A stretch of 64,000 nt of DNA. It comes from an uncultured Pseudomonadales bacterium (GTDB taxonomy: Bacteria; Patescibacteriota; Microgenomatia; UBA1400; UBA12108). A program made the translations under genes and the position numbers. Shown here piece after piece: positions 1 to 64,000 of the stretch. How positions within the stretch are numbered: the first letter of the stretch is position 1; every line of letters starts with the position of its first letter. Under the pieces are notes generated by a model. It was not told the origin of the DNA. It did not search any database and saw nothing but the letters and a program-made list of their open reading frames with translations. The stretch lies in the NCBI GenBank assembly GCA_964507925.1, contig CAZDRB010000001.1, forward strand, positions 15,072 through 79,071, written 5' to 3'.

Positions 1-2316
1 ATCCATCCACTTCTCGTCGAGTGTGGTGAGGTAGACATATTTTTCGATTTCGCGAATGGTAGCCTCACCAAACTGTTTTTCTCGGGCTTGATAGGTATCT
101 AGAGCAATTTTTTTGAGAGCTTTAATTATTACCTCGCTACTTTTGGTTTTTTTAAGCTCTTTGGCAAGCTGCTTTTGTGAGGCGTCGTCAAACGGGATGA
201 TCGTGATAAACTCCTTAACAATTGCCTCGATTTCGTCGCCACTAAATCCGTCGGTAAGCCTAGAATTTACCAGAATCTCGATTTCCGAAGCAACGAGCTC
301 GCTGATTCTTGTGGCAAGACTCTCGGGAGATGCCTCTGATTCCGCGAGGAGTTTGTCGCGAAGCTTGTAGATCACCTGGCGGTGTTTGTTCATAACGTCG
401 TCGTAGTCGACAACGCGCTTTCGCATATCAAAGTAAAAGCCCTCGACTTTGACTTGAGCCGATTCAAGTGCGCGGCTCACCATCGAGTGCTCAATTGCCT
501 CGTCTTCGGGGATCTTCATCATAGTCATGATCCCGGCGATTTTTTCTCCGCCAAAAATACGCATGAGATCATCTTCGAGCGAGACGTAGAAACGAGATGA
601 GCCAGGATCACCTTGACGACCTGAGCGACCTCTAAGCTGATTGTCAATACGACGAGAGTCATGACGCTCGGTACCTATGACGTGTAGCCCACCTACCTCG
701 ATGACTTTTTTATGTTCTTTTTCCCAGACTTTTTTGTCCATGCTGGATTTGTCTCCGCCAAGAACGATGTCCACACCGCGCCCGGCGATGTTGGTTGCGA
801 CCGTGATCCCACCGTATGATCCAGCAGAAGCGATAATCTTGGCTTCTTGGTCGTGATTTTTGGCGTTTAAGATCTGATGCGGGAGATTTTTTCTTTTTAG
901 GTACTTGGAAATTATCTGGTTATTGTCGATACTTTTGGTGCCGATCAAAACTGGCTGCCCATTTGCATGCCTGGTCTCGACCTCTTTGATAATGGCAGCG
1001 TACTTGACACGTGTTGTCTTATAGATAAAGTCGGGCGAGTCGAGGCGCTTAATCTCGCGGTGCGTGGGGATGATCGCGACATCAAGATTGTAGATTTTTT
1101 TGAACTCTTCGCCCTCGGTACTAGCCGTGCCTGTCATGCCTGAGAGGTGTTCGTACATGCGAAAATAGTTTTGGAGCGAGATAGTTGCGAGAGTACGAGA
1201 TTCTTGTTGGACGGCGACACCCTCCTTGGCTTCGATTGCCTGATGGAGACCATCAGAAAATCTCCGGCCGTACATCATGCGACCGGTATGCTCGTCGACG
1301 ATGATTACCTGACCTTCTTTGACGACGTAGTCGCGGTCGCGCTCAAAAAGTGAGGCTGCCTTGAGTGCTTGCTCGACGTGGTGAACAGTTTCGTAGCTTT
1401 CTTCGTAGAGATTTTTGATATTCAAGCGCTGCTCAAGTCGCCTGATACCATAGTCAGTGAGGGTAGCGGATTTTAGCTTTTCGTCGACGTCGTAGTCGGT
1501 ATCTTTGGTTAGAGTTTTGACTAGTTTTGCGTATTCGACATATTTATCAGTTGGTGTTGCATCAGGTGCAGAAATGATGAGCGGGGTTCTCGCCTCGTCA
1601 ATCAAGATCGAGTCAACCTCGTCGACGATGGCAAAGTAGTGACCACGCTGAACTTTGCCAGAGAGACTGTGAACCATGTGGTCACGAAGGTAATCAAAGC
1701 CAAACTCGTTGTTTGTTCCATAGGTCACGTCCGCGAGGTAGCTTTCTTTTCTTGGCACAGGGCGAAAGTGGGCGAGCCTGTCGTCGTCTTCTTTTTCGTC
1801 TTTGTATTTGAGGTCGAGTATTCCACCTGGTTGGTCACCCATTCCAGAATAGATCACTCCGACTGAGAGTCCGAGAAGAAGGTGAGCGCGTCCGTACCAG
1901 CCGGCGTCGCGGCGTGCCAAATAGTCGTTGACCGTGACAATGTGAACTCCTTGGCCAGATAAGGAGCGCACGTATGAAGCAAGAGTTGCCGAGAGAGTTT
2001 TACCCTCACCTGTTTTTTGCTCGGCAATTTTGCCCTGATAGAGCGAGAGCGCAGCCAGGATCTGGACATCGTAGGCTCGCTCGCCGGTCGTTCTTCTGAT
2101 TGCCTCACGAACGGTGGCCAGAGCCTCTGGCAAGAGCTCGTCGAGTGATTCACCACCCTGGAGGCGCTTTTTGAACTCGGCGGTTTTGCCTGGTAGTTCT
2201 TTGTCCTTGAGTTTTTGGATGCTCGCCTCAAAATCATTGACTTTTGACACTATCGGCGCGAGCTTGGAGAGATCACGGGCGTTGCTGTCAAAAAGTTTTG
2301 AGAGGAATCCTAACAT
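1..2316 (-). CDS. secA: Preprotein translocase ATPase SecA (N-terminal ~770 aa; gene continues past window start)
   Basis: rc of 2316..2260 translates MLGFLSKLFDSNARDL, the canonical SecA N-terminus. The frame stays open to position 1 (rc of 1..60 = TIREIEKYVYLTTLDEKWMD, SecA-like). Absent from the ORF track because it runs off the window edge. Confidence 0.9.
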   Translation of the reverse strand, partial: MLGFLSKLFDSNARDLSKLAPIVSKVNDFEASIQKLKDKELPGKTAEFKKRLQGGESLDELLPEALATVREAIRRTTGERAYDVQILAALSLYQGKIAEQKTGEGKTLSATLASYVRSLSGQGVHIVTVNDYLARRDAGWYGRAHLLLGLSVGVIYSGMGDQPGGILDLKYKDEKEDDDRLAHFRPVPRKESYLADVTYGTNNEFGFDYLRDHMVHSLSGKVQRGHYFAIVDEVDSILIDEARTPLIISAPDATPTDKYVEYAKLVKTLTKDTDYDVDEKLKSATLTDYGIRRLEQRLNIKNLYEESYETVHHVEQALKAASLFERDRDYVVKEGQVIIVDEHTGRMMYGRRFSDGLHQAIEAKEGVAVQQESRTLATISLQNYFRMYEHLSGMTGTASTEGEEFKKIYNLDVAIIPTHREIKRLDSPDFIYKTTRVKYAAIIKEVETRHANGQPVLIGTKSIDNNQIISKYLKRKNLPHQILNAKNHDQEAKIIASAGSYGGITVATNIAGRGVDIVLGGDKSSMDKKVWEKEHKKVIEVGGLHVIGTERHDSRRIDNQLRGRSGRQGDPGSSRFYVSLEDDLMRIFGGEKIAGIMTMMKIPEDEAIEHSMVSRALESAQVKVEGFYFDMRKRVVDYDDVMNKHRQVIYKLRDKLLAESEASPESLATRISELVASEIEILVNSRLTDGFSGDEIEAIVKEFITIIPFDDASQKQLAKELKKTKSSEVIIKALKKIALDTYQAREKQFGEATIREIEKYVYLTTLDEKWMD

Positions 2317-2336
2317 GCAGAAAGTATAGCATGCGC

Positions 2337-2966
2337 CTAGAGTTTTTGATTCACAAACTCGAGAAGTTCGCGATTGGATTGGCTGTAGTCGCTTGAGTCG
2401 TAAAAATACGTTTGCCAACCAGCTGATTTGACTCCATCAAGATTGTCCTGCTTGTTATCGATAAAAAGGATTTCTTCTGCGCGTACCCCGGCGCGGTCTG
2501 TAGCGATCTGGTAAATCTCAGGAAATGGTTTTTTTACTTTCTCGACACTACTGTCCACAATTACATCCCATGATATAGAAGGCAAAAGTTGTGCACTCCT
2601 GATTTCTGATAGCATCCCCGGATACATGTCCGTCAATAGTCCGATTCTTGCCCTGGATTTCGCATATTCGACAATATCCCAGATTCCCTTGTTTTGCTCG
2701 AAATGATTAACAAAATAGTTAAGGAATTTAAAATTTGGAGGAATTGTTAACTCTAGTTGAGTTGAAATTATTTGCAACATTTTTTCTGCGTCAATTTTAC
2801 CTGTTACAAGTTGATTATTGTGATCGCGAAAAATTGACTCAAATTTTATTGCAGAGTCTCCAGTTGCTCCTAACTCGGCTTTTAATATCTCCCATTTATC
2901 AGTCTCTGAAAAATCTTTGATCAATACGCCGCCGACATCGAAAAAGACAAAGGAAATCTTGCTCAT
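2337..2966 (-). CDS. HAD-superfamily hydrolase (haloacid dehalogenase-like phosphatase)
   Basis: N-terminal FFDVGGVL (DxG nucleophile motif) and C-terminal FIDNKQDNLDGVKSAGW (HAD motif IV-like). 209 aa. Confidence 0.6.
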   Translation of the reverse strand: MSKISFVFFDVGGVLIKDFSETDKWEILKAELGATGDSAIKFESIFRDHNNQLVTGKIDAEKMLQIISTQLELTIPPNFKFLNYFVNHFEQNKGIWDIVEYAKSRARIGLLTDMYPGMLSEIRSAQLLPSISWDVIVDSSVEKVKKPFPEIYQIATDRAGVRAEEILFIDNKQDNLDGVKSAGWQTYFYDSSDYSQSNRELLEFVNQKL

Positions 2967-4210
2967 CTTAGAACTTCTGGTAATTTGACTGATCCGTCGA
3001 CTTGCTGGAAGTTTTCCCAGATCGCGATCAACGTGCGGGTCGAGGCAAGGGCGGTATTATTGAGCATGTGGACATATTTGAGCGTCCCGTCCTCCGCTTG
3101 ATAGCGAATTCCGGCCCTGCGACTCTGAAAATCAGTCATGATCGAGTCTGAGGCTACCTCACCATACCCCTTTCTTCCTGGCATCCAGGCTTCGATATCA
3201 TATTTTTTGGCTTGAGGTTCGCCCATGTCACCTGTGCACATAAGGAGCACTCGGTATGGAATACCGAGATCCTGAAGAAGTTCTTCGGTAAACTCGAGCA
3301 TTTTTTCGTGCCAGGATTTGCTCTCTTCGAGATCCGCTTTGCATAGCACAACTTGCTCGATCTTCCAGAATTCGTGAACGCGGAAAAAGCCTTTGGTGTC
3401 ACGACCATACGAGCCGATCTCGCGCCGGTAACAGGGAGAAAAACCAACCATTTTGATAGGCAAATCTTTGGCTTTCAATGTTTCTCCGGCATAATAACTA
3501 ACTAGCGGGATCTCGGCAGTGCCTGCTAGAAAATAGTCATTTTTGGGATCAGTCTCGTCTTCTTCTAGTTTGTAAGTTTCTTTTTCGCCCCAGGGAAAGT
3601 GTCCGGTATTGATAAATGCTTGCCTGTTGTCGACAACTGGAGGAATCATGGGGGTATAGCCTTTTGCAACAAATTTGTTGAGGGCATATTGCATAAGCTT
3701 GATTTGAAGTAGGGCTGCCTCACCTTGGAGATAGTAACCGCGGAAGCCAGCGACTTTGGCACCACGCTCCAAGTCTAGCCAGCCATTTTGAGTCGCGATC
3801 TCAACATGATCCTTGGGCTCAAAATCAAATTCTGGTTTTTTACCCCATTCTCTTACGACAACATTTTCGGTTTCGTCTTTGCCGATTGGGACATCGTCAA
3901 GCGCCACATTGGGGATCTGGAGCATGAGATCGGCAAAGGAGTTCTCAAGAGTTTTAAGTTCTGGTTCGAGCTCTTCTAGTTCTCCCTTGAGTGCTTTACT
4001 TTCTGCTATGAGCTCGTCGGTGCGAGATTTTTTTAGCTCTTCGTTTAATAAGTTTCTTTTTCCACGTATTTTCTCTACTTGGGCAATGAGCGCTCTTCTT
4101 TTCCCGTCAATCTCTAGTAAATTATCCACGACCGCAGGATTAAGATTTTTATTTCTCGCGTTTTCCTTAACCTTGTCCGCGTGATCGCGGATGTATTGTA
4201 TGTCTAGCAT
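2963..4210 (-). CDS. serS: Seryl-tRNA synthetase
   Basis: 415 aa. N-terminal coiled-coil MLDIQYIRDHADKVKENARNKNL plus class II core (FRREIGSYGRDTKGFFRVHEF, GYGEVAS). 4-nt overlap with the downstream HAD gene. Confidence 0.9.
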   Translation of the reverse strand: MLDIQYIRDHADKVKENARNKNLNPAVVDNLLEIDGKRRALIAQVEKIRGKRNLLNEELKKSRTDELIAESKALKGELEELEPELKTLENSFADLMLQIPNVALDDVPIGKDETENVVVREWGKKPEFDFEPKDHVEIATQNGWLDLERGAKVAGFRGYYLQGEAALLQIKLMQYALNKFVAKGYTPMIPPVVDNRQAFINTGHFPWGEKETYKLEEDETDPKNDYFLAGTAEIPLVSYYAGETLKAKDLPIKMVGFSPCYRREIGSYGRDTKGFFRVHEFWKIEQVVLCKADLEESKSWHEKMLEFTEELLQDLGIPYRVLLMCTGDMGEPQAKKYDIEAWMPGRKGYGEVASDSIMTDFQSRRAGIRYQAEDGTLKYVHMLNNTALASTRTLIAIWENFQQVDGSVKLPEVLR

Positions 4211-4238
4211 ATTATTTCTCCTTTGATACTAATATTGA

Positions 4239-4874
4239 TTATAGTGCATGTTGGGATAGATTGGTTAAACATTCTTTTAGATGCTCAGTATAGTTGAGTA
4301 CCAGAACCCTTGCTTCCCTATTTTTTACTTCAATTATCGTAACTGCGGCAGGGTCAATCCTGAGTGACCAAAACCTATCTGGACTCATGTTAAGAACAGA
4401 CATCAAGATGACTCGGATCACGTTGTCATGAGTTGTGACCGCGATGTCTCCACCATCTTGCATTAGTTCGGAAAAGCGGTTGAGCACGCGACTCTCAAGG
4501 TCCTCAAAAGATTCCCCTCCCGGGAAAACTACTTTCTCCGGATCATTGTTCCAGGTGCGCAGGGTATCTCCCCATTTAGCTTGTATCTCTAGCTTTGATT
4601 TTCCTTCCCATTCCCCGTGATTGGATTCGATTATCTGTTGATCCAATACTACCCGCGCACCAGTCGCCAAGCCGATTTGTTCGGCAGTTTTTTTGGTACG
4701 AATGAGTGGGCTCGTGTATATTTTTTCAAGATTTTTGCCTGAGAAATATTGCCCCAAAGCATGCACTTGCTGAACTCCAAGTGGCGATAGATCTGTATTG
4801 TAAGTTTGCCCTTGATAAATTCCTTGGGTATTGGCAATCGATTCGCCGTGACGAATCAAGTATATTTTGGCCAT
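4239..4874 (-). CDS. Histidine phosphatase family protein (phosphoglycerate mutase-like / CobC-like)
   Basis: N-terminal IYLIRHGESIANTQG (RHG catalytic motif) and a later TTHDNVIRV His. 211 aa. Confidence 0.8.
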   Translation of the reverse strand: MAKIYLIRHGESIANTQGIYQGQTYNTDLSPLGVQQVHALGQYFSGKNLEKIYTSPLIRTKKTAEQIGLATGARVVLDQQIIESNHGEWEGKSKLEIQAKWGDTLRTWNNDPEKVVFPGGESFEDLESRVLNRFSELMQDGGDIAVTTHDNVIRVILMSVLNMSPDRFWSLRIDPAAVTIIEVKNREARVLVLNYTEHLKECLTNLSQHAL

Positions 4875-4880
4875 AAAAAA

Positions 4881-4912
4881 ACCTCCTACATGCTCACGGC
4901 CGTTTAGGAGGT
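4881..4912 (-). promoter_or_regulatory. Hairpin ACCUCCUA-16nt-UAGGAGGU followed by U6 and then the AUG of the phosphatase gene: terminator-like stem whose 3' arm is the Shine-Dalgarno
   Basis: Minus-strand transcript reads ACCUCCUAAACGGCCGUGAGCAUGUAGGAGGUUUUUUUAUG. The AGGAGG sits 7 nt before the start codon and pairs with the upstream CCUCCU. Confidence 0.4.
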
Positions 4913-5014
4913 GCCACCTTGTGCGATACTTGATTAAACTGCTATTACGGGCTTACCCGTTCCGGTTGCGACACCGGACAGCTTGTTTAGTGGAAAGCTA
5001 AACTCAGACGCCTT

Positions 5015-5497
5015 TTATTTAATTTTGTTTAGTTTACCATGTTTTTTTATCAGGTCAAATCCCTCTTCGACTGCAGGGAGCGTGAGTGGGAGGCAATCGA
5101 GCTCTTTGGCCTCGTCGAGAGTGAACCAGCCGCACTCAGATGTTTCCCAATCTGGGTCTTGTGTTAGATCTGGCACTTGATCTCCGATCTCGACTAGATA
5201 AGTAATCAAGATAACCTGGGTGTCCATTTTTTCGTCTGATTCGTCGGCGTACCAAATACTAGTTTTGACAATCGGATAAGGATGGATAATGCTCGCCTTG
5301 ACTCGCAGCTCCTCCCACATCTCACGCCTAACTCCCTCTTCCATCGTCTCGCCAAAGTCAAGCGCTCCTCCTGCAATTTGCCATTTGTTGTGCCAAGCAG
5401 GATTGTCAGGTGAGTGCCTTTTGGTGAGTAAGACTTTTTGGCCATCAGTTGAGACTGGCAGACCTAGGGCCGCGACGATGATTTTTTGTTTGCTCAT
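5015..5497 (-). CDS. NUDIX hydrolase
   Basis: Nudix box GGALDFGETMEEGVRREMWEELRV. Start taken at MSKQKIIVAALG (ATG at 5497), giving an ATGA overlap with the upstream HD gene stop; the track ORF extends further 5'. Confidence 0.8.
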   Translation of the reverse strand: MSKQKIIVAALGLPVSTDGQKVLLTKRHSPDNPAWHNKWQIAGGALDFGETMEEGVRREMWEELRVKASIIHPYPIVKTSIWYADESDEKMDTQVILITYLVEIGDQVPDLTQDPDWETSECGWFTLDEAKELDCLPLTLPAVEEGFDLIKKHGKLNKIK

Positions 5498-6048
5498 AGA
5501 CCAAGATCCTCGGCAATCGACTGCATAGCGGCGAGAACTGTCGGAACATGCTCCTCCCACAGGTCAACTCCGAGCTCGCGAGCCCCCTGCTCTACTTCTT
5601 GTCGATTTACTCCCTGCGCAAAGCTCTTGTCTTTCCATTTTTTCTTGATACTTTTGACTTCGACGTCCGCAATTTTTTTACTTGGTCGGACAAGTGCAGT
5701 TGTCGTGATCAGTCCTGTAATTTCGTCGCAAGCAAAGAGAGCTTTTTCCATGAGAGTGTCGCGAGATACTCCGGTACGAGGAGCGTGTGACTGGATCGCA
5801 CGTATAATTTCCTCGTCGACCCCGCGCTCTCGGAGGATTGGGGCGCCTTTTGCAGGATGCCCATCTAGGTCAGGATGGATCTCCCAGTCAAAATCGTGTA
5901 GGAGACCGGTCACGCGATATTTTTCTTCGTCTTCGCCAAATTTTTTGGCATAGGCTACCATCGCCGCCTCGACTGCAAGCATGTGGCGGACTAGATTCTC
6001 GTTTTTGACAAATTCGCGAACAATTTTTAGCGCGTCATCACGATTCAT
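5494..6048 (-). CDS. HD-domain phosphohydrolase (HDIG/YqeK-like)
   Basis: RHMLAVE ... GLLHDFD motifs (H..HD). 184 aa. Confidence 0.7.
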   Translation of the reverse strand: MNRDDALKIVREFVKNENLVRHMLAVEAAMVAYAKKFGEDEEKYRVTGLLHDFDWEIHPDLDGHPAKGAPILRERGVDEEIIRAIQSHAPRTGVSRDTLMEKALFACDEITGLITTTALVRPSKKIADVEVKSIKKKWKDKSFAQGVNRQEVEQGARELGVDLWEEHVPTVLAAMQSIAEDLGL

Positions 6049-6440
6049 ATTTCCTCCGGTATAAAAAATTCTGTTTGAATATTGTCAGGGTCTCTAAATG
6101 CGATATAAGGATATTTCCCAGCAAATTTTTCTATTCCTATTGTTGGAACTTTCATTTCTCTTAACCTATGTTCCAACAATTTAAGATCGGTCATAGATTT
6201 TACATGAAAGGCAATATGATCTAGGCCGATGCGTTTTTCGTCAAATCTATCTTTTGCAAGTTCTTGCCATTGCACAAACCAACAGGGAATTCCGACCGAT
6301 AGGAGACTGAAAGAGTTTGTATCATCCATCTTTATTTTGAGCTGAAATAATTTTTCGTAAAACGATCTAGTGACAGAGATATCGCTCACAGTGAGTGTGG
6401 TGTGCGCTATCCCGTCGAAAGTTAAGTTGTCGTCCTGCAT
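6045..6440 (-). CDS. VOC/glyoxalase-bleomycin resistance family protein
   Basis: HTTLTVSDISVTRSFYEKLF ... GLDHIAFHV, typical glyoxalase-fold metal-binding pattern. Start moved to MQDDNLTF (ATG at 6440); the 5' extension in the track lacks similarity. Confidence 0.6.
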   Translation of the reverse strand: MQDDNLTFDGIAHTTLTVSDISVTRSFYEKLFQLKIKMDDTNSFSLLSVGIPCWFVQWQELAKDRFDEKRIGLDHIAFHVKSMTDLKLLEHRLREMKVPTIGIEKFAGKYPYIAFRDPDNIQTEFFIPEEI

Positions 6441-6480
6441 AGTGATTTCCTTATACTTAAATACTGTATAGTATTTTAGT

Positions 6481-6948
6481 TTATTTGTTTGGGGTTCTAT
6501 CTTTGGAGAATAGTGTAGCATGTCGAGAGCGTTTTCGGAGCGGCTTGTCCAGTCTGTCGATGAGTGCCTCGAGAGCAAAATAACTGGGATATCTGTTCTT
6601 AAGGTTATATAAATCATTCGACTTTTTGAGTTTTTGCTCCTCTTGATGAAGTTTTTTTACAACCGATATTACTTCTGGATAATCTTCAAGGTGGGTGCTA
6701 ATCTTGGCAATCGTTGGATCGGTTACTCTCGTGACGTTACGAATGGTGCGATAATCATAACCCTCGGTCAGCATCTTGGCTATTTGAACTCTTTTGGCAA
6801 GCATTATGATTTCTGTCCGAGAAAGAAGGGCCTTGAGCAATCCCTCCATTTCGTTCTTGGTATCTACGAGTGAAAAAGCTCTCCAAAGATTACCAATAAA
6901 CCAATCGAGGATATTTCTTTTTACTTTGAACTTACTTACTTTTGTCAT
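6481..6948 (-). CDS. TrpR-like DNA-binding protein, YerC/YecD family
   Basis: EIIMLAKRVQIAKMLTEGYDYRTIRNVTRVTDPTIAKIS resembles the B. subtilis YerC core (EIQSLAQRLVVAQML..G.TY..I...TGAS.ATISR). Confidence 0.6.
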   Translation of the reverse strand: MTKVSKFKVKRNILDWFIGNLWRAFSLVDTKNEMEGLLKALLSRTEIIMLAKRVQIAKMLTEGYDYRTIRNVTRVTDPTIAKISTHLEDYPEVISVVKKLHQEEQKLKKSNDLYNLKNRYPSYFALEALIDRLDKPLRKRSRHATLFSKDRTPNK

Positions 6949-7026
6949 TTTTTTATACTTAATTACTATAAAGTATTTTAGTATAAAGAACTGATAGTTG
7001 GTAAATAATTACTATAAACTGGATGA

Positions 7027-7806
7027 CTATAATGGGTTGGGGACGTCGATAAATTCCACTTCGAGGTTATCTTTGAAATGGGCTTTGAGTTTTTTACCTA
7101 GTTCTTGCACCCCGAATACTTCGGTCGCGTAGTGACCGCAGAGAAAATAGCTGATCCCTTCTTCCTGCATGGCGTGAAGTCTAGATTCCGAAGATTCTCC
7201 TGATATATAGAGCTCGACACCTTTTGCTTTCATTTCCTCGATATTAGCCTGATAAGGTTTACCTGCTCCTGAGACTATACCAATGGTTTGGACCTTGTCA
7301 GCCCCAGCTTTGATCGCGAGAACGTCGTGAGAAAAAATCTTGGCGCATTTTTCTGAGAGATCATTAAGATCAGTTGGCTTTGGTAATTTGGCGACAAAGC
7401 CCCATTCGTCATAGAGTGTGTCAATAATCTTAGCTCCTAAGAGCTTGGCAATTGTGGCGTTGTTGCCAAATTCTTTTTGGGCATCAAGCGCGTAGTGATA
7501 GTCAGCAATAGTTAGATCATTTTTAATAATCAAAGACAATCTCTCTTGACTACTTTTAGAGTATCGTGAACCTACGGTGCGAGTGTCAAAACCGTGGTGA
7601 AAAATACAGTACTGTGCTTGTGCATTGATTGCCTCTCGCAAAAAATCACTATTAAGACTTACTCCTAGTGCGACTTTCTTGACCTCCATCGATCCATGGA
7701 ATTGAATGCCATTAGCCGCATACTCATCAACTTTTCTTGCCTTGGCCAAGAAATCTTGACCGATAGTATTCTCGATAAAAGTAGTAAGCTCGTCACGTAA
7801 GACCAT
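7027..7806 (-). CDS. Nif3-family dinuclear metal-centre protein (GTP cyclohydrolase 1 type 2 homolog)
   Basis: YCIFHHGFD (cf. Nif3 THHP metal site) and C-terminal FLCGHYATEVFG (Nif3 GHYxSE motif). Start at MVLRDELTTF; overlaps the lysS 3' end. Confidence 0.65.
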   Translation of the reverse strand: MVLRDELTTFIENTIGQDFLAKARKVDEYAANGIQFHGSMEVKKVALGVSLNSDFLREAINAQAQYCIFHHGFDTRTVGSRYSKSSQERLSLIIKNDLTIADYHYALDAQKEFGNNATIAKLLGAKIIDTLYDEWGFVAKLPKPTDLNDLSEKCAKIFSHDVLAIKAGADKVQTIGIVSGAGKPYQANIEEMKAKGVELYISGESSESRLHAMQEEGISYFLCGHYATEVFGVQELGKKLKAHFKDNLEVEFIDVPNPL

Positions 7807-9295
7807 AAATTTCCTTTGTGAGCTTGGAAACATGTCTTTTCATCTGTGGGAATAGTGTTCCTTCGCGGGCAGTGACGTTTTCCAAAAACCAAAATACACG
7901 CTCGCTATGCCCGTATCCACTAGTTGGTGGCATGCCGTATTCGAGCATCTCAACATAATCTATATCTAACATCTGCGCTTCGTCGTCTCCAGCGTCACGG
8001 GCGGACTGTTGTTCCTGGAAGCGTGCAAGTTGCTCAGCCGGATCATTGAGCTCGCTATAACCATTGCCTAACTCTGATCCCGCAATAATCACATGAAAGC
8101 GCTCGGTCAGTTCAGGATTTTCGGACTTGGACTTTGCAAGTGGGGACATAAACTTGGGTTCGTTGACAAGAAATGCCGGCCCGGCAATGTCCTTGCGGAT
8201 TATTTTCCAGAGATTGTCGATGAGTCGCGGCTTACCGACCTTGCCGTCTAACTTGACCTTGTATTTATGAAGAACTTTGACCATCTTACTCTCGTCATCG
8301 CTAAAAATATCGATCCCGAGTTTATCCAAGATTAAAGTTCTATAATCTAGCTCTTCCCATTCCTTGGCTAGGTCAAAGGAATGCTCTCCACGCGTAAACT
8401 TGGTGGTGCCATATACTTTTTTGGCAACATGACGAAACATGTTTTTTACGAGCTCCATGTTTTGGCGATAGTCGGCATAAGCCCAGTACCACTCTAGTTG
8501 ATAAAATTCTTGGAGGTGCTCGTCGTCTATACCCTCGTTGCGAAAATTGGGAGCTAGCGTATAGATTTTTTCAAATCCGCCGCCAATTAATCTTTTTTGA
8601 TATAGCTCGGTCGAGATACGCATATAAAATTTTTCGTCGAGGGCGTTGTGATAAGTCTCAAAAGGCCGCGCGTCTGCTCCACCTGTCACGTGCTCGAGTA
8701 CCGGCGTCTCTATCTCTAGGAATCCATTTTGCGCCATATACTCGCGCGAAACTGCCCAGAACTTGGCTTTTCTTTCAAATAGTGCACGTCTGCCCTCACT
8801 CATCACCAAGTCTAGATAGCGACGACGAAAGATCGTGTCCGGGTCTTTGAGCCCCTCCCAGCTGTCAGGCAAAGGGCGGATCGATTTTGAGAGTAGCTTG
8901 AGCTCTTTGACGTCCAGTGAGACCGCGCCAGTTTTACTTTTGCAGACCACGCCCATTGCTTGGACAAAGTCACCGACATCAATCAGGCTAAGCTCGGGAA
9001 ACCCGAGATTACCTGTTTTTTTGCTAGTTGGTGAGAGCAAGCTCTCCCTCAACAGGAGCTGAATTTTGCCGGATTGATCTTCTAGGTCACCAAACGCTAG
9101 CTTGCCGTGCTTGCGAAGAGCGCGGAGTCTGCCTGCCAAGGTTATTTCTTTTCCGTCGTACTTATCAAATCCATCTACAATCGCGCCATTTGAAAGATCT
9201 TTTTGCGACTGAGCGGGGTAGGGAGAGATACCGAGTTCGACCAACTTTTTGAGCTTCCCGATCCGCTCATTTCTGATTTCTTCTAGTCTAGACAT
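7793..9295 (-). CDS. lysS: Lysyl-tRNA synthetase (class II)
   Basis: 500 aa. N-terminal OB-fold, FRNEGIDDEHLQEFYQLEWYWAY (motif 2), C-terminal GMPPTSGYGHSERVFWFL (motif 3). Confidence 0.9.
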   Translation of the reverse strand: MSRLEEIRNERIGKLKKLVELGISPYPAQSQKDLSNGAIVDGFDKYDGKEITLAGRLRALRKHGKLAFGDLEDQSGKIQLLLRESLLSPTSKKTGNLGFPELSLIDVGDFVQAMGVVCKSKTGAVSLDVKELKLLSKSIRPLPDSWEGLKDPDTIFRRRYLDLVMSEGRRALFERKAKFWAVSREYMAQNGFLEIETPVLEHVTGGADARPFETYHNALDEKFYMRISTELYQKRLIGGGFEKIYTLAPNFRNEGIDDEHLQEFYQLEWYWAYADYRQNMELVKNMFRHVAKKVYGTTKFTRGEHSFDLAKEWEELDYRTLILDKLGIDIFSDDESKMVKVLHKYKVKLDGKVGKPRLIDNLWKIIRKDIAGPAFLVNEPKFMSPLAKSKSENPELTERFHVIIAGSELGNGYSELNDPAEQLARFQEQQSARDAGDDEAQMLDIDYVEMLEYGMPPTSGYGHSERVFWFLENVTAREGTLFPQMKRHVSKLTKEIYGLT

Positions 9296-9316
9296 GGAAA
9301 TAGTATACCAGGTTGA

Positions 9317-9787
9317 TTAGTGGATCTTTTTGATTTTGTAGATCACTTTTCCGGCGGGAGCCTCAAACTCGACCGCGTCTCCGTTCTTTTTGCCCAAGAG
9401 CGCAACACCGAGCTGGGAGGTATGGGAGATCTTTTTCTGGAGAGGATCGGCTTCCCACTCGCCTACGATCTCATAGGTATGATCTTTGCCAGAGACAGAA
9501 ACGGTGACTTTGCAGCCGATGTTGACTGAACCATTTTTGGCTTTGGAGCCGACTACTTCTGCGCGTGCGATTATCCCGTCCAGCTCTTCTATCCTGCCCT
9601 CGATAAAGGCTAGCTCTTCTTTGGCTGCATGGTACTCGGCATTTTCGGAGAGGTCACCAAAATCGCGGGCACGGGCAACACGATCGATCGCGGCGGTTAG
9701 TTTTTGATTTTTTAGCTCGTCTAACTCGGACTTGATCTCGGCGAGTCCAGCTTCTGTAAATTGGATTTTGTCGTTTGCGCTTGTCAT
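9317..9787 (-). CDS. greA: Transcription elongation factor GreA
   Basis: 156 aa. FGDLSENAEYHAAKEELAFIEGRIEEL plus C-terminal FKBP-like domain. Confidence 0.9.
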   Translation of the reverse strand: MTSANDKIQFTEAGLAEIKSELDELKNQKLTAAIDRVARARDFGDLSENAEYHAAKEELAFIEGRIEELDGIIARAEVVGSKAKNGSVNIGCKVTVSVSGKDHTYEIVGEWEADPLQKKISHTSQLGVALLGKKNGDAVEFEAPAGKVIYKIKKIH

Positions 9788-9843
9788 AGCTTGAGAATGA
9801 TAGCAAACAGGTAATACAAGTCAATATACCTATAGTAAAGGTG

Positions 9844-10695
9844 TTACTTGGTTGCAGAAAAGAGTGTGTGTCCCCAAATTCCGCTTTGCCTAGTAATCCA
9901 TTGATATTTACAGGCATAGGCATTGCCGAGCTGATATTTATTCATGATTCCGAATTTGTGTAGTAGCCAATAAATGGGTAGTCCTGGAAGAGAACAAAGA
10001 TAAAAATATCTCGCTACTCTGCGAGTTTTACTAGAGTAATCTTCGCTTACAATCTGCTTGAAACCAGTAAGTTTCATTATCTTTTTGTGTTCGGTTGTAG
10101 ATAAGAGGTTTGGCATTTCCCAACCGTCAATAAATTTTTTTGTTTGAATTTTTTCTAACTTTGTCTTGGGGAGACGATAATAGGTAAATTCCCCGACAAC
10201 TAGCTTGCCACCTGGCTTTAACAATCTATATGCTTCTCTATAAAAATCTTGTTTATCTGCGACGTGACAAATGGTTTCTATCGCAATAATTGCATCAAAG
10301 CTATTGTCATTGAAAGTTGTTTTGGTATAGTCCATTTCGAGGTATTTTATTTTGTCTAAAAGGTCGCGATCTCTTGCAATCTTTGTTGCCTCTTTGATTT
10401 GCATCTGAGACAGGGTGACGCCAATACATTGACATCCAACTTTTGAAGCAAACCAACAGGTGGCCTCTCCTAATCCACTACCTGCATCAAGGAGTGTGCT
10501 GTAAGGATGAAGATTTAAGAGTTCGCTGATTTTTTCTAGGAGTCGGTGAGTTGCTTCTGACCTGTTGTGAACAGATTCGTCCCAATAACCATAGTTCATG
10601 CTGTAGTTTTTGTGTCTAAATAGGACCGTGAAATAATCAAAAAAAGTTTGGTCGTAATAATCTCTGACCCTACGCTTGGGCGTGTCTAGCTTCAT
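9844..10695 (-). CDS. Class I SAM-dependent methyltransferase
   Basis: LLDAGSGLGEATCWFA (motif I), FDAIIAIETICHV, LLKPGGKLVV. Start at MKLDTPKRR (ATG at 10695). Confidence 0.75.
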   Translation of the reverse strand: MKLDTPKRRVRDYYDQTFFDYFTVLFRHKNYSMNYGYWDESVHNRSEATHRLLEKISELLNLHPYSTLLDAGSGLGEATCWFASKVGCQCIGVTLSQMQIKEATKIARDRDLLDKIKYLEMDYTKTTFNDNSFDAIIAIETICHVADKQDFYREAYRLLKPGGKLVVGEFTYYRLPKTKLEKIQTKKFIDGWEMPNLLSTTEHKKIMKLTGFKQIVSEDYSSKTRRVARYFYLCSLPGLPIYWLLHKFGIMNKYQLGNAYACKYQWITRQSGIWGHTLFSATK

Positions 10696-10712
10696 TGATA
10701 TACTATACAAAA

Positions 10713-10737
10713 ACAGTGTAAGGCTAACAAGCACTGT
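10713..10737. promoter_or_regulatory. Inverted repeat ACAGTG-N13-CACTGT in the divergent spacer between the methyltransferase and the membrane flavoprotein gene
   Basis: Read directly: acagtgtaaggctaacaagcactgt. Position fits an operator, but nothing else supports that. Confidence 0.3.
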
Positions 10738-10751
10738 ATGATTGATTTTAT

Positions 10752-12197
10752 ATGAACAAATTGACTATGTATCAGTTGATGATCTATTTTTTGGGAACAC
10801 TCCTCGTGGCCCTAACCATCCTTTCTTATCTCAAGATCTTGCCCTACGATCCAGCTGATATTATTGCCTCGACCGTAATACTTTGTATCTCCTCAGTCGT
10901 AGTCAATGCCGTTGTCGCAAAGATAAGTCGCGCCTATACAAATGTTGAGTCTGCCCTCATTACCGGACAGATACTCTCATTGATTGTCGGTCCGCTTGGA
11001 GTCCAAGGTAACAGTTTTTTCTTGGTGAGTGTGGCCGGGATCTCGATCGTGTCTAAATATGTATTGGCGATTAATAAACGGCATGTTTTTAATCCGGCAG
11101 GACTTGGGATACTGGCTGGCGCCCTGTTGTTTGGGAGAGGGGCCTCTTGGTGGGTGGGGAGTGTGGAGATAATCGGATTAGTTGCCGCGGGCAGCATTTT
11201 GATATTTACCAAGCTCAAGCGTTTTACCCTCGCACTTGTGTTTTTGAGTGCTTATTTGCTTCCAGCGACGATGCTCGGAATTGATCCGATTACTATTTTG
11301 CTTTATACCCCAATATTGTTTTTTGCGTCGGTGATGCTCATTGAGCCACTGACTTCTCCGGTCAAGACAAAGCAACAGATAGCGTATGCAGCTTTTATGG
11401 GCATACTTTTGCTTGCCCTGCAGATGAGCCTAAAAGTCCCCTACACGCTCGAGCTCGGCTTGCTCGTTGCTAATCTGTTTTCTTATCTGATGGGCAAGCC
11501 TTTGCGGGTCGAGATGACACTAAAGAGTAGAGAAAAAATTGCCAAAAATACTTTTGCCTTTCATTTTTTGCCGGCAGAAAAGTTTGCGTTTGAGCCGGGT
11601 CAGTATATGTCCTGGACTCTCCCTCACAAAGGTCAGGACAAGCGAGGGGTGCGGAGGTATTTTACAATCTCTTCTTCTCCTCGTGATACGGAAGTAGTTG
11701 TAAGTCTCAAGCTGCCTGAGGGCCGGGCAAGTAGCTACAAGCAGTCGCTCATGAAAATGAGACTAGGTGACAAGATTATCGCAAATGACCCTGTGGGTGA
11801 GTTTGTACTACCAAATGATCATAATCTCCCCTTGGCATTTGTTGCGGGCGGAATTGGAGTTACGCCGTTTATTAGTATGGCAAAGTGGCTGATTGAGAAA
11901 AACGAAACACGGGATATTGTTCTTTTGTACGCTAACTCTCGCGAAGAGGATATCGCCTACTCGCAAGTTCTGGCACGAGCCAAAAAGCAAGGACTAAAGA
12001 CTATTAATATAGTAACCAAGCGGGACGGGCACATTGATCAAGCGATGATTGCGGCAAAAATTCCTGACTACAAAGCGCGGATGTTCTATGTTTCTGGACC
12101 GCAGGCTATGGTTGACGAGGTACAAAAATTACTCAGGCGCGCAGGAGTCAAGAAGATAAAGACTGATTTTTTCCCGGGATATGCAAAGGGCGATTAG
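10752..12197 (+). CDS. Membrane flavoprotein: RnfD/NqrB-like polytopic N-domain fused to a ferredoxin-NADP reductase-like FAD/NAD(P)-binding C-domain
   Basis: N-terminal ~270 aa multi-TM with HVFNPAGLGIL (cf. the RnfD/NqrB xFNPA motif). C-terminal RYFTISSSP (RxYS FAD site), GGIGVTPFISM (NAD(P) site), MFYVSGPQAM. Confidence 0.6.
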   Translation: MNKLTMYQLMIYFLGTLLVALTILSYLKILPYDPADIIASTVILCISSVVVNAVVAKISRAYTNVESALITGQILSLIVGPLGVQGNSFFLVSVAGISIVSKYVLAINKRHVFNPAGLGILAGALLFGRGASWWVGSVEIIGLVAAGSILIFTKLKRFTLALVFLSAYLLPATMLGIDPITILLYTPILFFASVMLIEPLTSPVKTKQQIAYAAFMGILLLALQMSLKVPYTLELGLLVANLFSYLMGKPLRVEMTLKSREKIAKNTFAFHFLPAEKFAFEPGQYMSWTLPHKGQDKRGVRRYFTISSSPRDTEVVVSLKLPEGRASSYKQSLMKMRLGDKIIANDPVGEFVLPNDHNLPLAFVAGGIGVTPFISMAKWLIEKNETRDIVLLYANSREEDIAYSQVLARAKKQGLKTINIVTKRDGHIDQAMIAAKIPDYKARMFYVSGPQAMVDEVQKLLRRAGVKKIKTDFFPGYAKGD

Positions 12198-12200
12198 TGT

Positions 12201-12620
12201 CTAGTTTTCAACAGTGATTGTCCCGGTATTTCGGGGAGAGAGGTGGTCATGATACGAGTATGAACCTGCCTCGGTAAAGGTAAATTCGTAGACTCCCCCA
12301 GTAACAACTCCCATCCGACTATCAAAGGTTGAGTAATCTGAGTGGATTGGATGGGGATCCGAGGCAGTCCACATGGGAGAGTCCGATTCGTTGACAAAGA
12401 CGACCTTGGTACCTGGCTTGACCGTGATTTCAGACGGAGCGTAGCCAGACTCTGTATAGACAACTCGCTCGGTTAGCTCAACCCCTCCCTCTGTGTTCTC
12501 AACTACTACTGGAGTGGGAGAGGAGACGGTAGGTAGATTTTTGTCAGGAGTTTGCTTAGTAAAGAAGATTACACCAAGGCTTATGAGAATTAAGATAGCT
12601 ACGATTGGCAAAGCTTTCAT
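12201..12620 (-). CDS. Secreted/membrane-anchored cupredoxin-like domain protein
   Basis: Signal/anchor MKALPIVAILILISLGVIFF, then ITVKPGTKVVFVNESDSPMWTASDPHPIHSD ... YSYHDH (cupredoxin_1-like, His-rich). Convergent with the flavoprotein gene. Confidence 0.5.
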   Translation of the reverse strand: MKALPIVAILILISLGVIFFTKQTPDKNLPTVSSPTPVVVENTEGGVELTERVVYTESGYAPSEITVKPGTKVVFVNESDSPMWTASDPHPIHSDYSTFDSRMGVVTGGVYEFTFTEAGSYSYHDHLSPRNTGTITVEN

Positions 12621-12643
12621 ATTGATTATTGTAGCAGAAAAAA

Positions 12644-13309
12644 TCACCAGTCAATTGATTGTTGCCCGTGAGCCTCGAGATATGAGTTGCACTGGGAAAA
12701 TGGTTTGGAGCCAAAAAATCCTGAATAGGCGGAGAAAGGCGAGGGATGAGGAGACTTGATTACGAGGTGTTTGGACTCATCGATCACGCTGCCCTTTTTT
12801 TGGGCATATGCTCCCCAAAGAATAAAGACTAGATTTTCTTTTTGCTCGGACAAGGACCTGATCACTGCGTCGGTAAAGCGCTCCCAGCCGATGTTCTGGT
12901 GGGAACCGGGAGAACTTTTTTTGACTGTGAGCGTCGCATTGAGAAGGAGTACACCTTGAGTTGCCCACGACTGGAGATCTCCTCCTGTAACTCTAGATTT
13001 ACGCCCGAGATCGGACTCGATTTCTTTGTAGATATTTTGGAGTGAGGGAGGGAGCTTGACACCTGAGCTGACCGCAAAAGCTAGGCCATTGGCTTGTCCC
13101 TCACCATGGTAGGGATCTTGGCCGATGATCACGACCTTGACCTGCTCGAAGGGCGTGAGCTCAAAGGCGCGAAAGATAAATTTTGGCGGTGGGTAAACGG
13201 TTGATGCGAGATATTTTGACTTGACGAACTCAGCTAGTTTTTGAAAATAATCCTGATTAAACTCTGACTCTAGTACCTTTTTCCAGCTTGGCTCGATTTT
13301 GACATTCAT
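12644..13309 (-). CDS. ung: Uracil-DNA glycosylase (family 1)
   Basis: GQDPYHGEGQANGLAF and HPSPFSAYSGFFG motifs. Start at MNVKIEPSWKK (ATG at 13309). Confidence 0.85.
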   Translation of the reverse strand: MNVKIEPSWKKVLESEFNQDYFQKLAEFVKSKYLASTVYPPPKFIFRAFELTPFEQVKVVIIGQDPYHGEGQANGLAFAVSSGVKLPPSLQNIYKEIESDLGRKSRVTGGDLQSWATQGVLLLNATLTVKKSSPGSHQNIGWERFTDAVIRSLSEQKENLVFILWGAYAQKKGSVIDESKHLVIKSPHPSPFSAYSGFFGSKPFSQCNSYLEAHGQQSIDW

Positions 13310-13374
13310 GTTGTATATGTTATCACTGAGGATCCATGGTTGACAGTATATATATCTCATAGTATTATCTCAAC

Positions 13375-14184
13375 ATGAAATTAGGATTCATCGAAACATT
13401 AGGAGGCTTATATAACAATAGCCTTGAACCATTCTCTCTTAAAAACAAGTTGGACACTTTCCAAAGTTTATATGGAGTTAGGCCGTCGCCATTTTTGATA
13501 GACAACCCAGTAAGAGAAATTTCCTTAACCGAGCTTTCCCCTTCAATCCACGCGTTTGTAGAAAGTTTTACAGATTCAGGAGAATTTAATCGAAGCTTAA
13601 CAGACTATTTGAATAGATCTGAAGCTGGTTCTCATCTCAATCCCAGAGAGTTTTCTTTAGTTGCTCATTCTGGACCTAGCACTAGTATTTCCCCACCGTA
13701 TGACACATTCTTTATGGATGGAGCGTCTGGCTTAATACTCACTTATGGTAAACCTAAAGATCGAAATTCTGTAATTGCATCGGTAGATCCACTATTCAGG
13801 GTAAATCAATCTAATAGAATGTCCCAAACTAATCATGACTACAAAGACATTGTTATTAATCAGTTACAAGGACCACTGAAAAATTTTTCGAACCCAGAGT
13901 TTAGAAAAATTTTTACTAGCTTTAGATGGGAACATTTACTTGTAGATTGTCTTGTGTCCTGGGCCTGGTACGCTGGTTTACAAAGATTATTACTTTTACC
14001 ATCATATTATAATTATTATGGCAAAGTGAAAAGAAACGAAAATGGAAGCGCAATTATGAGATATGATGTGACAGCGGAGCGACGTGGATTTAGACGTACT
14101 AAAGAAACCGAAGCATACTCAATATTGTTTGATCGAGGCATGGTGATAGAGGCCTACAAACAAATGTTTGGCCAACAATCCTGA
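13375..14184 (+). CDS. Hypothetical protein (269 aa), Ser/Asn-rich, no recognisable domain
   Basis: Long ORF with the -10 hexamer TAGTAT at 13356-13361 upstream; island cargo. Confidence 0.5.
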   Translation: MKLGFIETLGGLYNNSLEPFSLKNKLDTFQSLYGVRPSPFLIDNPVREISLTELSPSIHAFVESFTDSGEFNRSLTDYLNRSEAGSHLNPREFSLVAHSGPSTSISPPYDTFFMDGASGLILTYGKPKDRNSVIASVDPLFRVNQSNRMSQTNHDYKDIVINQLQGPLKNFSNPEFRKIFTSFRWEHLLVDCLVSWAWYAGLQRLLLLPSYYNYYGKVKRNENGSAIMRYDVTAERRGFRRTKETEAYSILFDRGMVIEAYKQMFGQQS

Positions 14185-14277
14185 GTCCTTGTTTGTAAAT
14201 TAGGCTTATACCATCTCAATTGTAGCCATCAGATTTATTATTGATATCTGAATTCATGCATGCGATATAATGAATTT

Positions 14278-14814
14278 ATGGCAGATTACATTGTTCTTCA
14301 TGGTAGTGGTGGCATAGACATGTGGATACCATGGTTAGAAAAAGAACTGAAAAGTAAAGCTTCTGATGTATGGGTACCGACACTTCCTGATCCTGGTGAG
14401 CCAGATCTCAAGAAGCAGCTTCCGTTTTTGCTGGAGAGCAACAAGATAGGTCCAGAGTCAACTATTATTGGACACTCCGCATCTTGTCCGCTGATTTTGA
14501 GCTTACTAGAAAACTTGGATATAACTGTAAAAAAAGTTGTCCTCGTTGCTGGATATAATAAGCCATTGATAAATAGTGTGTCTGATCCAATTTTGCAAGA
14601 TAGTTACAACTGGGAGAAGATAAAGAAAGCTGCTAAAGAGTTTGTTTTTGTAGTATCAGACAATGATCCGTGGGGGTGTGGAGAGGAGATGAATAGACCG
14701 ATATTCGAACAAGTAGGTGGCACTTTCGTCATTGTTCATGACGGAGGACATTTTGGATCTAATACTTTTAAGAAACCGCTGTACGAATTCCCTCTTTTAC
14801 TGGGCTTGATTTAG
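14278..14814 (+). CDS. RBBP9/YdeN-like alpha/beta serine hydrolase
   Basis: IVLHGSGG ... IIGHSASCP (GHSxS nucleophile elbow) ... VSDNDPWG ... HDGGHF (Ser-Asp-His triad order of PF06821). Start at MADYIV (ATG 14278); TTGATA at 14241, TATAAT at 14266, 6 nt, then ATG. Confidence 0.6.
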   Translation: MADYIVLHGSGGIDMWIPWLEKELKSKASDVWVPTLPDPGEPDLKKQLPFLLESNKIGPESTIIGHSASCPLILSLLENLDITVKKVVLVAGYNKPLINSVSDPILQDSYNWEKIKKAAKEFVFVVSDNDPWGCGEEMNRPIFEQVGGTFVIVHDGGHFGSNTFKKPLYEFPLLLGLI

Positions 14815-15291
14815 TTGCTTATCTATTCCCCCCTCTACCTCAGTCCCAAAGGTGACAAGGAGCTTGTCGCTGGGATTAATTGTTTGAGTGAGGGCGTTGG
14901 GGTTCTCGACTCCGTTCACGAAAAATCTCAATGTCCCGCTATCGCCTGTGCAAAATGTTTGGCCAGTACCCGTGGTTAGACACTCATTCGTCAGCTTCAT
15001 CGGGAGAGTAGAGAAAAAGTCGCCCCACGTAGTTCCCTGCTTTTTGACTTTGATCAGGCTCGGATTATCTGCCTCTATATATACGTCGGGGGAGAGATTG
15101 TGATATTTGGGATCGCTAAAAAACCTTAACGTTTGGTGAGTATAGATAGTAAATGATGCCTGTATGTCTAACTCTGAAATGATTACTTCTTTCGGGCTTG
15201 AACCTGAGGACATGTCTTGAGTTTTTTTGCTGGTGAAATATGTGAGCCCTGCGATAGCAAGAGCGAAGATGAGGAAAATTTTGAGTTTCAT
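14797..15291 (-). CDS. Secreted protein of unknown function; paralog of the 32527..33036 product
   Basis: Signal peptide MKLKIFLIFALAIAGLTYF. Shared blocks with 32527..33036: ASFTIYTHQT / AGFRVYVDD, KKQGTTWGDFFSTL / HRSGATWGDLFKNI, FFVNGVENPNA / GYVDGELVENV. Confidence 0.5.
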   Translation of the reverse strand: MKLKIFLIFALAIAGLTYFTSKKTQDMSSGSSPKEVIISELDIQASFTIYTHQTLRFFSDPKYHNLSPDVYIEADNPSLIKVKKQGTTWGDFFSTLPMKLTNECLTTGTGQTFCTGDSGTLRFFVNGVENPNALTQTINPSDKLLVTFGTEVEGGIDKQLNQAQ

Positions 15292-15315
15292 AAATAGTAT
15301 TATACTAGGGTATAT

Positions 15316-15594
15316 ATGGATACAAAATCGAATGAGCTACTTTTAACTGAGATCCGCAAGCTGGCTGAGGCTGTGACCAAGCTCAACAAGCACCAATCTG
15401 CCTGGTACTCATTTGGGCGTGGGATTATGTCAGCTCTGGGGTATTTTGTAGGAGCAGCAATATTGGTTGGCGTCATCGTATATCTTTTGCAGAGAGTAGA
15501 TCTCGTTCCGATTATTGGGGAATGGCTTGGGGGAGTGATCAACGAGACAATCAAGAACTCTATGGGCAATCAATTAATGTTTCCGAATAAGTGA
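15316..15594 (+). CDS. Small membrane protein (92 aa), hypothetical
   Basis: One TM helix (GIMSALGYFVGAAILVGVIVYLL). Its stop codon is the first nucleotides of repeat copy 1. Confidence 0.4.
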   Translation: MDTKSNELLLTEIRKLAEAVTKLNKHQSAWYSFGRGIMSALGYFVGAAILVGVIVYLLQRVDLVPIIGEWLGGVINETIKNSMGNQLMFPNK

Positions 15595-15697
15595 CCCTAG
15601 ACCTTCCGCATCCAAACCGCCTTATCACACATCTGATTGATCTATATAACCTATTCGCTCCAGATATGAGAATATCATCGGTAGCTATATCCTTCTA
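15591..15697 (+). repeat. 107-nt direct repeat, copy 1 (gtgaccctagaccttccgcatccaaaccg ... ggtagctatatccttcta)
   Basis: Hand alignment to 16128..16234: equal length, about two-thirds identical ungapped, with strongly conserved 5' (first 30 nt about 26/30) and 3' ends. Confidence 0.6.
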
Positions 15698-15758
15698 ATG
15701 TTTCAAATCATAATTTCATAGTGACCTTGAGATAGATACTCCCCTAGTCTGGTAAAAT

Positions 15759-16097
15759 GTGGAAATGAGTCAAGAGGTAAGAACTGATATGGAAGATGCC
15801 TGGGCATCAGCCATAGCTCAGCAAGCAGAGGAAGTAATTGAAGAAGGTGCAATTGTAGTAGTGCAGGATGATCCATATACTTGGAGATATAGATCTGACC
15901 ATCCTTTACATAAACACCCTCATATATTTAGGGATGGCCAAGAAGAAGGTGAGCCAAACCTACTGATTAGAGATGTAGATGGAAGTTTTAATGTTGTAAC
16001 ATTACTAAACATTACTTTAGCAATGACTAGACACACAAATAGAGATGTCCACTTAGTGAACGATGAAAATGACGTATTAAATTTACTGAACGGTTAA
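15759..16097 (+). CDS. Hypothetical acidic protein (112 aa) between the two 107-nt repeats
   Basis: ORF with GTG at 15759 or ATG at 15765 (MSQEV). TAAAAT at 15753, 6 nt, then the ATG at 15765. No domain recognised. Confidence 0.4.
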   Translation: MEMSQEVRTDMEDAWASAIAQQAEEVIEEGAIVVVQDDPYTWRYRSDHPLHKHPHIFRDGQEEGEPNLLIRDVDGSFNVVTLLNITLAMTRHTNRDVHLVNDENDVLNLLNG

Positions 16098-16127
16098 TTG
16101 CAAAAATACGTTGATATATAGGTTAAT

Positions 16128-16234
16128 GTGACCCTAGAACTTCCAGATCCAAACCGTATTATATCTAATCTGCTAGAGATTTTCGATCTGTTCAACCCAT
16201 TCATAAAATCACCAGGGTTGGCTATATCCTCTTA
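16128..16234 (+). repeat. 107-nt direct repeat, copy 2 (gtgaccctagaacttccagatccaaaccg ... ggttggctatatcctctta)
   Basis: See copy 1. Begins 30 nt after the stop of the 15759..16097 ORF. Confidence 0.6.
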
Positions 16235-16245
16235 GATTATCAAAC

Positions 16246-16539
16246 CTATTTATCCTTGCACAACGCTAAACACACCCCATTGTTGTTGTAACACCACGGA
16301 TCGCCCTTGCTATATGGACCCTTGCTTGCAGTTCGAGTTCCCAAATAGTGTCTATCATCACAGCTGCCGTTTTTCGGAGGTACTCCCATTTTAATACACT
16401 CATCGTAACAAAACTGATAGTTCGTCTTTGATTTCGGACCTCTAACTGAGTAAATAAGGCCGGATAAAGCCAAGATTAAAAGAGCGCCAGTAGCAACTAC
16501 CTTAATCACATTGTCAAAATTTAACTTAATAGAGCTCAT
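16246..16539 (-). CDS. Small cysteine-rich secreted/membrane-anchored protein (97 aa, 6 Cys)
   Basis: N-terminal signal anchor (VVATGALLILALSGLIY), then QFCYDECIKMGVPPKNGSCDDRHYLGTRTASKGPYSKGDPWCYNNNGVCLALC with 6 Cys in a ~50 aa module. Confidence 0.5.
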   Translation of the reverse strand: MSSIKLNFDNVIKVVATGALLILALSGLIYSVRGPKSKTNYQFCYDECIKMGVPPKNGSCDDRHYLGTRTASKGPYSKGDPWCYNNNGVCLALCKDK

Positions 16540-16569
16540 GGTGTAAGTATATACCTCCTCAACGATGGA

Positions 16570-17118
16570 TTATCCTAATAAGTCAAATGGATGTGATGGG
16601 AGTTCCATGCTTCCATACATTCGCTCGAGCTCAGCATACATTTTGTGGAAGAGGCGCTCACCCAAATCAAGACACATTTGTTCAATAATTGGAAAAGAGC
16701 TAATTTCAAATTTGGAGTTTGTAACCTGTATCCCCAATCCTTTTGTTGGTGGATATCCAGGCATATTTGTTACTCCAGGAGGTACGATCTCAACACGTCG
16801 ATACATACTATCGCTATGAGCTACAGTTTGGTCTCTATGGGCAATGATTTGGTAGTGAAGTGTTTGATATCTCAGGTTTGTATATCCTGGCCATGTACTA
16901 TCAAGCGGTCTACCATATGGGCGATTAGACTTAAACGCACGTGAGTATGCGCTTATTATATTGTCCTGAAGGTGTAAAAAACCCTCATCTTTGATGGACT
17001 TAACTGTTCTTAAAAATAATCTAGTTGTGTATAGCGCCTCAGCAATGTCTTGATGAGCAATGGCCAGCTTGTATAGAGAAATTCTTTCTTCCTCTGATAC
17101 ACCAGGATGACTAATCAT
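16570..17118 (-). CDS. Hypothetical protein (182 aa), no recognisable domain
   Basis: Clean ORF divergently arranged with the 587 aa ORF. Island cargo. Confidence 0.5.
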   Translation of the reverse strand: MISHPGVSEEERISLYKLAIAHQDIAEALYTTRLFLRTVKSIKDEGFLHLQDNIISAYSRAFKSNRPYGRPLDSTWPGYTNLRYQTLHYQIIAHRDQTVAHSDSMYRRVEIVPPGVTNMPGYPPTKGLGIQVTNSKFEISSFPIIEQMCLDLGERLFHKMYAELERMYGSMELPSHPFDLLG

Positions 17119-17189
17119 ATTTGTACTATTCTACAACTGATGAAAACAAAGTCATCTTTACCCAATGCTTGGCATATAATTAGCTTTAT

Positions 17190-18953
17190 ATGTCAAAGGC
17201 TATAGATTTATTTCACTCTGTTAGCATGCAGAGCCGCATGTCGCCTGAGAACAGCTCTGCGATAAAAACACTACAACAATCAGCAGAAGCTTTTGAGTTT
17301 GAAGGCAATTATTTCTCGGCTGGTTATACCTACTCAACAATAGTGATGTCTCTTATGGGGCGGCATGTGAACACATACCCATACATCAATAAAGCTGATG
17401 AGTGTTACGACAAGTGCCTATCAAATCCTCACAACCATGTGCTTGAAAAAATAGCATGTCTCAAAAAGAAAATTAACGTGTTATCCGAGTACTCATGGAT
17501 GTTTAGGCACACTGAAAAAGAAATGTTGGACATAAAAACTGAACAAACGAAATTAGCAAGTCAGATTGAGACAATAATATCGAAGGAGTTTTCGGGTACC
17601 CCAGATGCAGGTAAGTATCTTGTTCATGGATTCCAGATTAATACAAATCTGGATGGTAAATGGTGGCAAACTTTCACAAATTGGGAAACTGATGCTGACT
17701 CAGAGCAGTTTGGTGGAGGAACAATAACTATAAATATAGCCTCAGCGTTTACCCTTAGAGTTGCTCTGGTTGACTACGCCGGTGCAAACGAAATCGCAGA
17801 TAAATATCCTGATTTTTTTATATCACCCGGACTAAAAGGATGGAAGGAGGCCGTTAAAGGTTTTTGTTTTCCAGAACAGGCAGACTTCTACTTTGAAAAA
17901 GCATCAACAATTTTTAACAGTGATAATAAGCCGCCAGAGGTTTTGAGCAATCACGGAGGACACTGGTCATCAAAAAATTGGGAGTTGTGGGGCACTTATT
18001 TTCGGTCTAGAGCAGAACTAGCACTAGCACGTAAAGATAAAGTTCATGTTAGGGAACATATCTTTCGTGCTTCAGAGATAATTGGCAAAGAGACCTTACA
18101 TTGGATTGACGAAGGTGTATCGAGATATCGCATCCTGGTTAAAGCGCTTGCAATACTACTTTCAGATAACTCAGAAATTTCCTTGAGTGAAGTAAGAAAA
18201 ATGTTTGAGTACGAGACGTATTTAAGCCACGCTTCTCACTACGATCATTTAATCGACGAGTTTATCTCGGGTACCAATTATGCATTGGATAACTTTAGAA
18301 AACATCCAGAGAGAGAGTTTACAGAAGGTAATCTTGCAAGAGCACTTACCGCCTTTGACAAAATTCCGATTATGGACAGTGGTTTAGTTGATGCAATACG
18401 ACCTCGCCTAGAGGAGCGTGCCCATGATGCGATATTTGGAGTACACAAAACCTGGATAGCTCGTACACTCGAAACAATATCAGATGAAGATGTTTTGCGT
18501 AAAGTAGTTCTTAAGTTAGTTCAGGCTTCGTTGCCAATTTACGCACAAATTATCCACGGCCCAACTGAACTAGGTACTGACATAGTTGCACTAGTAAAAA
18601 TTGACGAAGTGCTAATACTTAAACAATATCAGGTGAAATGCGGCAACATTACTAAGGCGAAATGGCCTGGTATAAAAGAGCAGTTAGAGGAAATATTTGA
18701 TGTAAAAGATAGACCATCTCTACCAGAAAATAGTAAAAACGCAAAAAAAATAGGCATATTGATATACAACGGTCATCCTAACCCCATAACTTCTCCGGTA
18801 ATAAACAGTTGGTTTGAAGTACAAAAAACAGAAAGGGATAGGCAATATGAGCATATACATCTAGATGCTTTTGTTAATTGGATCATCGAAGATAAGCTAT
18901 TGACCGAGTTTAGACAGGTCCTAACACAGCTCAATGTCCCCATTACAGAGTAG
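17190..18953 (+). CDS. Hypothetical protein (587 aa), no recognisable domain (no Walker, HNH, HEPN or PLD motif seen)
   Basis: Long uninterrupted ORF with TATAAT at 17175, about 9 nt before the ATG. Largest cargo gene of the island. Confidence 0.6.
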   Translation: MSKAIDLFHSVSMQSRMSPENSSAIKTLQQSAEAFEFEGNYFSAGYTYSTIVMSLMGRHVNTYPYINKADECYDKCLSNPHNHVLEKIACLKKKINVLSEYSWMFRHTEKEMLDIKTEQTKLASQIETIISKEFSGTPDAGKYLVHGFQINTNLDGKWWQTFTNWETDADSEQFGGGTITINIASAFTLRVALVDYAGANEIADKYPDFFISPGLKGWKEAVKGFCFPEQADFYFEKASTIFNSDNKPPEVLSNHGGHWSSKNWELWGTYFRSRAELALARKDKVHVREHIFRASEIIGKETLHWIDEGVSRYRILVKALAILLSDNSEISLSEVRKMFEYETYLSHASHYDHLIDEFISGTNYALDNFRKHPEREFTEGNLARALTAFDKIPIMDSGLVDAIRPRLEERAHDAIFGVHKTWIARTLETISDEDVLRKVVLKLVQASLPIYAQIIHGPTELGTDIVALVKIDEVLILKQYQVKCGNITKAKWPGIKEQLEEIFDVKDRPSLPENSKNAKKIGILIYNGHPNPITSPVINSWFEVQKTERDRQYEHIHLDAFVNWIIEDKLLTEFRQVLTQLNVPITE

Positions 18954-19019
18954 GATCTCCTTAGATTTGTGTTCTATTAGACTCTACGTATACTATTAGA
19001 AAACAGGGAAATAACAGCG

Positions 19020-19304
19020 ATGGCAAAATCGAGCACCAGTTATCAATCAGGCCAAACAGGAAATCCTAAAGGCAGGCCTGCAAAGGGCTACTCAATAACA
19101 GAGATGTTTAGGAGTATGCTAGATAGCGACAGTGAGATGCGAGAAAAACTAGCTAAAGTGATCCTGCGAAAGGCATTAGATGGTGATATGGCTGCCTGTC
19201 GCCTTATCTGGTCATACATGGATGGGTTGCCGACAAACAAAATATCAATTACTGAACTCCCAAGACCACTCCCCCTTCTTGGCGGAGTCACATCTGAAAA
19301 CTAA
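19020..19304 (+). CDS. DUF5681-like phage/integrative-element protein
   Basis: N-terminal QSGQTGNPKGRPAKG matches the conserved SGNPxGRPKG signature of DUF5681 proteins from phages and integrative elements. Confidence 0.55.
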   Translation: MAKSSTSYQSGQTGNPKGRPAKGYSITEMFRSMLDSDSEMREKLAKVILRKALDGDMAACRLIWSYMDGLPTNKISITELPRPLPLLGGVTSEN

Positions 19305-19513
19305 TCACGGATTTTTCTGTTGTCTTTTTCTTGCTTAACACTATTACGACCATATAGGGTCAGAAATAGAACTGTACCAATACACGCCACAACTAAACCT
19401 AGAAATAGAAAAGAAAACACACTGAGTGCTAGATTGATCATGCTTACCTCCTTACCTGGATAATAACATAAATATATACCAGCAGTAAGTCGACCAAGAG
19501 TAAGGATTTTCAT
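19301..19513 (-). CDS. Small membrane protein (70 aa), hypothetical
   Basis: Single TM (LALSVFSFLFLGLVVACIGTVLFLTLY). Overlaps the DUF5681 stop by 4 nt. Confidence 0.35.
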   Translation of the reverse strand: MKILTLGRLTAGIYLCYYPGKEVSMINLALSVFSFLFLGLVVACIGTVLFLTLYGRNSVKQEKDNRKIRD

Positions 19514-19521
19514 AACCTTAA

Positions 19522-19737
19522 GTGGTTATGAGTAAATCAATATATCTTCAAGTCGGTAAGCGGATACAAGAGCTACGTCGAAAGAAGGGTGTGACTCAAG
19601 AAAAGCTCGCATTAGATGCTGGTTTGAACCGCGCCTACATAGGCTACATCGAGCGAGGAGAACGTAGTCCCTCGGTACTCACTCTCTTTAGGATAGCCAG
19701 ATCACTCAAAATTAAACTTTACGAGCTATTTATCTAA
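19522..19737 (+). CDS. XRE-family helix-turn-helix transcriptional regulator (Cro/CI-type)
   Basis: QELRRKKGVTQEKLALDAGLNRAYIGYIERGERSPSVLTLFRIARSL is a textbook HTH_3/XRE fold. Confidence 0.8.
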   Translation: MVMSKSIYLQVGKRIQELRRKKGVTQEKLALDAGLNRAYIGYIERGERSPSVLTLFRIARSLKIKLYELFI

Positions 19738-19813
19738 AAACTTGACTCTGATTAAATTTTTCTGTTAGCCTGGATGTAAGTTAATCATTATTGGTACCAA
19801 ACTCCCTACGTGG

Positions 19814-19866
19814 AACGGTGCTTTCAACTTTTCGCTAGATAGCGAGATCTTGAGGCACCGTTTTTT
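19814..19866 (+). terminator. Compound hairpin (AACGGTGC ... GCACCGTT with inner TCGCTA-gat-AGCGA) followed by a T-run
   Basis: Read directly. Lies between the XRE gene and the recombinase gene. Could be a terminator or a recombinase regulatory element. Confidence 0.35.
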
Positions 19867-20052
19867 GTTGTATGACAATAAAACAAGCAAGAAAAATACT
19901 TGGAAAAATGGCAGACGGGATAGCTGATGAGGTTATCCAAGCCGACATTGAAGTGGCTGAGTTTTTTACATCCATTTTTTTCGATCACATACGTTACGGT
20001 GGACACGATGGGGTGGTGCATCCACAACAAACGTGCCATAATTAGGCACTAT

Positions 20053-21582
20053 ATGACACGTAGAGCTGTTATTTACATACGGGTATCCGATCAGTCACAA
20101 ATCGAAAACAATAGCCTAGAAAGCCAGCTGAAGACTTGTGACGCATTTGCGAAGCAGAGTGGTTACGAAGTCATCAAGATATATCGTGAAGAGGGTAAAT
20201 CTGCCAAGGAGGTTTTTACAAGAGAGAAACTCAAAGAGTTAATGTCGTTTTGTTTGGTAAAAGCAAATCACATAGATGCGATGATCGTATACAAATACGA
20301 TCGATTCAGTCGAAACTCTGCCGATGGCCAAGCAGCGATTGCACTATTGGCTAAGGCTGGTGTGGATGTGATATCTGCCACCGAGGGAGCAGAAGATAAT
20401 CCAAGTGGAAGAGCCATGCGTACGATTTTACTAGCTTTAGCACAGCTAGATAACGAGATAAAGGGCGAGCGAGTACATGACAATATGCAGGCCGTCTTTC
20501 GAAAAGGGTTCTGGCCATTTAAATGCCCAGTCGGATACAAGAGATTTTCAAGAAACAAAGAGGAAAACATGGGGATTCCTCCTTTAGTTGATAAGCACTT
20601 GGGACCCATTGTGACAGAGATGTTCAAGAACGCCGCAAGCGGTATCTACTCTAAGGAACAACTAGCCAGGATGATGAACAGCCAAGGTTTTGGTGACCAT
20701 TATCGTGCCAAATCTACACACAAGATTGTCGATAGCATTTTACGCAAGACTTTTTACTATGGTGAGATGTATGGACCAAAGTGGAAGGAACGGGTATGGG
20801 GTAAGCATGAGCCATTAACCGATAAAGAAACTTGGGAGTTAGCATACAACAGAGTCATATTAAAAAAGAAAAACTATGTCTACCAGGACGAAGCAAAATA
20901 TCCCCTTAAAGGGCATCTACGTTGTAGTGAGTGTGGTGCGCCGCTCACCACGTCACCATCTACTGGACGTAGTAAAAAGTACTACTACTATGAGTGTCGC
21001 AGCAAGTCATGCAAAAAGATCAGGACGCTTGCTGACGACGCGCATAAGCAGTTTGAGTTGATATTAGAACAAATCAAGCCTTCCCCTAGAGTACTACGCC
21101 TTTTCGATAGCACTGTCTTTTCTACATGGGATAAGGAAATCGCTCGCTCCGAAGCGTCACTCGAAAAAGCAGATCAACACCTTTTGACGCTCAAAAATGA
21201 CATTACAAATATACGTAAGTCTGTAGATAATGGACTATTAACGATGGAGGAGGGAAAAGAACAGATTGAGATAGTTAGGCAAAACATCGCCGTTGCTGAG
21301 ATTGAGAAGGCAGATATTAAGTGTAGTCATTATGATAAGGAAGTTGTGAGAAACTTTACTCGCTCATTTTTAGAAAATATTGATGGACTATGGCGAGACA
21401 TGAACTTATCAAAGAAGCAGGCTTTTCTCGCTCTCATTTTTCCAAACGGCATCTTATGTGATAACAACCGAAAAATCCGAACCGATCAATTGTCCCCATC
21501 CTTCGAGCTAATTGTGGCTCTTAGTGAGCAAAAAGGTGAAAATGTGACCCCACAGGGAATCGAACCCTGGTTAGCAGAATGA
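20053..21582 (+). CDS. Large serine recombinase (resolvase-type catalytic domain + recombinase domain + zinc ribbon)
   Basis: AVIYIRVSDQSQ (catalytic Ser region), YKYDRFSRN, recombinase domain, CSECGAPL ... YECRSKSC zinc ribbon, C-terminal coiled coil. Start at MTRRAVIYIRVSD (ATG 20053). The last 38 nt overlap tRNA-Glu on the opposite strand. Confidence 0.85.
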   Translation: MTRRAVIYIRVSDQSQIENNSLESQLKTCDAFAKQSGYEVIKIYREEGKSAKEVFTREKLKELMSFCLVKANHIDAMIVYKYDRFSRNSADGQAAIALLAKAGVDVISATEGAEDNPSGRAMRTILLALAQLDNEIKGERVHDNMQAVFRKGFWPFKCPVGYKRFSRNKEENMGIPPLVDKHLGPIVTEMFKNAASGIYSKEQLARMMNSQGFGDHYRAKSTHKIVDSILRKTFYYGEMYGPKWKERVWGKHEPLTDKETWELAYNRVILKKKNYVYQDEAKYPLKGHLRCSECGAPLTTSPSTGRSKKYYYYECRSKSCKKIRTLADDAHKQFELILEQIKPSPRVLRLFDSTVFSTWDKEIARSEASLEKADQHLLTLKNDITNIRKSVDNGLLTMEEGKEQIEIVRQNIAVAEIEKADIKCSHYDKEVVRNFTRSFLENIDGLWRDMNLSKKQAFLALIFPNGILCDNNRKIRTDQLSPSFELIVALSEQKGENVTPQGIEPWLAE

Positions 21583-21616
21583 GAATCTGCTGTCCTAGCC
21601 ACTAGACGATGGGGCC
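21545..21616 (-). tRNA. tRNA-Glu (anticodon CUC)
   Basis: Hand-folded: acceptor GGCCCCA/TGGGGTC, D-arm GTCT-AGTGGCTAG-GGAC, anticodon stem GCAGA/TCTGC with loop TTCTCAT (U33, CUC, A37), T-arm CAGGG-TTCGATT-CCCTG, discriminator A. No encoded CCA. Confidence 0.85.
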
Positions 21617-21680
21617 CCGTAGAACGGGGTAAACCGCTCTTATTGAATTATACCAGATGAGAGTGTGATAATATCGAAGA

Positions 21681-22049
21681 GTGAAGCTTAACAAACTGAC
21701 CCCAGAAGAAGAATATGTAATCGAGAGCAAAGGGACGGAGAGGCCATTTAGCGGTGAATACGACGATTTTTATAAACCCGGGATATATGTTTGCCGCAAA
21801 TGTGACAATCCTCTGTTTTCCTCAAAGGCCAAGTTTGACGCGGGATGCGGCTGGCCGGCATTTGACGAGCATTTCCCCGGTGCGGTCAAGGAGATTCTGG
21901 ATGCAGACGGGATTCGGGTCGAGATACAGTGCCAGAAATGTGGCGGACATCTAGGGCACGTGTTTAGGGGTGAGCAAATGACAAAAAATAATACTCGGCA
22001 CTGTGTCAATTCTTTGTCGATTAAGTTTGTGGAGGATCAGCATGAGTGA
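21681..22049 (+). CDS. msrB: Peptide methionine sulfoxide reductase MsrB
   Basis: CxxC ... CxxC zinc site (CRKCDNPLF, CQKCGGHLGHVF) and catalytic RHCVNS. 122 aa. Confidence 0.9.
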   Translation: MKLNKLTPEEEYVIESKGTERPFSGEYDDFYKPGIYVCRKCDNPLFSSKAKFDAGCGWPAFDEHFPGAVKEILDADGIRVEIQCQKCGGHLGHVFRGEQMTKNNTRHCVNSLSIKFVEDQHE

Positions 22050-22563
22050 GCTCGCTACAATTGCCGGAGGATGTTTCTGGTGCACGGAGGCAATCTTCCG
22101 TCGACTCAAAGGCGTGACAAAAGTAACCTCGGGATACACAGGAGGGAGTGTTGAGAACCCGAGCTACGAACAAGTATGCACGGGTAGGACAGGTCATGCG
22201 GAAGCCGTACAGTTAGAATTTGAACCAAGTCAGATCAGCTACAAGACTCTCCTTGAAGTATTTTTTGCGCTCCATGATCCCACGACGCTTAATCAGCAGG
22301 GGGCAGATCACGGGACGCAGTACCGCTCGGCAATTTTTTATCATAGCGAGGAACAAAGAAAGGTCGCGGTGGCTGCAAAAAGCGAGATTAAAGGAGCCGT
22401 GACGGAGATCGTTAAATACGAAAAATTTTTTCCTGCTACCATCGATCATCAACAGTACTACGAGATCAATGCGAGCGCTCCCTACTGCAGTTATGTGATA
22501 GCTCCTAAGATCGAGAAATTACTTGAGAAATACGGTGAGCTAGTGAAACCTGGGTATAATTAA
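22042..22563 (+). CDS. msrA: Peptide methionine sulfoxide reductase MsrA
   Basis: ATIAGGCFWCTEAIF (GCFWC active site). Start at MSELATIAGG (ATG 22042), overlapping the msrB stop as ATGAGTGA. Confidence 0.9.
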   Translation: MSELATIAGGCFWCTEAIFRRLKGVTKVTSGYTGGSVENPSYEQVCTGRTGHAEAVQLEFEPSQISYKTLLEVFFALHDPTTLNQQGADHGTQYRSAIFYHSEEQRKVAVAAKSEIKGAVTEIVKYEKFFPATIDHQQYYEINASAPYCSYVIAPKIEKLLEKYGELVKPGYN

Positions 22564-22564
22564 G

Positions 22565-24139
22565 TTATCCAAAAGTAAAAGCGAATAGCTCGACATTGCC
22601 ATCCGGGAAAACTAATTTGAGGACGTGCCTGCCCGGATTTTCGAGTTTAACCAGGGTATAAATTGTGTCTTGATCAACGAGGATTTCGCCCCGATATTCT
22701 CCATCCAGGTGTACCTCTACTTTTACGGGCGAAGATGCCGGGCGCATGACGATAAAGGCGTCTTTGGCTTCGTATTCGAGTGTTAGGGTCGCACCAGACG
22801 CAGGGAGTGCAAATTCCTTGCTAATTTTCCAATCACCCGTTTTTGTGATAGGAGCTCCTGGATCTAGACGCGAGGCGCCAAGATAGAGCTCGGGAGTGCG
22901 AGAGTAGATCTCATAGTCTTGATTGTTAATATCACTCTCTGGCTTTGCCCCGACTTCTTCAAGTAATTTTTGGATCATTTTCTCTGTCTCGTCGTAGTCG
23001 CCCTCGCCAAAATGAGTGTAGCGAACACGCCCCTCATGGTCGATTAAGTACTTGGCTGGCCAGTAGCGGTTAGAGTAAGCTCTCCAGGTCGCAAAGTCAT
23101 TGTCCTGCATCACGGGATAGAGGATGCCAAAATCTGCAACAGCCTTTTTGACGTTGGTGTGATCTTTTTCAAACTCAAACTCGGGAGAGTGTACGCCGAT
23201 CAAAACGAGTCCGTCATCCTGGTATTTTTCGTACCAAGACTTGAGATAAGGAAGAGTACGTATGCAGTTGATACAGGTATAAGTCCAGAAATCGATTAGG
23301 ACTACTTTGCCTCTAAGCTCACTTAATTTGAGTGGTTCGGAGTTGATCCACTCTCCGCCCTGAACTAGCTCTGGAGCGATTTTGAGGTCCGCCATTTCGC
23401 CTAGATTCTTTTTGACTAGCTCATTATCTTCTATTTTAGTCAGACCAGCTCCGTACTGAGGGAACTTGTCGAGAATGTAAGTCTGGAACTGACGGTCATA
23501 GCCATAGTGGATGAGGAGTGCGGTCAAGATCATGACAACGCCAAACCCGCGCTGAATCCTCGCAGTATTATTGAGAAGCCATGGCACGCGAGCGAGGGAG
23601 CGCCCTCCACCGATAATAATAAGATACATGGGGATCGCAGTGCCGAGCGAGAACGCAAGCGTAATGATGAGCGCGTCGAGCGTGACTTGCCCGGATATTG
23701 CGAGACTAATGACAGAAGCTAGGATCGGGCCTACGCACGGCGTCCAAAGCAGGCCAAGCGAGAGTCCGATCAGTATCCCACCACCAAAGCCTGATCTCCC
23801 TGGTGAGCTAGGGGCAAAGTTCGCAAGACGAGAAAAAAGTGATTCGAGTAGCTTTTGGAACCAGGGAATTAGGAGCGAGAGCCCAAAACCAGCAATCACT
23901 ATGACCGAGATAGTGCGAAGTGCGTCTGCAGGTACTCCAAAAAGCTTGACTAGTGAAGAGAGAAATAGAGTAAAAAAAGTAAAGCTCAAGATAAAGCCAA
24001 CAACAATCCCGTATGAACGACGACGACTGGCCGAGTCCCCAACTGAAGAAGCTAAGATTACTGGCAAGATCGGTAAGATACAGGGAGAGAGGATCGTGAT
24101 TACTCCGGCGAGAAAGGAAAAAAGAATCAAAATTAACAT
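22565..24139 (-). CDS. CcdA/DsbD-type transmembrane thiol-disulfide transporter fused to a periplasmic TlpA/ResA-like thioredoxin domain
   Basis: N-terminal LSPCILPILPV and LWTPCVGPILA (the two conserved CcdA cysteines). Middle VLIDFWTYTCINCIRTLP (CxxC thioredoxin fold). 524 aa. Confidence 0.75.
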   Translation of the reverse strand: MLILILFSFLAGVITILSPCILPILPVILASSVGDSASRRRSYGIVVGFILSFTFFTLFLSSLVKLFGVPADALRTISVIVIAGFGLSLLIPWFQKLLESLFSRLANFAPSSPGRSGFGGGILIGLSLGLLWTPCVGPILASVISLAISGQVTLDALIITLAFSLGTAIPMYLIIIGGGRSLARVPWLLNNTARIQRGFGVVMILTALLIHYGYDRQFQTYILDKFPQYGAGLTKIEDNELVKKNLGEMADLKIAPELVQGGEWINSEPLKLSELRGKVVLIDFWTYTCINCIRTLPYLKSWYEKYQDDGLVLIGVHSPEFEFEKDHTNVKKAVADFGILYPVMQDNDFATWRAYSNRYWPAKYLIDHEGRVRYTHFGEGDYDETEKMIQKLLEEVGAKPESDINNQDYEIYSRTPELYLGASRLDPGAPITKTGDWKISKEFALPASGATLTLEYEAKDAFIVMRPASSPVKVEVHLDGEYRGEILVDQDTIYTLVKLENPGRHVLKLVFPDGNVELFAFTFG

Positions 24140-24140
24140 G

Positions 24141-24584
24141 TTATATTAAGTTCTCGAGAAGCTCGGTTAGTCCGCCACCGTTCCACTTGGTGATAACATT
24201 ACCGCCTTCATCGACCTGGACAAAGGTATGTTGGTAGGTAATTTCATATTTTTTGGCGAGTTCTTTTTCTTGATCGTCGGTTTCGGGATCGTTGTAGTTG
24301 ACCCTAAAAATCACCACATCACCGGGTACTTTTGAAGAATTTTCTGACAAAAGCTTGTCTACGGGGCGGCAGGTTGGACACCAAGACGCGTAGAAGAATA
24401 AGACTCGCCGAGATGATGCGGTAGTAGCAAAATCCTGATCTGTAAATGGGAGATATCTTGAGGGGGATGGGGTATCTGCGGGTGTAGTGGTCTCGGTCAT
24501 GACTGGCTGAGGCGAACTTGAAGAGTTGTTGTAGGCGTAGACACCAAAAACAATAAGCAAGACTACAATTATTATTTTTAGCAT
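24141..24584 (-). CDS. Membrane-anchored thioredoxin
   Basis: N-terminal TM, then VLFFYASWCPTCRPV (WCxxC). 147 aa. Confidence 0.75.
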   Translation of the reverse strand: MLKIIIVVLLIVFGVYAYNNSSSSPQPVMTETTTPADTPSPSRYLPFTDQDFATTASSRRVLFFYASWCPTCRPVDKLLSENSSKVPGDVVIFRVNYNDPETDDQEKELAKKYEITYQHTFVQVDEGGNVITKWNGGGLTELLENLI

Positions 24585-24602
24585 ACTTTGATCCTAGCAT
24601 AA

Positions 24603-24896
24603 CTAGCTAATGGTCGCGCCGACAAAGTCGATTAGAGGCAGTTTTTGACGAACCTCGTTCCAAAATTTCTCCGAGAGTTTTTGGGAGTAGCTAGCATTCT
24701 TTCCGCGCTCCATTCGCCCGCAGAGCTTACGATCCCAGTCTTCGATGATTTTCCTTATAGCAATCCCCTTTTCGTTAAACACGACCTGATTGGCTTTTTT
24801 GTTTGCCTGGTATAGATCGTGGATAAACTGAAACTCAGCAAACAAGCTCTGGTTTTCCGCAATCATTTTTTGATAATACTCTTTGTATTTGACCAT
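24603..24896 (-). CDS. Hypothetical protein (~98 aa)
   Basis: ORF starting MVKYKEYYQKMIAENQ (ATG 24896). The longer track ORF overlaps the upstream antiporter gene. Confidence 0.4.
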   Translation of the reverse strand: MVKYKEYYQKMIAENQSLFAEFQFIHDLYQANKKANQVVFNEKGIAIRKIIEDWDRKLCGRMERGKNASYSQKLSEKFWNEVRQKLPLIDFVGATIS

Positions 24897-24897
24897 T

Positions 24898-25848
24898 CTA
24901 AGCTTGTACAACCTCGATAATAATAAAGACGATGTATAAAAGAAGGAGCACATAGGCCTCTTTTCGTGAGAGTGAAGAGCGAGAGCGAATAAAAATATAA
25001 AACAGCACCAGGCTCGTCAGTAGGATCGCAAACCTAACCATCGTGTGATTAGGTAGCGAAATTGAAGATTGATTATAAATAACTAATGCTCCGATTATGA
25101 GTGAGTTGGCTGAGGCCGAGCCCAGGTAATCGGCGAGAGCTATATCTGTCTTTTTGCTAAGTACTGTTCGGGCGACCAGGGATAACTCTGGAATATTTGT
25201 TCCTATCGAGACTATGATGAGGCCGACGATAAACTGTGACCACCCGAGAGCGAGTGCAAAGTATTCGGCAGAGGCTACAATGCCTCTTGCCGAGGCAAAA
25301 ATTATTACAACTCCGGCAAAAATTTTTAAGATCCGATGCTGTGATTTTTTATGTGCGTGATAAGTATCTTTAATTTTTTCAAAGAAGCTTTCTGTTTGAG
25401 AAAGAAATAGAAAAAGCACAAGATACAATATGATCAAAAAGATTCCTTCAACAAGGCTTAAAATGCGGTCAGCGATCATCACGGTCGGAGCAAGTATTGT
25501 AATGAGAGAGAAGATAAGTTCTTTGCGGTGCAAAACTTTGGGGAGCACTACTTTACCGCCAAAAACTGCGAGAAGTGGAATAACCAGTAAAAAGAGAACG
25601 AGGCTAGCCCCGATCAGACTACCCACCATAATTTCGGAGTCTCCTTGTGTGACTGCAGTAACTCCGATCATAAGCTCGGGGAGGGAAGTCATCAGACCCA
25701 GAATAAAGAAGGAGATCGTGAAAGCTGAGATTTTTAGAGACCGAGCGAGAGAGCTTATCGAGGTTACAACGAGACCTGTCCCAAACCAGATGGATAGCGA
25801 GCAGGCAAGAAATAGCGTGATATTAAAGAGAGCGATCTGGGGCAGCAT
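24898..25848 (-). CDS. Ca2+/Na+ antiporter, CaCA family (YrbG-like)
   Basis: Two alpha-repeats: GLMTSLPELMIGV and IGTNIPELSLV. 316 aa polytopic. Confidence 0.8.
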   Translation of the reverse strand: MLPQIALFNITLFLACSLSIWFGTGLVVTSISSLARSLKISAFTISFFILGLMTSLPELMIGVTAVTQGDSEIMVGSLIGASLVLFLLVIPLLAVFGGKVVLPKVLHRKELIFSLITILAPTVMIADRILSLVEGIFLIILYLVLFLFLSQTESFFEKIKDTYHAHKKSQHRILKIFAGVVIIFASARGIVASAEYFALALGWSQFIVGLIIVSIGTNIPELSLVARTVLSKKTDIALADYLGSASANSLIIGALVIYNQSSISLPNHTMVRFAILLTSLVLFYIFIRSRSSLSRKEAYVLLLLYIVFIIIEVVQA

Positions 25849-25854
25849 AGTAAT

Positions 25855-26295
25855 TTAGCTTAGTTTTTTGCCAAGCGCCATCATCGCCATACCTTGTACC
25901 AAGTCAAAGATGGCGGCGAGAACCAGGACGACTACCCAAGAGCTAATTCCGAGTCCGAGGTTTTCGGCAAAGCGCGAGATCGCCCAGAGAGCGACAAAGT
26001 TAACGACCAAGTAGAGGAGCATCCAATCCTTGGGTTTCAAGGTCACTTTGTTTTTCCATTCGTAATAGCTAACTAGGGGCATGACGGCAGTGCCAATGAG
26101 TGTAAAGGCAAGAACGCTATGGTACATCGCCCACCAGTGAGAAATTGAGCTTGTACCAAGAACTACATTCATGGGAGCAAACATGTTGGCAAGGTGAAGG
26201 ACGAGGTAATTGACCAAAAATAGTGTTGAAAACGAACAAATTAGATGTATACCGGTTTTTGCTTGGATTTTTTCTTTTGAGAGGGCGATCGCCAT
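25855..26295 (-). CDS. Hypothetical 4-TM membrane protein
   Basis: 146 aa, four hydrophobic helices, no recognisable motif. Confidence 0.4.
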   Translation of the reverse strand: MAIALSKEKIQAKTGIHLICSFSTLFLVNYLVLHLANMFAPMNVVLGTSSISHWWAMYHSVLAFTLIGTAVMPLVSYYEWKNKVTLKPKDWMLLYLVVNFVALWAISRFAENLGLGISSWVVVLVLAAIFDLVQGMAMMALGKKLS

Positions 26296-26340
26296 ATGTT
26301 AATCTCCGCTAAATAAATAGTAGATTAACTATAGCAGAAA

Positions 26341-28707
26341 TTAGACAAGTGCAAGACTCAGCACTTCGGAGACATTTTTGACAGCGTGGAACTTGAGATC
26401 TTTTTTGATTTCCCCTGGGATCTTGACTAGATCCTTGGTGTTTTCGAATGGATAGATTATTTCCCTGATACCGGCGGTGTGGGCGGCAATGACTTTTTCC
26501 TTAAGTCCGCCGATTTCGAGGACGCGCCCGCGAAGCGTGACCTCTCCAGTCATACCTAGATTTTTCTTGACAGCTTTTTTGGTGAGCGCGGAAACTAAGG
26601 CGGTGGTCATGGTGACACCTGCCGAAGGGCCGTCTTTGGGGACTGCTCCCTCTGGCACATGAATATGAAGATCAATAGTTTTATAAAAATCGGGCTTGAG
26701 ACCAAAATCCTTGTAATTACTTCTAATATAGGTGAAGGCAGCTTGAGCTGATTCTTTCATGACCTCCCCTAGTTGCCCGGTAATCTGGAGATTACCCTTG
26801 CCGGGCATGACCGAGACCTCGATAAAGAGAATTTCTCCCCCGACCGATGTCCAGGCTAGACCTGTCGCCATACCCACGGGGTTTTTGCGTTCGGCGAGAA
26901 CCGCGCTATATTTGACTGGACCGAGATAGTTGTGGAGATTTTGGGTCGTGACTGAGGGAATAGACTTTTTGGTGCTAGTTGCGAGTGATCTTGCGATTTT
27001 TCTCGCGATCTTCGCGATCTCTCGCTCCAAGTTTCTGACTCCAGCTTCCCGCGTGTATTTGCTGATTATCTCTCTCAATACCACGTCACTTAGTTTGAGG
27101 TTTTTGGAGGTAAGAGCGTTTTTCTCGAGAACTTTTGGAACGAGATATTTTTTGGCGATATGAAACTTTTCCTCGCGGGTGTAGCCAGAGAATCTAATGA
27201 CCTCGAGGCGGTCACGGAGGGCTGTGGGAATAGTGTCGAGGACGTTGGCGGTTGCGATAAACATGACACGCGATAAGTCCATGGGTAGTTCGAGATAGTG
27301 GTCGGAGAACTCTTTATTTTGTTCGGGATCAAGAGCTTCAAGAAGTGCAGCTGAAGGGTCGCCACGAAAGTCATTGCCGACCTTATCTATTTCGTCGAGC
27401 ATAAAAACTGGATTCATCGAGCCCGCTTGCCTCATACCCTCGACGATTCGACCGGGCATGGCGCCGACATAGGTTTTGCGATGACCTCTAATTTCGGCTT
27501 CGTCCCGGATGCCGCCGAGGGAGATTTTGACAAACTTTCTCTTGAGAGACCTGGCGATAGATTTGCCGAGCGAAGTCTTGCCAACTCCAGGGGGACCAAC
27601 AAAGCAGAGGATGGTAGGTAAGCTAGGAGATGATTGTTTTTTGACGAGTTTTTGAGAGGCTTTTTTGAGCTTCATAACTGCAAGATATTCGACTATCCTT
27701 TCTTTTACTTCTTCTAGTCCGTGGTGGTCTAGGTCCAAGATTTTTTCCGCGGTTTTGAGTGAGACGTGGTCTTTTGTCTCCTTGTCCCATGGCAGATCTA
27801 AGACCGTTTCGAGCCAAGTGCGAATATAGCCTGCCTCGGGATTGTTGGGAGACATGCGGTTCAAGCGCTCGAACTCTTTGTGGACTTTGGTCAGAGCCTT
27901 TTTTGGTAAGTCAAGTTTGTGGAGTTGATCGTGGAGCTCGTCGAGCTCGACCTCGCCTTCGTCAAACTCGCCAAGCTCCTGCTTAATCGTATTTAGGCGC
28001 TCTCTAAGAATAGTTTCGCGCATGCTTTTACTAAATTTTTCTTGGGTTTTGCTCGCGATATTCTTTTCTATTTCGAGAACCTTTAGTTCTTTGGCGAGGA
28101 GGTGATTGATTTTGTCGAGCCTAAGCTTGACGTCAAGTGCCTCGAGAATAGACTGTCTATCTGTAAGCGAAGCACTGAGACTTGCGGCTACTTGATCACC
28201 TAACTCGGAGACAGATACTCCGGACATGAGACGCATAAAGTTTGTGAACTCGACGGACTTGCCTAGGTTGACTGCTTCCCTAAACTGAGCGGTGATGTGT
28301 CTGCCCATAGCCTCGATTTCTTCTCCTACCGTGTTTTTTTCTACAAGCTCTTCGACGAGAACCATCTCAACTGGCGAGCTCTCATGAGTTTTGATGAGCT
28401 TGATCCGAGCAATCCCCCTCACAAGAGCGTTTAGCTCACCACCAGTTTTGAGGGTTCTCTCGACTACACACAGGGTGCCGACACGGTAGAGATCTTTTTT
28501 TGAGTCGGGGTTTTCTAGGCGAGAGTCTTTTTGAGTAAAAAGTGCGACGAGCTTATCTCTCGATTCCGAGGCTTTGATTGCGAGAATTGATTTTTTGCGG
28601 CCAAAGGTCAAGACGACTTCGTTAGTTGGATAGACTACAACGTCACGGACTGGAATGAGAGGAACGAGGCGGGTTATGGGTTTTTTGACTGGGACTAAAA
28701 AGCTCAT
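26341..28707 (-). CDS. lon: ATP-dependent Lon protease
   Basis: N-domain, AAA+ Walker [19 protein letters not shown]-terminal protease [20 protein letters not shown] (catalytic Ser). 788 aa. Confidence 0.9.
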
Positions 28708-28744
28708 GTTAGCAGTTTACATGATTGAGTGCTAAGAGTCAATC

Positions 28745-29542
28745 CTAGGCTAATATCTTATCGCCGACTTTGATGCCAAATCGCTCGGCCGCGGATTTTC
28801 CTTGAACGACGATCTCGATAAAGCGCTTGTCGCGGTAACCGCTTGAGCCGATTATGATCCCGGGTTCACCATTTGGAACGTCCTTGAGGCGGTCATAACA
28901 CTTGATTTTGCCCCAGGAAGTCTCTATTTCTTGACCAGCTTGATGATTGATATCTTCTGCCCAGGCGGTAGTTTTGCAGTTGCCAAAGTTGTCAACATAC
29001 CAGACTGCAAGGGGCGCCGGCAAGAAATCGGAAAGGGGGTGAGTCTCGGAGGGGATATCCTCGCCATCCATGACCCATTTGGCAACACGGGGCAAAAACT
29101 CGTAGCTCCTGAACTGAGTTTTTGTGATTGGGGCGCGCAGGTGTTCGGCTAGTTTGCCGGCGCGAATGGTGGCGTCAAGGACAGTTGGAATATCATAAAC
29201 CTCGATTTCCGTTGCAAGACCATATTTGGAAATCAGGGAGAGGGTCGCTCCGTCGACAGTTGCAAAAATGTGAGTGTCCTTGTATTTGATGTGGCCAAAA
29301 GGGGTGCCGTTCTCCCATTTTTTGGCTTTGCCGTGACGTGGAGCTACGTTGGCCAGAATAATTCCTGGTTCGTCCATAGCCCCGTCGATTGTGTCGATAA
29401 TTAGACCTGACGCCTCTAGGTCGGCATATGCCCCAACTGCAACTGGCGAGATATGGGTAGAAGGAAAAAAAGTAGCTGCGCGAACCACCTGACGATTCAT
29501 CGTCCCGGGATCGGAGCAGTCATTAATAATAGTTACGTACAT
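28745..29542 (-). CDS. DUF62-like protein (SAM hydroxide adenosyltransferase / SAM-hydrolase fold), divergent
   Basis: Pattern IINDCSD ... VAPRHG ... FATVDGATLSLI ... VWYVDNFGNCKTT parallels DUF62 LLTDFG ... VDPGVG ... GPDNGLLS ... IDRFGNLITN. The N-terminal acidic motif is non-canonical. Confidence 0.45.
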   Translation of the reverse strand: MYVTIINDCSDPGTMNRQVVRAATFFPSTHISPVAVGAYADLEASGLIIDTIDGAMDEPGIILANVAPRHGKAKKWENGTPFGHIKYKDTHIFATVDGATLSLISKYGLATEIEVYDIPTVLDATIRAGKLAEHLRAPITKTQFRSYEFLPRVAKWVMDGEDIPSETHPLSDFLPAPLAVWYVDNFGNCKTTAWAEDINHQAGQEIETSWGKIKCYDRLKDVPNGEPGIIIGSSGYRDKRFIEIVVQGKSAAERFGIKVGDKILA

Positions 29543-29551
29543 AGGAACAAG

Positions 29552-30250
29552 TTATTTTATCACAACTTCTGAAGGATCTAGCTTGCGGAATTTGCCTGGC
29601 TTTAGGTCGCCAAGCTCCCACGGACCAAGCTTGATTCGAATAAGGCGCATGACTGGGTAGCCAACTGCTTCGCACATTTTGCGAATTTGCCTGTTTCGAC
29701 CTTCGTGGATTGTGATATTGAACCAAGTGTTTTTGGGTTGGCTCTCGGTGATCTCGACTACGGCTTTCGCGGTTTTTTTGCCTTCGATCGTAACTCCTTG
29801 TTCTAGGTACCCTACTGTTTTGGCTGTCATCACCCCTTTGACGAGAACGTGATAGGTCTTTTTGATCTCGAACTTTGGGTGAGTCAGGCGGTAGGCCAGA
29901 TCGCCGTCATTGGTCAGGAGCATCAGCCCCTCTGAATCATAGTCTAGGCGACCGACCGGATAGAGGCGATGACCTCCGGGCACAAGCGAGGTGGCGGTTT
30001 TTCTGCCCTCAGGATCGCTGACAGCTGAGACGACGTGACGAGGCTTGTTTAAGAGATAATAAACCATAGTTTCGTCTAGTTTAACTGTCTTTCCGTCGAC
30101 TGCGACCTGAGCTGTATCGCTCTCAATAACTTGGCCGACAGTGGCTATTTTGCCGTTGACCGTGACTTTGCCCTCCTCAACCATTTCTTCGGCTGTCCTG
30201 CGCGACGCGACTCCAGAGTGAGCGAGATATTTGTGAATCCTCATTTTCAT
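29552..30250 (-). CDS. Pseudouridine synthase, RsuA/RluB family
   Basis: N-terminal S4 domain (RIHKYLAHSGVASRR), catalytic VGRLDYDSEGLMLLTNDG. 232 aa. Confidence 0.85.
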   Translation of the reverse strand: MKMRIHKYLAHSGVASRRTAEEMVEEGKVTVNGKIATVGQVIESDTAQVAVDGKTVKLDETMVYYLLNKPRHVVSAVSDPEGRKTATSLVPGGHRLYPVGRLDYDSEGLMLLTNDGDLAYRLTHPKFEIKKTYHVLVKGVMTAKTVGYLEQGVTIEGKKTAKAVVEITESQPKNTWFNITIHEGRNRQIRKMCEAVGYPVMRLIRIKLGPWELGDLKPGKFRKLDPSEVVIK

Positions 30251-30286
30251 GAGATTATTATACCCCTTAGCTGATAAAATAAGCTC

Positions 30287-31324
30287 ATGAAACAGATCTT
30301 TTGGTTATTCCTCCTGATACTTGTAGTTTGCATCCCCGGGCTAGAAAGGTTGATTCCGAGCTCAAAATTTTCTGGAGAGATAGTCTCGATCTCAGAAACT
30401 GCGGACTCTCCCATTCCTTTTAAAACTGCGACTGTTCTTCGCGAGGACAATACTATTGTCGAGGCGAGTATATATGACTTAAATGTGGCTTACGCTGTTG
30501 GCGAGAGAATCTTGTTGCAGCAAGATACTGATGAATCTGTTTATAGTGTGACTGGGAAAGAGCGAACGGGGGCATTATTTAGGCTTTTTGTTTTGTTTGT
30601 CGGGGTCATTGTAATTGTGAGCGGAATCTCGGGAGTGAGGTCGCTCGTAGGGCTTGCATTTTCTTTTTTGGTAATTTTTAAGTACGTATTACCTCAGATA
30701 GTCGCTGGGGGTAATCCGTTGAGCATAGCCTTGTCGGCTAGTCTCATAATTCTATCTGTTTCTTATTATCTGACCCATGGAGTCAACCACAAATCGACGA
30801 TTGCCATAATCGGAACACTTGGGGCGCTCACGGTAACCGGAGTACTTGCAATGGTTTTTTCTTCGCTTACGACTCTGACTGGATTTGGAACTGAGGAAGC
30901 AGGATTTTTGATTGATCGCCTGACACTCGGAAACTTCTACAACTTACTTTTGGCCGGAATTATCCTCGGCTCTTTAGGTGTACTTGATGACATTACGATC
31001 TCCCAAACCTCGATTGTGGCAGAACTCTCTCAGGCAAATAAAAAGCTTGGAGCGCGCGAGCTATACACTCGTGCAATGAGGATAGGCCATGATCATATTT
31101 CCTCCTTGGTCAATACCCTAGTTCTTGTCTACACTGGGAGCGCTCTACCGCTACTTCTTTTATTTGTAACAAGCGACGCTAGCGTGTATGAGCTACTTAA
31201 CTACGAGGCAGTTGCTGAGGAAGTTGTGAGGACACTAGTTGGCTCGATCGGCCTAGTCTCTGCTGTCCCGTTGACGACAATTATCGCCTCCTACTGGTAC
31301 TCTACTCGTGATGGGAGAGTGTGA
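30287..31324 (+). CDS. YibE/F-family polytopic membrane protein
   Basis: ~8 TM with GSLGVLDDITISQTS, recalled as the conserved YibE/F motif. 345 aa. Confidence 0.55.
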   Translation: MKQIFWLFLLILVVCIPGLERLIPSSKFSGEIVSISETADSPIPFKTATVLREDNTIVEASIYDLNVAYAVGERILLQQDTDESVYSVTGKERTGALFRLFVLFVGVIVIVSGISGVRSLVGLAFSFLVIFKYVLPQIVAGGNPLSIALSASLIILSVSYYLTHGVNHKSTIAIIGTLGALTVTGVLAMVFSSLTTLTGFGTEEAGFLIDRLTLGNFYNLLLAGIILGSLGVLDDITISQTSIVAELSQANKKLGARELYTRAMRIGHDHISSLVNTLVLVYTGSALPLLLLFVTSDASVYELLNYEAVAEEVVRTLVGSIGLVSAVPLTTIIASYWYSTRDGRV

Positions 31325-32045
31325 ACATCAGGATAATCCCAACTAAGAACATAATAATAGTTGAAATCGTCTTCCTCGTGGTTTTGCTTTCTTTAAGTTC
31401 TGGCACAAGGTCAGCGGCGGCAATATAGATAAAGCCACCGGCTGCAGCGGGGATCAAGTAGGAAGCAACAACTTCGCTACTGATTGAGAGATAATAGCCC
31501 AAGACTCCACCAATTACCGCGGTTAACGAAACGGCGACGTTGGCGATAAGCGCTTTGGTGCGGGTGTAGCCGGAATGCAAGAGTACTCCGTAGTCGCCTA
31601 GTTCTTGGGGAATTTCGTGGAGTGCGATTGCTAGTACTGCGACTACACCTAGCGACTCGCCAGTTGCAAATGAGGCAGCAATCAAGAGTCCGTCAAGAAA
31701 GTTATGCAGTCCGTCTCCGATCAGGTTCATTGTGCCGATTGTGTGTTTGGTCAAGTGATTTTCGTCGTGGCAGTGCCTCCAGTGGAGAAAGCGCTCGAGG
31801 AGGAAGAAGATAATAAAAGAAACGAGCGCGATATTAAACGGCAAGTGGTCGCCGAGGAGCTCGATAGATTCTGGAAGCTGGTGCAAAAAAGCTGCTCCAA
31901 GCATGGTGCCTGCTGAGAGGGAGACGAGCGGGAGAAGGAGTCGATTAAGAAGTTTGGGCTTGATCCCGATGACCAAAACACCGATAAGGGAACCGGAGCT
32001 AATAATGAGGGTGGCCAGGATGATTGTAAGTAATTCAGGTGACAT
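31302..32045 (-). CDS. zupT: ZIP-family zinc transporter (ZupT-like)
   Basis: HEIPQELGDYGVLLHSG (ZIP signature HExPxExGD) and His-rich loop HWRHCHDENH. Start at MSPELLTIIL (ATG 32045). Confidence 0.8.
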   Translation of the reverse strand: MSPELLTIILATLIISSGSLIGVLVIGIKPKLLNRLLLPLVSLSAGTMLGAAFLHQLPESIELLGDHLPFNIALVSFIIFFLLERFLHWRHCHDENHLTKHTIGTMNLIGDGLHNFLDGLLIAASFATGESLGVVAVLAIALHEIPQELGDYGVLLHSGYTRTKALIANVAVSLTAVIGGVLGYYLSISSEVVASYLIPAAAGGFIYIAAADLVPELKESKTTRKTISTIIMFLVGIILMFTLSHHE

Positions 32046-32460
32046 AGTTTCCTTTCTTTTGGCATGGGCCACAGAGTCCGAAGAACTCAATGGCGTGGCG
32101 TGTAATGTTAAACCCACCAGAAATATTTAGCTTGTTTATTTGTTTTTCGAATGTGGAATCTTTGATTTCTACAATAGTATGACAACTATCGCAAACCGCG
32201 TGATGATGGTGATCGTGGACATACTCGTAGCGAAACTTGCCTTCTTGAAAGTCTACTCGCTCAAAAATACCAACTGAGACAAATTTTTCGAGGGTGCGAT
32301 AGATAGTTGCCAGATGTGCCTGGCTGCCAAGTTTTTTGGCGACATCTTCGACCGTGAGAGGTTTTTTGGAATTGATCAAAGTATCAAGCACTCTTATTCT
32401 CGCTGGAGTAATCTTGATTCCGGAGGCAGAGATTATTTCGTTTATATTCTTGCGACTCAT
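32035..32460 (-). CDS. Fur-family metalloregulator, probably Zur
   Basis: ITPARIRVLDTL ... ATIYRTLEKFVSVGI (wHTH), HHHHAVCDSCH and CGPC metal sites. Immediately upstream of zupT and overlapping it by 11 nt, the usual zur-znu/zupT arrangement. Confidence 0.8.
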   Translation of the reverse strand: MSRKNINEIISASGIKITPARIRVLDTLINSKKPLTVEDVAKKLGSQAHLATIYRTLEKFVSVGIFERVDFQEGKFRYEYVHDHHHHAVCDSCHTIVEIKDSTFEKQINKLNISGGFNITRHAIEFFGLCGPCQKKGNYVT

Positions 32461-32488
32461 TCGCATATTATATTGCGAATAATTCGCA
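32459..32488. promoter_or_regulatory. Fur/Zur-box-like operator: palindrome ATTCGCA-TATTATAT-TGCGAAT plus a third half-site AATTCGCA
   Basis: Read directly: perfect 7-nt inverted arms around an AT-rich spacer. Overlaps the regulator's own start codon and abuts the -35 of the divergent promoter. Confidence 0.5.
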
Positions 32489-32489
32489 T

Positions 32490-32526
32490 TTGTCAACATG
32501 CAAAATTTGTTGTGTATAATTTGGCT
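32490..32526 (+). promoter_or_regulatory. Sigma-70-type promoter of the His-rich secreted protein gene: TTGTCA (32490-32495), 19 nt, TATAAT (32515-32520), 6 nt, ATG
   Basis: Read directly. TG at -15/-14; -10-to-ATG spacing matches the other leaderless-type starts in the window. Confidence 0.4.
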
Positions 32527-33036
32527 ATGAAACTCAGGGCTAGGCTAACCATCTACACTTTGGTAATTATGATTCTTGGAATAGGGGTTTATGCGTATCG
32601 CCCTGCCGATCGTGATCATGTTCATTATCACGCGGGCTTTCGCGTGTATGTAGACGACCAGCTACACGACTTTTCGCTTTTTGAGTACATGAACTACACG
32701 CCGTGTTCTGATCATGATCAAAAAGAGTCCCCCGAGGACGAGCAAATTGAAAAGGCTCACCTTCATGACAATGTGGGTGATGTAGTACATGTTCACCGCA
32801 GTGGCGCGACCTGGGGCGACCTGTTTAAAAATATTAACTATAAATATGATAGCTACGAAAGAGTAAGCGGATACGTAGATGGTGAGCTGGTTGAGAACGT
32901 TTTTGAGAGTGAGATTGCCCCGTACACCAGCCTGATACTACTAATTGACGATTCTGATGCAACGAGGAGCGCGGAGCGAGTCGAAAAGAGTTACATCGAA
33001 CAAGTGGAAGCTAAGAGCGAGCTTTGTGGTGAGTAG
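32527..33036 (+). CDS. His-rich secreted protein of unknown function, paralog of the 14797..15291 product, putatively Zur-regulated
   Basis: Start at MKLRARLTIYTLVIMILGIGVYA (signal/anchor). His clusters DRDHVHYHAGF, CSDHDQ, AHLHDN, VVHVHRSG; ATWGDLF block shared with the paralog. The longer 5' extension in the track is an artefact. Confidence 0.55.
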   Translation: MKLRARLTIYTLVIMILGIGVYAYRPADRDHVHYHAGFRVYVDDQLHDFSLFEYMNYTPCSDHDQKESPEDEQIEKAHLHDNVGDVVHVHRSGATWGDLFKNINYKYDSYERVSGYVDGELVENVFESEIAPYTSLILLIDDSDATRSAERVEKSYIEQVEAKSELCGE

Positions 33037-35449
33037 ACTCTAATCTCAGAAGATACTTGAATATCTCGATTACAAAAAATATCATCACCGAGAGCCCGAT
33101 TGCGATTGTCCAGTACTCTATACCTAGGCTCACTGTGCCAAAAATACCTCTAAGTCCTGGAACAATAAACGGCAAGGACTGAAGGAAAAATCCGACTAGA
33201 ACTGCAAGAATTAGATAGCGATTGGAGAACATTTTGTCACGCCAAAACGCGGTTGTGAGGAGACGAACAGAGAATACGTAGGCAAGTGAGTTGAGACCCA
33301 GGACCAAGAATGACATAGAGCGAGATAGTGTCTCGTCGCCGGTTTGTTGATATACAAAATAAAAACTTCCAAAAGCAAAGATCGAGGCAAAGATGCTGAC
33401 GATCGCGATCAGGCTAATCATCCAGCGATTAACAAGCGGCTCTTTGGGTCGCCTTGGTGGAAAGTTCATAATACCCTTTCGCTCCGGGTCGACGGTGAGA
33501 GCTAGGCTAGGGAAGCCGTCTGAGACGATATTAATCCAGAGTATTTGGGCTGCTGTCAAAGGGAGTGGCACACCTATGGCTATTGCGGTAATGACGACGA
33601 TAATCTCGGCAAAAGCGTCACAGAGTAAGTAGAGAATAATTTTTCTGATGTTATCAAACATGGCTCGACCTTCTTTGATGGCGCGGATTATGGTCTCAAA
33701 ATTAGAGTCCAAGAGAACTAGGTCGGCAGTTTCTCTGGCTACGTCGGTCGCGGAATCAACAACAATTCCTATATCAGCTAGGTGGAGTGCTGGAGCATCG
33801 TTGACTCCGTCACCCATCATGGCAACTACCTCACCTTGCTTTTTGAGGGCTTGGACAATTAGGTATTTGTCGGAAGGAGTTGTGCGGGCAAAGAGGATCG
33901 TGCTTTTGACTGCTTCTAGTTGATCGTGCTCGCCGAGCCCTGCGAAATCATCTCCCAAAACAACCTGAGAACTAGAAATATCTATCTCTAGTTCTTTGAG
34001 TACATCGAGGGCAGTAGGGGCGTAGTCGCCGGTGATGACGAGGAGCTTGATCCCAGCACGACTAGCCTCTCGGAGTGCGTTTTTGACGCTAGTTCTGACG
34101 GGATCGGCAAAGGAAATTAATCCCGTAAATTTCAAATTGTTTAGCACACTAGAATCAGATATTTTTGCGGCCTGCTTGTAATCTTTGTTTGAGTAGGCGA
34201 TCACTCGCCTGCCTTTTTCTGTCCAGCTTTGGATCGTAGTCTCGATTTGTTTTCGCTCGGAATCAGATATTGCACAAGCTTTGATAATAGTTTCTGGGGC
34301 TCCGCTGACGTAAAGAATGTTTTTGGTAGATGACTTGATTAGGGTTGCAGTGAATCTAGTTTCTGAAGAAAAGGGAATTGAGTCTAGACGAGATTCTGCA
34401 AGCTGTTTTTTTCCTATTATCTCTTGACCCCACCTATATGCTTCTGTGACCATGGGATCGTCATGATCACTCGTGAGAACGGCGTGCTTGGCAATCTCCT
34501 CTTGGCTGCCGTATGTATCTATTACTGCTAACTTGCCGGTTGTGAGCGTGCCTGTTTTGTCGACACAGATAATCGTGACTCCTCCCAATGTTTCGGCAGA
34601 TGAGAGCTGGCGAACTAGACCCTTGTGTTTCATTATTTTTTGCATTCCGATTGCGAGAATAATAGTGAGGGAGACAATTAGACCCTCGGGAATACTAGAG
34701 ACAGCAAGCGCGACGGCGGTAATAAAAATCTCACTGAGTGGTAGTCTTCTCCATATACCTAGAGTCACGACTACGGTAAGAAGTACCGCGATAATTACCA
34801 AGATCTGCCGACTCAGGACAGCTAGCTGATGCTCAAGTGGAGTTGGTGCTGACTTTGTATCGAGCTGGAGCGCTATTTGTCCCATTTTTGTCGAAGAGCC
34901 AGTTAACTTGACTAGACACACGACTTGGCCGGCGGCAACAATAGTCCCCATATATACTTCGTCACCGACCTCTTTTTTGACTGGCTGGCTCTCGCCAGTT
35001 AAGAGCGCTTCGTCGAGCATTAGTCTGTTGGCAAAGATCACTTCGGCGTCAGCGGGAACTCTGTTTCCCGAGTCAAGAATCAAGGTGTCACCAGGTACAA
35101 TCTCTTCTGTATCTATCTCTATTAGCTTGCCATCTCTTTTGACTTTGACACGACTGGTCAAATAACTTTTGAGTTTGGAGAGTGCGTTTGAGGCTCTGTA
35201 TTCCTGGACGTAGCCAAGGATTGTGTTAATGAGAACCGCAATCATGATAATCACGGCGTCGCTTATGTGACCGATAAATAGAGTGATCAAGGTGGCGATG
35301 AGAAGAACATAGACAAAAGGATTTTTGAGTTGGGAGAGAAACACCTCTAGTCTAGTTGGTGGAGGCTTGTGCGGGAGAATATTGGGACCGTATTTTTTTT
35401 GGAGAGCGAGAGCGTTCGATGAGCTTAGACCCGTGTATTCAGGAAACAT
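33011..35449 (-). CDS. P-type ATPase, P2 type (Ca2+-transporting, PEGL motif)
   Basis: CVDKTGTLTTGKL (phosphorylation site), SSIPEGLIV (PEGL in TM4), [20 protein letters not shown]. 812 aa. Confidence 0.85.
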   Translation of the reverse strand: MFPEYTGLSSSNALALQKKYGPNILPHKPPPTRLEVFLSQLKNPFVYVLLIATLITLFIGHISDAVIIMIAVLINTILGYVQEYRASNALSKLKSYLTSRVKVKRDGKLIEIDTEEIVPGDTLILDSGNRVPADAEVIFANRLMLDEALLTGESQPVKKEVGDEVYMGTIVAAGQVVCLVKLTGSSTKMGQIALQLDTKSAPTPLEHQLAVLSRQILVIIAVLLTVVVTLGIWRRLPLSEIFITAVALAVSSIPEGLIVSLTIILAIGMQKIMKHKGLVRQLSSAETLGGVTIICVDKTGTLTTGKLAVIDTYGSQEEIAKHAVLTSDHDDPMVTEAYRWGQEIIGKKQLAESRLDSIPFSSETRFTATLIKSSTKNILYVSGAPETIIKACAISDSERKQIETTIQSWTEKGRRVIAYSNKDYKQAAKISDSSVLNNLKFTGLISFADPVRTSVKNALREASRAGIKLLVITGDYAPTALDVLKELEIDISSSQVVLGDDFAGLGEHDQLEAVKSTILFARTTPSDKYLIVQALKKQGEVVAMMGDGVNDAPALHLADIGIVVDSATDVARETADLVLLDSNFETIIRAIKEGRAMFDNIRKIILYLLCDAFAEIIVVITAIAIGVPLPLTAAQILWINIVSDGFPSLALTVDPERKGIMNFPPRRPKEPLVNRWMISLIAIVSIFASIFAFGSFYFVYQQTGDETLSRSMSFLVLGLNSLAYVFSVRLLTTAFWRDKMFSNRYLILAVLVGFFLQSLPFIVPGLRGIFGTVSLGIEYWTIAIGLSVMIFFVIEIFKYLLRLESTHHKARS

Positions 35450-35475
35450 AACAAGATCAAGTATAACAAGGAATG

Positions 35476-35712
35476 TTAGTTTTTGACTCTATAGCCGAGA
35501 GATTCGATTACTAAGACAAATTTTTTTGGATCAGTTTGGGCGGGATCGTAGGTAATTACGGATTCTTGGCGCGCGTAGCTTGTACTACTCGTGATCACTC
35601 CCTTGAGCTCTCCTAGCTCACCGTCAATGTTGAGACTACAACTTACACAGTGTAGGCCGTCTAGCTTGAGGGTTATTTTGGTGCCTTTGGGTTTTTTGAA
35701 TAGATTGAACAT
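35476..35712 (-). CDS. copZ: Heavy-metal-associated (HMA) copper chaperone, CopZ-like
   Basis: LKLDGLHCVSCSLNIDGEL (HMA fold with CxxC). Start at MFNLFKK (ATG 35712), 2 nt after the upstream gene stop. Confidence 0.7.
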   Translation of the reverse strand: MFNLFKKPKGTKITLKLDGLHCVSCSLNIDGELGELKGVITSSTSYARQESVITYDPAQTDPKKFVLVIESLGYRVKN

Positions 35713-35713
35713 A

Positions 35714-36754
35714 CTAGATAACCTCCATGACACCACTATACATCCCCATACTACAGGTATAGGTATATTTACCGAGTTTGGTCGGAGTAAATTTGTGGAC
35801 CTTGGTGTCGACAGGTTTGAGAACGTCGTAGATATTGAAAGCTTTAAAGGTAAAAGCAGTTGCACAGCTATAGACCCCACCACTTGTGTTTAGAGTTAGC
35901 TCAACTGGAACGCCCGACTTGACGCGGAAGTAGCGCGGGGCATATCCACCATTTGAGACTGAGATCGTGACTTTTTGAATACCATTTTGCAAAAGGACAT
36001 TTGGATCTTGGCCCTTTGGCGCTGATTTGTCATAAGGTGGCAACAGCCTGACTATTTGTGGACCTAGTCTTTGAAGTGAATATGGACTATCGGCAACTTG
36101 GAGAATACCATTGATCCCGCTGATTCCCATAATAATTAACAGGAAGGCGGCGACGCGCAAAAAATCTCTTCGCCAGACTTCTGAGAGCCTGGAGGTACCG
36201 ATGCCTATGAGGAAAAATAGGGGGGCAGTCCCGAGGACAAATGTCCCCATAATTAGCGCTCCTTCGACCGCTGAGCTGCTACTGAGGGCGAGGACCGCCA
36301 TAGCTTGAGTCACTCCGCAAGGAACAAAGACAGTGAGTAAACCCAGAATCCCGGGGGCAAAGAGACTCGCATTTTGCTCGTTGTTTTTGAGTTTTTTGTA
36401 TACCCATCTAGGAGGACGGATCGCGATGTAGCGGAAAATGGGATGGACTTCGAGTAAATTGAGTGCGGTTGCGAGCATAAATCCGGCAGCGAGTCCCTGG
36501 AAAATCAACTTAGCTGTGAGTGACAGCTCAACTGCGCTCCCAACGAGGCCGAGTAAAGCTCCCAAAATCATGTGGCTCACTAGCTTGCTGGTCATGAAGG
36601 CAGTAACTGGAGCAATATCATCACGACCAAACCCTGGATTAACTGCGATCTTTTTCTGATTGGCTATCACACTCGCGAGTAGACCTCCCTGCATGGCGGC
36701 GCAAGTTACGCCACCTGTAGTTAATCCGGTCAAAAATATTAGCCAAAGATTCAT
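35714..36754 (-). CDS. Membrane protein (TauE/CcdA-like N-terminal permease-type domain) fused to a C-terminal periplasmic cupredoxin-like domain
   Basis: N-terminal ~230 aa polytopic with GVTCAAMQGG and VFVPCGVTQA Cys motifs. C-terminal YAPRYFRVKSGVPVELTLNT ... YTYTCSMGMYSGVMEV (cupredoxin_1-like with a Cys/Met Cu site). In an operon with copZ and copA. Confidence 0.5.
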   Translation of the reverse strand: MNLWLIFLTGLTTGGVTCAAMQGGLLASVIANQKKIAVNPGFGRDDIAPVTAFMTSKLVSHMILGALLGLVGSAVELSLTAKLIFQGLAAGFMLATALNLLEVHPIFRYIAIRPPRWVYKKLKNNEQNASLFAPGILGLLTVFVPCGVTQAMAVLALSSSSAVEGALIMGTFVLGTAPLFFLIGIGTSRLSEVWRRDFLRVAAFLLIIMGISGINGILQVADSPYSLQRLGPQIVRLLPPYDKSAPKGQDPNVLLQNGIQKVTISVSNGGYAPRYFRVKSGVPVELTLNTSGGVYSCATAFTFKAFNIYDVLKPVDTKVHKFTPTKLGKYTYTCSMGMYSGVMEVI

Positions 36755-36764
36755 AGTCTCTCCA

Positions 36765-39053
36765 TCATAAACGAATAGCTTTTAGGCGCAAGGAATTGGT
36801 AACGACTGAGACAGAGGAAAAAGCCATGGCGGCTCCGGCAATGCCAGGGTTGAGCATCACTCCGTAGAGAGGATATAAGATACCAGCGGCAATCGGAATT
36901 CCGATAATATTATAAAAGAACGCCCAAAAGAGATTTTGTTTGATGACGCGAAAAGTTAGGCGTGATAGTCGGATAGCTTGCGGGAGGCGCTCGAGATTGC
37001 CACCGAGGAGCGTGAGTCCTGCCGACTCGATTGCAACATCTGTGCCGGTCCCCATGGCGATACCAACATCAGAAGTAGCTAGAGCTGGGGCGTCGTTGAC
37101 TCCATCACCGACCATAGCGACCCCGCCATGGCGATGGTTTCGAGCTTGAATTTTTTTAATTATGTCGGCTTTTTCTCCCGGTAATACCTCTGCAAATATT
37201 TCGTCAATGCCGATCTGTTTACCGATATGTTCGGCGGTTAAGCGATGATCGCCGGTGAGCATGGCTACTTTGAGACCGAGCTTGTGCAGATCTTTAATAA
37301 CTTGCTCAGACTCTTCTTTGAGTGTGTCACTAACTCCTAGATACATCAAGATTGATTTTTTTGTAGCGAGGATAATTGGGGTTGCCCCCTCTTTGGCAAA
37401 TTCTTCGAGTATTGCTTGGTCTATTTTTATCCCCAACTCAGTCATGAGTTTGGTGTTGCCGGCATAATACTCTACCTTGTCGACTTTACCCTTGAGCCCT
37501 TGACCGGAAATTGCTGAAAAACCAGTTACTTGCAAAAGCTTGATCTTTTTTTCTTTTGCATGGTCAACTATGGCCTGCGCCAGAGGATGTTCCGATTGCG
37601 ACTCTAGCGAGGCCAAGATTTGCATAAGATTATCTTTACCAGAACCAACTATCTTGTGATGTGTGACGGATGGAGCGCCTTTGGTCAAGGTGCCGGTTTT
37701 GTCCAGAACAACAAAATTAACAGCGCGAAGCTTTTCCAGGCTTTCCGCATTTTTGACTAGAATCCCTTTGCCCGCTGCTTTGCCTACACCCACAATGATG
37801 GCGGTAGGCGTGGCTAGACCCAGGGCGCAAGGACAGGCAATCACAAGTATTCCCACAAAACTAAGAAGCCCTAGGAGGGGATTGCCGAGGGCTGTCCAGA
37901 GGACAAACACTAAAACTGAGAGGACAAGGACAATCGGAACAAATACGGCTGAGATCTGATCAGTCAATCTCTCAATAGGAGCGTGACTACCTTGAGCAGC
38001 CTCGACCATTTTGATGATTTGGGCAAGCATTGTACTCTCGCCGACAACGCTCGCGCGAAATTGAAATGCTCCTTGCTTGTTGATTGTGCCGCCAATTACT
38101 TTGTCACCGACTACCTTGTCTACCGGAAGAGGTTCTCCGGTTAACATCGATTCGTCGATACTGCTATCACCTTTGATAATTTTGCCGTCTACCGGGATTT
38201 TGACTCCAGGCTTGACGATAATGATCTCGCCTACGACTACTTCGCTAACTGGGATCTCGATCTCTTTCCCATCCCTAAGGACAAGCGCAGTTTTGGCTTG
38301 GAGTCCTAACAGCTTCTCGATCGCTTCGCCAGTCTTGAGCTTGGAGCTAGCTTCTAGATATTTGCCAAAAGTGATAAAGCCGATGACCACAATGGTCACG
38401 TCAAAGTATAATCCTTCTGGCGCACTTAGAGCTGCATGAATGCCTGGAAAAAGTAATAGTGTCGAACTATATATGTAGGCAACGAGCGTGCCAATGCCAA
38501 CCAAACTATCCATGTTGGCGACGCGGTATCTGATAAAGCGAGCTACTCCTTGAATATATGGTTGCCCGATCCAGAACATAATGGGAGTCGCTAGGACGAA
38601 AGAGAGAGAGTTAAATGTCATCATCGAGAGAGGGAGTTTGGGCAGGAAGCCAAATTGGCTTGATAAAAGATCCCAAATCATCAGGACAAAGACAATGAGC
38701 GCGATCGGCATGACGAAATAGGTTTTTTGACGTAGCTTGTCGAGCTCGGCCAATTTTTCGGCTTTTTTTGTGGAATCGGAAGTAACTACAGCACCCATGT
38801 CATGGCCATAGTGAGGACTCTTGGGATCGAGTGTATCAGAGAGTTTCATATCATGCATTGTGTATCCGAGTGGGGAGATTGCTTGATTGATAGTAGAGGT
38901 AGCCACATGGCGCGAAGTTGATACTTCGGCGGTTTCGGTTGCTAGATTGACATGGGCCTTTTCCACTCCGGGCAACTTTTCTAGTTTGCGCTTGATAGTG
39001 CTCGCGCAGCTCGCGCAGTGCATGCCAGAAACTGAGTATTTAGTGGCTACCAT
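36765..39053 (-). CDS. copA: Copper-translocating P1B-type ATPase CopA
   Basis: N-terminal [19 protein letters not shown] motif [29 protein letters not shown]. 762 aa. Confidence 0.9.
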
Positions 39054-39471
39054 GAAACTCCTTTAGACATCCCTTGCCGCAAAAATAGTGGCGGGCGCCG
39101 TCATATTCTGCTGTATAACTTGCTGATCCCGGCGTTAGATGCATATGACAGATGGGGTCGATTACGGTGGGCTCTGCATCATCGATTGCCTTGAGTTTGG
39201 AGAGGTTTTTGGTGAAGCTCGCGAGCTCTCCAAAAAGCTGGGAGTCAAGCGAGTAATATATTTCTTTGCCAATCTTTTTTGAGCGAACAAGCTGCTGATT
39301 CTTGAGAAGCATCAGGTGTTGGCTGACGGTAGCTTGCCTGAGTGCGGTCATCTGAACAATCTGATTAACAGTCAAGGAATGACCTTGGAGCAAGCAGGTA
39401 ATCTCTAACCGCTTGGCGTGTCCAAGGGCTTTGTAGAGACCAGAATTTTTCTTGAGAACCGAGGCTTTCAT
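39040..39471 (-). CDS. ArsR/SmtB-family metalloregulator fused to a C-terminal TRASH/YHS metal-binding domain
   Basis: w[33 protein letters not shown], then DPICHMHL ... [10 protein letters not shown] (TRASH/YHS CxHx...CxxxC). Overlaps the copA start. Confidence 0.7.
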
Positions 39472-39485
39472 ACCTCTATCATATT

Positions 39486-39932
39486 CTATTTTTTGAATAT
39501 GTCAAATGCTTTAATGGCCTCTCTAAAAAATCCGCTGTCCTGACCGAAATTAAAAGACTTAAATTCTTCTGTAGTGACCCATCTGTATTCGATATGTTCA
39601 TCGGACAAGGTAACCTCACCTCTCCAGTCAGCGGACGTATAACAAATACCAAAAACTGTAGATCCCTGAAAAAATCCTGCTGACACTCCAATTTTGTTCA
39701 TAAAAAATATAGGAGTGACAGAGTTTATAGTGATACCAGCTTCTTCTCTTACTTCTCTTTTGATGGCCTCGATAACATCTTCGCCCTGTTCGTAACCACC
39801 ACCTGGCAGATCCCAGTTGCCGCCACGTGAGTGATCGTCCATTGCGCGCTTAAAAGCCAATATTTTCCCATCTTTGCTGACGATGATGCATTTTTGAATT
39901 AGGCGGACGTTGTTTAGAATTTTGTCACTCAT
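39486..39932 (-). CDS. NUDIX hydrolase
   Basis: Nudix box GGGYEQGEDVIEAIKREVREEAGI. 148 aa. Confidence 0.8.
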   Translation of the reverse strand: MSDKILNNVRLIQKCIIVSKDGKILAFKRAMDDHSRGGNWDLPGGGYEQGEDVIEAIKREVREEAGITINSVTPIFFMNKIGVSAGFFQGSTVFGICYTSADWRGEVTLSDEHIEYRWVTTEEFKSFNFGQDSGFFREAIKAFDIFKK

Positions 39933-40567
39933 AATTCTTGTGTGACGTCGATTATTTTTGACTCGTCGCCTATAACCTCTACATATTGATTGTCGTTGAG
40001 GAGAATAAAGGGCGGCATTTGTTCTGAATATATTTTTTCTATGCGACCGCCCAAGTATTTGTTACGAAATTCTTTACTCCCCCAATGAGGTACTACCGTG
40101 AAATTGACTAGGTTAAATCCAGTGTAATCTGCCAAAGGTGGCTGGACGAACCTGTCTTCTCTTGCATATGGAGGGAGGGCTGGTCCTGCGATAATAGAGC
40201 CAGCGCTAGTCGAAATGTAGATCATTCCTGCTTTGACTCGTTCTTTTACGTAAGATCCAAAATTATTCTTTTGAGACTCTTGGAGTAGATATGGGGAGCT
40301 ACCCCCTTCTACGTATATACATTTATATTGAGATAAATCATTCCGAATATTGTCTTCGGTTTTTTCCTCGATGTCGTACATATCAAAATGGAATCCGTTA
40401 TCTTCCAAACTCTTTATGTTGGTGTAGTGCCACGTGAGATCAGAGCCAGGCTTGCCCTTTAGAGTAGTAGTGATGAAAACCGTTTTTTTCTTAATGTCAG
40501 CATTTAACTTCTGCCCAACGCTGTGAGCTACGTACTGGATTTGGGAGGTGAGGAAAAGGCGGCTCAT
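39929..40567 (-). CDS. Peptidase S51 family (dipeptidase E-like)
   Basis: IYVEGGSS and ISTSAGSIIAGP (S51 nucleophile Ser context). 212 aa. Confidence 0.6.
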   Translation of the reverse strand: MSRLFLTSQIQYVAHSVGQKLNADIKKKTVFITTTLKGKPGSDLTWHYTNIKSLEDNGFHFDMYDIEEKTEDNIRNDLSQYKCIYVEGGSSPYLLQESQKNNFGSYVKERVKAGMIYISTSAGSIIAGPALPPYAREDRFVQPPLADYTGFNLVNFTVVPHWGSKEFRNKYLGGRIEKIYSEQMPPFILLNDNQYVEVIGDESKIIDVTQEL

Positions 40568-40869
40568 TTATCCTTTTTCCGGTCGATTTTGTCTAGTCCC
40601 AAGATATGGACGCCAAAGTATACGACGAGGGCGACCACGATAAAGTCAATCATGGTTGAGAGAAAGTTGCCCCACATGAGATGAGAGCTACCGATCTCAA
40701 CACTAGCGTCTCTCAGCTCGCCGGTAAAGCCGAGGAGAAGGCCGATCACGGGATTGATAATATCGTTAATGAGCGCCGTCACGAGTTTGGAGACGGCTCC
40801 ACCTAGGAGAAAACCAACAGCGAGCCCGACAACTCCCTGCTCACGAACAAAGTTAAGAAAGCCCTTCAT
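40564..40869 (-). CDS. mscL: Large-conductance mechanosensitive channel MscL
   Basis: MKGFLNFVREQGVVGLAVGFLLGGAVSKLVTALINDIINPVIGLL is the MscL TM1 signature. Start ATG at 40869. Confidence 0.85.
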   Translation of the reverse strand: MKGFLNFVREQGVVGLAVGFLLGGAVSKLVTALINDIINPVIGLLLGFTGELRDASVEIGSSHLMWGNFLSTMIDFIVVALVVYFGVHILGLDKIDRKKDK

Positions 40870-40870
40870 A

Positions 40871-40902
40871 TTGACATTATAACAAGGATTGTGTGCTATA
40901 AT
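40871..40902 (+). promoter_or_regulatory. Promoter for the RRM protein gene: TTGACA (40871-40876) ... TGcTATAAT extended -10 (40894-40902), ~100-nt 5' UTR
   Basis: Read directly. Spacer is long (20 nt), but the extended -10 is perfect. Confidence 0.4.
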
Positions 40903-41002
40903 CACCATAGTTATTTATGTGTACATGCTTTTCCAGAACGATAGCGAATTTTTCCTGTTAGTTTAAAGCGAAGTGATGGCACGCGTTTATGGAGGTCGCC
41001 AC

Positions 41003-41377
41003 ATGGCAACCAAATTATTTGTCGGAAGTTTAGCCTGGGCTACAACTGACGATTCATTACAAGCATTTTTCTCCCAGGTAGGAACTGTTACCAGTGCCCG
41101 CGTCATCACTGACCGTGCAACTGGCCGCTCAAAAGGCTTTGGCTTTGTTGAGATGAGTACGGAAGAAGAGGCTCAAAAAGCTGTCGCCGAACTTAACGGC
41201 AAAGACCTAGATGGTCGCGCTATCGTCGTCAACGAAGCACGCCCCATGGAACCTCGCGACAATAGTCGTGGTGGATTTGGTGGTGGTGGATTCGGTGGCG
41301 GACGTCCTCAAGGTGGAGGATACGGTGGATCACGAGACAACAATCGTGGTGGCGGATATGGCCGCTCTAGCTACTAA
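41003..41377 (+). CDS. Glycine-rich RNA-binding protein (single RRM)
   Basis: RNP2 KLFVGSL and RNP1 KGFGFVEM, then a GGFGGGGFGGGRPQGGGYGG tail. Start at MATKLFVG (ATG 41003), preceded by GGAGG. Confidence 0.85.
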   Translation: MATKLFVGSLAWATTDDSLQAFFSQVGTVTSARVITDRATGRSKGFGFVEMSTEEEAQKAVAELNGKDLDGRAIVVNEARPMEPRDNSRGGFGGGGFGGGRPQGGGYGGSRDNNRGGGYGRSSY

Positions 41378-41408
41378 TATTGCTAAATAGTATTAGAAAA
41401 ACAAAAAA

Positions 41409-41432
41409 ACCCGTCGCAAGGCGGGTTTTTTG
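41409..41432. terminator. Rho-independent terminator, bidirectional type (A-run, ACCCGTC-GCAA-GGCGGGT, T-run)
   Basis: Read directly. GNRA-like GCAA tetraloop, 7-bp stem with one G-U, six T. Confidence 0.7.
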
Positions 41433-41449
41433 TAGAGTATACTGGTGAT

Positions 41450-41998
41450 ATGCCAGTACAAGCAGATAAAATTGAGATATTGATCTCTAAAGAGGAGATC
41501 AAGGGAATTGTAGAGCGGATCGCAAGCGAAATAGCGCGGGACTTTGCAGGAGAAGAGGTTATCCTAGTTGGAGTCCTGGACGGTGCGTTTGTTTTTTTGT
41601 ATGAGCTTGCGCGAGCTCTTTACAAACAAGGAATGGAGAGAATAGTAATTGATTTTGTCGGGATGGATACGTATGGTGATGGGACTGTATCCTCTGGTGA
41701 GCCCAAGATCACCAAAGATCTTAAGCAAGATATTGGTGGCAAGAATGTAATTCTTGTAGAAGATATTGTCGATACTGGATTTAGTTTGTCTATCCTACAG
41801 GCGATGATGAAGGCGAGAAAACCAAAAAGACTGGCTACCGCGGCGATGCTCTCCAAGAGCAAGAGACGCGAAATTGAAGTACCCGTGGAGTATGTCGGCC
41901 GAGAGATACCGAATAAGTTTGTGGTTGGGTACGGACTAGATTACGAGGGCAAATACCTGCGAGAGTTACCGTATATTGGAGTAGTGGCTAGTGACTAA
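41450..41998 (+). CDS. hpt: Hypoxanthine-guanine phosphoribosyltransferase
   Basis: VILVEDIVDTGFSLS (PRPP-binding motif) and the overall HGPRT pattern. 182 aa. Confidence 0.85.
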   Translation: MPVQADKIEILISKEEIKGIVERIASEIARDFAGEEVILVGVLDGAFVFLYELARALYKQGMERIVIDFVGMDTYGDGTVSSGEPKITKDLKQDIGGKNVILVEDIVDTGFSLSILQAMMKARKPKRLATAAMLSKSKRREIEVPVEYVGREIPNKFVVGYGLDYEGKYLRELPYIGVVASD

Positions 41999-43204
41999 AT
42001 ACCTTTTTCGCAGTCGCAGTAAAAATGACAACGCCCAGACACTGAGCCCGATAACTCCCACTATGACTGTGTATTGAGGCAGGCCATTGTTTTCGGCGAT
42101 TTTGCCTATCACTAGTGCCAATAGAACATACGGCAACCTGGTAAATAGAGCAATGGCCGAGAGAGTTGTGGCCCGGTGGTTAGTTGGGGTATGTTCGTTG
42201 ATAAATTGTGAAAACAAGATGTCTACATGTGTAAGCGCCATTGCTAAAAGGATCATGAGAGTTCCTCCGACCAAGAATTTTTGTGGAAGACCAATCAAGA
42301 GAAACACTAAAGAGAAAATAAAGGTAGTTATAATAATATGCTTTGATTGCGAAAGCCATTTTTGAATCCAGCGCATAATGCTCAACGAGATTATAACGCT
42401 AAATGAGATGACCGAGAGTAAGTAGGCGTAGGTGGTTGGAGTATATCCAAAACGTTCTGCCGTAAAGGGTCGGAGTATCCCCCAGTTATACATATAACCT
42501 ATACTTAAAATAGTTAGGCAAAGGAAGGCAAATGACACGACTTTTGGATTAATGAGAACTGCAAGGCCGTCTTTAATTTGTGTTAGATAGAGTTTTGGTG
42601 ACCAAGTATTTTCAGGTTTTTTGACAACAATTTCTTTTAAGAAATAGGCTGCAATAACACCAATTATTCCGACCATACCAGCTGTAAGGTAAGGCAAGCG
42701 AAGTCCGATTGCAAAGAGTGCGCCTCCGATTGCGGTTGCACTCAGATTGACTACTCTGCCGATAATGGTCGAGGTTGTGATAACCTCTTTCCAATTATTT
42801 TCGTACCCCTCCTCTTTGAGCGAGTCGTAGGCCAAGGCCTCGGTCGCGCCGGACTGGAAGGCGTAGCCGATTGTCCATAACATATACCAGAGGGTGATAG
42901 AAAAAAATGAGCTACTGATAGCAATCAAAAGATTGCCAGCAGAGAGCATAATATTGCCAAGTAGGATTGTTTTCTTTCTGCCTATAATATCAGCCATCAC
43001 TCCCGACGGCAGTTCTACTAAAAATCCAACAGCAAAAGTGATTGAGTCTGAGATCCCTATCTGAGTCTTGGTCATAAAGGCTCCCCAGATGAATGCCCAG
43101 ACGGCAGAGGCAAACCAAGCATTGTAAACTCCGCTCAATACATAAAACATCGCGATGTTAGGGATATGAGAATAGGGAAATATCTTGCGAAGGTATCTTT
43201 TCAT
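41966..43204 (-). CDS. MFS transporter
   Basis: 12 predicted TM, GRKKTILLGNIM (MFS motif A-like). 412 aa. Confidence 0.8.
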   Translation of the reverse strand: MKRYLRKIFPYSHIPNIAMFYVLSGVYNAWFASAVWAFIWGAFMTKTQIGISDSITFAVGFLVELPSGVMADIIGRKKTILLGNIMLSAGNLLIAISSSFFSITLWYMLWTIGYAFQSGATEALAYDSLKEEGYENNWKEVITTSTIIGRVVNLSATAIGGALFAIGLRLPYLTAGMVGIIGVIAAYFLKEIVVKKPENTWSPKLYLTQIKDGLAVLINPKVVSFAFLCLTILSIGYMYNWGILRPFTAERFGYTPTTYAYLLSVISFSVIISLSIMRWIQKWLSQSKHIIITTFIFSLVFLLIGLPQKFLVGGTLMILLAMALTHVDILFSQFINEHTPTNHRATTLSAIALFTRLPYVLLALVIGKIAENNGLPQYTVIVGVIGLSVWALSFLLRLRKRYLVTSHYSNIR

Positions 43205-43213
43205 AAATAAAGA

Positions 43214-43450
43214 TTATATCAAGGCGAACTTCTGTTGATGAGTAAGTTTTTTGAGGGCAGCCTCGCGCTTTAGAGCGCTAGACTTGTCAGGATGCTCTTC
43301 AGTGTAGACGACTCTCAACGGCTTGTGACTCCGAGTGTAGCTAGCACCTTTGCCCGATAAATGCTTGGCAAAACGACTTTCGATATTATCTGTTGAGCCG
43401 AGGTAGTAACTACCATCCTCGCACTCTAGCATGTAGACAAAGTAAGTCAT
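43214..43450 (-). CDS. GIY-YIG nuclease family protein (UPF0213)
   Basis: YFVYMLECEDGSYYLGSTDNIESRFAKH is a GIY-YIG signature. 78 aa. Confidence 0.8.
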   Translation of the reverse strand: MTYFVYMLECEDGSYYLGSTDNIESRFAKHLSGKGASYTRSHKPLRVVYTEEHPDKSSALKREAALKKLTHQQKFALI

Positions 43451-43468
43451 TGCCTCTATTATGACCCA

Positions 43469-44014
43469 ATGGAAGAAAAATGTCCTAAGTGTGGAAACCC
43501 CCTCGCCCCAGTAACAGAAACCAAAACTGGTCGTCAGTTACAGCGCTGTAGTGCAGGAAACTGGAACCCTGAGACCCGCAAGAATGAGGGTTGTGACTAC
43601 GTCAAATGGCTCGAGGTCAAACCTCAGGAGTTAGACGAAAAATGCCCCAAGTGTGGCAACCCACTAGTTCTTAACGTCACGAGATTCGGTAAGAAAATGA
43701 AGAAGTGCTCGACCAACGTGTGGAATGCCGAACTTAAAAAAGCCGAAGGTTGCGACTATATAGAGTGGATCAATGGCACGACCGAGGCGCTTGACGAGGA
43801 CTGTCCGGAGTGTGGCAAAAAACTAGTTTTGTATACAACGGCTGCGGGTAAGAAGATGAAAAAGTGCTCGACCGCCGGATGGGATCGGGAGAAAAAAGAG
43901 GCAACAGGATGCCCATATGTAGAGTGGCTCAAGGGAGTAGATTACGCGCCAAAAACAGAGAGCGGAGACGAGTTTTTGCCTCCTGAACCTATGCCTTCGG
44001 ATCTTGAAAGTTAG
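43469..44014 (+). CDS. Protein made of three tandem topoisomerase-I-type C4 zinc-ribbon repeats
   Basis: Three ~54 aa units: CPKCGNPL ... C ... W ... EGCDYVKWL; CPKCGNPLVLNVTRFGKKMKKCSTNVWN ... EGCDYIEW; CPECGKKLVLYTTAAGKKMKKCSTAGWD ... TGCPYVEW. Resembles the zf-C4_Topoisom module. Confidence 0.6.
   Translation: MEEKCPKCGNPLAPVTETKTGRQLQRCSAGNWNPETRKNEGCDYVKWLEVKPQELDEKCPKCGNPLVLNVTRFGKKMKKCSTNVWNAELKKAEGCDYIEWINGTTEALDEDCPECGKKLVLYTTAAGKKMKKCSTAGWDREKKEATGCPYVEWLKGVDYAPKTESGDEFLPPEPMPSDLES
43481..43943 (+). repeat. Three in-frame tandem repeats (~160 nt each) encoding the zinc-ribbon units
   Basis: Unit boundaries near 43481, 43643 and 43802, derived from the protein periodicity. Confidence 0.6.
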
Positions 44015-44414
44015 CGAGTATTTCTCCTACGTGATTATCAGGACTAACATTTTTGTATATTTTGGCGACCCTCCCTTTTGGATCAATTAGATAGGTTGTG
44101 CGACTATTGATGTCGTAATCTTTGTGGACGATTCCCCTCTCGTCGCTGAGGAGTGGAAAATTGAGATGGTATTTCCCCGCGAACTTTTTATGTGACTTGG
44201 TCGAGTCTTTGGAAACTCCGAGAACTACCATTCCGAGTTTCTCTATTTCGGACATGGAGTCGCGAAAGTTGCAGGCTTCTGTAGTGCAACCGGGAGTATC
44301 GTCTTTGGGGTAAAAATAGAGAACAACCCATTTGCCGAGGTAGTCGGTCAAGTGATGGATGTGACCATCCTGGTCAGGGAGGGAAAAGATTGGGGCGGCA
44401 TCGGAGATTTTCAT
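43989..44414 (-). CDS. bcp: Peroxiredoxin Bcp (thiol peroxidase)
   Basis: YFYPKDDTPGCTTEACNFRD (peroxidatic Cys motif). 141 aa. Confidence 0.85.
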   Translation of the reverse strand: MKISDAAPIFSLPDQDGHIHHLTDYLGKWVVLYFYPKDDTPGCTTEACNFRDSMSEIEKLGMVVLGVSKDSTKSHKKFAGKYHLNFPLLSDERGIVHKDYDINSRTTYLIDPKGRVAKIYKNVSPDNHVGEILANFQDPKA

Positions 44415-44911
44415 TTAAGGTTAGTAAGTATCTTTTTAATCAACTGGTGTTGAGGAGAGAGTTCTGACTTAACTTCTTCGAGAGAAATGATCCCCCATTT
44501 TTCTTCGACTTTTGATTTAATGAGGGCGATAACTTCCTCAAAAGGCATGGTTGGGCGAAGGTAGCGGAGAGCGCAAACAAATCCCTGGACAGAGACAAAT
44601 CGATAACAATCGGCGTTGGCGACTATTTCAGATTCCAGTGAAAAGAACTTTTCTACCCCGTGATGTTCAAGTACACAGTGGCGGATATTTTCTTTTATTT
44701 GTTCTGTTAGATCAGAACTAGCTAGTAATTCGTTAGTTTTTTCTAGGCTCATTTGGATGTGCTCGGGTTGTCTCCCCTCTTTGATTGCTTGTCCGATCAT
44801 GCAGTCCATGATGAGTGTGCCTGCCTCGACAACCGATTCGTCTGCGCCAAGCTTTTTGGCTAACTCAATCCCTTTTTCTTTGGCGAGATCAACATGTCCA
44901 ATTAGGGGCAT
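44411..44911 (-). CDS. Hypothetical protein, possibly a degenerate HD-type phosphohydrolase
   Basis: GHVDLAKE, LEHHG and NADCYRF resemble spaced His/Asp ligands, but the canonical HD dyad is absent. 166 aa. Confidence 0.35.
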   Translation of the reverse strand: MPLIGHVDLAKEKGIELAKKLGADESVVEAGTLIMDCMIGQAIKEGRQPEHIQMSLEKTNELLASSDLTEQIKENIRHCVLEHHGVEKFFSLESEIVANADCYRFVSVQGFVCALRYLRPTMPFEEVIALIKSKVEEKWGIISLEEVKSELSPQHQLIKKILTNLK

Positions 44912-45024
44912 GCCTGTTATCTCAGCTTATTCGTAGGCGATTTCGTTAACTTTTTGCAAAAAATCTTGCATTGTCATGGGGATATTTTAGCAGGTCGATA
45001 GAAAGTGGGGACTAGCGTGTCGAG

Positions 45025-45098
45025 TGGTTGCCGGGCTAGGATTCGAACCTAGAAGACGACATTCAGAGTGTCGCATGATACCATTTCATCACTCGGCA
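45025..45098 (-). tRNA. tRNA-Gln (anticodon CUG), CCA encoded
   Basis: Hand-folded: acceptor TGCCGAG/CCCGGCA (one A6-C67 mismatch), D-arm ATGA-AATGGTA-TCAT, anticodon stem CGACA/TGTCG with loop CTCTGAA (U33, CUG, A37), T-arm CTAGG-TTCGAAT-CCTAG, discriminator A, then CCA. Confidence 0.8.
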
Positions 45099-45139
45099 GC
45101 TTGCCAGAGTATTTTACCGCACTTCGGACGTGAGAGGTA

Positions 45140-45481
45140 CTACTCCTTTGGTTTGAGTTTCCTAGCTTCGATTTTTTTGAGCGAGCCGAGGACCCGCTCG
45201 TGAAGATCAATATCCTTGATCCGCGCAATTCTGAGGATCGTGACGACGAGGTCGCCTAGCTCTTGTTCGTAGGACTCGTCCCTTTGGGCGGCCAGGTTCA
45301 GAGGCTTTCGGCCGTGCTCGGCGAGGTAAGCACGAGCGATCTCCCCGACCTCTTCGGTCAATGAAAGTAGAAGGATCGAGCCGTATTCTTTGGTGTATCT
45401 CTTGCCACGATCAATTCTACTGAGATAGTTGAAGTACTCGGAAAATGGGGACTTGAAATGGGTGCGCTTTTTTCTGGTCAT
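45140..45481 (-). CDS. MazG-like nucleotide pyrophosphohydrolase domain protein
   Basis: LTEEVGEIARAY ... EELGDLVVTILRIA (the paired EExxE metal-binding helices of the all-alpha NTP-PPase fold). 113 aa. Confidence 0.65.
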   Translation of the reverse strand: MTRKKRTHFKSPFSEYFNYLSRIDRGKRYTKEYGSILLLSLTEEVGEIARAYLAEHGRKPLNLAAQRDESYEQELGDLVVTILRIARIKDIDLHERVLGSLKKIEARKLKPKE

Positions 45482-45487
45482 GAATTA

Positions 45488-45499
45488 ATTATATACTAG
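45488..45499 (+). promoter_or_regulatory. ATTATATACTAG motif (-10-like TATACT) 4 nt upstream of the ATG at 45504. Identical 12-mer at 52485-52496 before the ATG at 52501
   Basis: Read directly. Both copies lie in ~22-nt divergent spacers. Related ATTATACTAG at 15298-15307. Confidence 0.4.
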
Positions 45500-45503
45500 T
45501 CTT

Positions 45504-46118
45504 ATGAGGATACAGGAGATTTACGAGAAATATCAGATTATGCCCCAGCTCGTGACGCATATGCTCAGGGTTGCGGGAGTTGGAATAAAGATCCTCGAGG
45601 GGTGGAGTGATGAGATAGACCAAGGACTAGTGACCAAAGCACTACTTCTTCATGATATGGGCAATCTAGTCAAGTTTGATTTATCAAAGAATTTGATGCC
45701 GATCGAGAATATTGAGAAGTGGAAAATCTTGCAATCGGAATGGAGAGAAAAGTATGGTAGCGACGCATACCAGGCGACAATGAAGATTATGGACGAGCTA
45801 GGGGAGAAAGAGGTCGCAACAATTCTCGAGGAGGAGCATGCAGGATATTATGCTGGAGATACTGGACTCATCATCAAGCAGTCGTGGCCGGCCAAGATCC
45901 TCGCATACGCTGATATGCGTGTCACGCCTGCCGGAGTGGTGCCACTAGTCGAGCGCATCGCTGACCTTCATTCTAGGTATGGGGGTGAGATTGCTTGGTA
46001 TGGATTTTTGTATGAACTTGAGGTAGATATTAAACGAATGACGATAACTGATCTTGCCGCCATTACCGAAAAAGAAATATTGCCAAGTATTGACAACTTA
46101 TTAAAGTTGGTGATATAG
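45504..46118 (+). CDS. HD-domain phosphohydrolase
   Basis: HMLRVAG ... LLLHDMGN ... EEEHAGYY ... AYADMRV (H..HD..H..H..D). 204 aa. Confidence 0.7.
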   Translation: MRIQEIYEKYQIMPQLVTHMLRVAGVGIKILEGWSDEIDQGLVTKALLLHDMGNLVKFDLSKNLMPIENIEKWKILQSEWREKYGSDAYQATMKIMDELGEKEVATILEEEHAGYYAGDTGLIIKQSWPAKILAYADMRVTPAGVVPLVERIADLHSRYGGEIAWYGFLYELEVDIKRMTITDLAAITEKEILPSIDNLLKLVI

Positions 46119-46129
46119 TTCCAGAAATT

Positions 46130-46372
46130 AATAAAAAGGCGTTACAGTTTGGTTTCCCGCCAAACGAGCTGAGTACGATGAGTACTACGGAAGTCAACCG
46201 TAAAATACGACAAAGCGTGTCGGCAACGGAGCGCAGATAATAAGCAATAGCTTACATACTGACTCCACCGCAAGGTGGTTTTTTTGTAAGCTAACGGAAG
46301 CAAGGTGGTACCACGAGCTAACCTCGTCCTTGTCTATCAGATAATTCTGGTGGGCGAAGACGAGGTTTTTTT
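46130..46372 (+). promoter_or_regulatory. T-box riboswitch leader (predicted tRNA-Pro-responsive) with canonical antiterminator/terminator
   Basis: T-box sequence AAGGUGGUACCACGAG (46302-46317). Helix A1 CAAGG/CCUUG, 7-nt bulge UGGUACC, helix A2 ACGAG/CUCGU. Competing terminator CCUCGUC (46322-28) / GACGAGG (46359-65) plus U7. Upstream hairpin CCACC-GCAA-GGUGG (stem III-like). Operon encodes proline synthesis and ProRS. Confidence 0.65.
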
Positions 46373-46414
46373 ATTAGAGAAACACTAAAAAAATATATAA
46401 AGGAGATAAGTAAT

Positions 46415-47473
46415 ATGAAAATTATGAATGTCGAGTCACTAACCGAGTTAGTGCAGAAACACGGATTTAATAACTACCTACTGGGTCTGATGAAGGCGCT
46501 CAAACACGACTTTGGGAAATGGCAATCATTTACCAAAATGCCCAGACCTGCCATGCATGTTCCAGGCGGCGTATTGGAGCTTATGCCTATTTGTGATAAT
46601 GAAAATTATTACACATTTAAATATGTTAACTGCCATCCTAATAATCCCTTTATAGGTCAGCAGACTGTGGTTGCCACTGGTCAACTATCGAGAATTGATA
46701 CTGGCTATCCTCTGATGTTTAGCGAAATGACTGTGCTCACTGCCCTTCGAACAGCCGCTACTGCATCTCTTGCAACTGACTTAATGGCTCGCAAGAACGC
46801 ACGGGTTTTGGCTCTAATTGGAAATGGTGCTCAAAGCGAATTTCAAGTTAAGGGCCAACAGTTGGTGCGTGATATTAGCGAAGTTCGATTCTTTGATATT
46901 GATTCAAAGGCAATGGATAAATTTGAAAAAAATATGTCCACCTCCAGCCTTAAATTAACGAGATGCAATAGCGCCAAAGAAGCAACTCTGGGAGCGGATA
47001 TTATAACTGTGTGCACTGCCTGTAAGGCAAATGTCGATGTCATTAAGAATGATTGGGTTCAGGAAGGAGTGCATATTAACGCGCTCGGAGGAGACACGAT
47101 CGGCAAAACTGAGTTAGAACTTGGTATTTTGTCTCGAAGTCGCATAGTAGTTGAATACTTTGACCAATCGTACGTTGAGGGAGAAATTCAAAGGCTTGAC
47201 CATGATGAGGCGAAAAACCTAGTTTACGCTGAGATGCACGAGTTAGTTACTGGGCTTAAACGTGGACGCGATAATGATGGTGAAATAACTCTCTTTGACT
47301 CTGTTGGGATTGCGTTAGAAGATTACTCAGCACTAAGGTTTACCTATGATCTGGCAGAGAAATACAATCTGGGTGAGGAACGAAACCTTACGCCAGTGTT
47401 ATTAGATCCTAAGAATCTAATTGCGGTGCTAGATGATAAAACAACATATAATTTAATGGATAAGGAGACATAA
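46415..47473 (+). CDS. Ornithine cyclodeaminase (mu-crystallin family)
   Basis: 352 aa aligning along its length with P. putida OCD: FKYVNCHPNN, LTALRTAATASLA, ALIGNGAQSEFQ, NALGGDTIGKTEL, FDSVGIALEDY. Confidence 0.85.
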   Translation: MKIMNVESLTELVQKHGFNNYLLGLMKALKHDFGKWQSFTKMPRPAMHVPGGVLELMPICDNENYYTFKYVNCHPNNPFIGQQTVVATGQLSRIDTGYPLMFSEMTVLTALRTAATASLATDLMARKNARVLALIGNGAQSEFQVKGQQLVRDISEVRFFDIDSKAMDKFEKNMSTSSLKLTRCNSAKEATLGADIITVCTACKANVDVIKNDWVQEGVHINALGGDTIGKTELELGILSRSRIVVEYFDQSYVEGEIQRLDHDEAKNLVYAEMHELVTGLKRGRDNDGEITLFDSVGIALEDYSALRFTYDLAEKYNLGEERNLTPVLLDPKNLIAVLDDKTTYNLMDKET

Positions 47474-47474
47474 T

Positions 47475-47810
47475 ATGACAATATACGATGATTTTGTAAA
47501 GCTCGATATACGCGTGGGCAAGATAGTGGCGCTCGAGGACTTCCCAGAAGCAAAGAAGCCTGCATATAAACTGAAAATAGATTTTGGCGCTGAGATCGGC
47601 ACTAAAGTATCTAGTGCTCAGCTGGTCAAGCATTACACCAAAGAAGAGCTTGTGGGCAAAATGGTCATGGGAGTGGTTAACTTTCCTCCCCGCCAGATCG
47701 GACCATTCCAGTCAGAAGTACTCACGCTCGGAGTGCCCGACGAGACTCACGAGTGTATACTGGTAGTGCCAGATAAAAATGAAGCAATAATCGGTGGAAA
47801 ATTATTTTAA
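47475..47810 (+). CDS. tRNA-binding domain protein (CsaA/Trbp111-like)
   Basis: DFVKLDIRVGKIVALEDFPEAKKPAYKLKIDFG ... LVVPD is the EMAP/tRNA-binding OB fold. 111 aa, 1 nt after the ocd stop. Confidence 0.75.
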   Translation: MTIYDDFVKLDIRVGKIVALEDFPEAKKPAYKLKIDFGAEIGTKVSSAQLVKHYTKEELVGKMVMGVVNFPPRQIGPFQSEVLTLGVPDETHECILVVPDKNEAIIGGKLF

Positions 47811-47821
47811 AAAGGAGAATT

Positions 47822-49069
47822 ATGAAATACTCGAAAATGTTCGTCAAAACACTTAAGTCTGCTCCGTCTGGAGCAGATACTGCCAATCACCGCTTGCTCG
47901 TGCAGGCAGGATTTGTCAGACAAGTTATGGCTGGGGTATATACCTATCTCCCCTTGGGATTGCGGGTGCTCAACAAAATTGCAAACATTGTGCGTGAGGA
48001 AATGGACAAGATTGGAGGACAAGAGGTACTTATGCCCCTCCTCCACCCTGCTGATCTGTGGAAGCAAACAGGTGGGTGGGATATTGACGTGCTTTTTAAG
48101 ATTAAGAGCCGGACGGATAGGGACTATGCGCTTGCGCAAAGTAACGAAGAAACGGTCACCCCACTTGCCAAAGAGTGGATTCACTCGGCCAAAGATATGC
48201 CTCTCTCGATCTACCATATCAATTGGAAGTTCCGCGACGAATTACGGAGCAAATCAGGAATTTTGCGAGGCCGAGAGTTTTACATGAAAGACATGTATAG
48301 CTTTCATGCAACGCAAGAAGATTTTGACCTCAACTACAAAAAAGTTAAGGAGGCCTACCTCACGATCTTTAAACGACTGGGGCTTGTAGCCAAGGCGACC
48401 GAGGCCTCGGGAGGAGCATTCTCCGAAAAGATTAGTTATGAGTTTGAGGTTTTGACTCCTGCCGGCGAGGCGCCTGTATTGTACTGCGATAAGTGTGATT
48501 ACTGCGTCAATGTAGACGACATTAAGACTTATTCCGAGGGGGATGATTGCCCACTATGTAAAGACGATAAGCTCAAGAGCGCGATGGCCTCGGAGGTCGG
48601 CAATGTGTTTGATCTTGGACAAAAATATTCCAAGGCCTTTGATCTAAGTATTGTGGGTCAAGACGGAAAAAAAGAATATCCGATCATGGGCTGTTATGGA
48701 ATCGGAATTAGTCGGACCATGGGCGTGATCGTCGAAAAGTTTAACGATGAAAAGGGCATTATCTGGCCTGCCTCGGTTGCGCCATATACGGTACACCTAG
48801 TGAGCGTCAATACCAACGACAAGTCAGTGGTTAAGCGAGCTGAGGAAGTATATCAAGCTCTTATCAAGGCAGGTATCGAAGTTTTGTACGACGACCGAGA
48901 GTCAGTTGGCGCGGGGCAGAAGCTAGCGGAAGCGGACATGATCGGATGTCCGATCCGAGCTCTCGTGTCGACCAAATCAGGAGAACAGGTCGAGCTAAAA
49001 TATCGAAATAAAACCGAGTCCCAGCTGGTAAGCTTGGACGAGCTGATAGAGACTGCAAAGACTATTTGA
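47822..49069 (+). CDS. proS: Prolyl-tRNA synthetase (bacterial type lacking the editing insertion)
   Basis: N-terminal region (HRLLVQAGFVRQVMAGVYTYLPLG) and WKFRDELRSKSGILRGREFYMKDMYSFH closely parallel E. coli ProRS motifs 1-2. C-terminal zinc-like CDKCDYC and anticodon-binding domain. 415 aa. Confidence 0.9.
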   Translation: MKYSKMFVKTLKSAPSGADTANHRLLVQAGFVRQVMAGVYTYLPLGLRVLNKIANIVREEMDKIGGQEVLMPLLHPADLWKQTGGWDIDVLFKIKSRTDRDYALAQSNEETVTPLAKEWIHSAKDMPLSIYHINWKFRDELRSKSGILRGREFYMKDMYSFHATQEDFDLNYKKVKEAYLTIFKRLGLVAKATEASGGAFSEKISYEFEVLTPAGEAPVLYCDKCDYCVNVDDIKTYSEGDDCPLCKDDKLKSAMASEVGNVFDLGQKYSKAFDLSIVGQDGKKEYPIMGCYGIGISRTMGVIVEKFNDEKGIIWPASVAPYTVHLVSVNTNDKSVVKRAEEVYQALIKAGIEVLYDDRESVGAGQKLAEADMIGCPIRALVSTKSGEQVELKYRNKTESQLVSLDELIETAKTI

Positions 49070-50771
49070 CAGTCACTGACTTGGCAAGGTTGCGCGGCAT
49101 GTCGGGATCAAGATTTTTGGCAAGGGCGAGATAGTATCCCAATAGTTGAAACGGAATCACGTTCAAGATAGGTGAGATAATCTCGTCGTCTTCTACCTTG
49201 ATCCAGTCGTCAAAGACCTCTTCTTTTTTTGGTCCTATGCCTATAATCCAGGCGCCTCTTGCCTTGAGCTCCATCGCTCCTGAGAGAACATTGTCACGCT
49301 CCTCCCCCTCGTCGACTATTACCAAGCAAGGCGTTCCTTTGTCGATGAGCGCAATCACTCCGTGTTTGAGCTCTCCACCGGCAAATCCCTCAGCATGGAG
49401 ATAGGAGATCTCCTTCATTTTGAGAGCACCTTCGAGTGCGACTCCATAATTTTGTCCCCTGCCGATCACATATAGGTCAGAGTGTTTGGCAAGTTTGTCT
49501 GCCAAAGCCCAGAGCTTAAGTTCGAGCTCGGGCGTAAAAAACTCCTTGACTTCATTTACTGCCCTACTCACATCAATACGCTTTCCCAAGATTAGGTAAG
49601 CTGAGACTAGCATGTTGGTGAATGCCTTGGATGACACAACCGCTTTCTCGATACCCGCAAGGAGCGATACCCAGACATCTACCTCTCTAGAGAGAGTAGA
49701 TCCCGGAATGTTCACCAGGCCTATTATCTTGGCGCCTCGTGCCTTGGCATCTCGCATAGCCTGAATTGTGTCGATCGTTTCTCCTGACTGGGAGGCAAGT
49801 AGCACCGCAGAGTTTTTATCGACTAAGTGTACGAAGGAGTTAAACTCGCTAGCCGACACCGGAATGATTTGGATGTTGCTGTGCCGAGCAAAAAGATAGC
49901 TTGCAACAAGCATGGAGTAGTAGGCGGTCCCGCATCCGATTGCATAGACCACTTGAGCCTCGGTGAGCAGTTTTCTGGCCTTGATGATCTCGCGATCATC
50001 TGAGCTTATGCGCCTACCAATCGCCTCTACCTGATCATGTATTTCCTTGATAAAGTAGTGAGGATACTCGCCTAGCTCAACTATCTCTCGATCCATCTTG
50101 ATCTGGCTAAAAATGTGGCGTGAAGTTAGTTTGCCATTTTTGATTATGGCGATATCCCCGTCTTTGAGCACTGCTATATTGTCAGTACAAGCAAGGAGTG
50201 ACGGGATATCTGAGCTAATGTAGAGCTCGCCTCCTTTGCCCTGTCCGACGACAAGGGGAGAGCCATTTTTGCAGGCGACAAGATCGCCATTTTTGCTTAT
50301 CACAACTATTGTGTTGAACCCCTTGAGTTGGGCAAAACTTGCCTTGACAGCAGAGGCAAAGGCGAGCTTTTTTTGAGCCTCTTCAACAAGATGGGTGAAG
50401 ATCTCGGTATCTGTTTCTGAGACAAATTTGTGACCCTGATCAAGTAGTTTATTCTTGAGTTCGAGATAGTTTTCGATAATCCCGTTGTGGACTACCGAGA
50501 TATTTCCAGTGCAATCCAGGTGGGGATGGGCATTTTGATCAGTGACCCCGCCGTGAGTTGCCCAACGGGTATGACCAAGGGCTATTTTTGATGATCCAAG
50601 GGTTAACTGACTAGAGCCAATTTTCCCGACATGCTTTTCTAGCGCAAGTCCCCCGGATCCGGCTGCTACGATCCCCCATGAATCGTAACCTCTATACTCT
50701 AGTGACTTGAGGCCCTCAAAAACAATTTTTGTAGCATTGCCACTCCCAACGTAACCAAAAATTCCGCACAT
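49062..50771 (-). CDS. glmS: Glutamine--fructose-6-phosphate aminotransferase (GlcN6P synthase)
   Basis: MCGIFGYVGS (N-terminal nucleophile Cys2), two SIS domains, C-terminal SVTVK-like tail. 569 aa. Confidence 0.9.
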   Translation of the reverse strand: MCGIFGYVGSGNATKIVFEGLKSLEYRGYDSWGIVAAGSGGLALEKHVGKIGSSQLTLGSSKIALGHTRWATHGGVTDQNAHPHLDCTGNISVVHNGIIENYLELKNKLLDQGHKFVSETDTEIFTHLVEEAQKKLAFASAVKASFAQLKGFNTIVVISKNGDLVACKNGSPLVVGQGKGGELYISSDIPSLLACTDNIAVLKDGDIAIIKNGKLTSRHIFSQIKMDREIVELGEYPHYFIKEIHDQVEAIGRRISSDDREIIKARKLLTEAQVVYAIGCGTAYYSMLVASYLFARHSNIQIIPVSASEFNSFVHLVDKNSAVLLASQSGETIDTIQAMRDAKARGAKIIGLVNIPGSTLSREVDVWVSLLAGIEKAVVSSKAFTNMLVSAYLILGKRIDVSRAVNEVKEFFTPELELKLWALADKLAKHSDLYVIGRGQNYGVALEGALKMKEISYLHAEGFAGGELKHGVIALIDKGTPCLVIVDEGEERDNVLSGAMELKARGAWIIGIGPKKEEVFDDWIKVEDDEIISPILNVIPFQLLGYYLALAKNLDPDMPRNLAKSVTVK

Positions 50772-50799
50772 ATTTGCTCCTTCGGAGAATTTTTAATTC

Positions 50800-51045
50800 T
50801 CAATTTACAATTTACAAATGAAAGATAGTATTGGAGCAAGTCTTTGTTGATTTGAACTTGTCCTTTTTAGGTAGATACTAGCTACCTGAGGGTTTCCGCT
50901 GATTACTTCGACTCACTGCGTTCGCTCAGTACAAGCCTTCTTCGCAATGCTTCGAGTTCGATTTCCCGACGTATTCGTCGGGACCCTCCTCCTCGTACCC
51001 CCCGTCGCCAAAGGCTATGGTGGGGCCAGACGCCCGTAAAGTTGT
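50800..51045 (-). ncRNA. Candidate glmS ribozyme/riboswitch in the glmS 5' UTR
   Basis: On the minus strand the UTR contains GUACGAGGAGGAGG (rc of 50986-50997), cf. consensus GACGAGGAGGAGG. Then AAUCGAA, CUGAGCGAACGCAG (cf. CUGAGUGUGCAG) and GUAA segments in the consensus order, with an inserted perfect hairpin CCCGACG-AAUA-CGUCGGG. P1 region is degenerate. Confidence 0.45.
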
Positions 51046-51049
51046 CCTT

Positions 51050-52477
51050 TCAAGCTGAGTTTAGCACATTTTCAAAGCGTGCGAGTACCTTGTCTCTGCC
51101 AATCACCTCGATCGTCTCAAATAGTGGAGGGGTTGCTGTCTTGCCGGTCACGGCAACGCGGAGCATCATAAAGTATTGTCCAGGCTTCCATTCATTTGAT
51201 TCAGATAGAGATCTAATTTTTTGCTCAATATTTTCATGAGTCCAGTTTACTTGCTCAATAGTTGATAGCTCATGGTTTGTAGCTGATAGTTGTGCTTTAA
51301 CTTCGTCGACGCTCGATTTTTTGGTGAGCATGCTCAGGTCTACTGAGATGTCTCGATAGAAAAAATCAGATAACTCCTCAAAGTCTTTGAGCGTGACAAG
51401 GCGCTCTTTGATAAGAGGCAAAATACGCCCCACCATGTCCTCTGGGCAATCAGCCGGAATAAATGGTTCTAGGCGGGAGGCAAGATCGGCATCGGATAGT
51501 TCGCGGATATAGACACCGTTGAGCCAGTTAAGCTTGTCCAGATCATATACTGGGGCAGTTAGTGTCACGCGCTCGAGAGAAAAATGTTCTATAAATTCGC
51601 CCAATGCGAATACTTCTTTTTTGTCGGGATGCGACCATCCCATAAGTGCCAGAAAATTAAGAATAGCTTCTGGTAAGTAACCCTTGTCGCGGTGGGAGAG
51701 GATCGAGACGTCATTTTTCCTTTTGCTCATTTTGCTATGGTCTTTGTTTCTAATAATCGGGAGGTGGGCAAAAACTGGTAGATCCCAACCAAATGCTTGG
51801 TAGATCAAGATATGCTTGGGAGAGCTCGAGAGCCATTCCTCTCCACGAATGACGTGCGTAATACCCATAAGATGATCGTCTACGACGACAGCAAGATGAT
51901 AGGTTGGATAGCCGTCGGTTTTTAAGAGTACCTGATCGTCAATGCCTAAGTTTTGAAATTCAACGTCACCTCTAATTACGTCGTGACAAATGGTAGTTCC
52001 TGACTCTGGAACTTTAAGCCTGATAACATATGGCTCAGATTTACTTCGTTTTTCTGACTCTGATCGATCAAGATTGCGGCAATACTTATCATATCGAGGG
52101 AGCTGTTTTTGAGCTTGCTGGTCTGCGCGGACTTGCTCAAGTCGCTCTCTGGTACAAAAGCAGTAGTAGGCTCGATCATTTTTGACTAAGCTAAGTGCGT
52201 GCTCTTTGTAGATATTAAGCCTCTCTGATTGAGTATAGGGGGCGTGAGGACCGCCGACATTTGGACCTTCGTCGTTTGAGAGTCCCAGCCAAGAGAGGGC
52301 GTCAAAAATAACCTCAACCGCTCCTTCGACCTGACGCTCTCGATCAGTGTCTTCTATGCGGACAAGAAACTGTCCTTTGCCCTGCCTCGCGATAGCCAAG
52401 TTTCTCATAGCGATATAGGCAGTTCCGAGGTGGGCGATACCGGTAGGAGAAGGGGCAATTCGGGTGCGAATAGTCAT
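51050..52477 (-). CDS. gltX: Glutamyl-tRNA synthetase
   Basis: RIAPSPTGIAHLGTA (HIGH motif) and KMSKRKN (KMSKS). 475 aa. Confidence 0.9.
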   Translation of the reverse strand: MTIRTRIAPSPTGIAHLGTAYIAMRNLAIARQGKGQFLVRIEDTDRERQVEGAVEVIFDALSWLGLSNDEGPNVGGPHAPYTQSERLNIYKEHALSLVKNDRAYYCFCTRERLEQVRADQQAQKQLPRYDKYCRNLDRSESEKRSKSEPYVIRLKVPESGTTICHDVIRGDVEFQNLGIDDQVLLKTDGYPTYHLAVVVDDHLMGITHVIRGEEWLSSSPKHILIYQAFGWDLPVFAHLPIIRNKDHSKMSKRKNDVSILSHRDKGYLPEAILNFLALMGWSHPDKKEVFALGEFIEHFSLERVTLTAPVYDLDKLNWLNGVYIRELSDADLASRLEPFIPADCPEDMVGRILPLIKERLVTLKDFEELSDFFYRDISVDLSMLTKKSSVDEVKAQLSATNHELSTIEQVNWTHENIEQKIRSLSESNEWKPGQYFMMLRVAVTGKTATPPLFETIEVIGRDKVLARFENVLNSA

Positions 52478-52500
52478 GGGAAGTATTATATACTAGAGCT

Positions 52501-53550
52501 ATGGCTAGTCTTGGCGAAACAGCGGTGATTGCAAGAAAGGTGATCAAGTACGGTGCAATTACCCTTGCAGTCCTGATCATTGGTCGAGTCATTCTTGGAG
52601 CAATCACTACCTACTGGAAAAAAATTAACCCTCCTCCCCCACCTCCTCCTGACGTCCTTTTTGGCAAGTTGCCACGCATAGCTTTTCCGCAAAAAGATCA
52701 GCTGAGTTTGACCTATTCGCTCGAAACTCCAACAGGAGGCTTGCCATCCAAGCTCCCTGATCAATTTAAAGTCTTTTTTATGCCGATCAAAAAAGCCAAT
52801 CTCTTGGCTTATGACTTTGCCAAGGCGGTTGCAAATCGTCTGGATTTTATCCAGGATCCAGTCAAGCTCTCAGAAACTGATTACCGCTGGAACTCGCTAA
52901 GTCCGATCCCTTCGTCACTCACTATAAATATTATCACTGGCGCCTTTGTCCTAGACAAAAGATGGCAAGATGATCCAAGTTATCGAACGCCAAACAATTA
53001 TTTTGACGAAACCCAGGCAGTTGACCGAATGTACAACCTGCTCTCACGAGTCGAGCTCTTGCCAGAAGACATCAGGGACGGATCGTATACTATTCAATAC
53101 CTTAGAGCAGAGGGAGAGCAGATAGTGCCCGCGGTATCTCTCTCACAAGCGCATTTTGTGCAGGTCAATTTGTATCGTTCACCAGTTGATAATGTAGAAG
53201 TAGTCAACCCGAGAACTGACCAAGGTTTGATCACTGGGATCCTGGCCTTGCAAAGAGAAGATCCGCGACAGTTTGTGAGTTTGAACTACAATTATTTTCC
53301 GGTTAATTTGGAGCGCTTTGCAAGCTATCCCTTGATTGGGGTTGCGGAAGCGTGGCAGAGACTTCAACGGGGAGAAGGATTTGTTGCTGGGATCAAGCCG
53401 GGAGCACAGGAGGTGGTAATACGCGATATAGCTATTAAGTACTATGACCCTGATACTGCCCAGCAGTTTTTGCAACCAGTATATGTATTTTCGGGAGATC
53501 CAGATTTTGTAGCTTATGTTCCTGCTGTTTCGGATCAGTGGTTGGAGTAG
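52501..53550 (+). CDS. Hypothetical membrane-anchored protein with PPPPPPP linker (349 aa)
   Basis: N-terminal TM (ITLAVLIIGRVILGAITTYW), a 7-proline run, then a large extracytoplasmic domain with no known motif. Confidence 0.5.
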   Translation: MASLGETAVIARKVIKYGAITLAVLIIGRVILGAITTYWKKINPPPPPPPDVLFGKLPRIAFPQKDQLSLTYSLETPTGGLPSKLPDQFKVFFMPIKKANLLAYDFAKAVANRLDFIQDPVKLSETDYRWNSLSPIPSSLTINIITGAFVLDKRWQDDPSYRTPNNYFDETQAVDRMYNLLSRVELLPEDIRDGSYTIQYLRAEGEQIVPAVSLSQAHFVQVNLYRSPVDNVEVVNPRTDQGLITGILALQREDPRQFVSLNYNYFPVNLERFASYPLIGVAEAWQRLQRGEGFVAGIKPGAQEVVIRDIAIKYYDPDTAQQFLQPVYVFSGDPDFVAYVPAVSDQWLE

Positions 53551-53556
53551 AAAAAA

Positions 53557-54846
53557 TTAGGGCTTGAGGCGCTTGACGTCGCGAGGGAGAAATGTTGCCT
53601 CCTTGACACTATCTAGTCCCAAGATCTGCATCACTATCCTTCCTGGTCCCATCCCAATCCCGCCATGCGGAGGACAACCATAGCGGAAAAAGTTGAGGTA
53701 GTCAGAAATAGTTTTTGGATCCACTCCCTTTTCTATGGCTTGTTTTTCTAAGATCTCCACGCGATGCTCGCGCTGTGCGCCGGTTGTAACCTCGACTCCT
53801 TTGTAAAGGAGATCAAATCCCTTCGTGAGCGTGTTGTTTTCATCGTGTCTCATGTGGTAAAAGGCACGTCCCCCGGGGGGATAATCGATCACAAACACAA
53901 AGTCATGCCCCATCTCCTCTTTGACGATCTTTGCTAGTCCACGCTCCTCCTCGGGAGAGAGATCGTTTTCTTTGTCGCTAGTTATTCCGATTTTTTTGAG
54001 CATTTCTTTGGCTTTGGCGAAGGGAATTCGTGGGAAAGGTGAAGTTGGAATCTCAAGGTCTGGTAAGATATTTTTGGCTTCTGTAAAGGCTGAGATCAAG
54101 AGCCCCTCTTCCATATCCATGACATCGTGATGGGAGTCGATATAGGATATCTCCACATCCCAACCGGTAAACTCGGTCATGTGGCGAGTAGTAAATGATT
54201 CCTCAGCACGAAAAACTGGACCCATCATAAAGACCTTCTCTAGTCCCGCAGACATGGCCATTTGTTTGTAGAACTGAGGAGACTGGGCAAGAAATGCCTG
54301 ACGATCAAAATACTTGACCTCGAAAAACTCGGATCCACCTTCGCTTGAAGCACTCATAAGGGACGGCGAGTAAAGTTGGGTAAAACCATTGTTAAGAAAA
54401 TAGTTCCTTGCACCTTTTTCGAGAGCTGTCCAGAGAGAAAAGATTTTGTGTTTTTCGGCGAGGCGAAGGTCGAGCCAGCGCCAATCAAAACGCTTGGCTA
54501 CGTCTACTTCGGACGCGCCTTTTTCGAGAGCAACGGGAATAGGTAGCTCAGGAGCAGAAAGCGAGAGAATCTCGAGCGTATCTGCTTCTAGTTCGACTCC
54601 TTCAGGCGCTTGTTTAGTTTCTTTGCAAAGTCCCATGACTGAGACGACTGATTCGATTGTGAGAACGTCGAGCTTGCCGAACGCCTCTTTGTCTTTTAAG
54701 ACTACGACCTGGATAGAGCCCGAGTTGTCACGGATTCTAAGGAAGGCGATCTTGCCCTGATTTCTAAGTGCTTGAATAAAACCAGAAATTTTGACTGTTT
54801 TCCCAATCTTGGTTTTTAGATCGATAATTTTTGTGCGCGTGGTCAT
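53557..54846 (-). CDS. aspS: Aspartyl-tRNA synthetase, short archaeal/eukaryal-type (likely non-discriminating)
   Basis: N-terminal OB fold, class II core, C-terminal GGIGMGPGRIVMQILGLDSVKEATFLPRDVKRLKP (archaeal AspRS ends FPRDRxRLTP). ~430 aa. Start at MTTRTKIIDL (ATG 54846). Confidence 0.8.
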   Translation of the reverse strand: MTTRTKIIDLKTKIGKTVKISGFIQALRNQGKIAFLRIRDNSGSIQVVVLKDKEAFGKLDVLTIESVVSVMGLCKETKQAPEGVELEADTLEILSLSAPELPIPVALEKGASEVDVAKRFDWRWLDLRLAEKHKIFSLWTALEKGARNYFLNNGFTQLYSPSLMSASSEGGSEFFEVKYFDRQAFLAQSPQFYKQMAMSAGLEKVFMMGPVFRAEESFTTRHMTEFTGWDVEISYIDSHHDVMDMEEGLLISAFTEAKNILPDLEIPTSPFPRIPFAKAKEMLKKIGITSDKENDLSPEEERGLAKIVKEEMGHDFVFVIDYPPGGRAFYHMRHDENNTLTKGFDLLYKGVEVTTGAQREHRVEILEKQAIEKGVDPKTISDYLNFFRYGCPPHGGIGMGPGRIVMQILGLDSVKEATFLPRDVKRLKP

Positions 54847-54860
54847 ACAGAGATTATATC

Positions 54861-55793
54861 CTAGAGGTCTGGGGTAATCCACTCGTGATTATCATACGCC
54901 CAGTTGATAAGTCTTTCGGATTCGCCGAAGCGATCTGATGACCCGAGAACGACCACTATTACTTTCTGATCCCCTCTTTCGACATAGCTAACCAAGCACT
55001 CTCCAGCCTGGGCAGTAAAGCCTGTCTTGAGGCCTTTTAATCCTGCAACCGAGCCCAGGAGCTTGTTGGTAGTCTCCAGGCTGTGCAGTTGTTGCCCAGA
55101 TATATCGCTAATTGTAAGACTTTTTGTTTGAACAATCTCGGCAATCGTTGAGCTCGCGAGAGCTTGCGAGGCTAGAATCGCGATGTCTCGAGGAGTTGAG
55201 ACGTGACCATATTGGTCGATGCCAGACGGATTTTTGAAGACAGTGTTATCCATGTGGATAGACTTGGCTTTGGCGTTCATGGCCCTCACAAATTCTTGAT
55301 AGCCACCCGGAAAATTGTCGGCGAGGGCGAGGGCTGCGTCGTTGCCTGAGTGGATAAGCAGGCCTGATAAGAGATCTTTGAAAGTGAGTTTTTCTCCTGC
55401 AATTAAATTGATTGTTTGACCGATTGCGCGATCCTCGTTTTTGACTTCGAGCACACTATTCAGTGAATAGTGATCGATCGCGACTAAGGCTGTCATGAGT
55501 TTGGTGAGGGAGGCGGGAGCGAGCGTGAGATCAGGATTGTAGCTATAGAGAATAGCTTTACTGTCAAGATCTTGGATAATTACTCCCCGAGCAGTATGAA
55601 ACGGGATATTTGCTCCCAGATTTTTGGGATACAATACGGGGACGGGGTCAGGCAAAGTGTAAGAAAGCACTTCGCCGGGGGAGATAATCGTAGTTTGTAG
55701 CTTGTTTTGACCAGGATATAAAATAGCGAGCAGTAGAAAGCTAATAGCAAATAGGAGCCGTGGGCGGTCTAGAGATAATTTAGGTTTTGACAT
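54861..55793 (-). CDS. D-alanyl-D-alanine carboxypeptidase (S11, PBP5/6-like)
   Basis: SxxK ASLTKLMT, SxN HSGND, KTG LKTGFT. N-terminal signal/anchor. 310 aa. Confidence 0.8.
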   Translation of the reverse strand: MSKPKLSLDRPRLLFAISFLLLAILYPGQNKLQTTIISPGEVLSYTLPDPVPVLYPKNLGANIPFHTARGVIIQDLDSKAILYSYNPDLTLAPASLTKLMTALVAIDHYSLNSVLEVKNEDRAIGQTINLIAGEKLTFKDLLSGLLIHSGNDAALALADNFPGGYQEFVRAMNAKAKSIHMDNTVFKNPSGIDQYGHVSTPRDIAILASQALASSTIAEIVQTKSLTISDISGQQLHSLETTNKLLGSVAGLKGLKTGFTAQAGECLVSYVERGDQKVIVVVLGSSDRFGESERLINWAYDNHEWITPDL

Positions 55794-57441
55794 AACTACC
55801 TATGAGTTGAAGTGATTCTTTGGAACGCCAAAGGTTAATGTCGAGCGTGACAATCGCTGAAGAGATGTTTATGAGCGGATGAGGCTCCACTGAGTTGAAG
55901 TGCATAAGTTCTCGTGTAACCCCATCTTGTTCAACAGTGAGCCGGCGGTGCTTACCCTCTGCGCCGAGCTTACGATCTTCGACTACTTTAAGAGAGTTAA
56001 GTAAAAACTTGGGCTTTGGGTTGCCGATCCCAAAAGGTTCGAGGGTGCGGATTTTTTTGGCGAGGGCAAGCGTAGTGTCGCTTAGTGAAAGCTCGAGATC
56101 GGCCGCGTGAGTCTTAACGAGAAGCGAGGAATTGATTGAGTGATTCGCAAGTTTTACTAATTCACTTGTCATGTTTTTGACCTGGGTCTTTTCCAAGCTA
56201 AATCCAGCTGCCTGCTCGTGTCCACCGAGTCCCAGAAAATGTGTGGGTAGGGACCTGAGCATTTTAGTAATATCAATCCCGGGGAGCGACCTAGCCGATC
56301 CTTTGACTATGTCCTTGTTGTCACTCATAACAACCGCAGGGAGATTAAATTTTTCGACCAGCTTGCCCGCAACAAGTCCGATCACTCCTTCGTGGTAGTC
56401 GCCTATAACCACGATTATTTTGTGCTTAGGCTTGATGGATAAGACAATTTTGAGGGCTTGATCGGTAAGGTCTTGACGATCCTTGTTTTGAAGTTCGATT
56501 TTTTTAGCGAGTTCATTCGCCTGGACTTTGTCACTGGTACAGAGAAGACGAAGTGCGTCTAGTGGACTATAGATCCGACCAGCAGCATTAATTCTAGGGG
56601 CAATCGCAAAGCTAATTAGATATGTTGAGATCGATTTTTCTTTGGAACCGATTAGCTCCCTGAGTGCAATAATGCCTGGCCTTGTGCTCTTTTCGATAAT
56701 CTTGAGACCTGAGGTAATAATGGCTCGGTTTAGCCCAGTGACCGGCATCAGATCAGCCACAATTCCTATGGTTGCAAGATCAAGAAGGTTTTTGGCGATA
56801 TCTCCTAAGAGATACATCGAGACAATCCAAGCGATACCTGCGCCTGAGGTCAGAGTGGTGTGGACAATGCTAGTTGCGGGAGGAAGACTTTTTTCTAGCT
56901 GGTGATGGTCAGTCACAATAACTTCGATACTTTGATTGATAAAAGTCTTGATTCCCTCCTTGGCAACAATACCAGTGTCGACGGTCACAACAAGTTTGGG
57001 TAGAAAATTGTCGAACTGTGTGTCCACAAAAGCTAATCCAGTGATGATCTCGTCAACTGCTTTGTCAGATAGTCCGTATCCATGTTTGTGCCGATCTGGG
57101 ATAAAGGGCAAAATGCGCGAGCCAGATTTTTGTTTTTTGGCGTAGGCCGAGAGTGCTTGCCACATGAGAGCTGTAGCCGTCACGCCATCCGCGTCGTAAT
57201 CGCCAAAAACACAGATATCATGCCCTGCGTTAAGATGAAAGTCGATGATTTTTTGCGCTGATTTAAGCGAGGAGAGCTTGATCCCAGAATTTTTGAGGAG
57301 ATAATCTAGAGAGGGCTCGGGAGGACTGAGAAACTCTTGTTGGTCGCCTCTCGTTTTGTGGCCGCGTGATTTTAAAATGGTCTGAAAAATGTCCTCAGCT
57401 GATCTATTTTTGGCTAACTTGGCACTGAGCTTGATTTCCAT
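55780..57441 (-). CDS. recJ: Single-stranded-DNA-specific exonuclease RecJ
   Basis: DHH motifs ICVFGDYDADGVTATAL, VIVTDHHQ, DHHA-domain GGHEQAAG. 553 aa. Confidence 0.85.
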   Translation of the reverse strand: MEIKLSAKLAKNRSAEDIFQTILKSRGHKTRGDQQEFLSPPEPSLDYLLKNSGIKLSSLKSAQKIIDFHLNAGHDICVFGDYDADGVTATALMWQALSAYAKKQKSGSRILPFIPDRHKHGYGLSDKAVDEIITGLAFVDTQFDNFLPKLVVTVDTGIVAKEGIKTFINQSIEVIVTDHHQLEKSLPPATSIVHTTLTSGAGIAWIVSMYLLGDIAKNLLDLATIGIVADLMPVTGLNRAIITSGLKIIEKSTRPGIIALRELIGSKEKSISTYLISFAIAPRINAAGRIYSPLDALRLLCTSDKVQANELAKKIELQNKDRQDLTDQALKIVLSIKPKHKIIVVIGDYHEGVIGLVAGKLVEKFNLPAVVMSDNKDIVKGSARSLPGIDITKMLRSLPTHFLGLGGHEQAAGFSLEKTQVKNMTSELVKLANHSINSSLLVKTHAADLELSLSDTTLALAKKIRTLEPFGIGNPKPKFLLNSLKVVEDRKLGAEGKHRRLTVEQDGVTRELMHFNSVEPHPLINISSAIVTLDINLWRSKESLQLIGSYVKT

Positions 57442-57487
57442 AGCTTCATTCTACCCCAGAGCGCCATGATACGGGTATAATAGAGTT

Positions 57488-58867
57488 ATGAAGTTAGCAT
57501 TTGATCCGGGAGTGGTGGCGATTGTCAAAAAACTAGAAGAGGCGGGACACGAAGCTTGGATAGTTGGGGGGGCGGTGCGAGACCTGATTCTGGGAATTCC
57601 GGCTTACGACTGGGACGTAACCACCTCGGCAACACCTGAGGAGATCCAGCCACTGTTTGAAGAGTCCTTTTATGATAATGAGTATGGGACAGTCAAGGTT
57701 GCGGGCAAGCATATCCGAACCCAGTTCGAGATCCCAGAGGATAAGATAGATGACGACGCGCTCTATGACATAACTACATACCGATCCGAATCTGGATATA
57801 GTGATAAAAGGAGGCCGGACAGCGTCGCCTGGGGCAAGAACATTGAGGAGGACCTAAAGCGCCGCGACTTTACGATCAATGCCCTCGCCCTTCGGCAAGC
57901 TCAGGGTAAACTAATCGAGATCTTTGACCCTTATGGTGGACAAGAGGATATTAAGAACAAAGTGATCCGGGCGGTTGGGGATCCAAGCGCGCGGTTTGAG
58001 GAAGATGCGCTCAGAATCATGAGGGCGATAAGACTCTCGGCTCAACTAGGATTTGTGATCGAGGAAAAGACGCTCCAAGCGCTCAAGGAAAAGATGCCAA
58101 ACTTAAAGGAAATTTCTTGGGAGCGAATTGGGGCGGAGATGATGAAGCTAGTCGGATCGGAGCATGTAGCCGACGGAATATTATTAGCCGTAAACACGGG
58201 AATGATCGAGATTGTGATCCCCGAGCTACTGGCGACAAAAGAAGTCAAGCAAGGTGGACATCATATTTATGACGTATTTACCCACTCGGTCGAGGCGTTA
58301 AGGGCATGCCCATCCCCTGACCCGGTTGTGAGACTTGCAACCCTTTTACACGATATTGATAAGCCTGTGGTTGCCAAGCAAGGTGGAGAACGAGGCGTCA
58401 CTTTTTATAATCACGAGGTGTCAGGAGCAAGAACTGCCAAGCGGATTGCCGAGCGACTGAAGCTCTCAAAAAAAGATCAGGACCGCATATTTACCCTAGT
58501 CAGGTGGCATATGTTTGTGTACGAGCGCAAGATGACCGACGCCTCGATCCGCCGGTTTATCAGGAGAGTAGGAAAAGAAAATATCGCCGACATGATGGCT
58601 CTTAGAATAGGCGACCGAGTGGGAGGTGGATCCAAGGCTACGAGCTGGAGACTGACTGAGTTACAGAAACGGATTGGCGAGCAGTTTTATGAGCCACTTT
58701 CATTGAAAGACATGAATATAAACGGCGCTGAGGTTATGAAGATACTCGGGATCAAGCCAAGCAAAAAAGTGGGAGAGGTTCTCAACGCTTTGTTTGAGGA
58801 AATTATCGAAGATAGTTCAAAGAATACAAAAGAATATTTGGAAAAACGGGTGAAAGAATTGGCTTAG
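57488..58867 (+). CDS. cca: CCA-adding enzyme / tRNA nucleotidyltransferase with HD domain
   Basis: GGAVRDLILG ... DWD (pol-beta NT motif), RDFTINAL, HD domain LLHDIDKP. 459 aa. Confidence 0.85.
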   Translation: MKLAFDPGVVAIVKKLEEAGHEAWIVGGAVRDLILGIPAYDWDVTTSATPEEIQPLFEESFYDNEYGTVKVAGKHIRTQFEIPEDKIDDDALYDITTYRSESGYSDKRRPDSVAWGKNIEEDLKRRDFTINALALRQAQGKLIEIFDPYGGQEDIKNKVIRAVGDPSARFEEDALRIMRAIRLSAQLGFVIEEKTLQALKEKMPNLKEISWERIGAEMMKLVGSEHVADGILLAVNTGMIEIVIPELLATKEVKQGGHHIYDVFTHSVEALRACPSPDPVVRLATLLHDIDKPVVAKQGGERGVTFYNHEVSGARTAKRIAERLKLSKKDQDRIFTLVRWHMFVYERKMTDASIRRFIRRVGKENIADMMALRIGDRVGGGSKATSWRLTELQKRIGEQFYEPLSLKDMNINGAEVMKILGIKPSKKVGEVLNALFEEIIEDSSKNTKEYLEKRVKELA

Positions 58868-58892
58868 ATTGATCTAGAATGATATAATTCTC

Positions 58893-59178
58893 GTGCCTTG
58901 GGTAGGCTAGATGATCGCTCCGACGTAAAGTCGGAGAGGAAAGTCCAGACAGCAGTGTGCAGGGTGTCTCGACGTAAAGTCGGGAACGGGTAACCGCTAG
59001 TTAGAGCAACAGAGACTACGACTCACCCGCAAGGGAAGAGAGTGAAAAGGGCAATCCTCCCCGCTGCAACCGACGAATAGGCCGACAAAGACTGACGCAC
59101 ACCAGAGGCCTGAAGCTTGCGGGCATAGATAAATGATCATCTGCAAAACAGAATCTGGCTTATGCCTACCCAAGGCGC
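58893..59178 (+). ncRNA. rnpB: RNase P RNA (bacterial type, reduced ~285 nt)
   Basis: P1 closes with a perfect 13-bp helix: GCCTTGGGTAGGC (58895-) / GCCTACCCAAGGC (59164-59176). P4 strands GAGGAAAGTCCAGAC (cf. GAGGAAAGUCCGGGC) and ACAGAATCTGGCTTATG (cf. ACAGAACCCGGCUUA). Confidence 0.8.
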
Positions 59179-60050
59179 TTAGAAAAAAATCTATCCCAGA
59201 CTAGAAGAAGTGGTGCGGCGGTAAAGGTCGAGGAATAGGTCCCGGAGACAGCCCCGACAAGGAGTGCCAAGATAAACCACTTGGTGGAGTCGCCTCCCAA
59301 GAGATACATCGAAAGAAGCATAAAGATAATCGTGAGCGAGTTGTTTAGACTTCTACCCATGGTCTCAACAACCGCACGGTTAACGATTTCTTTGAAATCT
59401 AGATATCCATGTTTTTTTCCTAGTTCACGAATGCGGTCGTAAACCACGATCGTGTCGTGAACCGAAAAACTAAGAGTTGTGAGGAGGGCTGTGACAAAAA
59501 GGGTATCTACCTCAACTCCCAAAAAATGACCAAGAAGGCTAAAGACACCGGTTAGAACAAGAGTGTCGTGGAGCATAGCCAAAACTGCTGAAACCCCAAA
59601 CTTGACGCTTTTAAAGCGAGTCGCGACGTACGGAAGAATTAGAAATGTGGCGAGGATGATTGCAGTCAGCGTTTTTTTGACTAGCTCTTCGCCAAGAGCG
59701 GGACCGATTGTCTCAAACTGTAGCTCGGTCAAAGGACTTTGAGCTCTTACTGCCCGAACTAGGTCCTGGTATTCTTCGCGGCTAATTGGCTCGGTCGAGA
59801 TGAGTAGCGAACCACCTTGTTGTGTCACTTCGCGGATCAAGATATTCTCAGATTGGGCGATACTTCGTAACTGAGTTTCTTCTATCTCACTTTGCCAGGT
59901 GATATTCGAGCCACCGGTAAAATCGATTGCTAGCTTGAGGCCATAGTTTGTGAGTGAATAAACGCCGGGAATAATTACAAAAAGTGAGATCAAAAAATAT
60001 ACCTTCCAGTATTTCATTGGATTGAGTAGTCGTAGTTTATTTTTTGACAT
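59166..60050 (-). CDS. secF: Protein-export membrane protein SecF
   Basis: 294 aa, 6 TM, typical SecF N-terminal region and C-terminal RND-like half. Confidence 0.85.
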   Translation of the reverse strand: MSKNKLRLLNPMKYWKVYFLISLFVIIPGVYSLTNYGLKLAIDFTGGSNITWQSEIEETQLRSIAQSENILIREVTQQGGSLLISTEPISREEYQDLVRAVRAQSPLTELQFETIGPALGEELVKKTLTAIILATFLILPYVATRFKSVKFGVSAVLAMLHDTLVLTGVFSLLGHFLGVEVDTLFVTALLTTLSFSVHDTIVVYDRIRELGKKHGYLDFKEIVNRAVVETMGRSLNNSLTIIFMLLSMYLLGGDSTKWFILALLVGAVSGTYSSTFTAAPLLLVWDRFFSKRLG

Positions 60051-61359
60051 AAAAACTCCTGAGTAAGTTGCGAGTCACAAAGACACCAGTAAAGAGGGCA
60101 ACTACTATTCCGATAAAGAGGGTAAGCGCAAACCCTCTGACTAGGCCCGAGCTGTTGAGAAATGTCCAGTCAAAGGGATTAAAGAGAACAAAGGTTGTGA
60201 TCAAGGTTGCGATGTTCGCGTCCTTGATTGCATCCCAAGCGCGGCCAAATCCGAGCTCCATACTCCGACTCCAGCTATTACCTTTTCGAATCTCTTCCTT
60301 CATTCTTTCAAAAATCAAGATATTGGCGTCTACCGCCATGCCGATTGAGAGGATAAACCCAGCTAGACCAGGCAAGGTAATAGTAATCGGAATTAGCTTG
60401 TAGACAGCAAGAGTCAAGAGACCGTAGATAACAAGGCCGATATTTGCGATTACGCCGAGGGCACCGTAGTTGAGGATCATAAAAAGTGCGACGAGGAGAA
60501 GCCCTATCCCCCCAGCTTTTAGGCTAAGCGCAATACTTTCTTGACCCAGAGTCGGGGCGATGTTTTGCTGTTTGATAATCTGGATTGGAACAGGAATCGC
60601 GCCGGCGTTTAGAGTGATTGCCATGTTTTTGGCTTCGTCGAGCGTGTACTCGCCGCTGATGACTGCAACTCCATCTAGTATGGCCTGTTGGACAGTTGGA
60701 GCGGAGAGCGGGAAACCATCAAGAAAGATCGCGAGAGGTTTGCCGACGTTTCTTGAGGTGACGTCGCCAAATTTAACCCTACCTTCCTCAGTAAATTCGA
60801 GGCTGATTTCTGGCTTTCCTGTTTGATCGTTAAAGACAACGCTCGCTTTTTTGAGATCCTTGCCAGTGAGTTCAGTTACAACAAAATCAGCATAGGTTGC
60901 GGAAGTGGTTGCCTCGGGAAGCTCACGAAAATCTAGAAGGGCTGTTTGACCGATGAGATTAAGAGCCTCATCTGGGTCGTCTACACCAGGGAGGGCCACG
61001 AGAATACGAGAGCTATCCGCTGAAACTGCAGTTTTGATTGTAGGCTCGGCAACCCCGTAAAGATCGACTCTGCGGGCAATTATTTCTCTCGCTGATTCGA
61101 GCGCATCGCCCTGATCTTCTGGGGCAATTGCGGACATATCAGCCTCGAGCGTAACCTCAGTGCCACCTTGCAGATCAAGACCGAGTTTGATCCTGAGGTC
61201 GCGCTCAAATGAGCCTAACTTAATCTCAGGACTTGAGATCACAAAGGAAACATCGCGACCGAAGAGAGATAATTGGACGGGATAGTTTTTGGGAGCATTG
61301 ATTATGAGCGAGAACGCGGTGAGGAGCGAGATAAAGAAGAGATTTTGCTTGAGTCGCAT
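60037..61359 (-). CDS. secD: Protein-export membrane protein SecD
   Basis: 440 aa. N-terminal anchor, periplasmic domain, C-terminal 5 TM. Overlaps secF by 14 nt. Confidence 0.85.
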   Translation of the reverse strand: MRLKQNLFFISLLTAFSLIINAPKNYPVQLSLFGRDVSFVISSPEIKLGSFERDLRIKLGLDLQGGTEVTLEADMSAIAPEDQGDALESAREIIARRVDLYGVAEPTIKTAVSADSSRILVALPGVDDPDEALNLIGQTALLDFRELPEATTSATYADFVVTELTGKDLKKASVVFNDQTGKPEISLEFTEEGRVKFGDVTSRNVGKPLAIFLDGFPLSAPTVQQAILDGVAVISGEYTLDEAKNMAITLNAGAIPVPIQIIKQQNIAPTLGQESIALSLKAGGIGLLLVALFMILNYGALGVIANIGLVIYGLLTLAVYKLIPITITLPGLAGFILSIGMAVDANILIFERMKEEIRKGNSWSRSMELGFGRAWDAIKDANIATLITTFVLFNPFDWTFLNSSGLVRGFALTLFIGIVVALFTGVFVTRNLLRSFYVKK

Positions 61360-61367
61360 AGAGAGCT

Positions 61368-61547
61368 TTATTTTACATCAAGCTTAAGCTGTTTTGTGGA
61401 GACAAATCTGGCGGAGAGCACCTCCAACTCTGGATCGTAGTTGAGACTCACTTCGTCCCCCTCCTCTAGACTTAGCGCTTTGATGACTGCACTTGGAATA
61501 ATGATGCCTTTCGAATTGCCAATTTTGGTGATCTTGGTAGAGCTCAC
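61368..61547 (-). CDS. AbrB/MazE/SpoVT-family small DNA-binding protein (59 aa), GTG start overlapping the upstream stop as GTGA
   Basis: Minus-strand translation VSSTKITKIGNSKGIIIPSAVIKALSLEEGDEVSLNYDPELEVLSARFVSTKQLKLDVK* is a swapped-hairpin AbrB-type domain. GAGGAA 8 nt upstream. Below the ORF track's 60-aa cutoff. Confidence 0.55.
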   Translation of the reverse strand: MSSTKITKIGNSKGIIIPSAVIKALSLEEGDEVSLNYDPELEVLSARFVSTKQLKLDVK

Positions 61548-62125
61548 GCGACAAGTTCCTCTTCGTCCCCGACTATCATGACTCTTGAGGCTTCGAGAAT
61601 TCGCCCAATAAAGGGATCGTTGTGAGTTTTGCGATAGCTAAGTTCGGCTTCTGTCATAACAGTGTAGTTAATTTCTCGCCCGAGTTTGGCTTCTTGTTCC
61701 TTAATCAGTTCGGTAAGTTGAGGCATAATGATCTCGCCAACCAAGAGAAGGTCAACTGTGTCCTTGGCGCGAGGCATGTGTCTCACAAAACGTCCTGAGA
61801 TCATAACAAACTTGATTTTGCCAAGCTTGGGCGAAGCCTTAGTTAGTGCAAGCCCAAGTCCAGTGGTCTTGCCAATCATGCTTATTAGCTCTTTGTGAAA
61901 GAGGTAGTTGCGGTTAAAGGAGTAGTAGAGGCGGTTGCCGCGCTTTTCGTCTTTGACCATGCCAGCTGCCTGCATATGAATAAGTTCTCTTCTAACCGCG
62001 TTGATTTCCTCCCCGATTTTCCGGGTGAGCTCGCGGATGTAGTACATCTCCTGGGGGTTCTGCAAAAAAACCTCAAGAAGTTTGACGCGTACTTTGGAGA
62101 TAATAAAATCCTGGAGACTGGCCAT
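61544..62125 (-). CDS. Winged-helix DNA-binding domain fused to a minimal nucleotidyltransferase-fold domain
   Basis: N-terminal YIRELTRKIGEEINAVRRELIHMQAAGMV (wHTH). C-terminal FVMISGRFVRHMPRAKDTVDLLLVGEI (GS...DxD pol-beta-type NTase motif). Start at MASLQDF (ATG 62125). Confidence 0.5.
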   Translation of the reverse strand: MASLQDFIISKVRVKLLEVFLQNPQEMYYIRELTRKIGEEINAVRRELIHMQAAGMVKDEKRGNRLYYSFNRNYLFHKELISMIGKTTGLGLALTKASPKLGKIKFVMISGRFVRHMPRAKDTVDLLLVGEIIMPQLTELIKEQEAKLGREINYTVMTEAELSYRKTHNDPFIGRILEASRVMIVGDEEELVA

Positions 62126-62176
62126 GATTATAGTGTACAACAAAACTACTCGAACACAATAGGTGTACAAATAGTC

Positions 62177-63385
62177 TTAATAGGTCACTGTGTTATCAAG
62201 CGGTAGAATACCAAAGACAATCTTGCCTCGATTAAAGGTGATCTCTTTGCCTTTGGAGTCGGTCCAGATGGTGCGAGCCTCTCGGTCTTTTTTGGACCAG
62301 TTGGCTTCGATTGCCTGACCGTCCTGGAAAATGATGCCCTTGCCCGTACCGATGAGCTCGTAGAGCATATGCTTGAGCTCGCCAAGAGGTCCGATTTCTT
62401 TGGTATATTGAACGACAACTACCTTGGCGCTCAAGGTCGAGTCGTCATTGAGATCCTTGTGAGCTGCTCCTCCGTTTTCACGAGTGTAGATATTGTTGTC
62501 GCGATCATAGCTCCAGACCACGTTGAAGTCTTTGTAGTTTTCCCAGAATCCGTAGGAGATCTTGGAGGTAGCTCCCCGCTCGGAGAGAGCGAGATCATCT
62601 TTCCATTTCCAGGTTGTAAAACCAGTTTCCCAGTCTAGCTTGCCGTCTGGAGACTTGTTCGTCCAGCCACGGGTAGACATGGCATATTTCCAGAGTTTTT
62701 CGGTACTTGTGTACATGGTGTGCTCGGTCGCGACAGTGCGGCCGATGCGCTCGTAGTCACGCCAAAAGGTCGGAAAGCCAATTGAGAACTGGTTGAGATC
62801 GTTCCCCTTAGCTCCACCCCAACCGTATTGATTGATTTGCTCAAGTGCCTGGACGCGTTTATCAGTAGTACAAGCCTTGGGGTCGCTTGAGCCACAGTTG
62901 GCGCCTCCTACGTGCGCGTAGAGAGGATAGTTGTATTCGGAAGCTAGGTTAACAAAGTGAGTACGGGCACTCCTGACTGGTCCAAGAATTGTATCTCGTG
63001 CGGCAACTCCGCAATAAAAAACTGCACCAAAACGGGTAATACCTCCTTCGGCGACGGCTTCGTAGATGACGTCTGCGGAGTTCAAGCCTGACTGAGGTCG
63101 AGCGTCAACGGAGTTTTCGATCATGACAAAGAGAGGACGTCTAGATTCCCAGACTTTTTGCTCGGCCGTCGTGAACATCCCGCCGTTCACTGGACACTCG
63201 GAGTTTCTCGGAGCTGAGGGATCAATGTTGAGACCGCCACCAAGCGGAGGAGTTGCGACTGGAGAGAGATCTCCGCCTGATTCAGGAGAGTAGAGATAGG
63301 TAGTGAGAGCGTAGCTGGCACCGCCTGAGAGGGCGAAAGAGAGAAGGAAGATAATGATTGCCTTGACTACCAGTTGTTTGTGCAT
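62177..63385 (-). CDS. DUF3048 domain lipoprotein/secreted protein (YerB-like)
   Basis: RPLFVMIENSVDARPQSGLNSADVIYEAVAEGGITRF matches the conserved DUF3048 N-terminal block. N-terminal anchor. 402 aa. Confidence 0.7.
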   Translation of the reverse strand: MHKQLVVKAIIIFLLSFALSGGASYALTTYLYSPESGGDLSPVATPPLGGGLNIDPSAPRNSECPVNGGMFTTAEQKVWESRRPLFVMIENSVDARPQSGLNSADVIYEAVAEGGITRFGAVFYCGVAARDTILGPVRSARTHFVNLASEYNYPLYAHVGGANCGSSDPKACTTDKRVQALEQINQYGWGGAKGNDLNQFSIGFPTFWRDYERIGRTVATEHTMYTSTEKLWKYAMSTRGWTNKSPDGKLDWETGFTTWKWKDDLALSERGATSKISYGFWENYKDFNVVWSYDRDNNIYTRENGGAAHKDLNDDSTLSAKVVVVQYTKEIGPLGELKHMLYELIGTGKGIIFQDGQAIEANWSKKDREARTIWTDSKGKEITFNRGKIVFGILPLDNTVTY

Positions 63386-63388
63386 AAG

Positions 63389-63859
63389 TTATTTGCCCTT
63401 TCGATTAATAAGCTGCTGTTCTTCTTTGGATAAGGGGTGGTCTATTCCATCCCCACCTTTTATTGATTTTACATAAAACCTTGTATTTTCTCTACTATGA
63501 AGTGAGGTGATCACAACACCATCACTGTTCCCATCAAGTAGCGCCAGGATAAAGCTCTGATCTCCGCCTGTGTCACCGAAAGGATTAAAGCGCTTGAGAA
63601 CGACTCTCTGAACGTGTAAAAGGCTCTCGTTTTTGAGCTTGAGGAGGCCTTTTTTGAGGGAGTCAGTGCGATGCTCGTGTTCGGCGAGAGTTTTTTGGAT
63701 TCCCTCAAGAACGTTGTGAAGGGTTTTTTGGTCGATATTCTTGGTTAGCGAGTTGTAGTGCCGACTTAATCTGCCGAGCCAAAACATGAGAATAAGATTG
63801 AGAATCAGTGAGAGACCAGTGAGTGCGGCGAGGATAAGCGTTTCTTGAGATAAGACCAT
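63389..63859 (-). CDS. DUF4446-like membrane-anchored protein
   Basis: N-terminal TM, then FNPFGDTGGDQSF, recalled as the DUF4446 signature. Start at MVLSQETL (ATG 63859). Confidence 0.5.
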   Translation of the reverse strand: MVLSQETLILAALTGLSLILNLILMFWLGRLSRHYNSLTKNIDQKTLHNVLEGIQKTLAEHEHRTDSLKKGLLKLKNESLLHVQRVVLKRFNPFGDTGGDQSFILALLDGNSDGVVITSLHSRENTRFYVKSIKGGDGIDHPLSKEEQQLINRKGK

Positions 63860-63937
63860 GAAGATATGATAGCAGATAGTTTCGTAAGTGGTAATAATGT
63901 ATATTAAAACCATGGCTATTGTAAGTTATGATCATCA

Positions 63938-64000
63938 TGGACTGACCGAGGCGGTCTCGAGTTCAGTTAAGGTTTCGGCGATTATAAAGGTATTATCTTT
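63938..64000 (-). CDS. 3' end (last ~20 codons) of a minus-strand gene that starts beyond the window end
   Basis: rc of 64000..63938 reads KDNTFIIAETLTELETASVSP* in an open frame. Function unknown. Confidence 0.25.

Follow-up and report, generated by a model that had tools for sequence, protein, structure and literature searches.

What fills the interval between ung and the tRNA-Glu(CUC) gene, and where does the DNA inserted beside the tRNA begin and end? In the window, by which we mean the whole 64-kb stretch of DNA that was analysed, GC content is 0.37–0.42 from 13.3 to 21.5 kb and 0.46–0.50 on both sides (means of about 0.40 for the island and about 0.47 for the flanks). The tetranucleotide distance in 2-kb windows is the top anomaly of the 64 kb, with z = 3.5–7.1 over 13–20.5 kb, values that are slightly inflated because the background excluded the island. 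An earlier note had described this stretch as lower in GC than its flanks, and sliding windows of both GC and tetranucleotide composition bear this out. It had also treated the 8.2 kb from ung to the tRNA as one unit integrated at the tRNA-Glu 3′ end by a serine recombinase. The integration is supported by a junction that is repeated family-wide. The left end, however, is at 16128, and the site is repeated at 15591 (Table 1).

Table 1. Features of the ung to tRNA-Glu(CUC) interval; coordinates are positions in the window.
Feature	Coordinates	Strand	Evidence or description
ung	12644–13360	−	UDG, 1.7e-19
Outer attL-like site, copy A	15591–15698	+	core GTGACCC 15591–15597, P′-type arm, 35-codon tail ORF (VTLDLPHPNRLITHLIDLYNLFAPDMRISSVAISF, then stop)
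Body of int-less 537-bp unit, between the two attL-like sites	15699–16127	+	contains o112
Inner attL, copy B, left end of the 5.4-kb element	16128–16235	+	core GTGACCC 16128–16134, P′ arm, 35-codon tail ORF (VTLELPDPNRIISNLLEIFDLFNPFIKSPGLAISS, then stop)
o97, 97 aa	16246–16539	−	N-terminal membrane anchor, then Cys-rich domain, by sequence inspection only
o182, 182 aa	16570–17118	−	divergent from o587
o587, 587 aa	17190–18953	+	alpha-solenoid TPR-like domain (~445 first residues) and C-terminal domain
DUF5681 protein, 94 aa	19020–19304	+	Pfam 3.6e-9; phrog_26239, function unknown
70-aa ORF	19301–19513	−	hydrophobic, membrane-like, by inspection only
XRE-family HTH regulator, 71 aa	19522–19737	+	HTH_3 5.5e-15; PHROG transcriptional regulators
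57-aa ORF	19872–20045	+	MTIKQARKILGK...DIEVAE...; directly upstream of int
Large serine recombinase (int), short integrated form, 509 aa	20053–21582	+	Resolvase 1.7e-28, Recombinase, Zn_ribbon_recom; phrog_95 integrase 7e-74
attR core GTGACCC	21544–21550	+	complementary to tRNA positions 74–68
tRNA-Glu(CUC), intact, B′ arm	21545–21616	−	Rfam RF00005 60.6 bits, 1–71 of 71; ARAGORN 21544–21616

Searches of the large serine recombinase (LSR) against profiles of its class recovered the resolvase, recombinase and zinc-ribbon domains and an integrase family. The protein starts at M20053, is 509 aa long (510 aa in the earlier note) and has its catalytic-site motif, and is no truncated remnant. YIRVSD (R10, S12, D13), D83-R84-x-x-R87 and four zinc-ribbon cysteines are invariant in 42 LSR homologues. 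As had been reported, the ORF runs 38 nt into the tRNA gene on the opposite strand, to a stop at 21580–21582; its last 12 residues (V498 and T499-E509, TPQGIEPWLAE) are encoded by the tRNA antisense strand.

The same junction recurs in relatives. Homologues of the LSR form 121 clusters, 106 of them at 43–62% identity and about 500–540 aa, and their C-termini (...NVTP-x-G-[FIVL]-EP...) are the antisense of the tRNA T-arm. More than 100 homologues from Patescibacteria have their 3′ end over a host tRNA, mostly tRNA-Glu, in one fixed register; in 80 metagenome loci the opposite-strand tRNA over the int 3′ end always lies 36 nt past a conserved CTAAT. Automatic calls among main-family homologues (at least 44% identity, with the int 3′ end on the contig) gave overlaps with tRNA-Glu in 22 cases, tRNA-Arg in two, and tRNA-Ile and tRNA-Lys in one each. 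Six further homologues read through or abut tRNA-Glu, and in four cases the contig end cuts off a tRNA-type tail. A subgroup (L118, L120, L125, P0080 and P0097) reads the tRNA in another frame and has GIRTP tails, and four loci (L111, L112, L127 and L089) have no tRNA beside int. Since the tRNA bodies vary by locus, with base changes that compensate each other within the acceptor, T and anticodon stems, and since no displaced tRNA fragment was found in the 64-kb window or in 29 loci, we take the tRNA to be host DNA.

The heptamer at the right junction (21544) also opens both left sites, which lie away from ung; a search for att cores at the two junctions thus found GTGACCC at each end, the left one not at ung. 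Both copies were detected as DNA and as peptide (copy A, nhmmer E = 1.2e-9 and peptide HMM E = 4e-20 in frame +2; copy B, nhmmer E = 2.9e-10 and peptide HMM E = 3e-17, with an AAACC motif at offset 23), and they hold the only two copies of the tail peptide in all six frames of the window. Left-end sites occur in at least 15 other loci, upstream of int on the same strand, with E-values that reach 5e-5 in roughly the top seven loci and are weaker (0.02–4) elsewhere. Their left flanks are unrelated between loci, and the implied elements span 3.5–9 kb. The att-bounded element here is 16128–21550, 5.4 kb, and 13375–15590 is outside it. About 40% of the segment 13375–18953, which the earlier note had taken as cargo, is thereby excluded.

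The host-like gene for DUF5665 ends within the core of copy A (stop codon TGA, 15592–15594), and by tblastn the copy A tail matches the C-terminal tails of the natural long integrases P0056 and P0034. By its sequence, the tail ORF of copy B is the 3′ end of int, parted from the rest of that gene. The 537-bp unit from 15591 to 16127 encodes o112 (15759–16097, 112 aa), which has no family match and shares the reading frame of site B with two stop codons between; tblastn found no LSR remnant in the unit. Similar int-less units between duplicated sites are present in L123, L084 and L090, and the unit here is either a non-autonomous cassette or what is left of an older tandem element.

The arms of the two kinds of site were compared for the T-loop motif of the tRNA. 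All 28 tRNA arms have GAACC at offset 18, as does tRNA-Glu(CUC), and all 19 element arms have GAACC, AAACC or ACACC at offset 23 (14 located by regular expression, five read off printed sequences). The motif is exactly 5 bp nearer the core in the tRNA arm than in the element arm; an attB/attP offset of 5 bp is described for the motifs of the LSR zinc-ribbon domain (PMC3783163). In the P′ arm, conservation of GAACC as DNA is confounded with coding for Pro-Asn-Gln. The host-side B arms are unconserved, which is atypical of characterised LSR attB sites, and no inverted symmetry between the P and P′ arms was detected. At L097, a tRNA-Ile locus, attR reads GTGAGCC and attL reads GTGACCC, and the flanks differ already at position −1; eight attL sites retain the host TG, the complement of the encoded CCA end. 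These observations, and mainly L097 as the one informative locus, bracket the inferred crossover within GTGA (21544–21547; tRNA positions 74–71). Exchange within GTGA would leave the tRNA body intact and entirely host DNA. A crossover this small also accounts for the lack of a long attL/attR repeat remarked on in the earlier note; no long tRNA-derived direct repeat was found, and the shared core is only the 7-bp GTGACCC.

The left-end site codes for a conserved peptide, 35 aa here and 34–38 aa across loci, in frame with int. This shared reading frame places attP inside the int ORF, 35 codons before its stop. Variability at the three codon positions of the tail is 0.27/0.16/0.42, as against 0.56–0.60 in the flanks, and the tails of L091 and L099 differ at 23 nt and at 6 aa. 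The tail joined to the int ORF is predicted to give 532 aa in place of the 509 aa of the chromosomal form, and natural long forms with the tail fused exist (P0034, 532 aa; P0043, 531 aa; P0056, 536 aa; P0098, 536 aa). The predicted attP is ...GGTGAAAAT-GTGACCC-TAGAACTTCC... and the predicted attB is ...CCGAATAA-GTGACCC-CACAGGGAATCGAACCC... In the AF2 model of a long-form homologue (pLDDT 85.7) the tail is a single helix of moderate to low confidence. L167, alone among the long-form contigs in having enough context, is not a free circle but a tandem array in which another LSR follows downstream, so the long-form ORFs in databases are no proof of a circular intermediate. The 'classic layout' seen by the earlier note thus holds for insertion at the tRNA 3′ end but not for the position of attP, which is inside the integrase ORF and changes its C-terminus.

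We consider it quite likely that the locus is a 5.4-kb LSR element at the extreme 3′ end of tRNA-Glu(CUC), with attP in the int ORF and the 537-bp unit before it. We propose that an LSR of a Patescibacteria-wide family inserted 16128–21550 at the tRNA 3′ end. On the sequence evidence, integration cuts off the last 35 int codons, leaving them at the far end as the attL tail ORF, and the integrated int reads into the tRNA antisense strand until a chance stop. Counting against this reading, neither an empty site nor a circular junction was found for this element; the proteins of the window were all singletons at 90% identity, and the one genome-collection scan gave no close host relative. The zinc-ribbon domain may read the near-universal T-loop sequence, which would account for the range of targets among relatives (Glu, Arg, Ile, Lys, Met, Ala and Tyr tRNAs). 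Because the host-side left arm is unconserved, an occupied site may remain open to repeat insertion, giving tandem arrays. The conserved tail may give the unintegrated form something that the integrated form lacks, be it competence to integrate, a tag for degradation or control of directionality, in analogy to the integration-dependent immunity of mycobacteriophage BPs.

That the serine integrase instead brought in all of 13375–21616, from ung to tRNA-Glu, as a single 8.2-kb island of its cargo appears very unlikely. The GC and tetranucleotide anomaly does span the whole 13.3–21.5 kb, and o269 and Ser_hydrolase (13375–14814), outside any recognisable att site, have low GC3 values of 0.30 and 0.36. 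However, att-type sites exist only at 15591 and 16128, and o164 and DUF5665 (14797–15594), between these sites and ung, have a host-like GC3 of 0.51; delimited sister elements of 3.5–9 kb start exactly at the conserved site, and no gene of 13375–15594 is present in the 80 related loci. It is extremely unlikely that the locus resembles a tyrosine-integrase-like tRNA island, with a copy of the tRNA 3′ half on the element, a crossover inside the tRNA and a 38-nt overlap made up of element DNA. Such a scheme could draw on the family-wide tRNA-antisense tail of the integrase and on the int-proximal sequences of L111 and L127, which resemble degenerate tRNA 3′ ends. Yet the best local score for a displaced fragment in the window is 24, at chance level, with none upstream in the 29 loci; the tRNA 3′ halves co-vary with the host 5′ halves, GTGACCC is all that attL and attR have in common, and the tails vary in frame and length, which argues that they are not under selection.

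Alternatively, the borders could be right and the tail swap functionless, with the 35-codon region kept as DNA (a long P′ arm or a promoter) or as a micro-gene and the long integrases being accidents of tandem arrays, as the long form in L167 would suggest. The site opens with GTG, a possible start codon, and more than 100 clusters have an intact integrated short form, implying that the core enzyme tolerates arbitrary tails. We regard this as rather unlikely, since third-position variability and Ser codon swaps between AGT and TCG indicate protein-level selection, the stop is fixed at 34–38 codons, the tail frame is the int frame in the main family, and an LSR half-site requires only about 25 bp (PMC3783163). 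The tail ORF also lacks a conserved ribosome-binding site because its upstream flank is unrelated host DNA. Unlikely too is a fixed and decaying remnant, such as a defective prophage or satellite, that is immobile and whose cargo has effectively become host genes. The 5.4 kb hold no structural or replication genes, IMG/VR has no relative of the integrase family, and the 537-bp int-less remnant adjoins. No population variant was recovered. Against decay, every conserved part is intact: int keeps its catalytic residues, the tail ORF is free of stops, and neither the XRE regulator nor the 57-aa ORF is damaged. The composition also remains strongly foreign, at z values of up to 7.

The proposed 5.4-kb LSR element shares features with several known systems. 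It resembles the large serine integrases (A118/LI, Bxb1, phiC31, SPbeta SprA) in the domain order of resolvase, recombinase domain, zinc ribbon and coiled coil, and in its short att sites, tiny identity core and 5-bp attP/attB offset of the distal motif (PMC3783163). It differs in that the target is a tRNA 3′ terminus, with at least seven tRNA species used by relatives, that attP lies in the int ORF so that integration alters the protein, and that the host-side left arm is unconserved with no visible P/P′ symmetry. In the integration-dependent immunity of mycobacteriophages BPs, Brujita and Charlie (PMC4557955; Broussard et al. 2013), attP is likewise near an ORF 3′ end, the target is a tRNA and the integrated protein loses about 33–35 C-terminal residues; there, however, the split gene is the repressor, the integrase is a tyrosine recombinase and the tail is a proven ssrA-like degron, whereas here the serine integrase itself is split. 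SSV-type archaeal integrases (PMC8371274) also have attP within int and target tRNA genes, but they are tyrosine recombinases and integration inactivates int by splitting it into two large parts; here the exchange is limited to the last 35 codons and leaves a full catalytic enzyme. Islanders and tycheposons are also small cargo elements at tRNA 3′ ends that form arrays at one tRNA, and 27 of 937 tycheposons have an LSR (bioRxiv 10.1101/2020.12.28.424599). In these the tRNA is regenerated from an element copy and the displaced fragment is a direct repeat, whereas none exists here. Sister elements of 3.5–3.9 kb, in which int is accompanied only by a small ORF and by genes for a DUF7736 protein and a terminase-small-subunit homologue, are like minimal phage satellites of the PICI/PICMI type, but the DUF5681 protein of the window element has no demonstrable terS relation. 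We know of no helper phage.

The earlier note's account of the tRNA-proximal genes stands for the DUF5681 protein and the XRE regulator; the membrane protein it listed is the 70-aa ORF, which is membrane-like by inspection only and has no family match. The DUF5681 protein had no tblastn match among 50,697 phage records, and profile comparison did not relate it to the terS-like GP3_package proteins that sister elements encode. XRE homologues are present in 14 of the 80 related loci and in nine delimited elements. Homologues of the 57-aa ORF also lie directly ahead of int in 10 other loci (tblastn E 1e-11 to 1e-17), and it has no Pfam or PHROG match; we regard it as the likeliest candidate for an accessory factor, which could act as a regulator or in recombination directionality. 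This conserved ORF was absent from the gene list of the earlier note.

The cargo had been named as the likeliest place for a novel system. Within the att-bounded element it consists of o97, o182 and o587, none of which matches a known system; 13375–15590 is not part of that element. PADLOC found no defence system in the cargo, known or candidate, and o97 had no Pfam, PHROG or PADLOC match. For o182, one homologue was found among 5.8 billion clusters (P0130, 51% identity, 'Candidatus Microgenomates'), with toxin-antitoxin-type genes (PhdYeFM, Gp49, HTH) as neighbours. The o587 family has 445 representatives at E ≤ 1e-3, with no Pfam match at E ≤ 10 across eight members; the AF2 model has a mean pLDDT of 74 with a poorly modelled C-terminal domain, and Foldseek returned generic TPR matches only. 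That C-terminal domain carries a near-invariant motif, E460...D464...Q481-x-K483, which, judged on the motif alone, appears PD-(D/E)xK-like and nuclease-type, and o587 may be a nuclease-type effector. Its homologues are found in islands rich in mobile and defence genes.

The stretch from 13.3 to 21.5 kb has the lowest G+C content in the window, 0.37–0.42 in 500-nt windows as compared with 0.46–0.50 on either side, and the tetranucleotide deviation in 2-kb sliding windows is also the largest here (z = 3.5–7.1). This bore out the low G+C described in an earlier note, which had drawn an island from 13375 to 21616, and Pfam matches recovered the XRE regulator, the DUF5681 protein and the large serine recombinase (LSR) it had listed, the last of these with 509 aa. 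While the observation of an island was largely right, its boundaries were not, as the left end lies at attachment sites at 15591 and 16128. The third-position G+C content (GC3) of o164 and the DUF5665 gene (14797–15594; o-numbers denote ORFs by their length in aa) is host-like at 0.51, and that of the genes from 15.7 kb on is not. The segment from 13375 to 14814, with o269 (GC3 of 0.30) and a Ser_hydrolase gene (GC3 of 0.36), is compositionally foreign yet outside the att-bounded element, from which it is separated by these two host-like genes; it could be an older or unrelated insertion. Two more compositional outliers were noted in the window at 6001–8000 and 45501–48000 (G+C of 0.40–0.42, z of 2.6–3.3), the latter just beyond tRNA-Gln(CUG) at 45025–45098. 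Their ORFs, judged from translations inspected by eye, resemble ordinary metabolic and translation genes.

Features at the tRNA-Glu locus, in window coordinates
Feature	Position	Strand	Family or remark
ung	12644–13360	-	Pfam UDG
Ser_hydrolase	14260–14814		PF06821
DUF5665	15316–15594		PF18910
attL-like outer site (copy A)	15591		
attL, inner site (copy B)	16128		left end of the element
o587	17190–18953		
DUF5681	19020–19304		PF18932
XRE regulator	19522–19737		HTH_3
57-aa ORF	19872–20045		directly upstream of the integrase gene (int)
Recombinase (int)	20053–21582	+	Resolvase, Recombinase and Zn_ribbon_recom
Right junction	21544		
tRNA-Glu(CUC), complete	21545–21616	-	

The left end of the element is marked by two copies of one site. 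Copy A reads GTGACCCTAGACCTTCCGCATCCAAACCGCC... and is placed directly after the DUF5665 stop, whose TGA (15592–15594) falls inside the 7-bp core GTGACCC (15591–15597). Copy B reads GTGACCCTAGAACTTCCAGATCCAAACCGTA... and the right junction GTGACCCCACAGGG..., with the heptamer GTGACCC of the latter opening both copies. An nhmmer profile built from the two window copies detected this site in no fewer than 15 further loci, 5′ of the integrase gene and on the same strand (for example L091, L099, L143, L123, L124, L162, L092, L084, L097, L113, L098, L089, L101, L090 and L111), with E-values down to 5e-5 in the best loci and weak ones (0.02–4) in about half. Alignment identified the same conserved 60 nt in all of these attL sites, the left flanks of which are mutually unrelated, and the sites bound elements of 3.5–9 kb. 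In L162, the attL site falls in intergenic DNA, with a host-side gene on one side and the first gene of the element on the other.

From these ends, the products of excision can be predicted. The circle would carry the attP junction ...AGCAAAAAGGTGAAAAT-GTGACCC-TAGAACTTCCAGATCCAAACCG..., loss of the inner element would leave ...ATATAGGTTAAT-GTGACCC-CACAGGGAATCGAACCC..., and loss of both units would leave ...TTTCCGAATAA-GTGACCC-CACAGGGAATCG..., an empty site at which the DUF5665 gene and tRNA-Glu are predicted to run towards each other with an overlap of a few bases. Neither an empty site nor a circle was detected for the window element, whose proteins are all singletons at 90% identity. A scan of a genome collection with MsrB, a poor choice of query, gave matches of at most 72% identity without synteny or a tRNA and no close host relative, and searches with MsrB and o587 returned only contigs of the same sample.

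We considered whether the element had arisen in the manner of tyrosine-integrase islands. Islander-type islands combine a tyrosine recombinase with a direct repeat at the far end that consists of a displaced piece of the tRNA 3′ part, and neither is present here. No copy of the tRNA 3′ end was detected elsewhere in the 64-kb window or within 10 kb upstream in 29 loci, and local alignments of the tRNA and its flanks remained at chance level. The tRNAs vary between loci, and their acceptor, T and anticodon stems have changed in a compensatory manner. Since the tRNAs are locus-specific and co-varying and no 3′ copy accompanies them, the tRNA is host DNA with nothing duplicated, and tyrosine-integrase-style island formation is excluded. 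A search for direct and inverted repeats over 12–23 kb gave nothing convincing among the best 20 and 25 families listed; the 45-nt repeat at 15591 and 16128 was not among them. That a long attL/attR repeat is missing, as the earlier note had remarked, was confirmed, as attL and attR have only GTGACCC in common.

The recombinase is intact. Its catalytic domain matches Pfam Resolvase (1.7e-28), followed by Recombinase (3.7e-8) and Zn_ribbon_recom (3.5e-7), and the protein matches the phrog_95 integrase family (7e-74). R10, S12, D13, Q16, R84 and R87 are invariant in 42 homologue sequences, the last two within a D83-R84-x-x-R87 motif whose D83 is present in the window LSR, and the zinc-ribbon residues C291, C294, C315 and C320 are likewise invariant in the 42 sequences. 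With these domains and the catalytic S12 kept, it is not a truncated remnant, a possibility that had been raised for it. Two long helices (349–396 and 402–425), the embedded coiled coil expected of LSRs, are inserted after the ribbon in the AF2 model of a long form. The stop codon is located at 21580–21582, which places 38 nt of the ORF inside the tRNA gene, exactly the overlap described previously.

This arrangement is characteristic of the family. LSR homologues formed 121 clusters, 106 of them at 43–62% identity and about 500–540 aa in length; the few that are named are labelled Patescibacteria or Beckwithbacteria. The C-termini of nearly all homologues read ...NVTP-x-G-[F/I/V/L]-E-P-xxxx, a tRNA T-arm translated in antisense, and some tails continue through ...PRPLDDGA, that is, the whole tRNA. 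A metagenome scan for the LSR yielded 80 loci, and no relative turned up in IMG/VR when the integrase alignment served as query. In the main family, automatic tRNA calls at the int 3′ end gave 22 Glu, two Arg(CCT), one Ile(TAT) and one Lys(CTT), six more read through or abut tRNA-Glu, and four contigs stop inside a tRNA-type tail; relatives at 25–33% identity have Met, Ala, Tyr, Lys or Glu tRNAs in this position. The register is fixed, with the tRNA 3′ end always 36 nt after a conserved CTAAT. In a subgroup (L118, L120 and L125; proteins P0080, P0097 and P0100), the tRNA antisense is read in another frame to give tails of the form ...GDPxGIRTPD....

A distant LSR relative (33% identity) in L134 and L135 overlaps tRNA-Met, and a second tRNA-Met lies 10.6 kb upstream (136–208 and 10754–10825 in L134, 859–931 and 11477–11548 in L135). 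As the two are only weakly similar, they are probably distinct tRNA-Met genes and not a duplicated att site.

The position of the crossover was narrowed down by comparing the junctions. GTGACCC alone is common to attL and attR. In L097, where the target is tRNA-Ile, attR reads GTGAGCC and attL GTGACCC; position 4 is thus already part of the right-hand partner of each site. A difference is also present at position −1, which is host in attL and int in attR, and eight attL sites (loci L091, L099, L143, L162, L092, L084 and L097) retain a host TG before the core that is absent from attR. Taken together, the L097 mismatch, the difference at position −1 and the host TG point to an exchange within GTGA, or tRNA positions 74–71, a placement resting largely on the single locus L097; the candidate central dinucleotides are hence GT, TG or GA. 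The retained TG is the complement of an encoded CCA end, and the occupied tRNA is followed by ATTTTC instead; integration thus strips the genomically encoded C75-A76 from the tRNA in hosts with this TG.

The right-hand arms show a regular spacing. Counted from the start of the core, the T-loop motif GAACC is found at offset 18 in all 28 tRNA arms, and each of the 19 element arms has GAACC, AAACC or ACACC at offset 23 (14 by regular expression and five by reading the sequences), where the motif doubles as Pro-Asn-Gln codons. In the published model of serine integrases, attB has the motif of the zinc-ribbon domain 5 bp closer to the centre than attP does (PMC3783163), and the right-hand arms here follow this 5-bp offset. 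The left-hand arms (P and B) contain no comparable motif or symmetry, and the P′ arm did not match the reverse complement of the P arm in excess of shuffles. We infer that the zinc-ribbon domain reads the tRNA T-loop, which would explain why the family is spread over many tRNA species; the coding role of the element-arm motif and the lack of symmetry on the left limit this reading.

The attL site is itself a coding sequence. Every attL copy, read as GTG ACC CTA..., encodes a peptide of 34–38 residues with the consensus VTLsLPHPNQIIsDLvDLFNTFxPDxRxLg.... The variability at the three codon positions of this tail ORF is 0.27/0.16/0.42 as opposed to 0.56–0.60 in the flanks; the L091 and L099 sites differ by 23 nt but only six residues, with Ser codons swapping between AGT and TCG. 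A peptide HMM found exactly two copies in the six frames of the window. The frame of the tail ORF is that of the integrase (...GAA AAT GTG ACC), so that fusing the int ORF with the copy at 16128 produces a continuous protein of 532 aa, as compared with 509 aa in the integrated form. Four natural long forms, P0034 (532 aa), P0043 (531 aa), P0056 (536 aa) and P0098 (536 aa), have the tail fused to an integrase, and their tails match the two window sites (tblastn, 2e-8 and 1e-6). The conserved in-frame ORF and the natural long forms place attP inside int, 35 codons ahead of its stop. The frame rule may not hold in the GIRTP subgroup of L118, L120 and L125.

Integration thus trades a 35-codon tail for tRNA-antisense residues up to a chance stop, a swap that is of more interest than the island as such and that the earlier note had missed. 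Since the tRNA-derived tails differ in frame and length (GIEP, GIRTP and read-through forms), they are not under selection. The long-form tail is modelled by AF2 as a single helix (residues 509–535) with pLDDT dropping from 78 to 38. The tail C-termini are hydrophobic (..NFAV, ..NLAV, ..AYSY and ..AISS), a suggestive hint at a degradation tag. A precedent is the integration-dependent immunity of BPs-type phages, in which attP lies in the repressor gene and integration removes a 33-residue tail bearing a degron that controls the lysogeny decision (PMC4557955); the two cases are alike in that attP is in an ORF and the free and integrated proteins differ at the C-terminus. By this analogy, the 35-aa tail may set the free integrase apart from the integrated one in function. 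Serine integrases catalyze attP × attB recombination, and excision requires a directionality factor. In the window and in 10 loci, an ORF of 55–79 aa immediately precedes int (tblastn, 1e-11 to 1e-17); it matches no known family, and we consider the 57-aa ORF of the window a candidate for this factor.

The two window sites are 537 nt apart with o112 as the sole ORF between them, and tblastn of the LSR family against this unit found no integrase remnant but only the tail peptides. Doubled sites around int-less segments of 0.66–3 kb are also present in L123, L084 and L090. In L167 (1528–6609), two LSR genes are arranged in tandem, the first of which is the long-form P0056, fused to the tail of the second unit. 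A long form might also be read as a free circle; however, because a second LSR gene lies downstream, L167 is a tandem array and direct evidence for such arrays. It follows that long-form ORFs in databases are by themselves no proof of circular intermediates. The tandem units fit re-insertion into an occupied site, with the older unit decaying later. In L111 (7893–10455) and L127 (1402–2131), the integrase gene has no tRNA beside it, and a PLD-like (HxK) protein of 148 aa and an opposite-strand XRE gene come after it, with a 500-aa ORF next in line in L111. In both, the sequence close to int is reminiscent of a tRNA end or P′ arm that has degenerated, and these are probably decayed tandem junctions.

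A catalytic domain, C-terminal domains, short att sites and the 5-bp offset, all of the sequence criteria tested, place the element among the LSR integrative elements. It differs from characterized ones in that the target is a tRNA 3′ terminus, the host-side arm is not conserved and attP is embedded in int. PICI- and PICMI-like satellites are helper-dependent and combine an integrase and a regulator with a packaging-redirection gene (terS or capsid). A terminase-small-subunit homologue of 135 aa (GP3_package; phrogs 3064, 309 and 606) is at least 90% identical across four sister elements of 3.5–3.9 kb (L092, L097, L098 and L101) and L167; the four are inserted at tRNA-Glu and tRNA-Ile, and all of these carriers also have DUF7736 in common. 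The four sister elements look like minimal phage satellites of Patescibacteria, although we know of no helper phage. The window element, in contrast, has only DUF5681, which is unrelated to GP3_package or terS by hhalign and had no match in 50,697 phage records. Among tycheposons, an LSR was reported on 27 of 937 tRNA elements (bioRxiv 10.1101/2020.12.28.424599). In literature of incomplete coverage, and hence as weak evidence of novelty, we found no account of attP inside a serine integrase gene, of LSRs at tRNA genes of CPR bacteria, or of this CPR family.

To our knowledge, little has been learnt about the mobile elements of Patescibacteria (CPR bacteria), and the exact ends, target rule and conserved gene set are now given for an element family with more than 100 integrase clusters. 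We tentatively propose, while considering it rather unlikely as a whole, that this family represents an undescribed form of serine-integrase control, in which integration rewrites the int C-terminus and the tail acts as the switch, leaving the free form able to integrate or short-lived and the integrated form stable or restricted to excision, combined with T-loop-reading, host-arm-independent "any-tRNA" integrases that build tandem arrays. Such integrases would assemble arrays of cassettes in the reduced genomes of Patescibacteria. Serine integrases are prized tools for genome engineering, and how to control their direction is an open problem. A natural family whose integrase is edited by the act of integration would provide a new kind of control that can be tested directly by comparing the 532- and 509-aa proteins, and an integrase that recognizes the tRNA T-loop and acceptor end would find ready landing sites in almost any genome. 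Tails of the form "...TPxG[FIVL]EP" on annotated recombinases, which are tRNA antisense, make occupied attachment sites easy to recognize.

XRE regulators occur in nine delimited elements, and the genes of L162 include those for an OLD-family nuclease and a ClpP-like protease. The window cargo genes were found in none of the 80 related loci, and the 10 ORFs between 13375 and 19513 had no match in PADLOC-DB 2.0 at E ≤ 0.1. The single homologue of o182 is in a Microgenomates genome beside genes of toxin-antitoxin type. The o587 family has 445 representatives (50% identity), about 60 of them full-length proteins of about 580 aa, with homologues in mobile and defence-rich islands of unrelated bacteria that contain UmuDC, SRAP, IS elements, DUF927, a FokI cleavage domain and TIR/TPR proteins; L165 and L166 also hold members. 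In a structure model, residues 1–445 of o587 form a confident alpha-solenoid and the C-terminal domain is poorly modelled. The near-invariant E460, D464, Q481 and K483 of this domain (E...D...QxK) resemble a PD-(D/E)xK motif, a reading that profile and fold searches did not support: nothing specific was found in Pfam (also at E ≤ 10 with eight members), PADLOC, PHROGs, PDB sequence profiles or by Foldseek against PDB. The family merits its own study.

At about 20570 in the window, L164 ends and L001 begins; these are independent Logan contigs of sample SRR5011273, and both break at one and the same point, midway through the integrase gene. Slight differences from the window (about 99% identity) are seen in the o112, XRE and cupredoxin genes of L164. 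Strain variation may account for this, or the sample may contain a second, related copy of the integrase.

Follow-up and report, generated by a model that had tools for sequence, protein, structure and literature searches.

Paired 120-nt repeats in a Patescibacteria genome as probable attachment-site scars of tandem serine-integrase elements at a tRNA-Glu gene

The window analysed here, 64,000 nucleotides of contig CAZDRB010000001.1, harbors two same-strand repeats that flank a small acidic open reading frame, followed by a set of short genes, a regulator gene, a large serine recombinase gene and, on the opposite strand, a tRNA-Glu gene (Table 1). The repeats, described in an earlier note as 107-nt copies, are real and align without gaps at an offset of 537 nt, 15591-15697 and 16128-16234 being identical at 71 of 108 nucleotides (66%, with the final stop-codon base included), as compared with a mean of 25.2% (SD 4.3%, maximum 45%) for random 108-mer pairs from the same window. 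A pattern of the 29-nt head finds two sites in the window, namely the two copies, against a chance expectation of 0. The note had also correctly recognized that copy 1 begins on the stop codon of the upstream 92-aa gene, with which it shares a GTGA (GTG at 15591-15593, TGA at 15592-15594), and that copy 2 begins 30 nt past the stop (16097) of the 112/110-aa ORF. Its 107-nt coordinates hold, but it missed that each copy is exactly one 35-codon ORF from GTG to stop (15591..15698, TAA; 16128..16235, TAG) and that the conserved unit is longer. As defined by comparison with 28 further full-length units, conservation extends ~12 nt past the stop, up to a T(C/T)(A/G)AACC motif (TCAAACC-like), which gives revised units of ~120 nt each (15591-15710 and 16128-16247) that agree at 78 of 120 positions. 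The start of the unit is sharp, at GTGACCCTA, and the sequence upstream of it is without conservation in the family alignment. The 3' end of the unit carries a loosely T-arm-like motif, which is not accounted for by the attachment-site model set out below.

Table 1. Features of the repeat-bearing region (window positions; E1 and E2 are the proposed elements)
Feature	Position	Strand	Remark
92-aa DUF5665 membrane-protein gene, host flank (B arm)	15316..15594	+	TGA stop = core nt 2-4
Unit 1	15591..15710	+	probable attL-type junction (core + P' arm) of older decayed element E1
Unit 1 core GTGACCC	15591-15597	+	
Unit 1 35-codon frame, VTLDLPHPNRLITHLIDLYNLFAPDMRISSVAISF then stop	15591-15698	+	
Unit 1 GAACC-type motif CCAAACC	15612-15618	+	
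Unit 1 end motif TTCAAATCA	15702-15710	+	
110-aa acidic ORFan (112 aa from GTG 15759)	15765..16097	+	sole gene between units 1 and 2
Unit 2	16128..16247	+	probable attL-type junction of intact element E2
Unit 2 core GTGACCC	16128-16134	+	
Unit 2 35-codon frame, VTLELPDPNRIISNLLEIFDLFNPFIKSPGLAISS then stop	16128-16235	+	predicted alternative integrase C-terminal tail, excised form
Unit 2 motif CCAAACC	16149-16155	+	
Unit 2 end motif ATCAAACC	16239-16246	+	
E2 cargo region	16246..19513	both	
97-aa Cys-rich membrane ORF, E2 cargo	16246-16539	-	
182-aa ORF, E2 cargo	16570-17118	-	
587-aa ORF, E2 cargo	17190-18953	+	
DUF5681 protein, E2 cargo	19020-19304	+	
70-aa membrane ORF, E2 cargo	19301-19513	-	
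XRE/Cro-type HTH regulator, directly upstream of integrase	19522..19737	+	HTH_3 E=5e-15
Large serine recombinase (integrase), 551 aa	19927..21582	+	integrated state
attR core GTGACCC	21544-21550		
tRNA-Glu(CUC), integration target	21544..21616	-	3' end on + strand = GTGACCCC
T-loop complement TCGAACC of tRNA-Glu	21560-21566		

The 35-codon frame bears the signature of a coding sequence. Column entropy at codon positions 1/2/3 is 0.68/0.41/1.02, the synonymous share of differing codons is 32% in frame vs 16% and 7% in the shifted frames, and this frame alone is open in 12 of 14 units. It is intact in 19 of the 30 full-length units, with clear purifying selection at the amino-acid level; premature stops shorten 8 of the 30, and head-less and tail-only fragments also exist, as would be expected of relics. 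Even at synonymous sites, codons 1-3 and Asn9 show no variation in any of the 14 units compared (14/14), which were chosen without selection on these positions. The unit peptides have no Pfam or PHROG match and are absent from a collection of 15 billion proteins; a word search with concatenated peptides gave no match, and a profile word search returned already known members only. A degenerate DNA pattern that fixed position 4 as D/E and position 10 as R had 0 genome matches and was over-strict.

The units belong to a widespread family, comprising ~35 units (30 full-length, the rest degenerate) in 24 loci, predominantly of Patescibacteria MAGs and frequently in same-strand arrays. Some of the MAGs carry the label Gammaproteobacteria. 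At 9 of 17 genome loci (Glu in eight, Met in one) and in the window, a tRNA gene in matching orientation has its 3' end at a distance of 0.6-6.6 kb from a unit; many loci have no tRNA within the DNA available. In L021 (PFDI01000002) and L012 (CAYPQF010000014), an integrase 53-54% identical to that of the window adjoins tRNA-Glu exactly as it does in the window, the L021 element also having a counterpart of the HTH regulator (E=5e-13), and L018 (CAYRKM010000003) has the same unit-integrase layout with an integrase identity of 56%. In L010, an integrase fragment runs into an apparent tRNA-Lys 3' half. Neither units nor relatives of the integrase nor an integrase-tail fusion were found in viral contigs, phages and plasmids.

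The 551-aa integrase has Resolvase, Recombinase and Zn ribbon domains (PF00239, 1.7e-28; PF07508, 3.7e-8; PF13408, 3.5e-7), a match to the PHROG 95 integrase family (3.6e-74) and the motif AVIYIRVSDQSQ, and its N-terminal resolvase catalytic domain, with recombinase and zinc beta-ribbon domains behind it, together with its length, within the range of ~450-600 aa, are those of a large serine recombinase. Its last 12 codons (GTG ACC, 21544 on) are the reverse complement of tRNA-Glu, with its stop TGA in the anticodon-loop complement. It is at Val-Thr (GTG ACC), also the first 6 nt of the unit, that the ORF passes over the junction. The integrases of the window, L021 and L012 all end in K(G/S)EN-VT, at gaaaat/GTGACCCC of the tRNA, whereas a homologue on a 1.4-kb contig (L004; 46% identity, E=3e-48) ends in EDL-VT followed by the whole unit in frame, a configuration that could be either an attP or a tandem junction. 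P0014 looks like a second, decayed integrase-unit fusion. Alignments of the four integrases reach Val-Thr and continue in phase into the tRNA (integrated) or the unit (L004); an att core within the integrase ORF is what these alignments display, and the crossover would fall there.

The arms to the right of the 7-bp core GTGACCC differ in the spacing of a GAACC-type motif, as RAACY occupies nt 19-23 in all seven tRNA arms (7/7) but, 5 bp further out, nt 24-28 in all 30 unit arms (30/30). Serine integrases have been reported to place the motif bound by the zinc-ribbon domain 5 bp nearer the centre in attB (11-19) than in attP (16-24) half-sites (PMC3783163). By this shift, the central dinucleotide would fall within the shared core. 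No mirrored GAACC motif was found in the left arms, and the reconstructed attP and attB show little dyad symmetry (10/24 at best).

Taken together, the units are probably the attL sites, consisting of core and P' arm, of two serine-integrase elements that inserted in tandem at tRNA-Glu, driven by an integrase like that encoded at 19927-21582. Of the three candidates that the earlier note had listed, recombination sites of a cassette are thus essentially correct, the units being, by this reading, attachment-site junctions of integrated elements. A large serine integrase integrates by attP x attB recombination and requires a directionality factor for excision. In the proposed mechanism, the attP of the family lies within the 3' end of the integrase gene, and GTGACCC would act both as the integrase Val-Thr codons and as the complement of the tRNA acceptor end. 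The P' arm, to the right of the core, would contain a putative integrase-binding motif, the last 35 integrase codons and ~12 nt more. Integration would fuse the integrase body to the tRNA, yielding the 551-aa protein that ends in VTPQGIEPWLAE, and would leave core and P' arm, i.e., a unit, at the element end away from the tRNA, cutting off the 35 codons, which would be translated solely as part of the integrase. With attP located in the 3' end of the integrase gene, excising E2 would restore an integrase of 574 aa whose C-terminus is the unit-2 peptide. The predicted attP junction reads GGTGAAAAT/GTGACCC/TAGAACTTCC, or in its longer form GAGCAAAAAGGTGAAAAT/GTGACCC/TAGAACTTCCAGATCCAAACC, and the predicted attB junction has GGTTAAT or CCGAATAA to the left of GTGACCCC and ACAGGGAATCG to its right. 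Once E2 is excised, attB is predicted to be ATATAGGTTAAT/GTGACCCC/ACAGGGAATCGAACC, and once both elements are lost, TTTCCGAATAA/GTGACCCC/ACAGGG; in this ancestral empty site, the stop codon of the DUF5665 gene would have overlapped the tRNA-Glu 3' end. Neither an excised circle nor an empty site was observed, and no recombination directionality factor was identified.

By the same reading, E2 (16128-21550) would be intact and E1 (15591-16127) decayed to a single ORFan. The unit-bounded elements lie inside a segment, 13 to 21.5 kb, with a GC of 0.39-0.42 vs 0.45-0.49 in the flanks, and the five cargo ORFs of E2, in a region of low GC, are all singletons at 90% identity. The 110-aa ORF is interpreted as remnant cargo of E1; it has no homologue among 5.8 billion proteins, and synteny cannot be followed through it since it is an ORFan. 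In the window, no vestige of an integrase could be detected upstream of unit 2, hence E1 could be something else. Tandem accretion with decay, which the model suggests, would have to overcome a further difficulty. Since recombination of attP with attL or attR is not a normal activity of serine integrases, it is hard to explain how a tandem array comes about. Furthermore, additional duplicated flanks in L013 (CAYHMW010000003) and L018 are not foreseen by the simple model.

An alternative that we regard as unlikely is an integron-like cassette array, in which each unit by itself would serve as a recombination site (an attC analogue or an alternative attB target) where a serine recombinase acting in trans moves single-gene cassettes in and out. 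Same-strand arrays in L002, L003, L007, L017 and the window have spacers of 0.4-1.7 kb with one or two unrelated small genes (NUDIX, cupin, SET, methyltransferase, BrnT/BrnA, ORFans), the first four loci having three or four units at spacers of 0.5-1.7 kb and looking more cassette-like than simple decay would give; moreover, an integrase lies near the units in the window, and serine integrases are poor at building tandem arrays. Like integron cassette arrays, ~120-nt repeats in the same orientation alternate with small unrelated genes, often orphan or toxin-antitoxin, but the repeats here are coding and linked to tRNA 3' ends. An identity as integron attC was rejected, as inverted repeats between the unit ends, an attC-type hairpin and a tyrosine IntI among the scanned neighbours are all lacking. 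The spacing of GAACC in the units is attP-like rather than attB-like, a pure DNA site leaves the coding signature unexplained, and no cassette was encountered in two different arrays.

The coding signature would be explained if the units were independent genes for 35-aa small proteins with a GTG start, translated by themselves, e.g., coupled to the upstream gene, and merely residing in variable islands, which we consider rather improbable. The intact frames and their purifying selection are compatible with this, the GTG shares bases with the TGA of the preceding gene (GTGA) in window unit 1 and in L002_589, an overlap of the kind seen in translational coupling, and the database entry P0012 has been called as just the 35-aa ORF. 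However, nothing upstream of the GTG is conserved, and a Shine-Dalgarno-like motif occurs in only 2/30 units, a test that is of low power because host genes themselves seldom carry one (4/22). Codons 1-3 do not vary at synonymous sites, GTG ACC matches the integrase Val-Thr at the tRNA junction, a unit continues an integrase in frame in L004, and conservation runs beyond the stop codon of a peptide that no Pfam or PHROG family matches. Small-protein genes also leave the systematic placement opposite a tRNA 3' end unexplained.

A structured non-coding RNA, a 3'UTR element or a terminator that had been duplicated behind two genes, a reading close to the functional RNA preferred by the earlier note, has in its favour that both copies lie just behind ORFs and that their ends are conserved around a diverged middle. 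The pattern itself stands (26/30 identical in the head, 29/54 in the middle), but not the cause, and an RNA is now very improbable. Both copies fold like shuffled sequences on both strands (z-scores of -0.34 to +0.73), RNAalifold predicts 0 pairs for 12 homologues, Rfam is empty at the gathering threshold and at E<=10, and substitutions show a 3-nt periodicity. With the units read as attL sites, the head would be conserved because the recombination core and the integrase-binding arm are constrained at the nucleotide level, and the middle diverged because it is protein-coding, constrained at the amino-acid level and free at third positions. A tRNA or tmRNA pseudogene was likewise rejected, as ARAGORN and the Rfam tRNA model are empty at the units, which resemble the tRNA complement in the core and GAACC-type motifs only. 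A local duplication, to which the earlier note would have turned had relatives lacked copies, or a DGR template/variable repeat pair, suggested by two ~110-nt repeats 66% identical and 537 nt apart, can practically be dismissed, because the unit family is widespread in unrelated genomes and contexts, the mismatches are not adenine-specific (A is involved in 12 or 13 of 42, depending on the copy) and no reverse transcriptase is among the genes scanned around the repeats.

As probable attL scars of integrated elements, the units can be compared with tRNA-targeting islands, for which tandem accretion and decayed remnants are described (Islander islands, PMC4383910; Prochlorococcus tycheposons, bioRxiv 10.1101/2020.12.28.424599). 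As in these, an integrase-bearing element adjoins a tRNA 3' end, a direct att repeat marks the far end, newcomers displace older elements outward, so that element fragments and dispersed att repeats remain, and the cargo is largely ORFans and accessory genes. An intact tRNA with the integrase inside the island is found in the window (tRNA-Glu 21544-21616), L021 and L012. In contrast, Islander and tycheposon integrases are almost exclusively tyrosine recombinases and their far-end repeat is a displaced tRNA fragment of ~40 nt or more, whereas here a serine-family integrase is present, the far end shares with the tRNA only the 7-bp core GTGACCC, and the repeat is a ~113-nt P' arm derived from the element.

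An attP inside the integrase gene is known from IntP of myxophage Mx8 (PMC6070905; Tojo et al., 1996, as cited in PMC4383910) and from the archaeal SSV-type "suicidal" integrases (PMC7253208). There, as probably here, integration alters or splits the integrase gene and leaves its parts at opposite ends, because the site is within the ORF; as in Mx8, the C-terminal end alone is exchanged. Unlike Mx8 and SSV, the enzyme here has serine recombinase domains only and keeps all catalytic and DNA-binding domains, its 35-aa tail giving way to a 10-aa tail encoded by the tRNA. The Listeria A118/LI integrase (PMC3783163) shares with the present one the Resolvase, Recombinase and Zn ribbon domain set, a short core between unrelated arms and a distal motif 5 bp nearer the centre in attB, GAACC ending here at nt 23 in tRNA arms vs nt 28 in unit arms. 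It differs in that the motif is seen here in right-hand half-sites only, left arms and dyad symmetry being unconvincing, and in that the target is a tRNA 3' end instead of a protein-coding gene or intergenic site. In the integration-dependent immunity of cluster G/P mycobacteriophages such as BPs, attP also lies inside a gene (PMC4557955), so that integrated and free forms differ in a protein C-terminus, which in these phages acts as a state sensor; there, however, a tyrosine recombinase is the integrase and the gene is that of the repressor, whose removed tail is an ssrA-like degradation tag, whereas here the integrase gene itself is affected. Targeting of a tRNA gene and an attP within the integrase are combined here, while in the literature surveyed they are documented separately and for tyrosine recombinases only.

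A wider reading, offered tentatively, is that these enzymes form a new Patescibacteria family of serine integrases that target tRNA 3'-acceptor ends (Glu, also Lys and Met, possibly in other phyla too) from an in-frame attP, with the tail swap as a switch of integration state. A conserved amphipathic 35-aa tail would be reversibly exchanged for a short tRNA-encoded one, and this exchange might, with no separate directionality factor involved, govern activity, stability or directionality; displaced tails would seed islands and pile up as the commonest repeat in these reduced genomes. An unexplained repeat is thereby turned into a precise map of a mobile element, with its ends, 7-bp core, candidate attP and attB, and cognate integrase, in the CPR/Patescibacteria, a group with few genetic tools whose mobile elements have been little mapped. 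If confirmed, the system would provide a natural serine-integrase/att pair directed at a universally present tRNA site and a test case for control of directionality by exchange of the integrase C-terminus on integration. It also accounts for the odd short ORFs and chimeric C-termini that gene callers produce at unit loci.

The two repeats in the window are best explained as integration junctions and not as an RNA, and the system to which they belong is probably a serine integrase that targets the 3' end of a tRNA gene, with attP inside its own ORF and a displaceable, conserved 35-residue tail. The copies align without gaps, with 71 identical positions over 108 nt, compared with a mean of 25.2% (SD 4.3%) and a maximum of ≤45% when 108-mers of the window were paired at random 200,000 times, and the 29-nt head pattern is found at just two places in the window, both of them repeat copies. 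The positions in the earlier note hold, as copy 1 starts on the stop codon (GTGA) of a 92-aa DUF5665 gene and copy 2 starts 30 nt past the stop of an acidic ORF; overlooked there was a 35-codon open frame that coincides exactly with each copy, running from GTG to a stop. This frame is the only one of six that is open in both copies and has the best substitution pattern among frames (28/35 BLOSUM-positive positions), with 13/7/17 mismatches at codon positions 1/2/3. The peptides of both copies are absent from the protein collection, in which the genes neighboring the repeats are all singletons, and the bracketed 110-aa ORF had zero homologs in a protein search.

Scanning with a degenerate DNA pattern of the repeat unit's N-terminus led to two metagenome loci, and an exhaustive HMM search to 11 short proteins bearing the motif, mostly as their C-terminal 35 residues; with the contigs of these proteins and the hits of a refined pattern in GTDB genomes, the set comes to 24 loci, in which 30 units are full-length and several more are degenerate. 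P0006 (3048 aa), the best match of the peptide profile among protein representatives, has 52 stretches matching profile positions 7-20 and is probably a leucine-rich-repeat-like repeat protein matched by composition. The named hosts of units are Patescibacteria (Woese-, Roizman- and Pacebacteria, and unclassified); seven MAGs with units and the integrase (L008, L009, L010, L012, L013, L017 and L018; GC 0.34-0.47) are labeled uncultured Gammaproteobacteria or Pseudomonadales in their records, reflecting either mislabeling or binning error, or spread of the element between phyla. Often, two to four units form an array on one strand, with spacers of 0.4-1.7 kb that contain unrelated small genes. 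Decay is visible across the family, as 19/30 unit frames retain 35-37 codons, 8 are shortened by premature stops and 3 run on, and head-less and tail-only fragments are also present. Between two units of locus L003, a putative BrnT/BrnA-like toxin-antitoxin pair, recognized by eye, lies on the opposite strand, with a tail-only fragment overlapping its upstream region. In two different genomes, a polytopic membrane protein of 486-488 aa directly follows a unit on the opposite strand and may be either cargo common to both or a host gene in conserved synteny.

Aligned with their flanks, the units begin abruptly at GTGACCCTA, with zero conservation upstream, and end ~120 nt on, at T(C/T)(A/G)AACC, ~10-15 nt beyond the stop. 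Their alignment points clearly to coding constraint, with a column entropy of 0.68/0.41/1.02 by codon position, a synonymous share of differing codons of 32% in the GTG frame vs 16% and 7% in the shifted frames, and the other five frames each interrupted by stops in 7-14 of the 14 copies. Codons 1-3 (GTG ACC CTA) and Asn9 (AAC) show no synonymous variation in the 14 units unselected at those positions (the 16 units of the second genome scan, chosen by RTGACCCTA, were left out here), whereas the invariant residues Ile12, Phe22 and Leu15 vary freely at synonymous sites, hence the head is constrained at the nucleotide level too. The last ~15 nt, just beyond the stop, look like a tRNA T-arm in reverse complement (GGGTAATCGAACCA and ACAGGTAGTTGAACCC, compared with ACAGGGAATCGAACCC in tRNA-Glu), so that a GAACC-type motif is present twice per unit; the 3' end may descend from an ancestral attP derived from a tRNA, or may serve as a second binding site.

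The window units lie in a low-GC segment (GC 0.39-0.42 vs 0.45-0.49) with a tRNA-Glu(CUC) gene at its end, adjoined by a 551-aa large serine recombinase (Resolvase, Recombinase and Zn ribbon; PHROG integrase, 3.6e-74). The last 12 codons of this integrase correspond to the tRNA-Glu 3' end in reverse complement, and the stop of the integrated form, TGA, lies in the anticodon-loop complement (TTCTCAT), likewise in L021 and L012. P0009, the homolog of locus L004 and the only database protein with a long region ahead of the unit, aligns with integrase residues 372-541 (170 residues, 46% identity, E=3e-48) up to a common Val-Thr, after which it runs in frame through a complete unit; P0014 is likely a second, decayed integrase-unit fusion. 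When integrase homologs and tRNAs were mapped on all loci, the window layout recurred elsewhere, and a tRNA-Glu in matching orientation was found <7 kb from a unit in 8/17 genome loci and in the window, which, given that Patescibacteria genomes have only few tRNA-Glu genes per megabase, is far beyond chance. In L010, an integrase fragment enters the putative complement of a tRNA-Lys(UUU) 3' half through the core GTGAGCC (ARAGORN calls no tRNA, as the locus is cut there), and in L014 a unit lies 1 kb from a tRNA-Met. Target use within the family may have changed between tRNAs with a common ...TCAC acceptor end.

Features of the window and of unit-bearing loci in other genomes and metagenomes
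Feature	Sequence	Position	Strand	Remark
Repeat copy 1	window	15591-15697
Repeat copy 2	window	16128-16234
Unit 1	window	15591-15710		T-arm-like 3' end 15699-15710
Unit 2	window	16128-16247		T-arm-like 3' end 16236-16247
T-arm-like 3' end	L005	~10195-10215
T-arm-like 3' end	L007	~445-465
Low-GC segment	window	13-21.5 kb		contains units
tRNA-Glu(CUC)	window	21544-21616	minus	end of low-GC segment
Last 12 integrase codons	window	from 21544		start GTG ACC
Integrase stop, integrated form	window	21580-21582
Unit, integrase, tRNA-Glu	L021			4.2 kb from unit to integrase (53% identity), adjoining tRNA
Unit, integrase, tRNA-Glu	L012			5.1 kb from unit to integrase (54% identity), adjoining tRNA
Unit, integrase	L018			4.5 kb from unit to integrase (56% identity); sequence stops before any tRNA
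Unit, integrase fragment	L010	1-120 (fragment)	minus	runs into putative tRNA-Lys 3' half
Unit, tRNA-Glu	L024, L009, L015, L013			0.6-3.4 kb apart
Unit, tRNA-Met	L014	2270-2343 (tRNA)		1 kb apart
Similar left flanks	L013	~7152-7205, ~3707-3757	minus
Duplicated segment	L018	1-90, ~6145-6235	minus
BrnT/BrnA-like pair	L003	2684-3311	plus	putative
Tail-only unit fragment	L003	~2655-2703
Membrane protein gene	L002	683-2149	minus
Membrane protein gene	L005	10229-11689	minus
RNase P RNA	window	58899-59176

Three classes of junction occur, all with the core GTGACCC. In two of them, a conserved integrase 3' end stands left of the core, followed on the right by a tRNA (attR type) or by a unit (attP type or tandem junction, in L004); in the third, an unrelated flank precedes the core and a unit (attL type). 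From the topology of site-specific recombination it follows that whatever lies right of the core, at the distal end of an integrated element, is the P' arm, which the excised circle would join to the integrase body; since both read GTG ACC as codons, the join would be in frame, and excision of the window element would yield a predicted 574-aa integrase ending ...SEQKGEN-VTLELPDPNRIISNLLEIFDLFNPFIKSPGLAISS. An attP within the integrase gene accounts for four features of the units, namely a coding signature without conserved translation signals, a sharp 5' boundary, a frozen head and frequent chimeric ORF calls. The motif RAACY lies at nt 19-23 in all seven tRNA arms and at nt 24-28 in all 30 unit arms, and the zinc-ribbon-domain motif of serine integrases is 5 bp nearer the center in attB than in attP half-sites (positions 11-19 vs 16-24; Rutherford et al., PMC3783163), hence the shift independently supports the unit arm as P' and the tRNA arm as B'; in the same register, the central dinucleotide falls within GTGACCC. 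The left arms lack a mirrored RAACY motif and overall dyad symmetry is weak, so that the agreement in att spacing is only half complete.

Neither an excised form nor an empty site was seen, and the integrase-unit fusion is absent from phage, plasmid and viral collections. For serine integrases, attL and attR are not usual targets, which makes the route to arrays puzzling under the element model; the regular, short-spacer arrays would suit integron-like cassettes, a reading of the units that is considered quite unlikely. A free-standing 35-aa protein is a similarly unlikely reading. In L013, a stretch of at least 51 nt left of a unit shares ~94% identity with the 51 nt left of the tRNA-Glu 3' end, an N-run masking the rest, thus left arms are duplicated too, which the simple attL/attR model does not predict. 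The L018 integrase ends GATAAT GTGA, into a ~88-nt non-tRNA segment with two hairpin-like stretches, which occurs both after the integrase, where the locus is cut, and directly 5' of the unit, and may represent tandem copies or insertion into the core. A functional RNA, one of the readings proposed in the earlier note, was rejected, as folding gave z-scores of -0.34 to +0.73 (both strands, both copies), RNAalifold on 12 sequences returned 0 consensus pairs and Rfam had zero matches in the units at E≤10.

Under the integrase model, the ancestral window locus would have had the DUF5665 gene converging on tRNA-Glu, its TGA overlapping the tRNA 3' end, before integration of a first element, E1, left unit 1 and that of a second, E2, left unit 2. 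E1 would since have decayed down to the 110-aa ORFan, and E2 remains intact, carrying ORFans as cargo together with a DUF5681 protein, an XRE-type regulator and the integrase. tRNA-linked islands with an att repeat at the far end, tandem accretion and decay are already known (Islander, PMC4383910; tycheposons, 10.1101/2020.12.28.424599). An attP within the integrase gene was described for Mx8, with alteration of the C-terminus (PMC6070905), and for archaeal SSV-type integrases, as "so far restricted to archaea" (PMC7253208); both are, however, tyrosine recombinases, whereas the window integrase is a serine recombinase. Limited literature searches found no later report, and none for Patescibacteria. 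The concept is familiar, but follow-up is merited by the way in which known features are combined, by the host group and by att sites and an integrase that come already defined.

Elsewhere in the window, a bacterial class A RNase P RNA (score 104.5, gathering threshold 100) is unusually short, with 278 nt matched vs a 367-position model. The organism seems to rely little on Shine-Dalgarno motifs, as an SD-like 4-mer at -20 to -4 precedes 4/22 long window ORFs, with a random expectation of 12%.

Follow-up and report, generated by a model that had tools for sequence, protein, structure and literature searches.

In a window of bacterial DNA (the whole stretch analysed, 64,000 nucleotides long, to whose numbering all coordinates refer), the gene at 32527..33036 encodes a protein that we label HisP, a name coined in this analysis. 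The best explanation of our data, to which we assign a probability of about 0.6, is that HisP is a Zur-linked surface protein that binds Zn2+ under zinc limitation and serves a ZIP importer. Metal binding, zinc specificity, repression of HisP and hand-off to the importer are the parts that we infer; the zinc-limitation reading is supported by a conserved operator, the His ligands, linkage to a ZIP gene and one ZIP fusion. As judged from its sequences, the family as a whole appears to be a general extracytoplasmic metal module of candidate-phyla-radiation (CPR) bacteria, with zinc-linked and copper-linked forms that differ at one ligand position.

According to the model we favor, HisP would be transcribed from a promoter lying back-to-back with that of zur-zupT, probably into a leaderless mRNA. 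When zinc is plentiful, Zn-Zur would sit on the operator boxes and switch off zur-zupT and presumably HisP as well. Under zinc limitation HisP and zur-zupT would be expressed, and HisP would capture Zn2+ at the cell surface and pass it to the ZIP importer, or concentrate it nearby.

The initial annotation had predicted a zinc-limitation-induced extracytoplasmic metal-binding protein, possibly a metallochaperone or zincophore-like component. The Fur-ZIP operon, an operator also conserved in front of COG0523 genes and the ZIP fusion all support an extracytoplasmic protein induced by zinc limitation. For the term zincophore-like we found no support; a role at the surface as a metal binder or chaperone describes the protein better.

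HisP, its family and a distant paralog

The gene, its anchor and the paralog are the following:

32527..33036, plus strand: HisP gene, an ORF of 169 aa encoding a predicted membrane-anchored protein with an extracytoplasmic His-cluster domain, H90 type
32527..32598, plus strand: N-terminal signal-anchor, residues 1-24, with K2, R4 and R6 followed by a hydrophobic helix (helix 2-23 in the AF2 model)
14797..15291, minus strand: Par2, 164 aa, a distant HisP paralog with the same predicted fold, without the His cluster and with its own Cys pair, CLTTGTGQxFC

A protein identical to HisP is called on the public contig, with the same gene set around it. We found 397 HisP homologs, each annotated as a hypothetical protein and each from CPR bacteria, and the wider family amounts to 597 clusters at 50% identity; it is essentially limited to this radiation. 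HisP and Par2 matched no Pfam family at E<=1, no NCBIfam model at E<=10 and no PDB sequence; the families without a match include ZinT (PF09223), Strep_his_triad, Cu,Zn-SOD (PF00080), CopC and DUF4430 (PF14478). The earlier remark that the family could not be named holds for these three databases. Literature searches on Zur and zinc in Patescibacteria, and on CsoR and CopA in CPR bacteria, returned nothing relevant.

Family members carry, after an N-terminal TM helix, the motif string H-x-H-A-G-F ... C ... A-H-L-H-D ... V-V-H-x-[HE] ... W-x-D ... E-x-C-G, and all of its elements are present in the window protein. Reading the N-terminus directly, we found no AxA cleavage site. This absence, together with the Lys/Arg-led helix 2-23, suggests that HisP remains signal-anchored with its domain outside, and we describe it as a predicted type-II membrane-anchored protein with an extracytoplasmic domain.

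Natural fusions agree with this topology. In P0338, of H90 type, a HisP domain without its own TM helix is attached to the C-terminus of a ZIP protein, and the C-terminus of ZIP proteins is extracytoplasmic. P0287, which has E90, consists of a cytoplasmic heavy-metal-binding domain (HMBD), a TM helix and a HisP domain, and in P0313 a MauE membrane domain precedes HisP; both architectures likewise fit a HisP domain outside the membrane. A GSDH beta-propeller is fused to HisP in P0305. A search with P0338 for further ZIP-HisP fusions returned separate ZIP proteins only, and this fusion is a singleton, known from one sequence on one contig.

The paralogy of HisP and the product of 14797..15291, proposed in the initial annotation from collinear blocks, is confirmed by several lines of evidence. 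BLASTP aligns the two proteins over 72 aa with 31% identity (E 5e-6). Par2 has 120 collected relatives, and hhalign, run on alignments of 38 of these and 38 of the HisP homologs, gave a probability of 98.7% and an E of 3.5e-16 over 135 columns. Within the window each family HMM matches only the other paralog, at 2e-8 and 3.4e-4. Moreover, P0247 carries HisP and Par2 domains in tandem in one natural protein. HisP and Par2 are distant paralogs. The neighbors of Par2 are a serine hydrolase, a DUF5665 protein and a uracil-DNA glycosylase-like ORF, with a cupredoxin-like gene 2 kb away.

The AF2 models of HisP (pLDDT 88.0) and Par2 (pLDDT 88.5) also support the relationship. They have in common the order of their elements, namely TM helix, beta-hairpin, short strand, strand, helix, strands and C-terminal helix. 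Residues 60-76 of HisP form a helical insert, and a small hairpin of Par2 carries its own Cys pair. The solved structures nearest to Par2 are intrinsic factor, haptocorrin, transcobalamin and 3u7z, with probabilities of 0.92-0.98 but Foldseek E values of only 0.02-0.06. The match to 3u7z, a DUF4430 protein, has a TM of 0.66 normalised to the target, an rmsd of 3.5 A and a probability of 0.98; intrinsic factor and haptocorrin reach 0.92-0.94. The structural neighbors of HisP are beta-grasp proteins, among which DUF4430 and transcobalamin beta-domains appear more weakly than for Par2. The models thus suggest that the outer domain of HisP is beta-grasp-like and resembles the transcobalamin beta domain and DUF4430.

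The shared regulatory region

The elements on the zur-zupT side of HisP are as follows:

32035..32460, minus strand: Fur-family regulator (zur), PF01475 E 6e-24; called Zur by regulon content; its N-terminus aligns with 137-aa orthologs in loci L003 and L004
31302..32045, minus strand: ZIP-family metal importer (zupT-like), PF02535 E 7e-44; 247 aa on the public contig
32451..32465, no strand: operator box 1, TGCGACTCATTCGCA, with one mismatch; overlaps the first zur codons
32474..32488, no strand: operator box 2, Fur-family (Zur-type), TGCGAATAATTCGCA, a perfect 6-3-6 palindrome; set between the -35 and -10 of the minus-strand promoter, its end 4 nt short of the plus-strand -35
32467..32496, minus strand: predicted zur-zupT promoter, TTGACA-N18-TATAAT, a 12/12 match that brackets box 2
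32493..32520, plus strand: predicted HisP promoter, TCAACA-N16-TATAAT, whose -10 ends 6 nt before the ATG

For the divergent zur-zupT operon named in the initial annotation, the two Pfam matches identify a Fur-family regulator and a ZIP transporter. The ZIP gene overlaps the zur stop codon, which suggests one operon with zur. The zur ORF was listed up to 32499; its probable start is the ATG at 32460 (MSRKN...), which gives a product as long as the 137-aa orthologs, and 32460 is most likely the true start. The product scores 82 bits with the NCBIfam model for PerR, 78 and 75 with Fur models and 48 with Zur, all below the cut-offs, and because its sequence cannot type the regulator, the label Zur rests on regulon content, that is, on the ZIP and COG0523 targets. 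A COG0523 GTPase gene is a hallmark Zur target, and the COG0523 neighbor found in relatives matches the ZigA and CobW models. Neither ZIP nor COG0523 proteins are restricted to zinc.

A control region of 66 bp separates the probable zur start (32460) from the HisP ATG (32527). It contains two copies of the palindrome TGCGAAnnnTTCGCA, boxes 1 and 2, which are its sole matches in the window. The -35 hexamers of the two promoters overlap (32491-96 and 32493-98). As the HisP -10 ends so close to the ATG, its mRNA is probably leaderless, and zur looks leaderless as well. The short gap between -10 and ATG (6-7 nt) and the lack of a Shine-Dalgarno sequence are kept in L002-L009.

Conservation of the boxes was followed in 81 loci, 80 of them from species-representative genomes (nearly all Microgenomates, Dojkabacteria, Saccharimonadia, Parcubacteria or generically labelled MAGs) and one, L001, the window's own sequence. 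Exact copies occur in seven of the 81, namely L001 and six relatives, and always upstream of HisP, zur or COG0523. In the relatives (L002, L003, L004, L006, L008 and L009) a box lies directly upstream of HisP. L002 and L003 have a second copy in front of zur, and their HisP-proximal copy also serves as the upstream box of a divergent COG0523 GTPase gene; tandem boxes are present in L004, L006, L008 and L009 too. The box is still kept in L002-L004, in which HisP is not adjacent to zur. Such conservation is best read as the phylogenetic footprint of a Fur-family operator, whose predicted targets are the ZIP, the COG0523 protein, the regulator itself and, by position, HisP. Such a set of targets is what a Zur regulon comprises.

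Outside the closest clade, a search of the regions upstream of the other 36 H90-type loci returned only unrelated AT-rich palindromes (e.g., in L010, L027, L052 and L081), none of them convincing. A metagenome scan with TGCGAATNNTTCGCAT matched at least 120 stretches; among the matches listed, none encodes HisP, ZIP or COG0523 and three carry Fur-family genes.

The initial annotation placed the Fur-family operator of the divergent operon over the HisP promoter. Two boxes in the shared region, conserved in six relatives, agree with that claim. With respect to the HisP promoter, box 2 occupies about -39 to -53, upstream of the -35 and clear of the -10 and +1; this is not where repressors classically bind. 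Moreover, the box is fixed with respect to the divergent promoter, abutting the minus-strand -35 in every locus, whereas by a count made by eye the HisP -10 is 22 to 29 nt away from it, depending on the locus. Because of this arrangement, repression of HisP itself is something that we infer, and consider likely, from the sequence layout.

The same geometry is what one would expect if the operator governed only the divergent zur-zupT (or COG0523) operon and HisP were a zinc-independent, merely conserved neighbor, and that explanation also gains from L005, L011, L012 and L032, in which HisP is divergent from a ZIP gene across an 18-bp gap without such a box. Nevertheless, the -35 hexamers overlap and Fur-family footprints reach several bp past their core, so that occupancy of box 2 should cover the HisP -35. 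The divergent layout with its box is also kept across three different partners (zur, COG0523 and, in L004, an unknown gene), and tandem boxes suggest extended occupancy. We consider independence of HisP from the operator unlikely, though it is the likeliest of the alternatives.

Putative metal ligands and gene contexts

Conservation was counted in an alignment of 268 HisP-family members, and the residues concerned are:

32623..32631, plus strand: H33-x-H35, in the first beta-strand (E31-42); H33 in 264/264 and H35 in 263/264
32704..32706, plus strand: C60, in 268/268; putative disulfide or ligand partner of C167
32758..32769, plus strand: H78-L-H80-D81; H78 in 264/268, H80 in 267/268 and D81 in 214/268
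32788..32796, plus strand: H88-V-H90; H88 in 268/268, position 90 His in 254/268 and Glu in 12; the H/E switch tracks zinc versus copper gene context
33025..33027, plus strand: C167, the C-terminal Cys, in 260/261

W96 (268/268) and E165 (250/261) are conserved as well. The alignment shows a six-His cluster kept across the family, one of the points on which the first annotation had made its prediction depend. It had also described His pairs as confined to the copy in the metal cluster. This is true of H33/H35, H78/H80 and H88/H90, the Par2 family having a single near-invariant His, but two of the residues it counted, H31 (in HVHYH) and H63 (in HDQ), are not kept family-wide: H31 is found in 64/264 and H63 in 109/268, both conserved only in the zinc-context clade nearest to the window protein. 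A view of HisP and Par2 as a zinc-sparing pair, like the C+/C- ribosomal protein paralogs, was discarded, the repressor-controlled copy being the one with metal ligands.

In the AF2 model of HisP, H33 and H35 lie on strand 31-42, and H78/H80 (78-79) and H88/H90 (E86-91) on two hairpin arms. Since residues of a strand alternate sides, the six imidazoles could form one patch, as far as strand positions indicate. The HxH pairs of the three adjacent strand segments, together with D81, D98, E161, E165 and C60/C167, may form one or two metal sites.

The genes around HisP in the 81 loci were labelled by jackhmmer, and representatives were confirmed with Pfam and NCBIfam. In thirteen loci, from three lineages, a gene for Zur, ZIP or COG0523 lies no more than about 3 kb away, so that homologs do occur near metal-uptake genes, in addition to the box in six relatives and the one ZIP fusion. 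Copper export is the commoner of the recognisable metal contexts, with 19 loci against 13 for zinc uptake; typical is csoR-(CopM or DUF5676)-HisP-cupredoxin-copA/copB, an operon whose genes share a strand and overlap or nearly abut, and whose ATPases bear CPC or CPH motifs. Eleven loci have thiol-disulfide neighbors (DsbA-like, DsbB-like, DsbD_2 or thioredoxin), and a GSDH beta-propeller gene lies next to HisP in L049 and L067, whereas in L064 it is found about 1 kb upstream. Roughly 35-40 of the 81, depending on cut-offs, have no recurrent partner, and 36 of the 49 H90-type loci have no zinc genes nearby, with no recognisable box beyond the closest clade.

Position 90 follows these contexts. 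It is His in each of the 13 zinc-context proteins, usually together with R91 and G97 in the motifs VVHVHR and WGD, both of which the window protein has; in each of the 19 copper-context proteins it is Glu, the motifs there reading VVH(V/I)E and W(R/K)D. There are no crossovers (Fisher's exact p = 3e-9), although the split is partly inherited, so that this value overstates the number of independent events (about three zinc and about two copper lineages). In a rough NJ tree the zinc contexts form one clade of 11 and two separate lineages and the copper contexts about two subclades, and E90 is also present in two further clades without copper genes. The fusions fit the split, ZIP-HisP being H90 and HMBD-HisP E90. 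The ligands other than position 90 are all common to both subfamilies.

This last feature, along with the 19 copper operons and their CPC or CPH ATPases, raises the alternative that the HisP of the window is an extracytoplasmic Cu binder or chaperone for the adjacent copper-export cluster, its zur-zupT neighborhood being incidental. The gene convergent with HisP encodes a P2-type cation ATPase, and its 3' end overlaps HisP by 26 bp; downstream of it on the minus strand, 2.4-6 kb from HisP, are genes for an HMA protein, a DsbD_2-cupredoxin fusion and a CopA-type ATPase, and the same copper genes are found in L003, L004, L008, L011 and L012. The architecture of P0287 also suits a copper role. 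On the other hand, all copper-operon members are E90 and all zinc-context members H90, as is the sole ZIP fusion. The copper genes of the window run on the other strand, convergently to HisP, and the P2-type ATPase gene stands in between; the window HisP, moreover, has a conserved Fur-family box and no CsoR gene nearby. A copper role for this particular protein is in our opinion improbable.

The residue inventory of HisP (six His, Asp and one Cys pair in about 145 extracytoplasmic aa) recalls that of SodC, and one may ask whether HisP is a small extracytoplasmic metalloenzyme or redox protein, either with a bimetallic His6/Asp site and disulfide like Cu,Zn superoxide dismutase or in partnership with Dsb, cupredoxin or GSDH proteins in thiol-disulfide or metal-redox chemistry. 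The 11 thiol-disulfide loci, the MauE and GSDH fusions, the GSDH genes in L049, L067 and L064 and the link of the family to copper and zinc loci alike speak for this, but the predicted fold is beta-grasp-like and not the SOD Greek-key barrel, a zinc-requiring enzyme induced in zinc starvation would be counter-productive, and the Dsb neighbors equally fit HisP as a disulfide-bonded substrate, so that we regard an enzymatic role as very improbable. Homology of HisP to SodC was rejected, as the predicted fold differs and no SOD match appeared in PDB fold and sequence searches or in Pfam.

To return to the proposed zinc-binding role of HisP, a wider and more tentative proposal is that its beta-grasp scaffold, new to description, serves as a general extracytoplasmic metallochaperone of CPR bacteria, in which the exchange of H90 and E90 would decide whether the protein helps to acquire zinc or to detoxify copper. 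The zinc form would be Zur-controlled, ZIP-partnered and once fused, and the copper form CsoR-controlled and associated with CopA/CopB and cupredoxins. We see this as a possible scenario, with the balance somewhat against it. In any case, the H90/E90 split is a natural experiment, in a small and well-predicted domain, on how a single residue may affect metal specificity, and the family provides an annotation handle for several hundred clusters of hypothetical proteins.

Comparison with known metal-binding systems

To our knowledge, nearly everything established about zinc scavenging at the surface concerns ABC systems (ZnuA, ZinT, AdcA and Pht), and we know of no extracytoplasmic accessory proteins of prokaryotic ZIP importers. 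A conserved, Zur-boxed and ZIP-linked His-cluster protein would fill this gap, and if the metallochaperone reading is true, prokaryotic ZIP transporters would have in the H90 form their first known dedicated accessory protein. CPR bacteria have tiny genomes and depend on hosts, and we are aware of essentially no studies of their metal economy.

ZinT/YodA and the ZinT domain of AdcA are periplasmic His-rich zinc-binding accessory proteins regulated by Zur or AdcR. They share with HisP an extracytoplasmic His-based metal binder (predicted for HisP), a promoter under a zinc repressor (for HisP a likely one) and a proposed role in feeding an importer. Nevertheless, the two have no sequence relationship and differ in fold, lipocalin-like in ZinT and beta-grasp-like in the HisP model. 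ZinT partners an ABC importer (ZnuABC or AdcABC) and is soluble, whereas HisP would partner a ZIP and is predicted to be membrane-anchored.

The pneumococcal histidine triad (Pht) proteins, which are AdcR-repressed and scavenge zinc for an uptake system, resemble HisP in their surface attachment and in repeating short His motifs. Pht proteins, however, are large multi-repeat lipoproteins with an HxxHxH motif, whereas the three HxH pairs of HisP belong to one domain of 145 aa, and HisP has no Strep_his_triad match. The extracellular domains (ECDs) of eukaryotic LIV-1 ZIP proteins, such as the ZIP4 ECD, are also extracytoplasmic His-containing modules accompanying a ZIP permease, and P0338 is a literal fusion of this kind. 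LIV-1 ECDs, however, are N-terminal and of unrelated fold, and in the singleton P0338 the domain is C-terminal.

The DUF4430 and transcobalamin beta-domains, the best structural neighbors of the Par2 model, are extracytoplasmic ligand-binding modules as HisP is predicted to be; what sets HisP apart from them is its His cluster, its C60/C167 pair and its helical insert at 60-76. On the copper side, the E90 subfamily holds the csoR-copA operon position of CopC/PcoC, CusF, CopM, the CopI cupredoxins and CopL/YdhK, next to genes for CopM and cupredoxins. HisP has no homology to any of these, and the window protein is of the H90, zinc-context form. By analogy, the closest functional counterparts would be ZinT/AdcA-ZinT and Pht for the H90 form, and CopC, CusF, CopM or CopI for the E90 form, with HisP a member of none of these families.

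The metal island of the window

In the window, the gene for HisP, the 169-aa membrane-anchored His-cluster protein (32527..33036, plus strand), diverges from the zur operon, which consists of a Fur-family regulator gene and a ZIP importer gene. We found three further features around this zinc locus:

30287..31324, plus strand: YibE/F-family membrane protein gene, converging on the ZIP gene with a 23-bp overlap
33011..35449, minus strand: P2-type (PMR1/SERCA/PMCA-like) cation ATPase gene, convergent with HisP and overlapping its 3' end by 26 bp
35476..39053, minus strand: copper-export cluster, comprising an HMA chaperone-like gene, a DsbD_2-cupredoxin fusion and a CPC-type CopA

The same copper-export cluster was found beside the zinc locus in family loci L003, L004, L008, L011 and L012, and the two together are a conserved 'metal island' of these loci and the window. 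The window cluster includes neither a CsoR gene nor a HisP of the E90 type, the residue-90 variant that tracks copper gene context. The ATPase family also adjoins HisP elsewhere, being convergent with it in L002 and overlapping it on the same strand in L021 and L032. The synteny of YibE/F and ZIP genes is kept in L002-L008, and in L037 HisP is directly preceded by a YibE/F gene on the same strand. No Zur-type box was found 5' of the YibE/F gene of the window.

Promoters, start codons and candidate regulon members

The distance from the end of the -10 hexamer to the start codon is 6-7 nt for zur (window 32460, minus strand), HisP (window 32527, plus strand) and the COG0523 GTPase gene (L002 5963, minus strand), and none of these three starts is preceded by a Shine-Dalgarno sequence. 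Judged from sequence, leaderless mRNAs seem to be routine in the clade of the window, and therefore the extension of zur to 32499 by the ORF lister appears excessive.

In L005, L011, L012 and L032, ZIP and HisP are divergent, with start codons only 18 bp apart, and this gap lacks the TGCGAA box, the Zur-type operator. The gap, some 25 nt 5' of where HisP starts, forms a palindrome (ATGTTATTCTAACAT in L011) with a mirrored pair of start codons and mirrored, overlapping -10-like hexamers (TATTCT / TAGAAT). It may be an operator, or merely two interlocked leaderless promoters.

The COG0523-zur-ZIP operon of L004 includes an additional stretch between COG0523 and the tandem boxes:

L004 4599..5870, minus strand: two genes without Pfam match

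Their products, of 274 aa and 146 aa, the latter with a Cys/His-rich C-terminal tail (HAGHEHCDCGGHYKDGKCESCG), are candidates for further Zur-regulon members.

Contig labels and neighbours of the paralog

Many contigs with a CPR-type HisP-family gene (L018-L081) are publicly labelled 'uncultured Pseudomonadales/Gammaproteobacteria', 'Vitreimonas', 'Lysobacterales' and similar. These labels are probably placeholders or errors, since the gene content of the contigs looks CPR-like.

One window gene lies 2 kb from Par2, the distant paralog of HisP (14797..15291, minus strand), and may be unrelated:

12201..12647, minus strand: small cupredoxin-like protein gene (PF13473/PF00127), product with a signal-anchor

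Beta-propeller genes of the GSDH type (PQQ glucose/sorbosone dehydrogenase-like) are repeatedly associated with the HisP/Par2 superfamily (L049, L064, L067 and L082; proteins P0305 and P0131). The propeller is fused to HisP once, in P0305; other such genes adjoin or lie near E90-type HisP, and in L082 a GSDH-type gene, a cupredoxin and Par2 share one operon.
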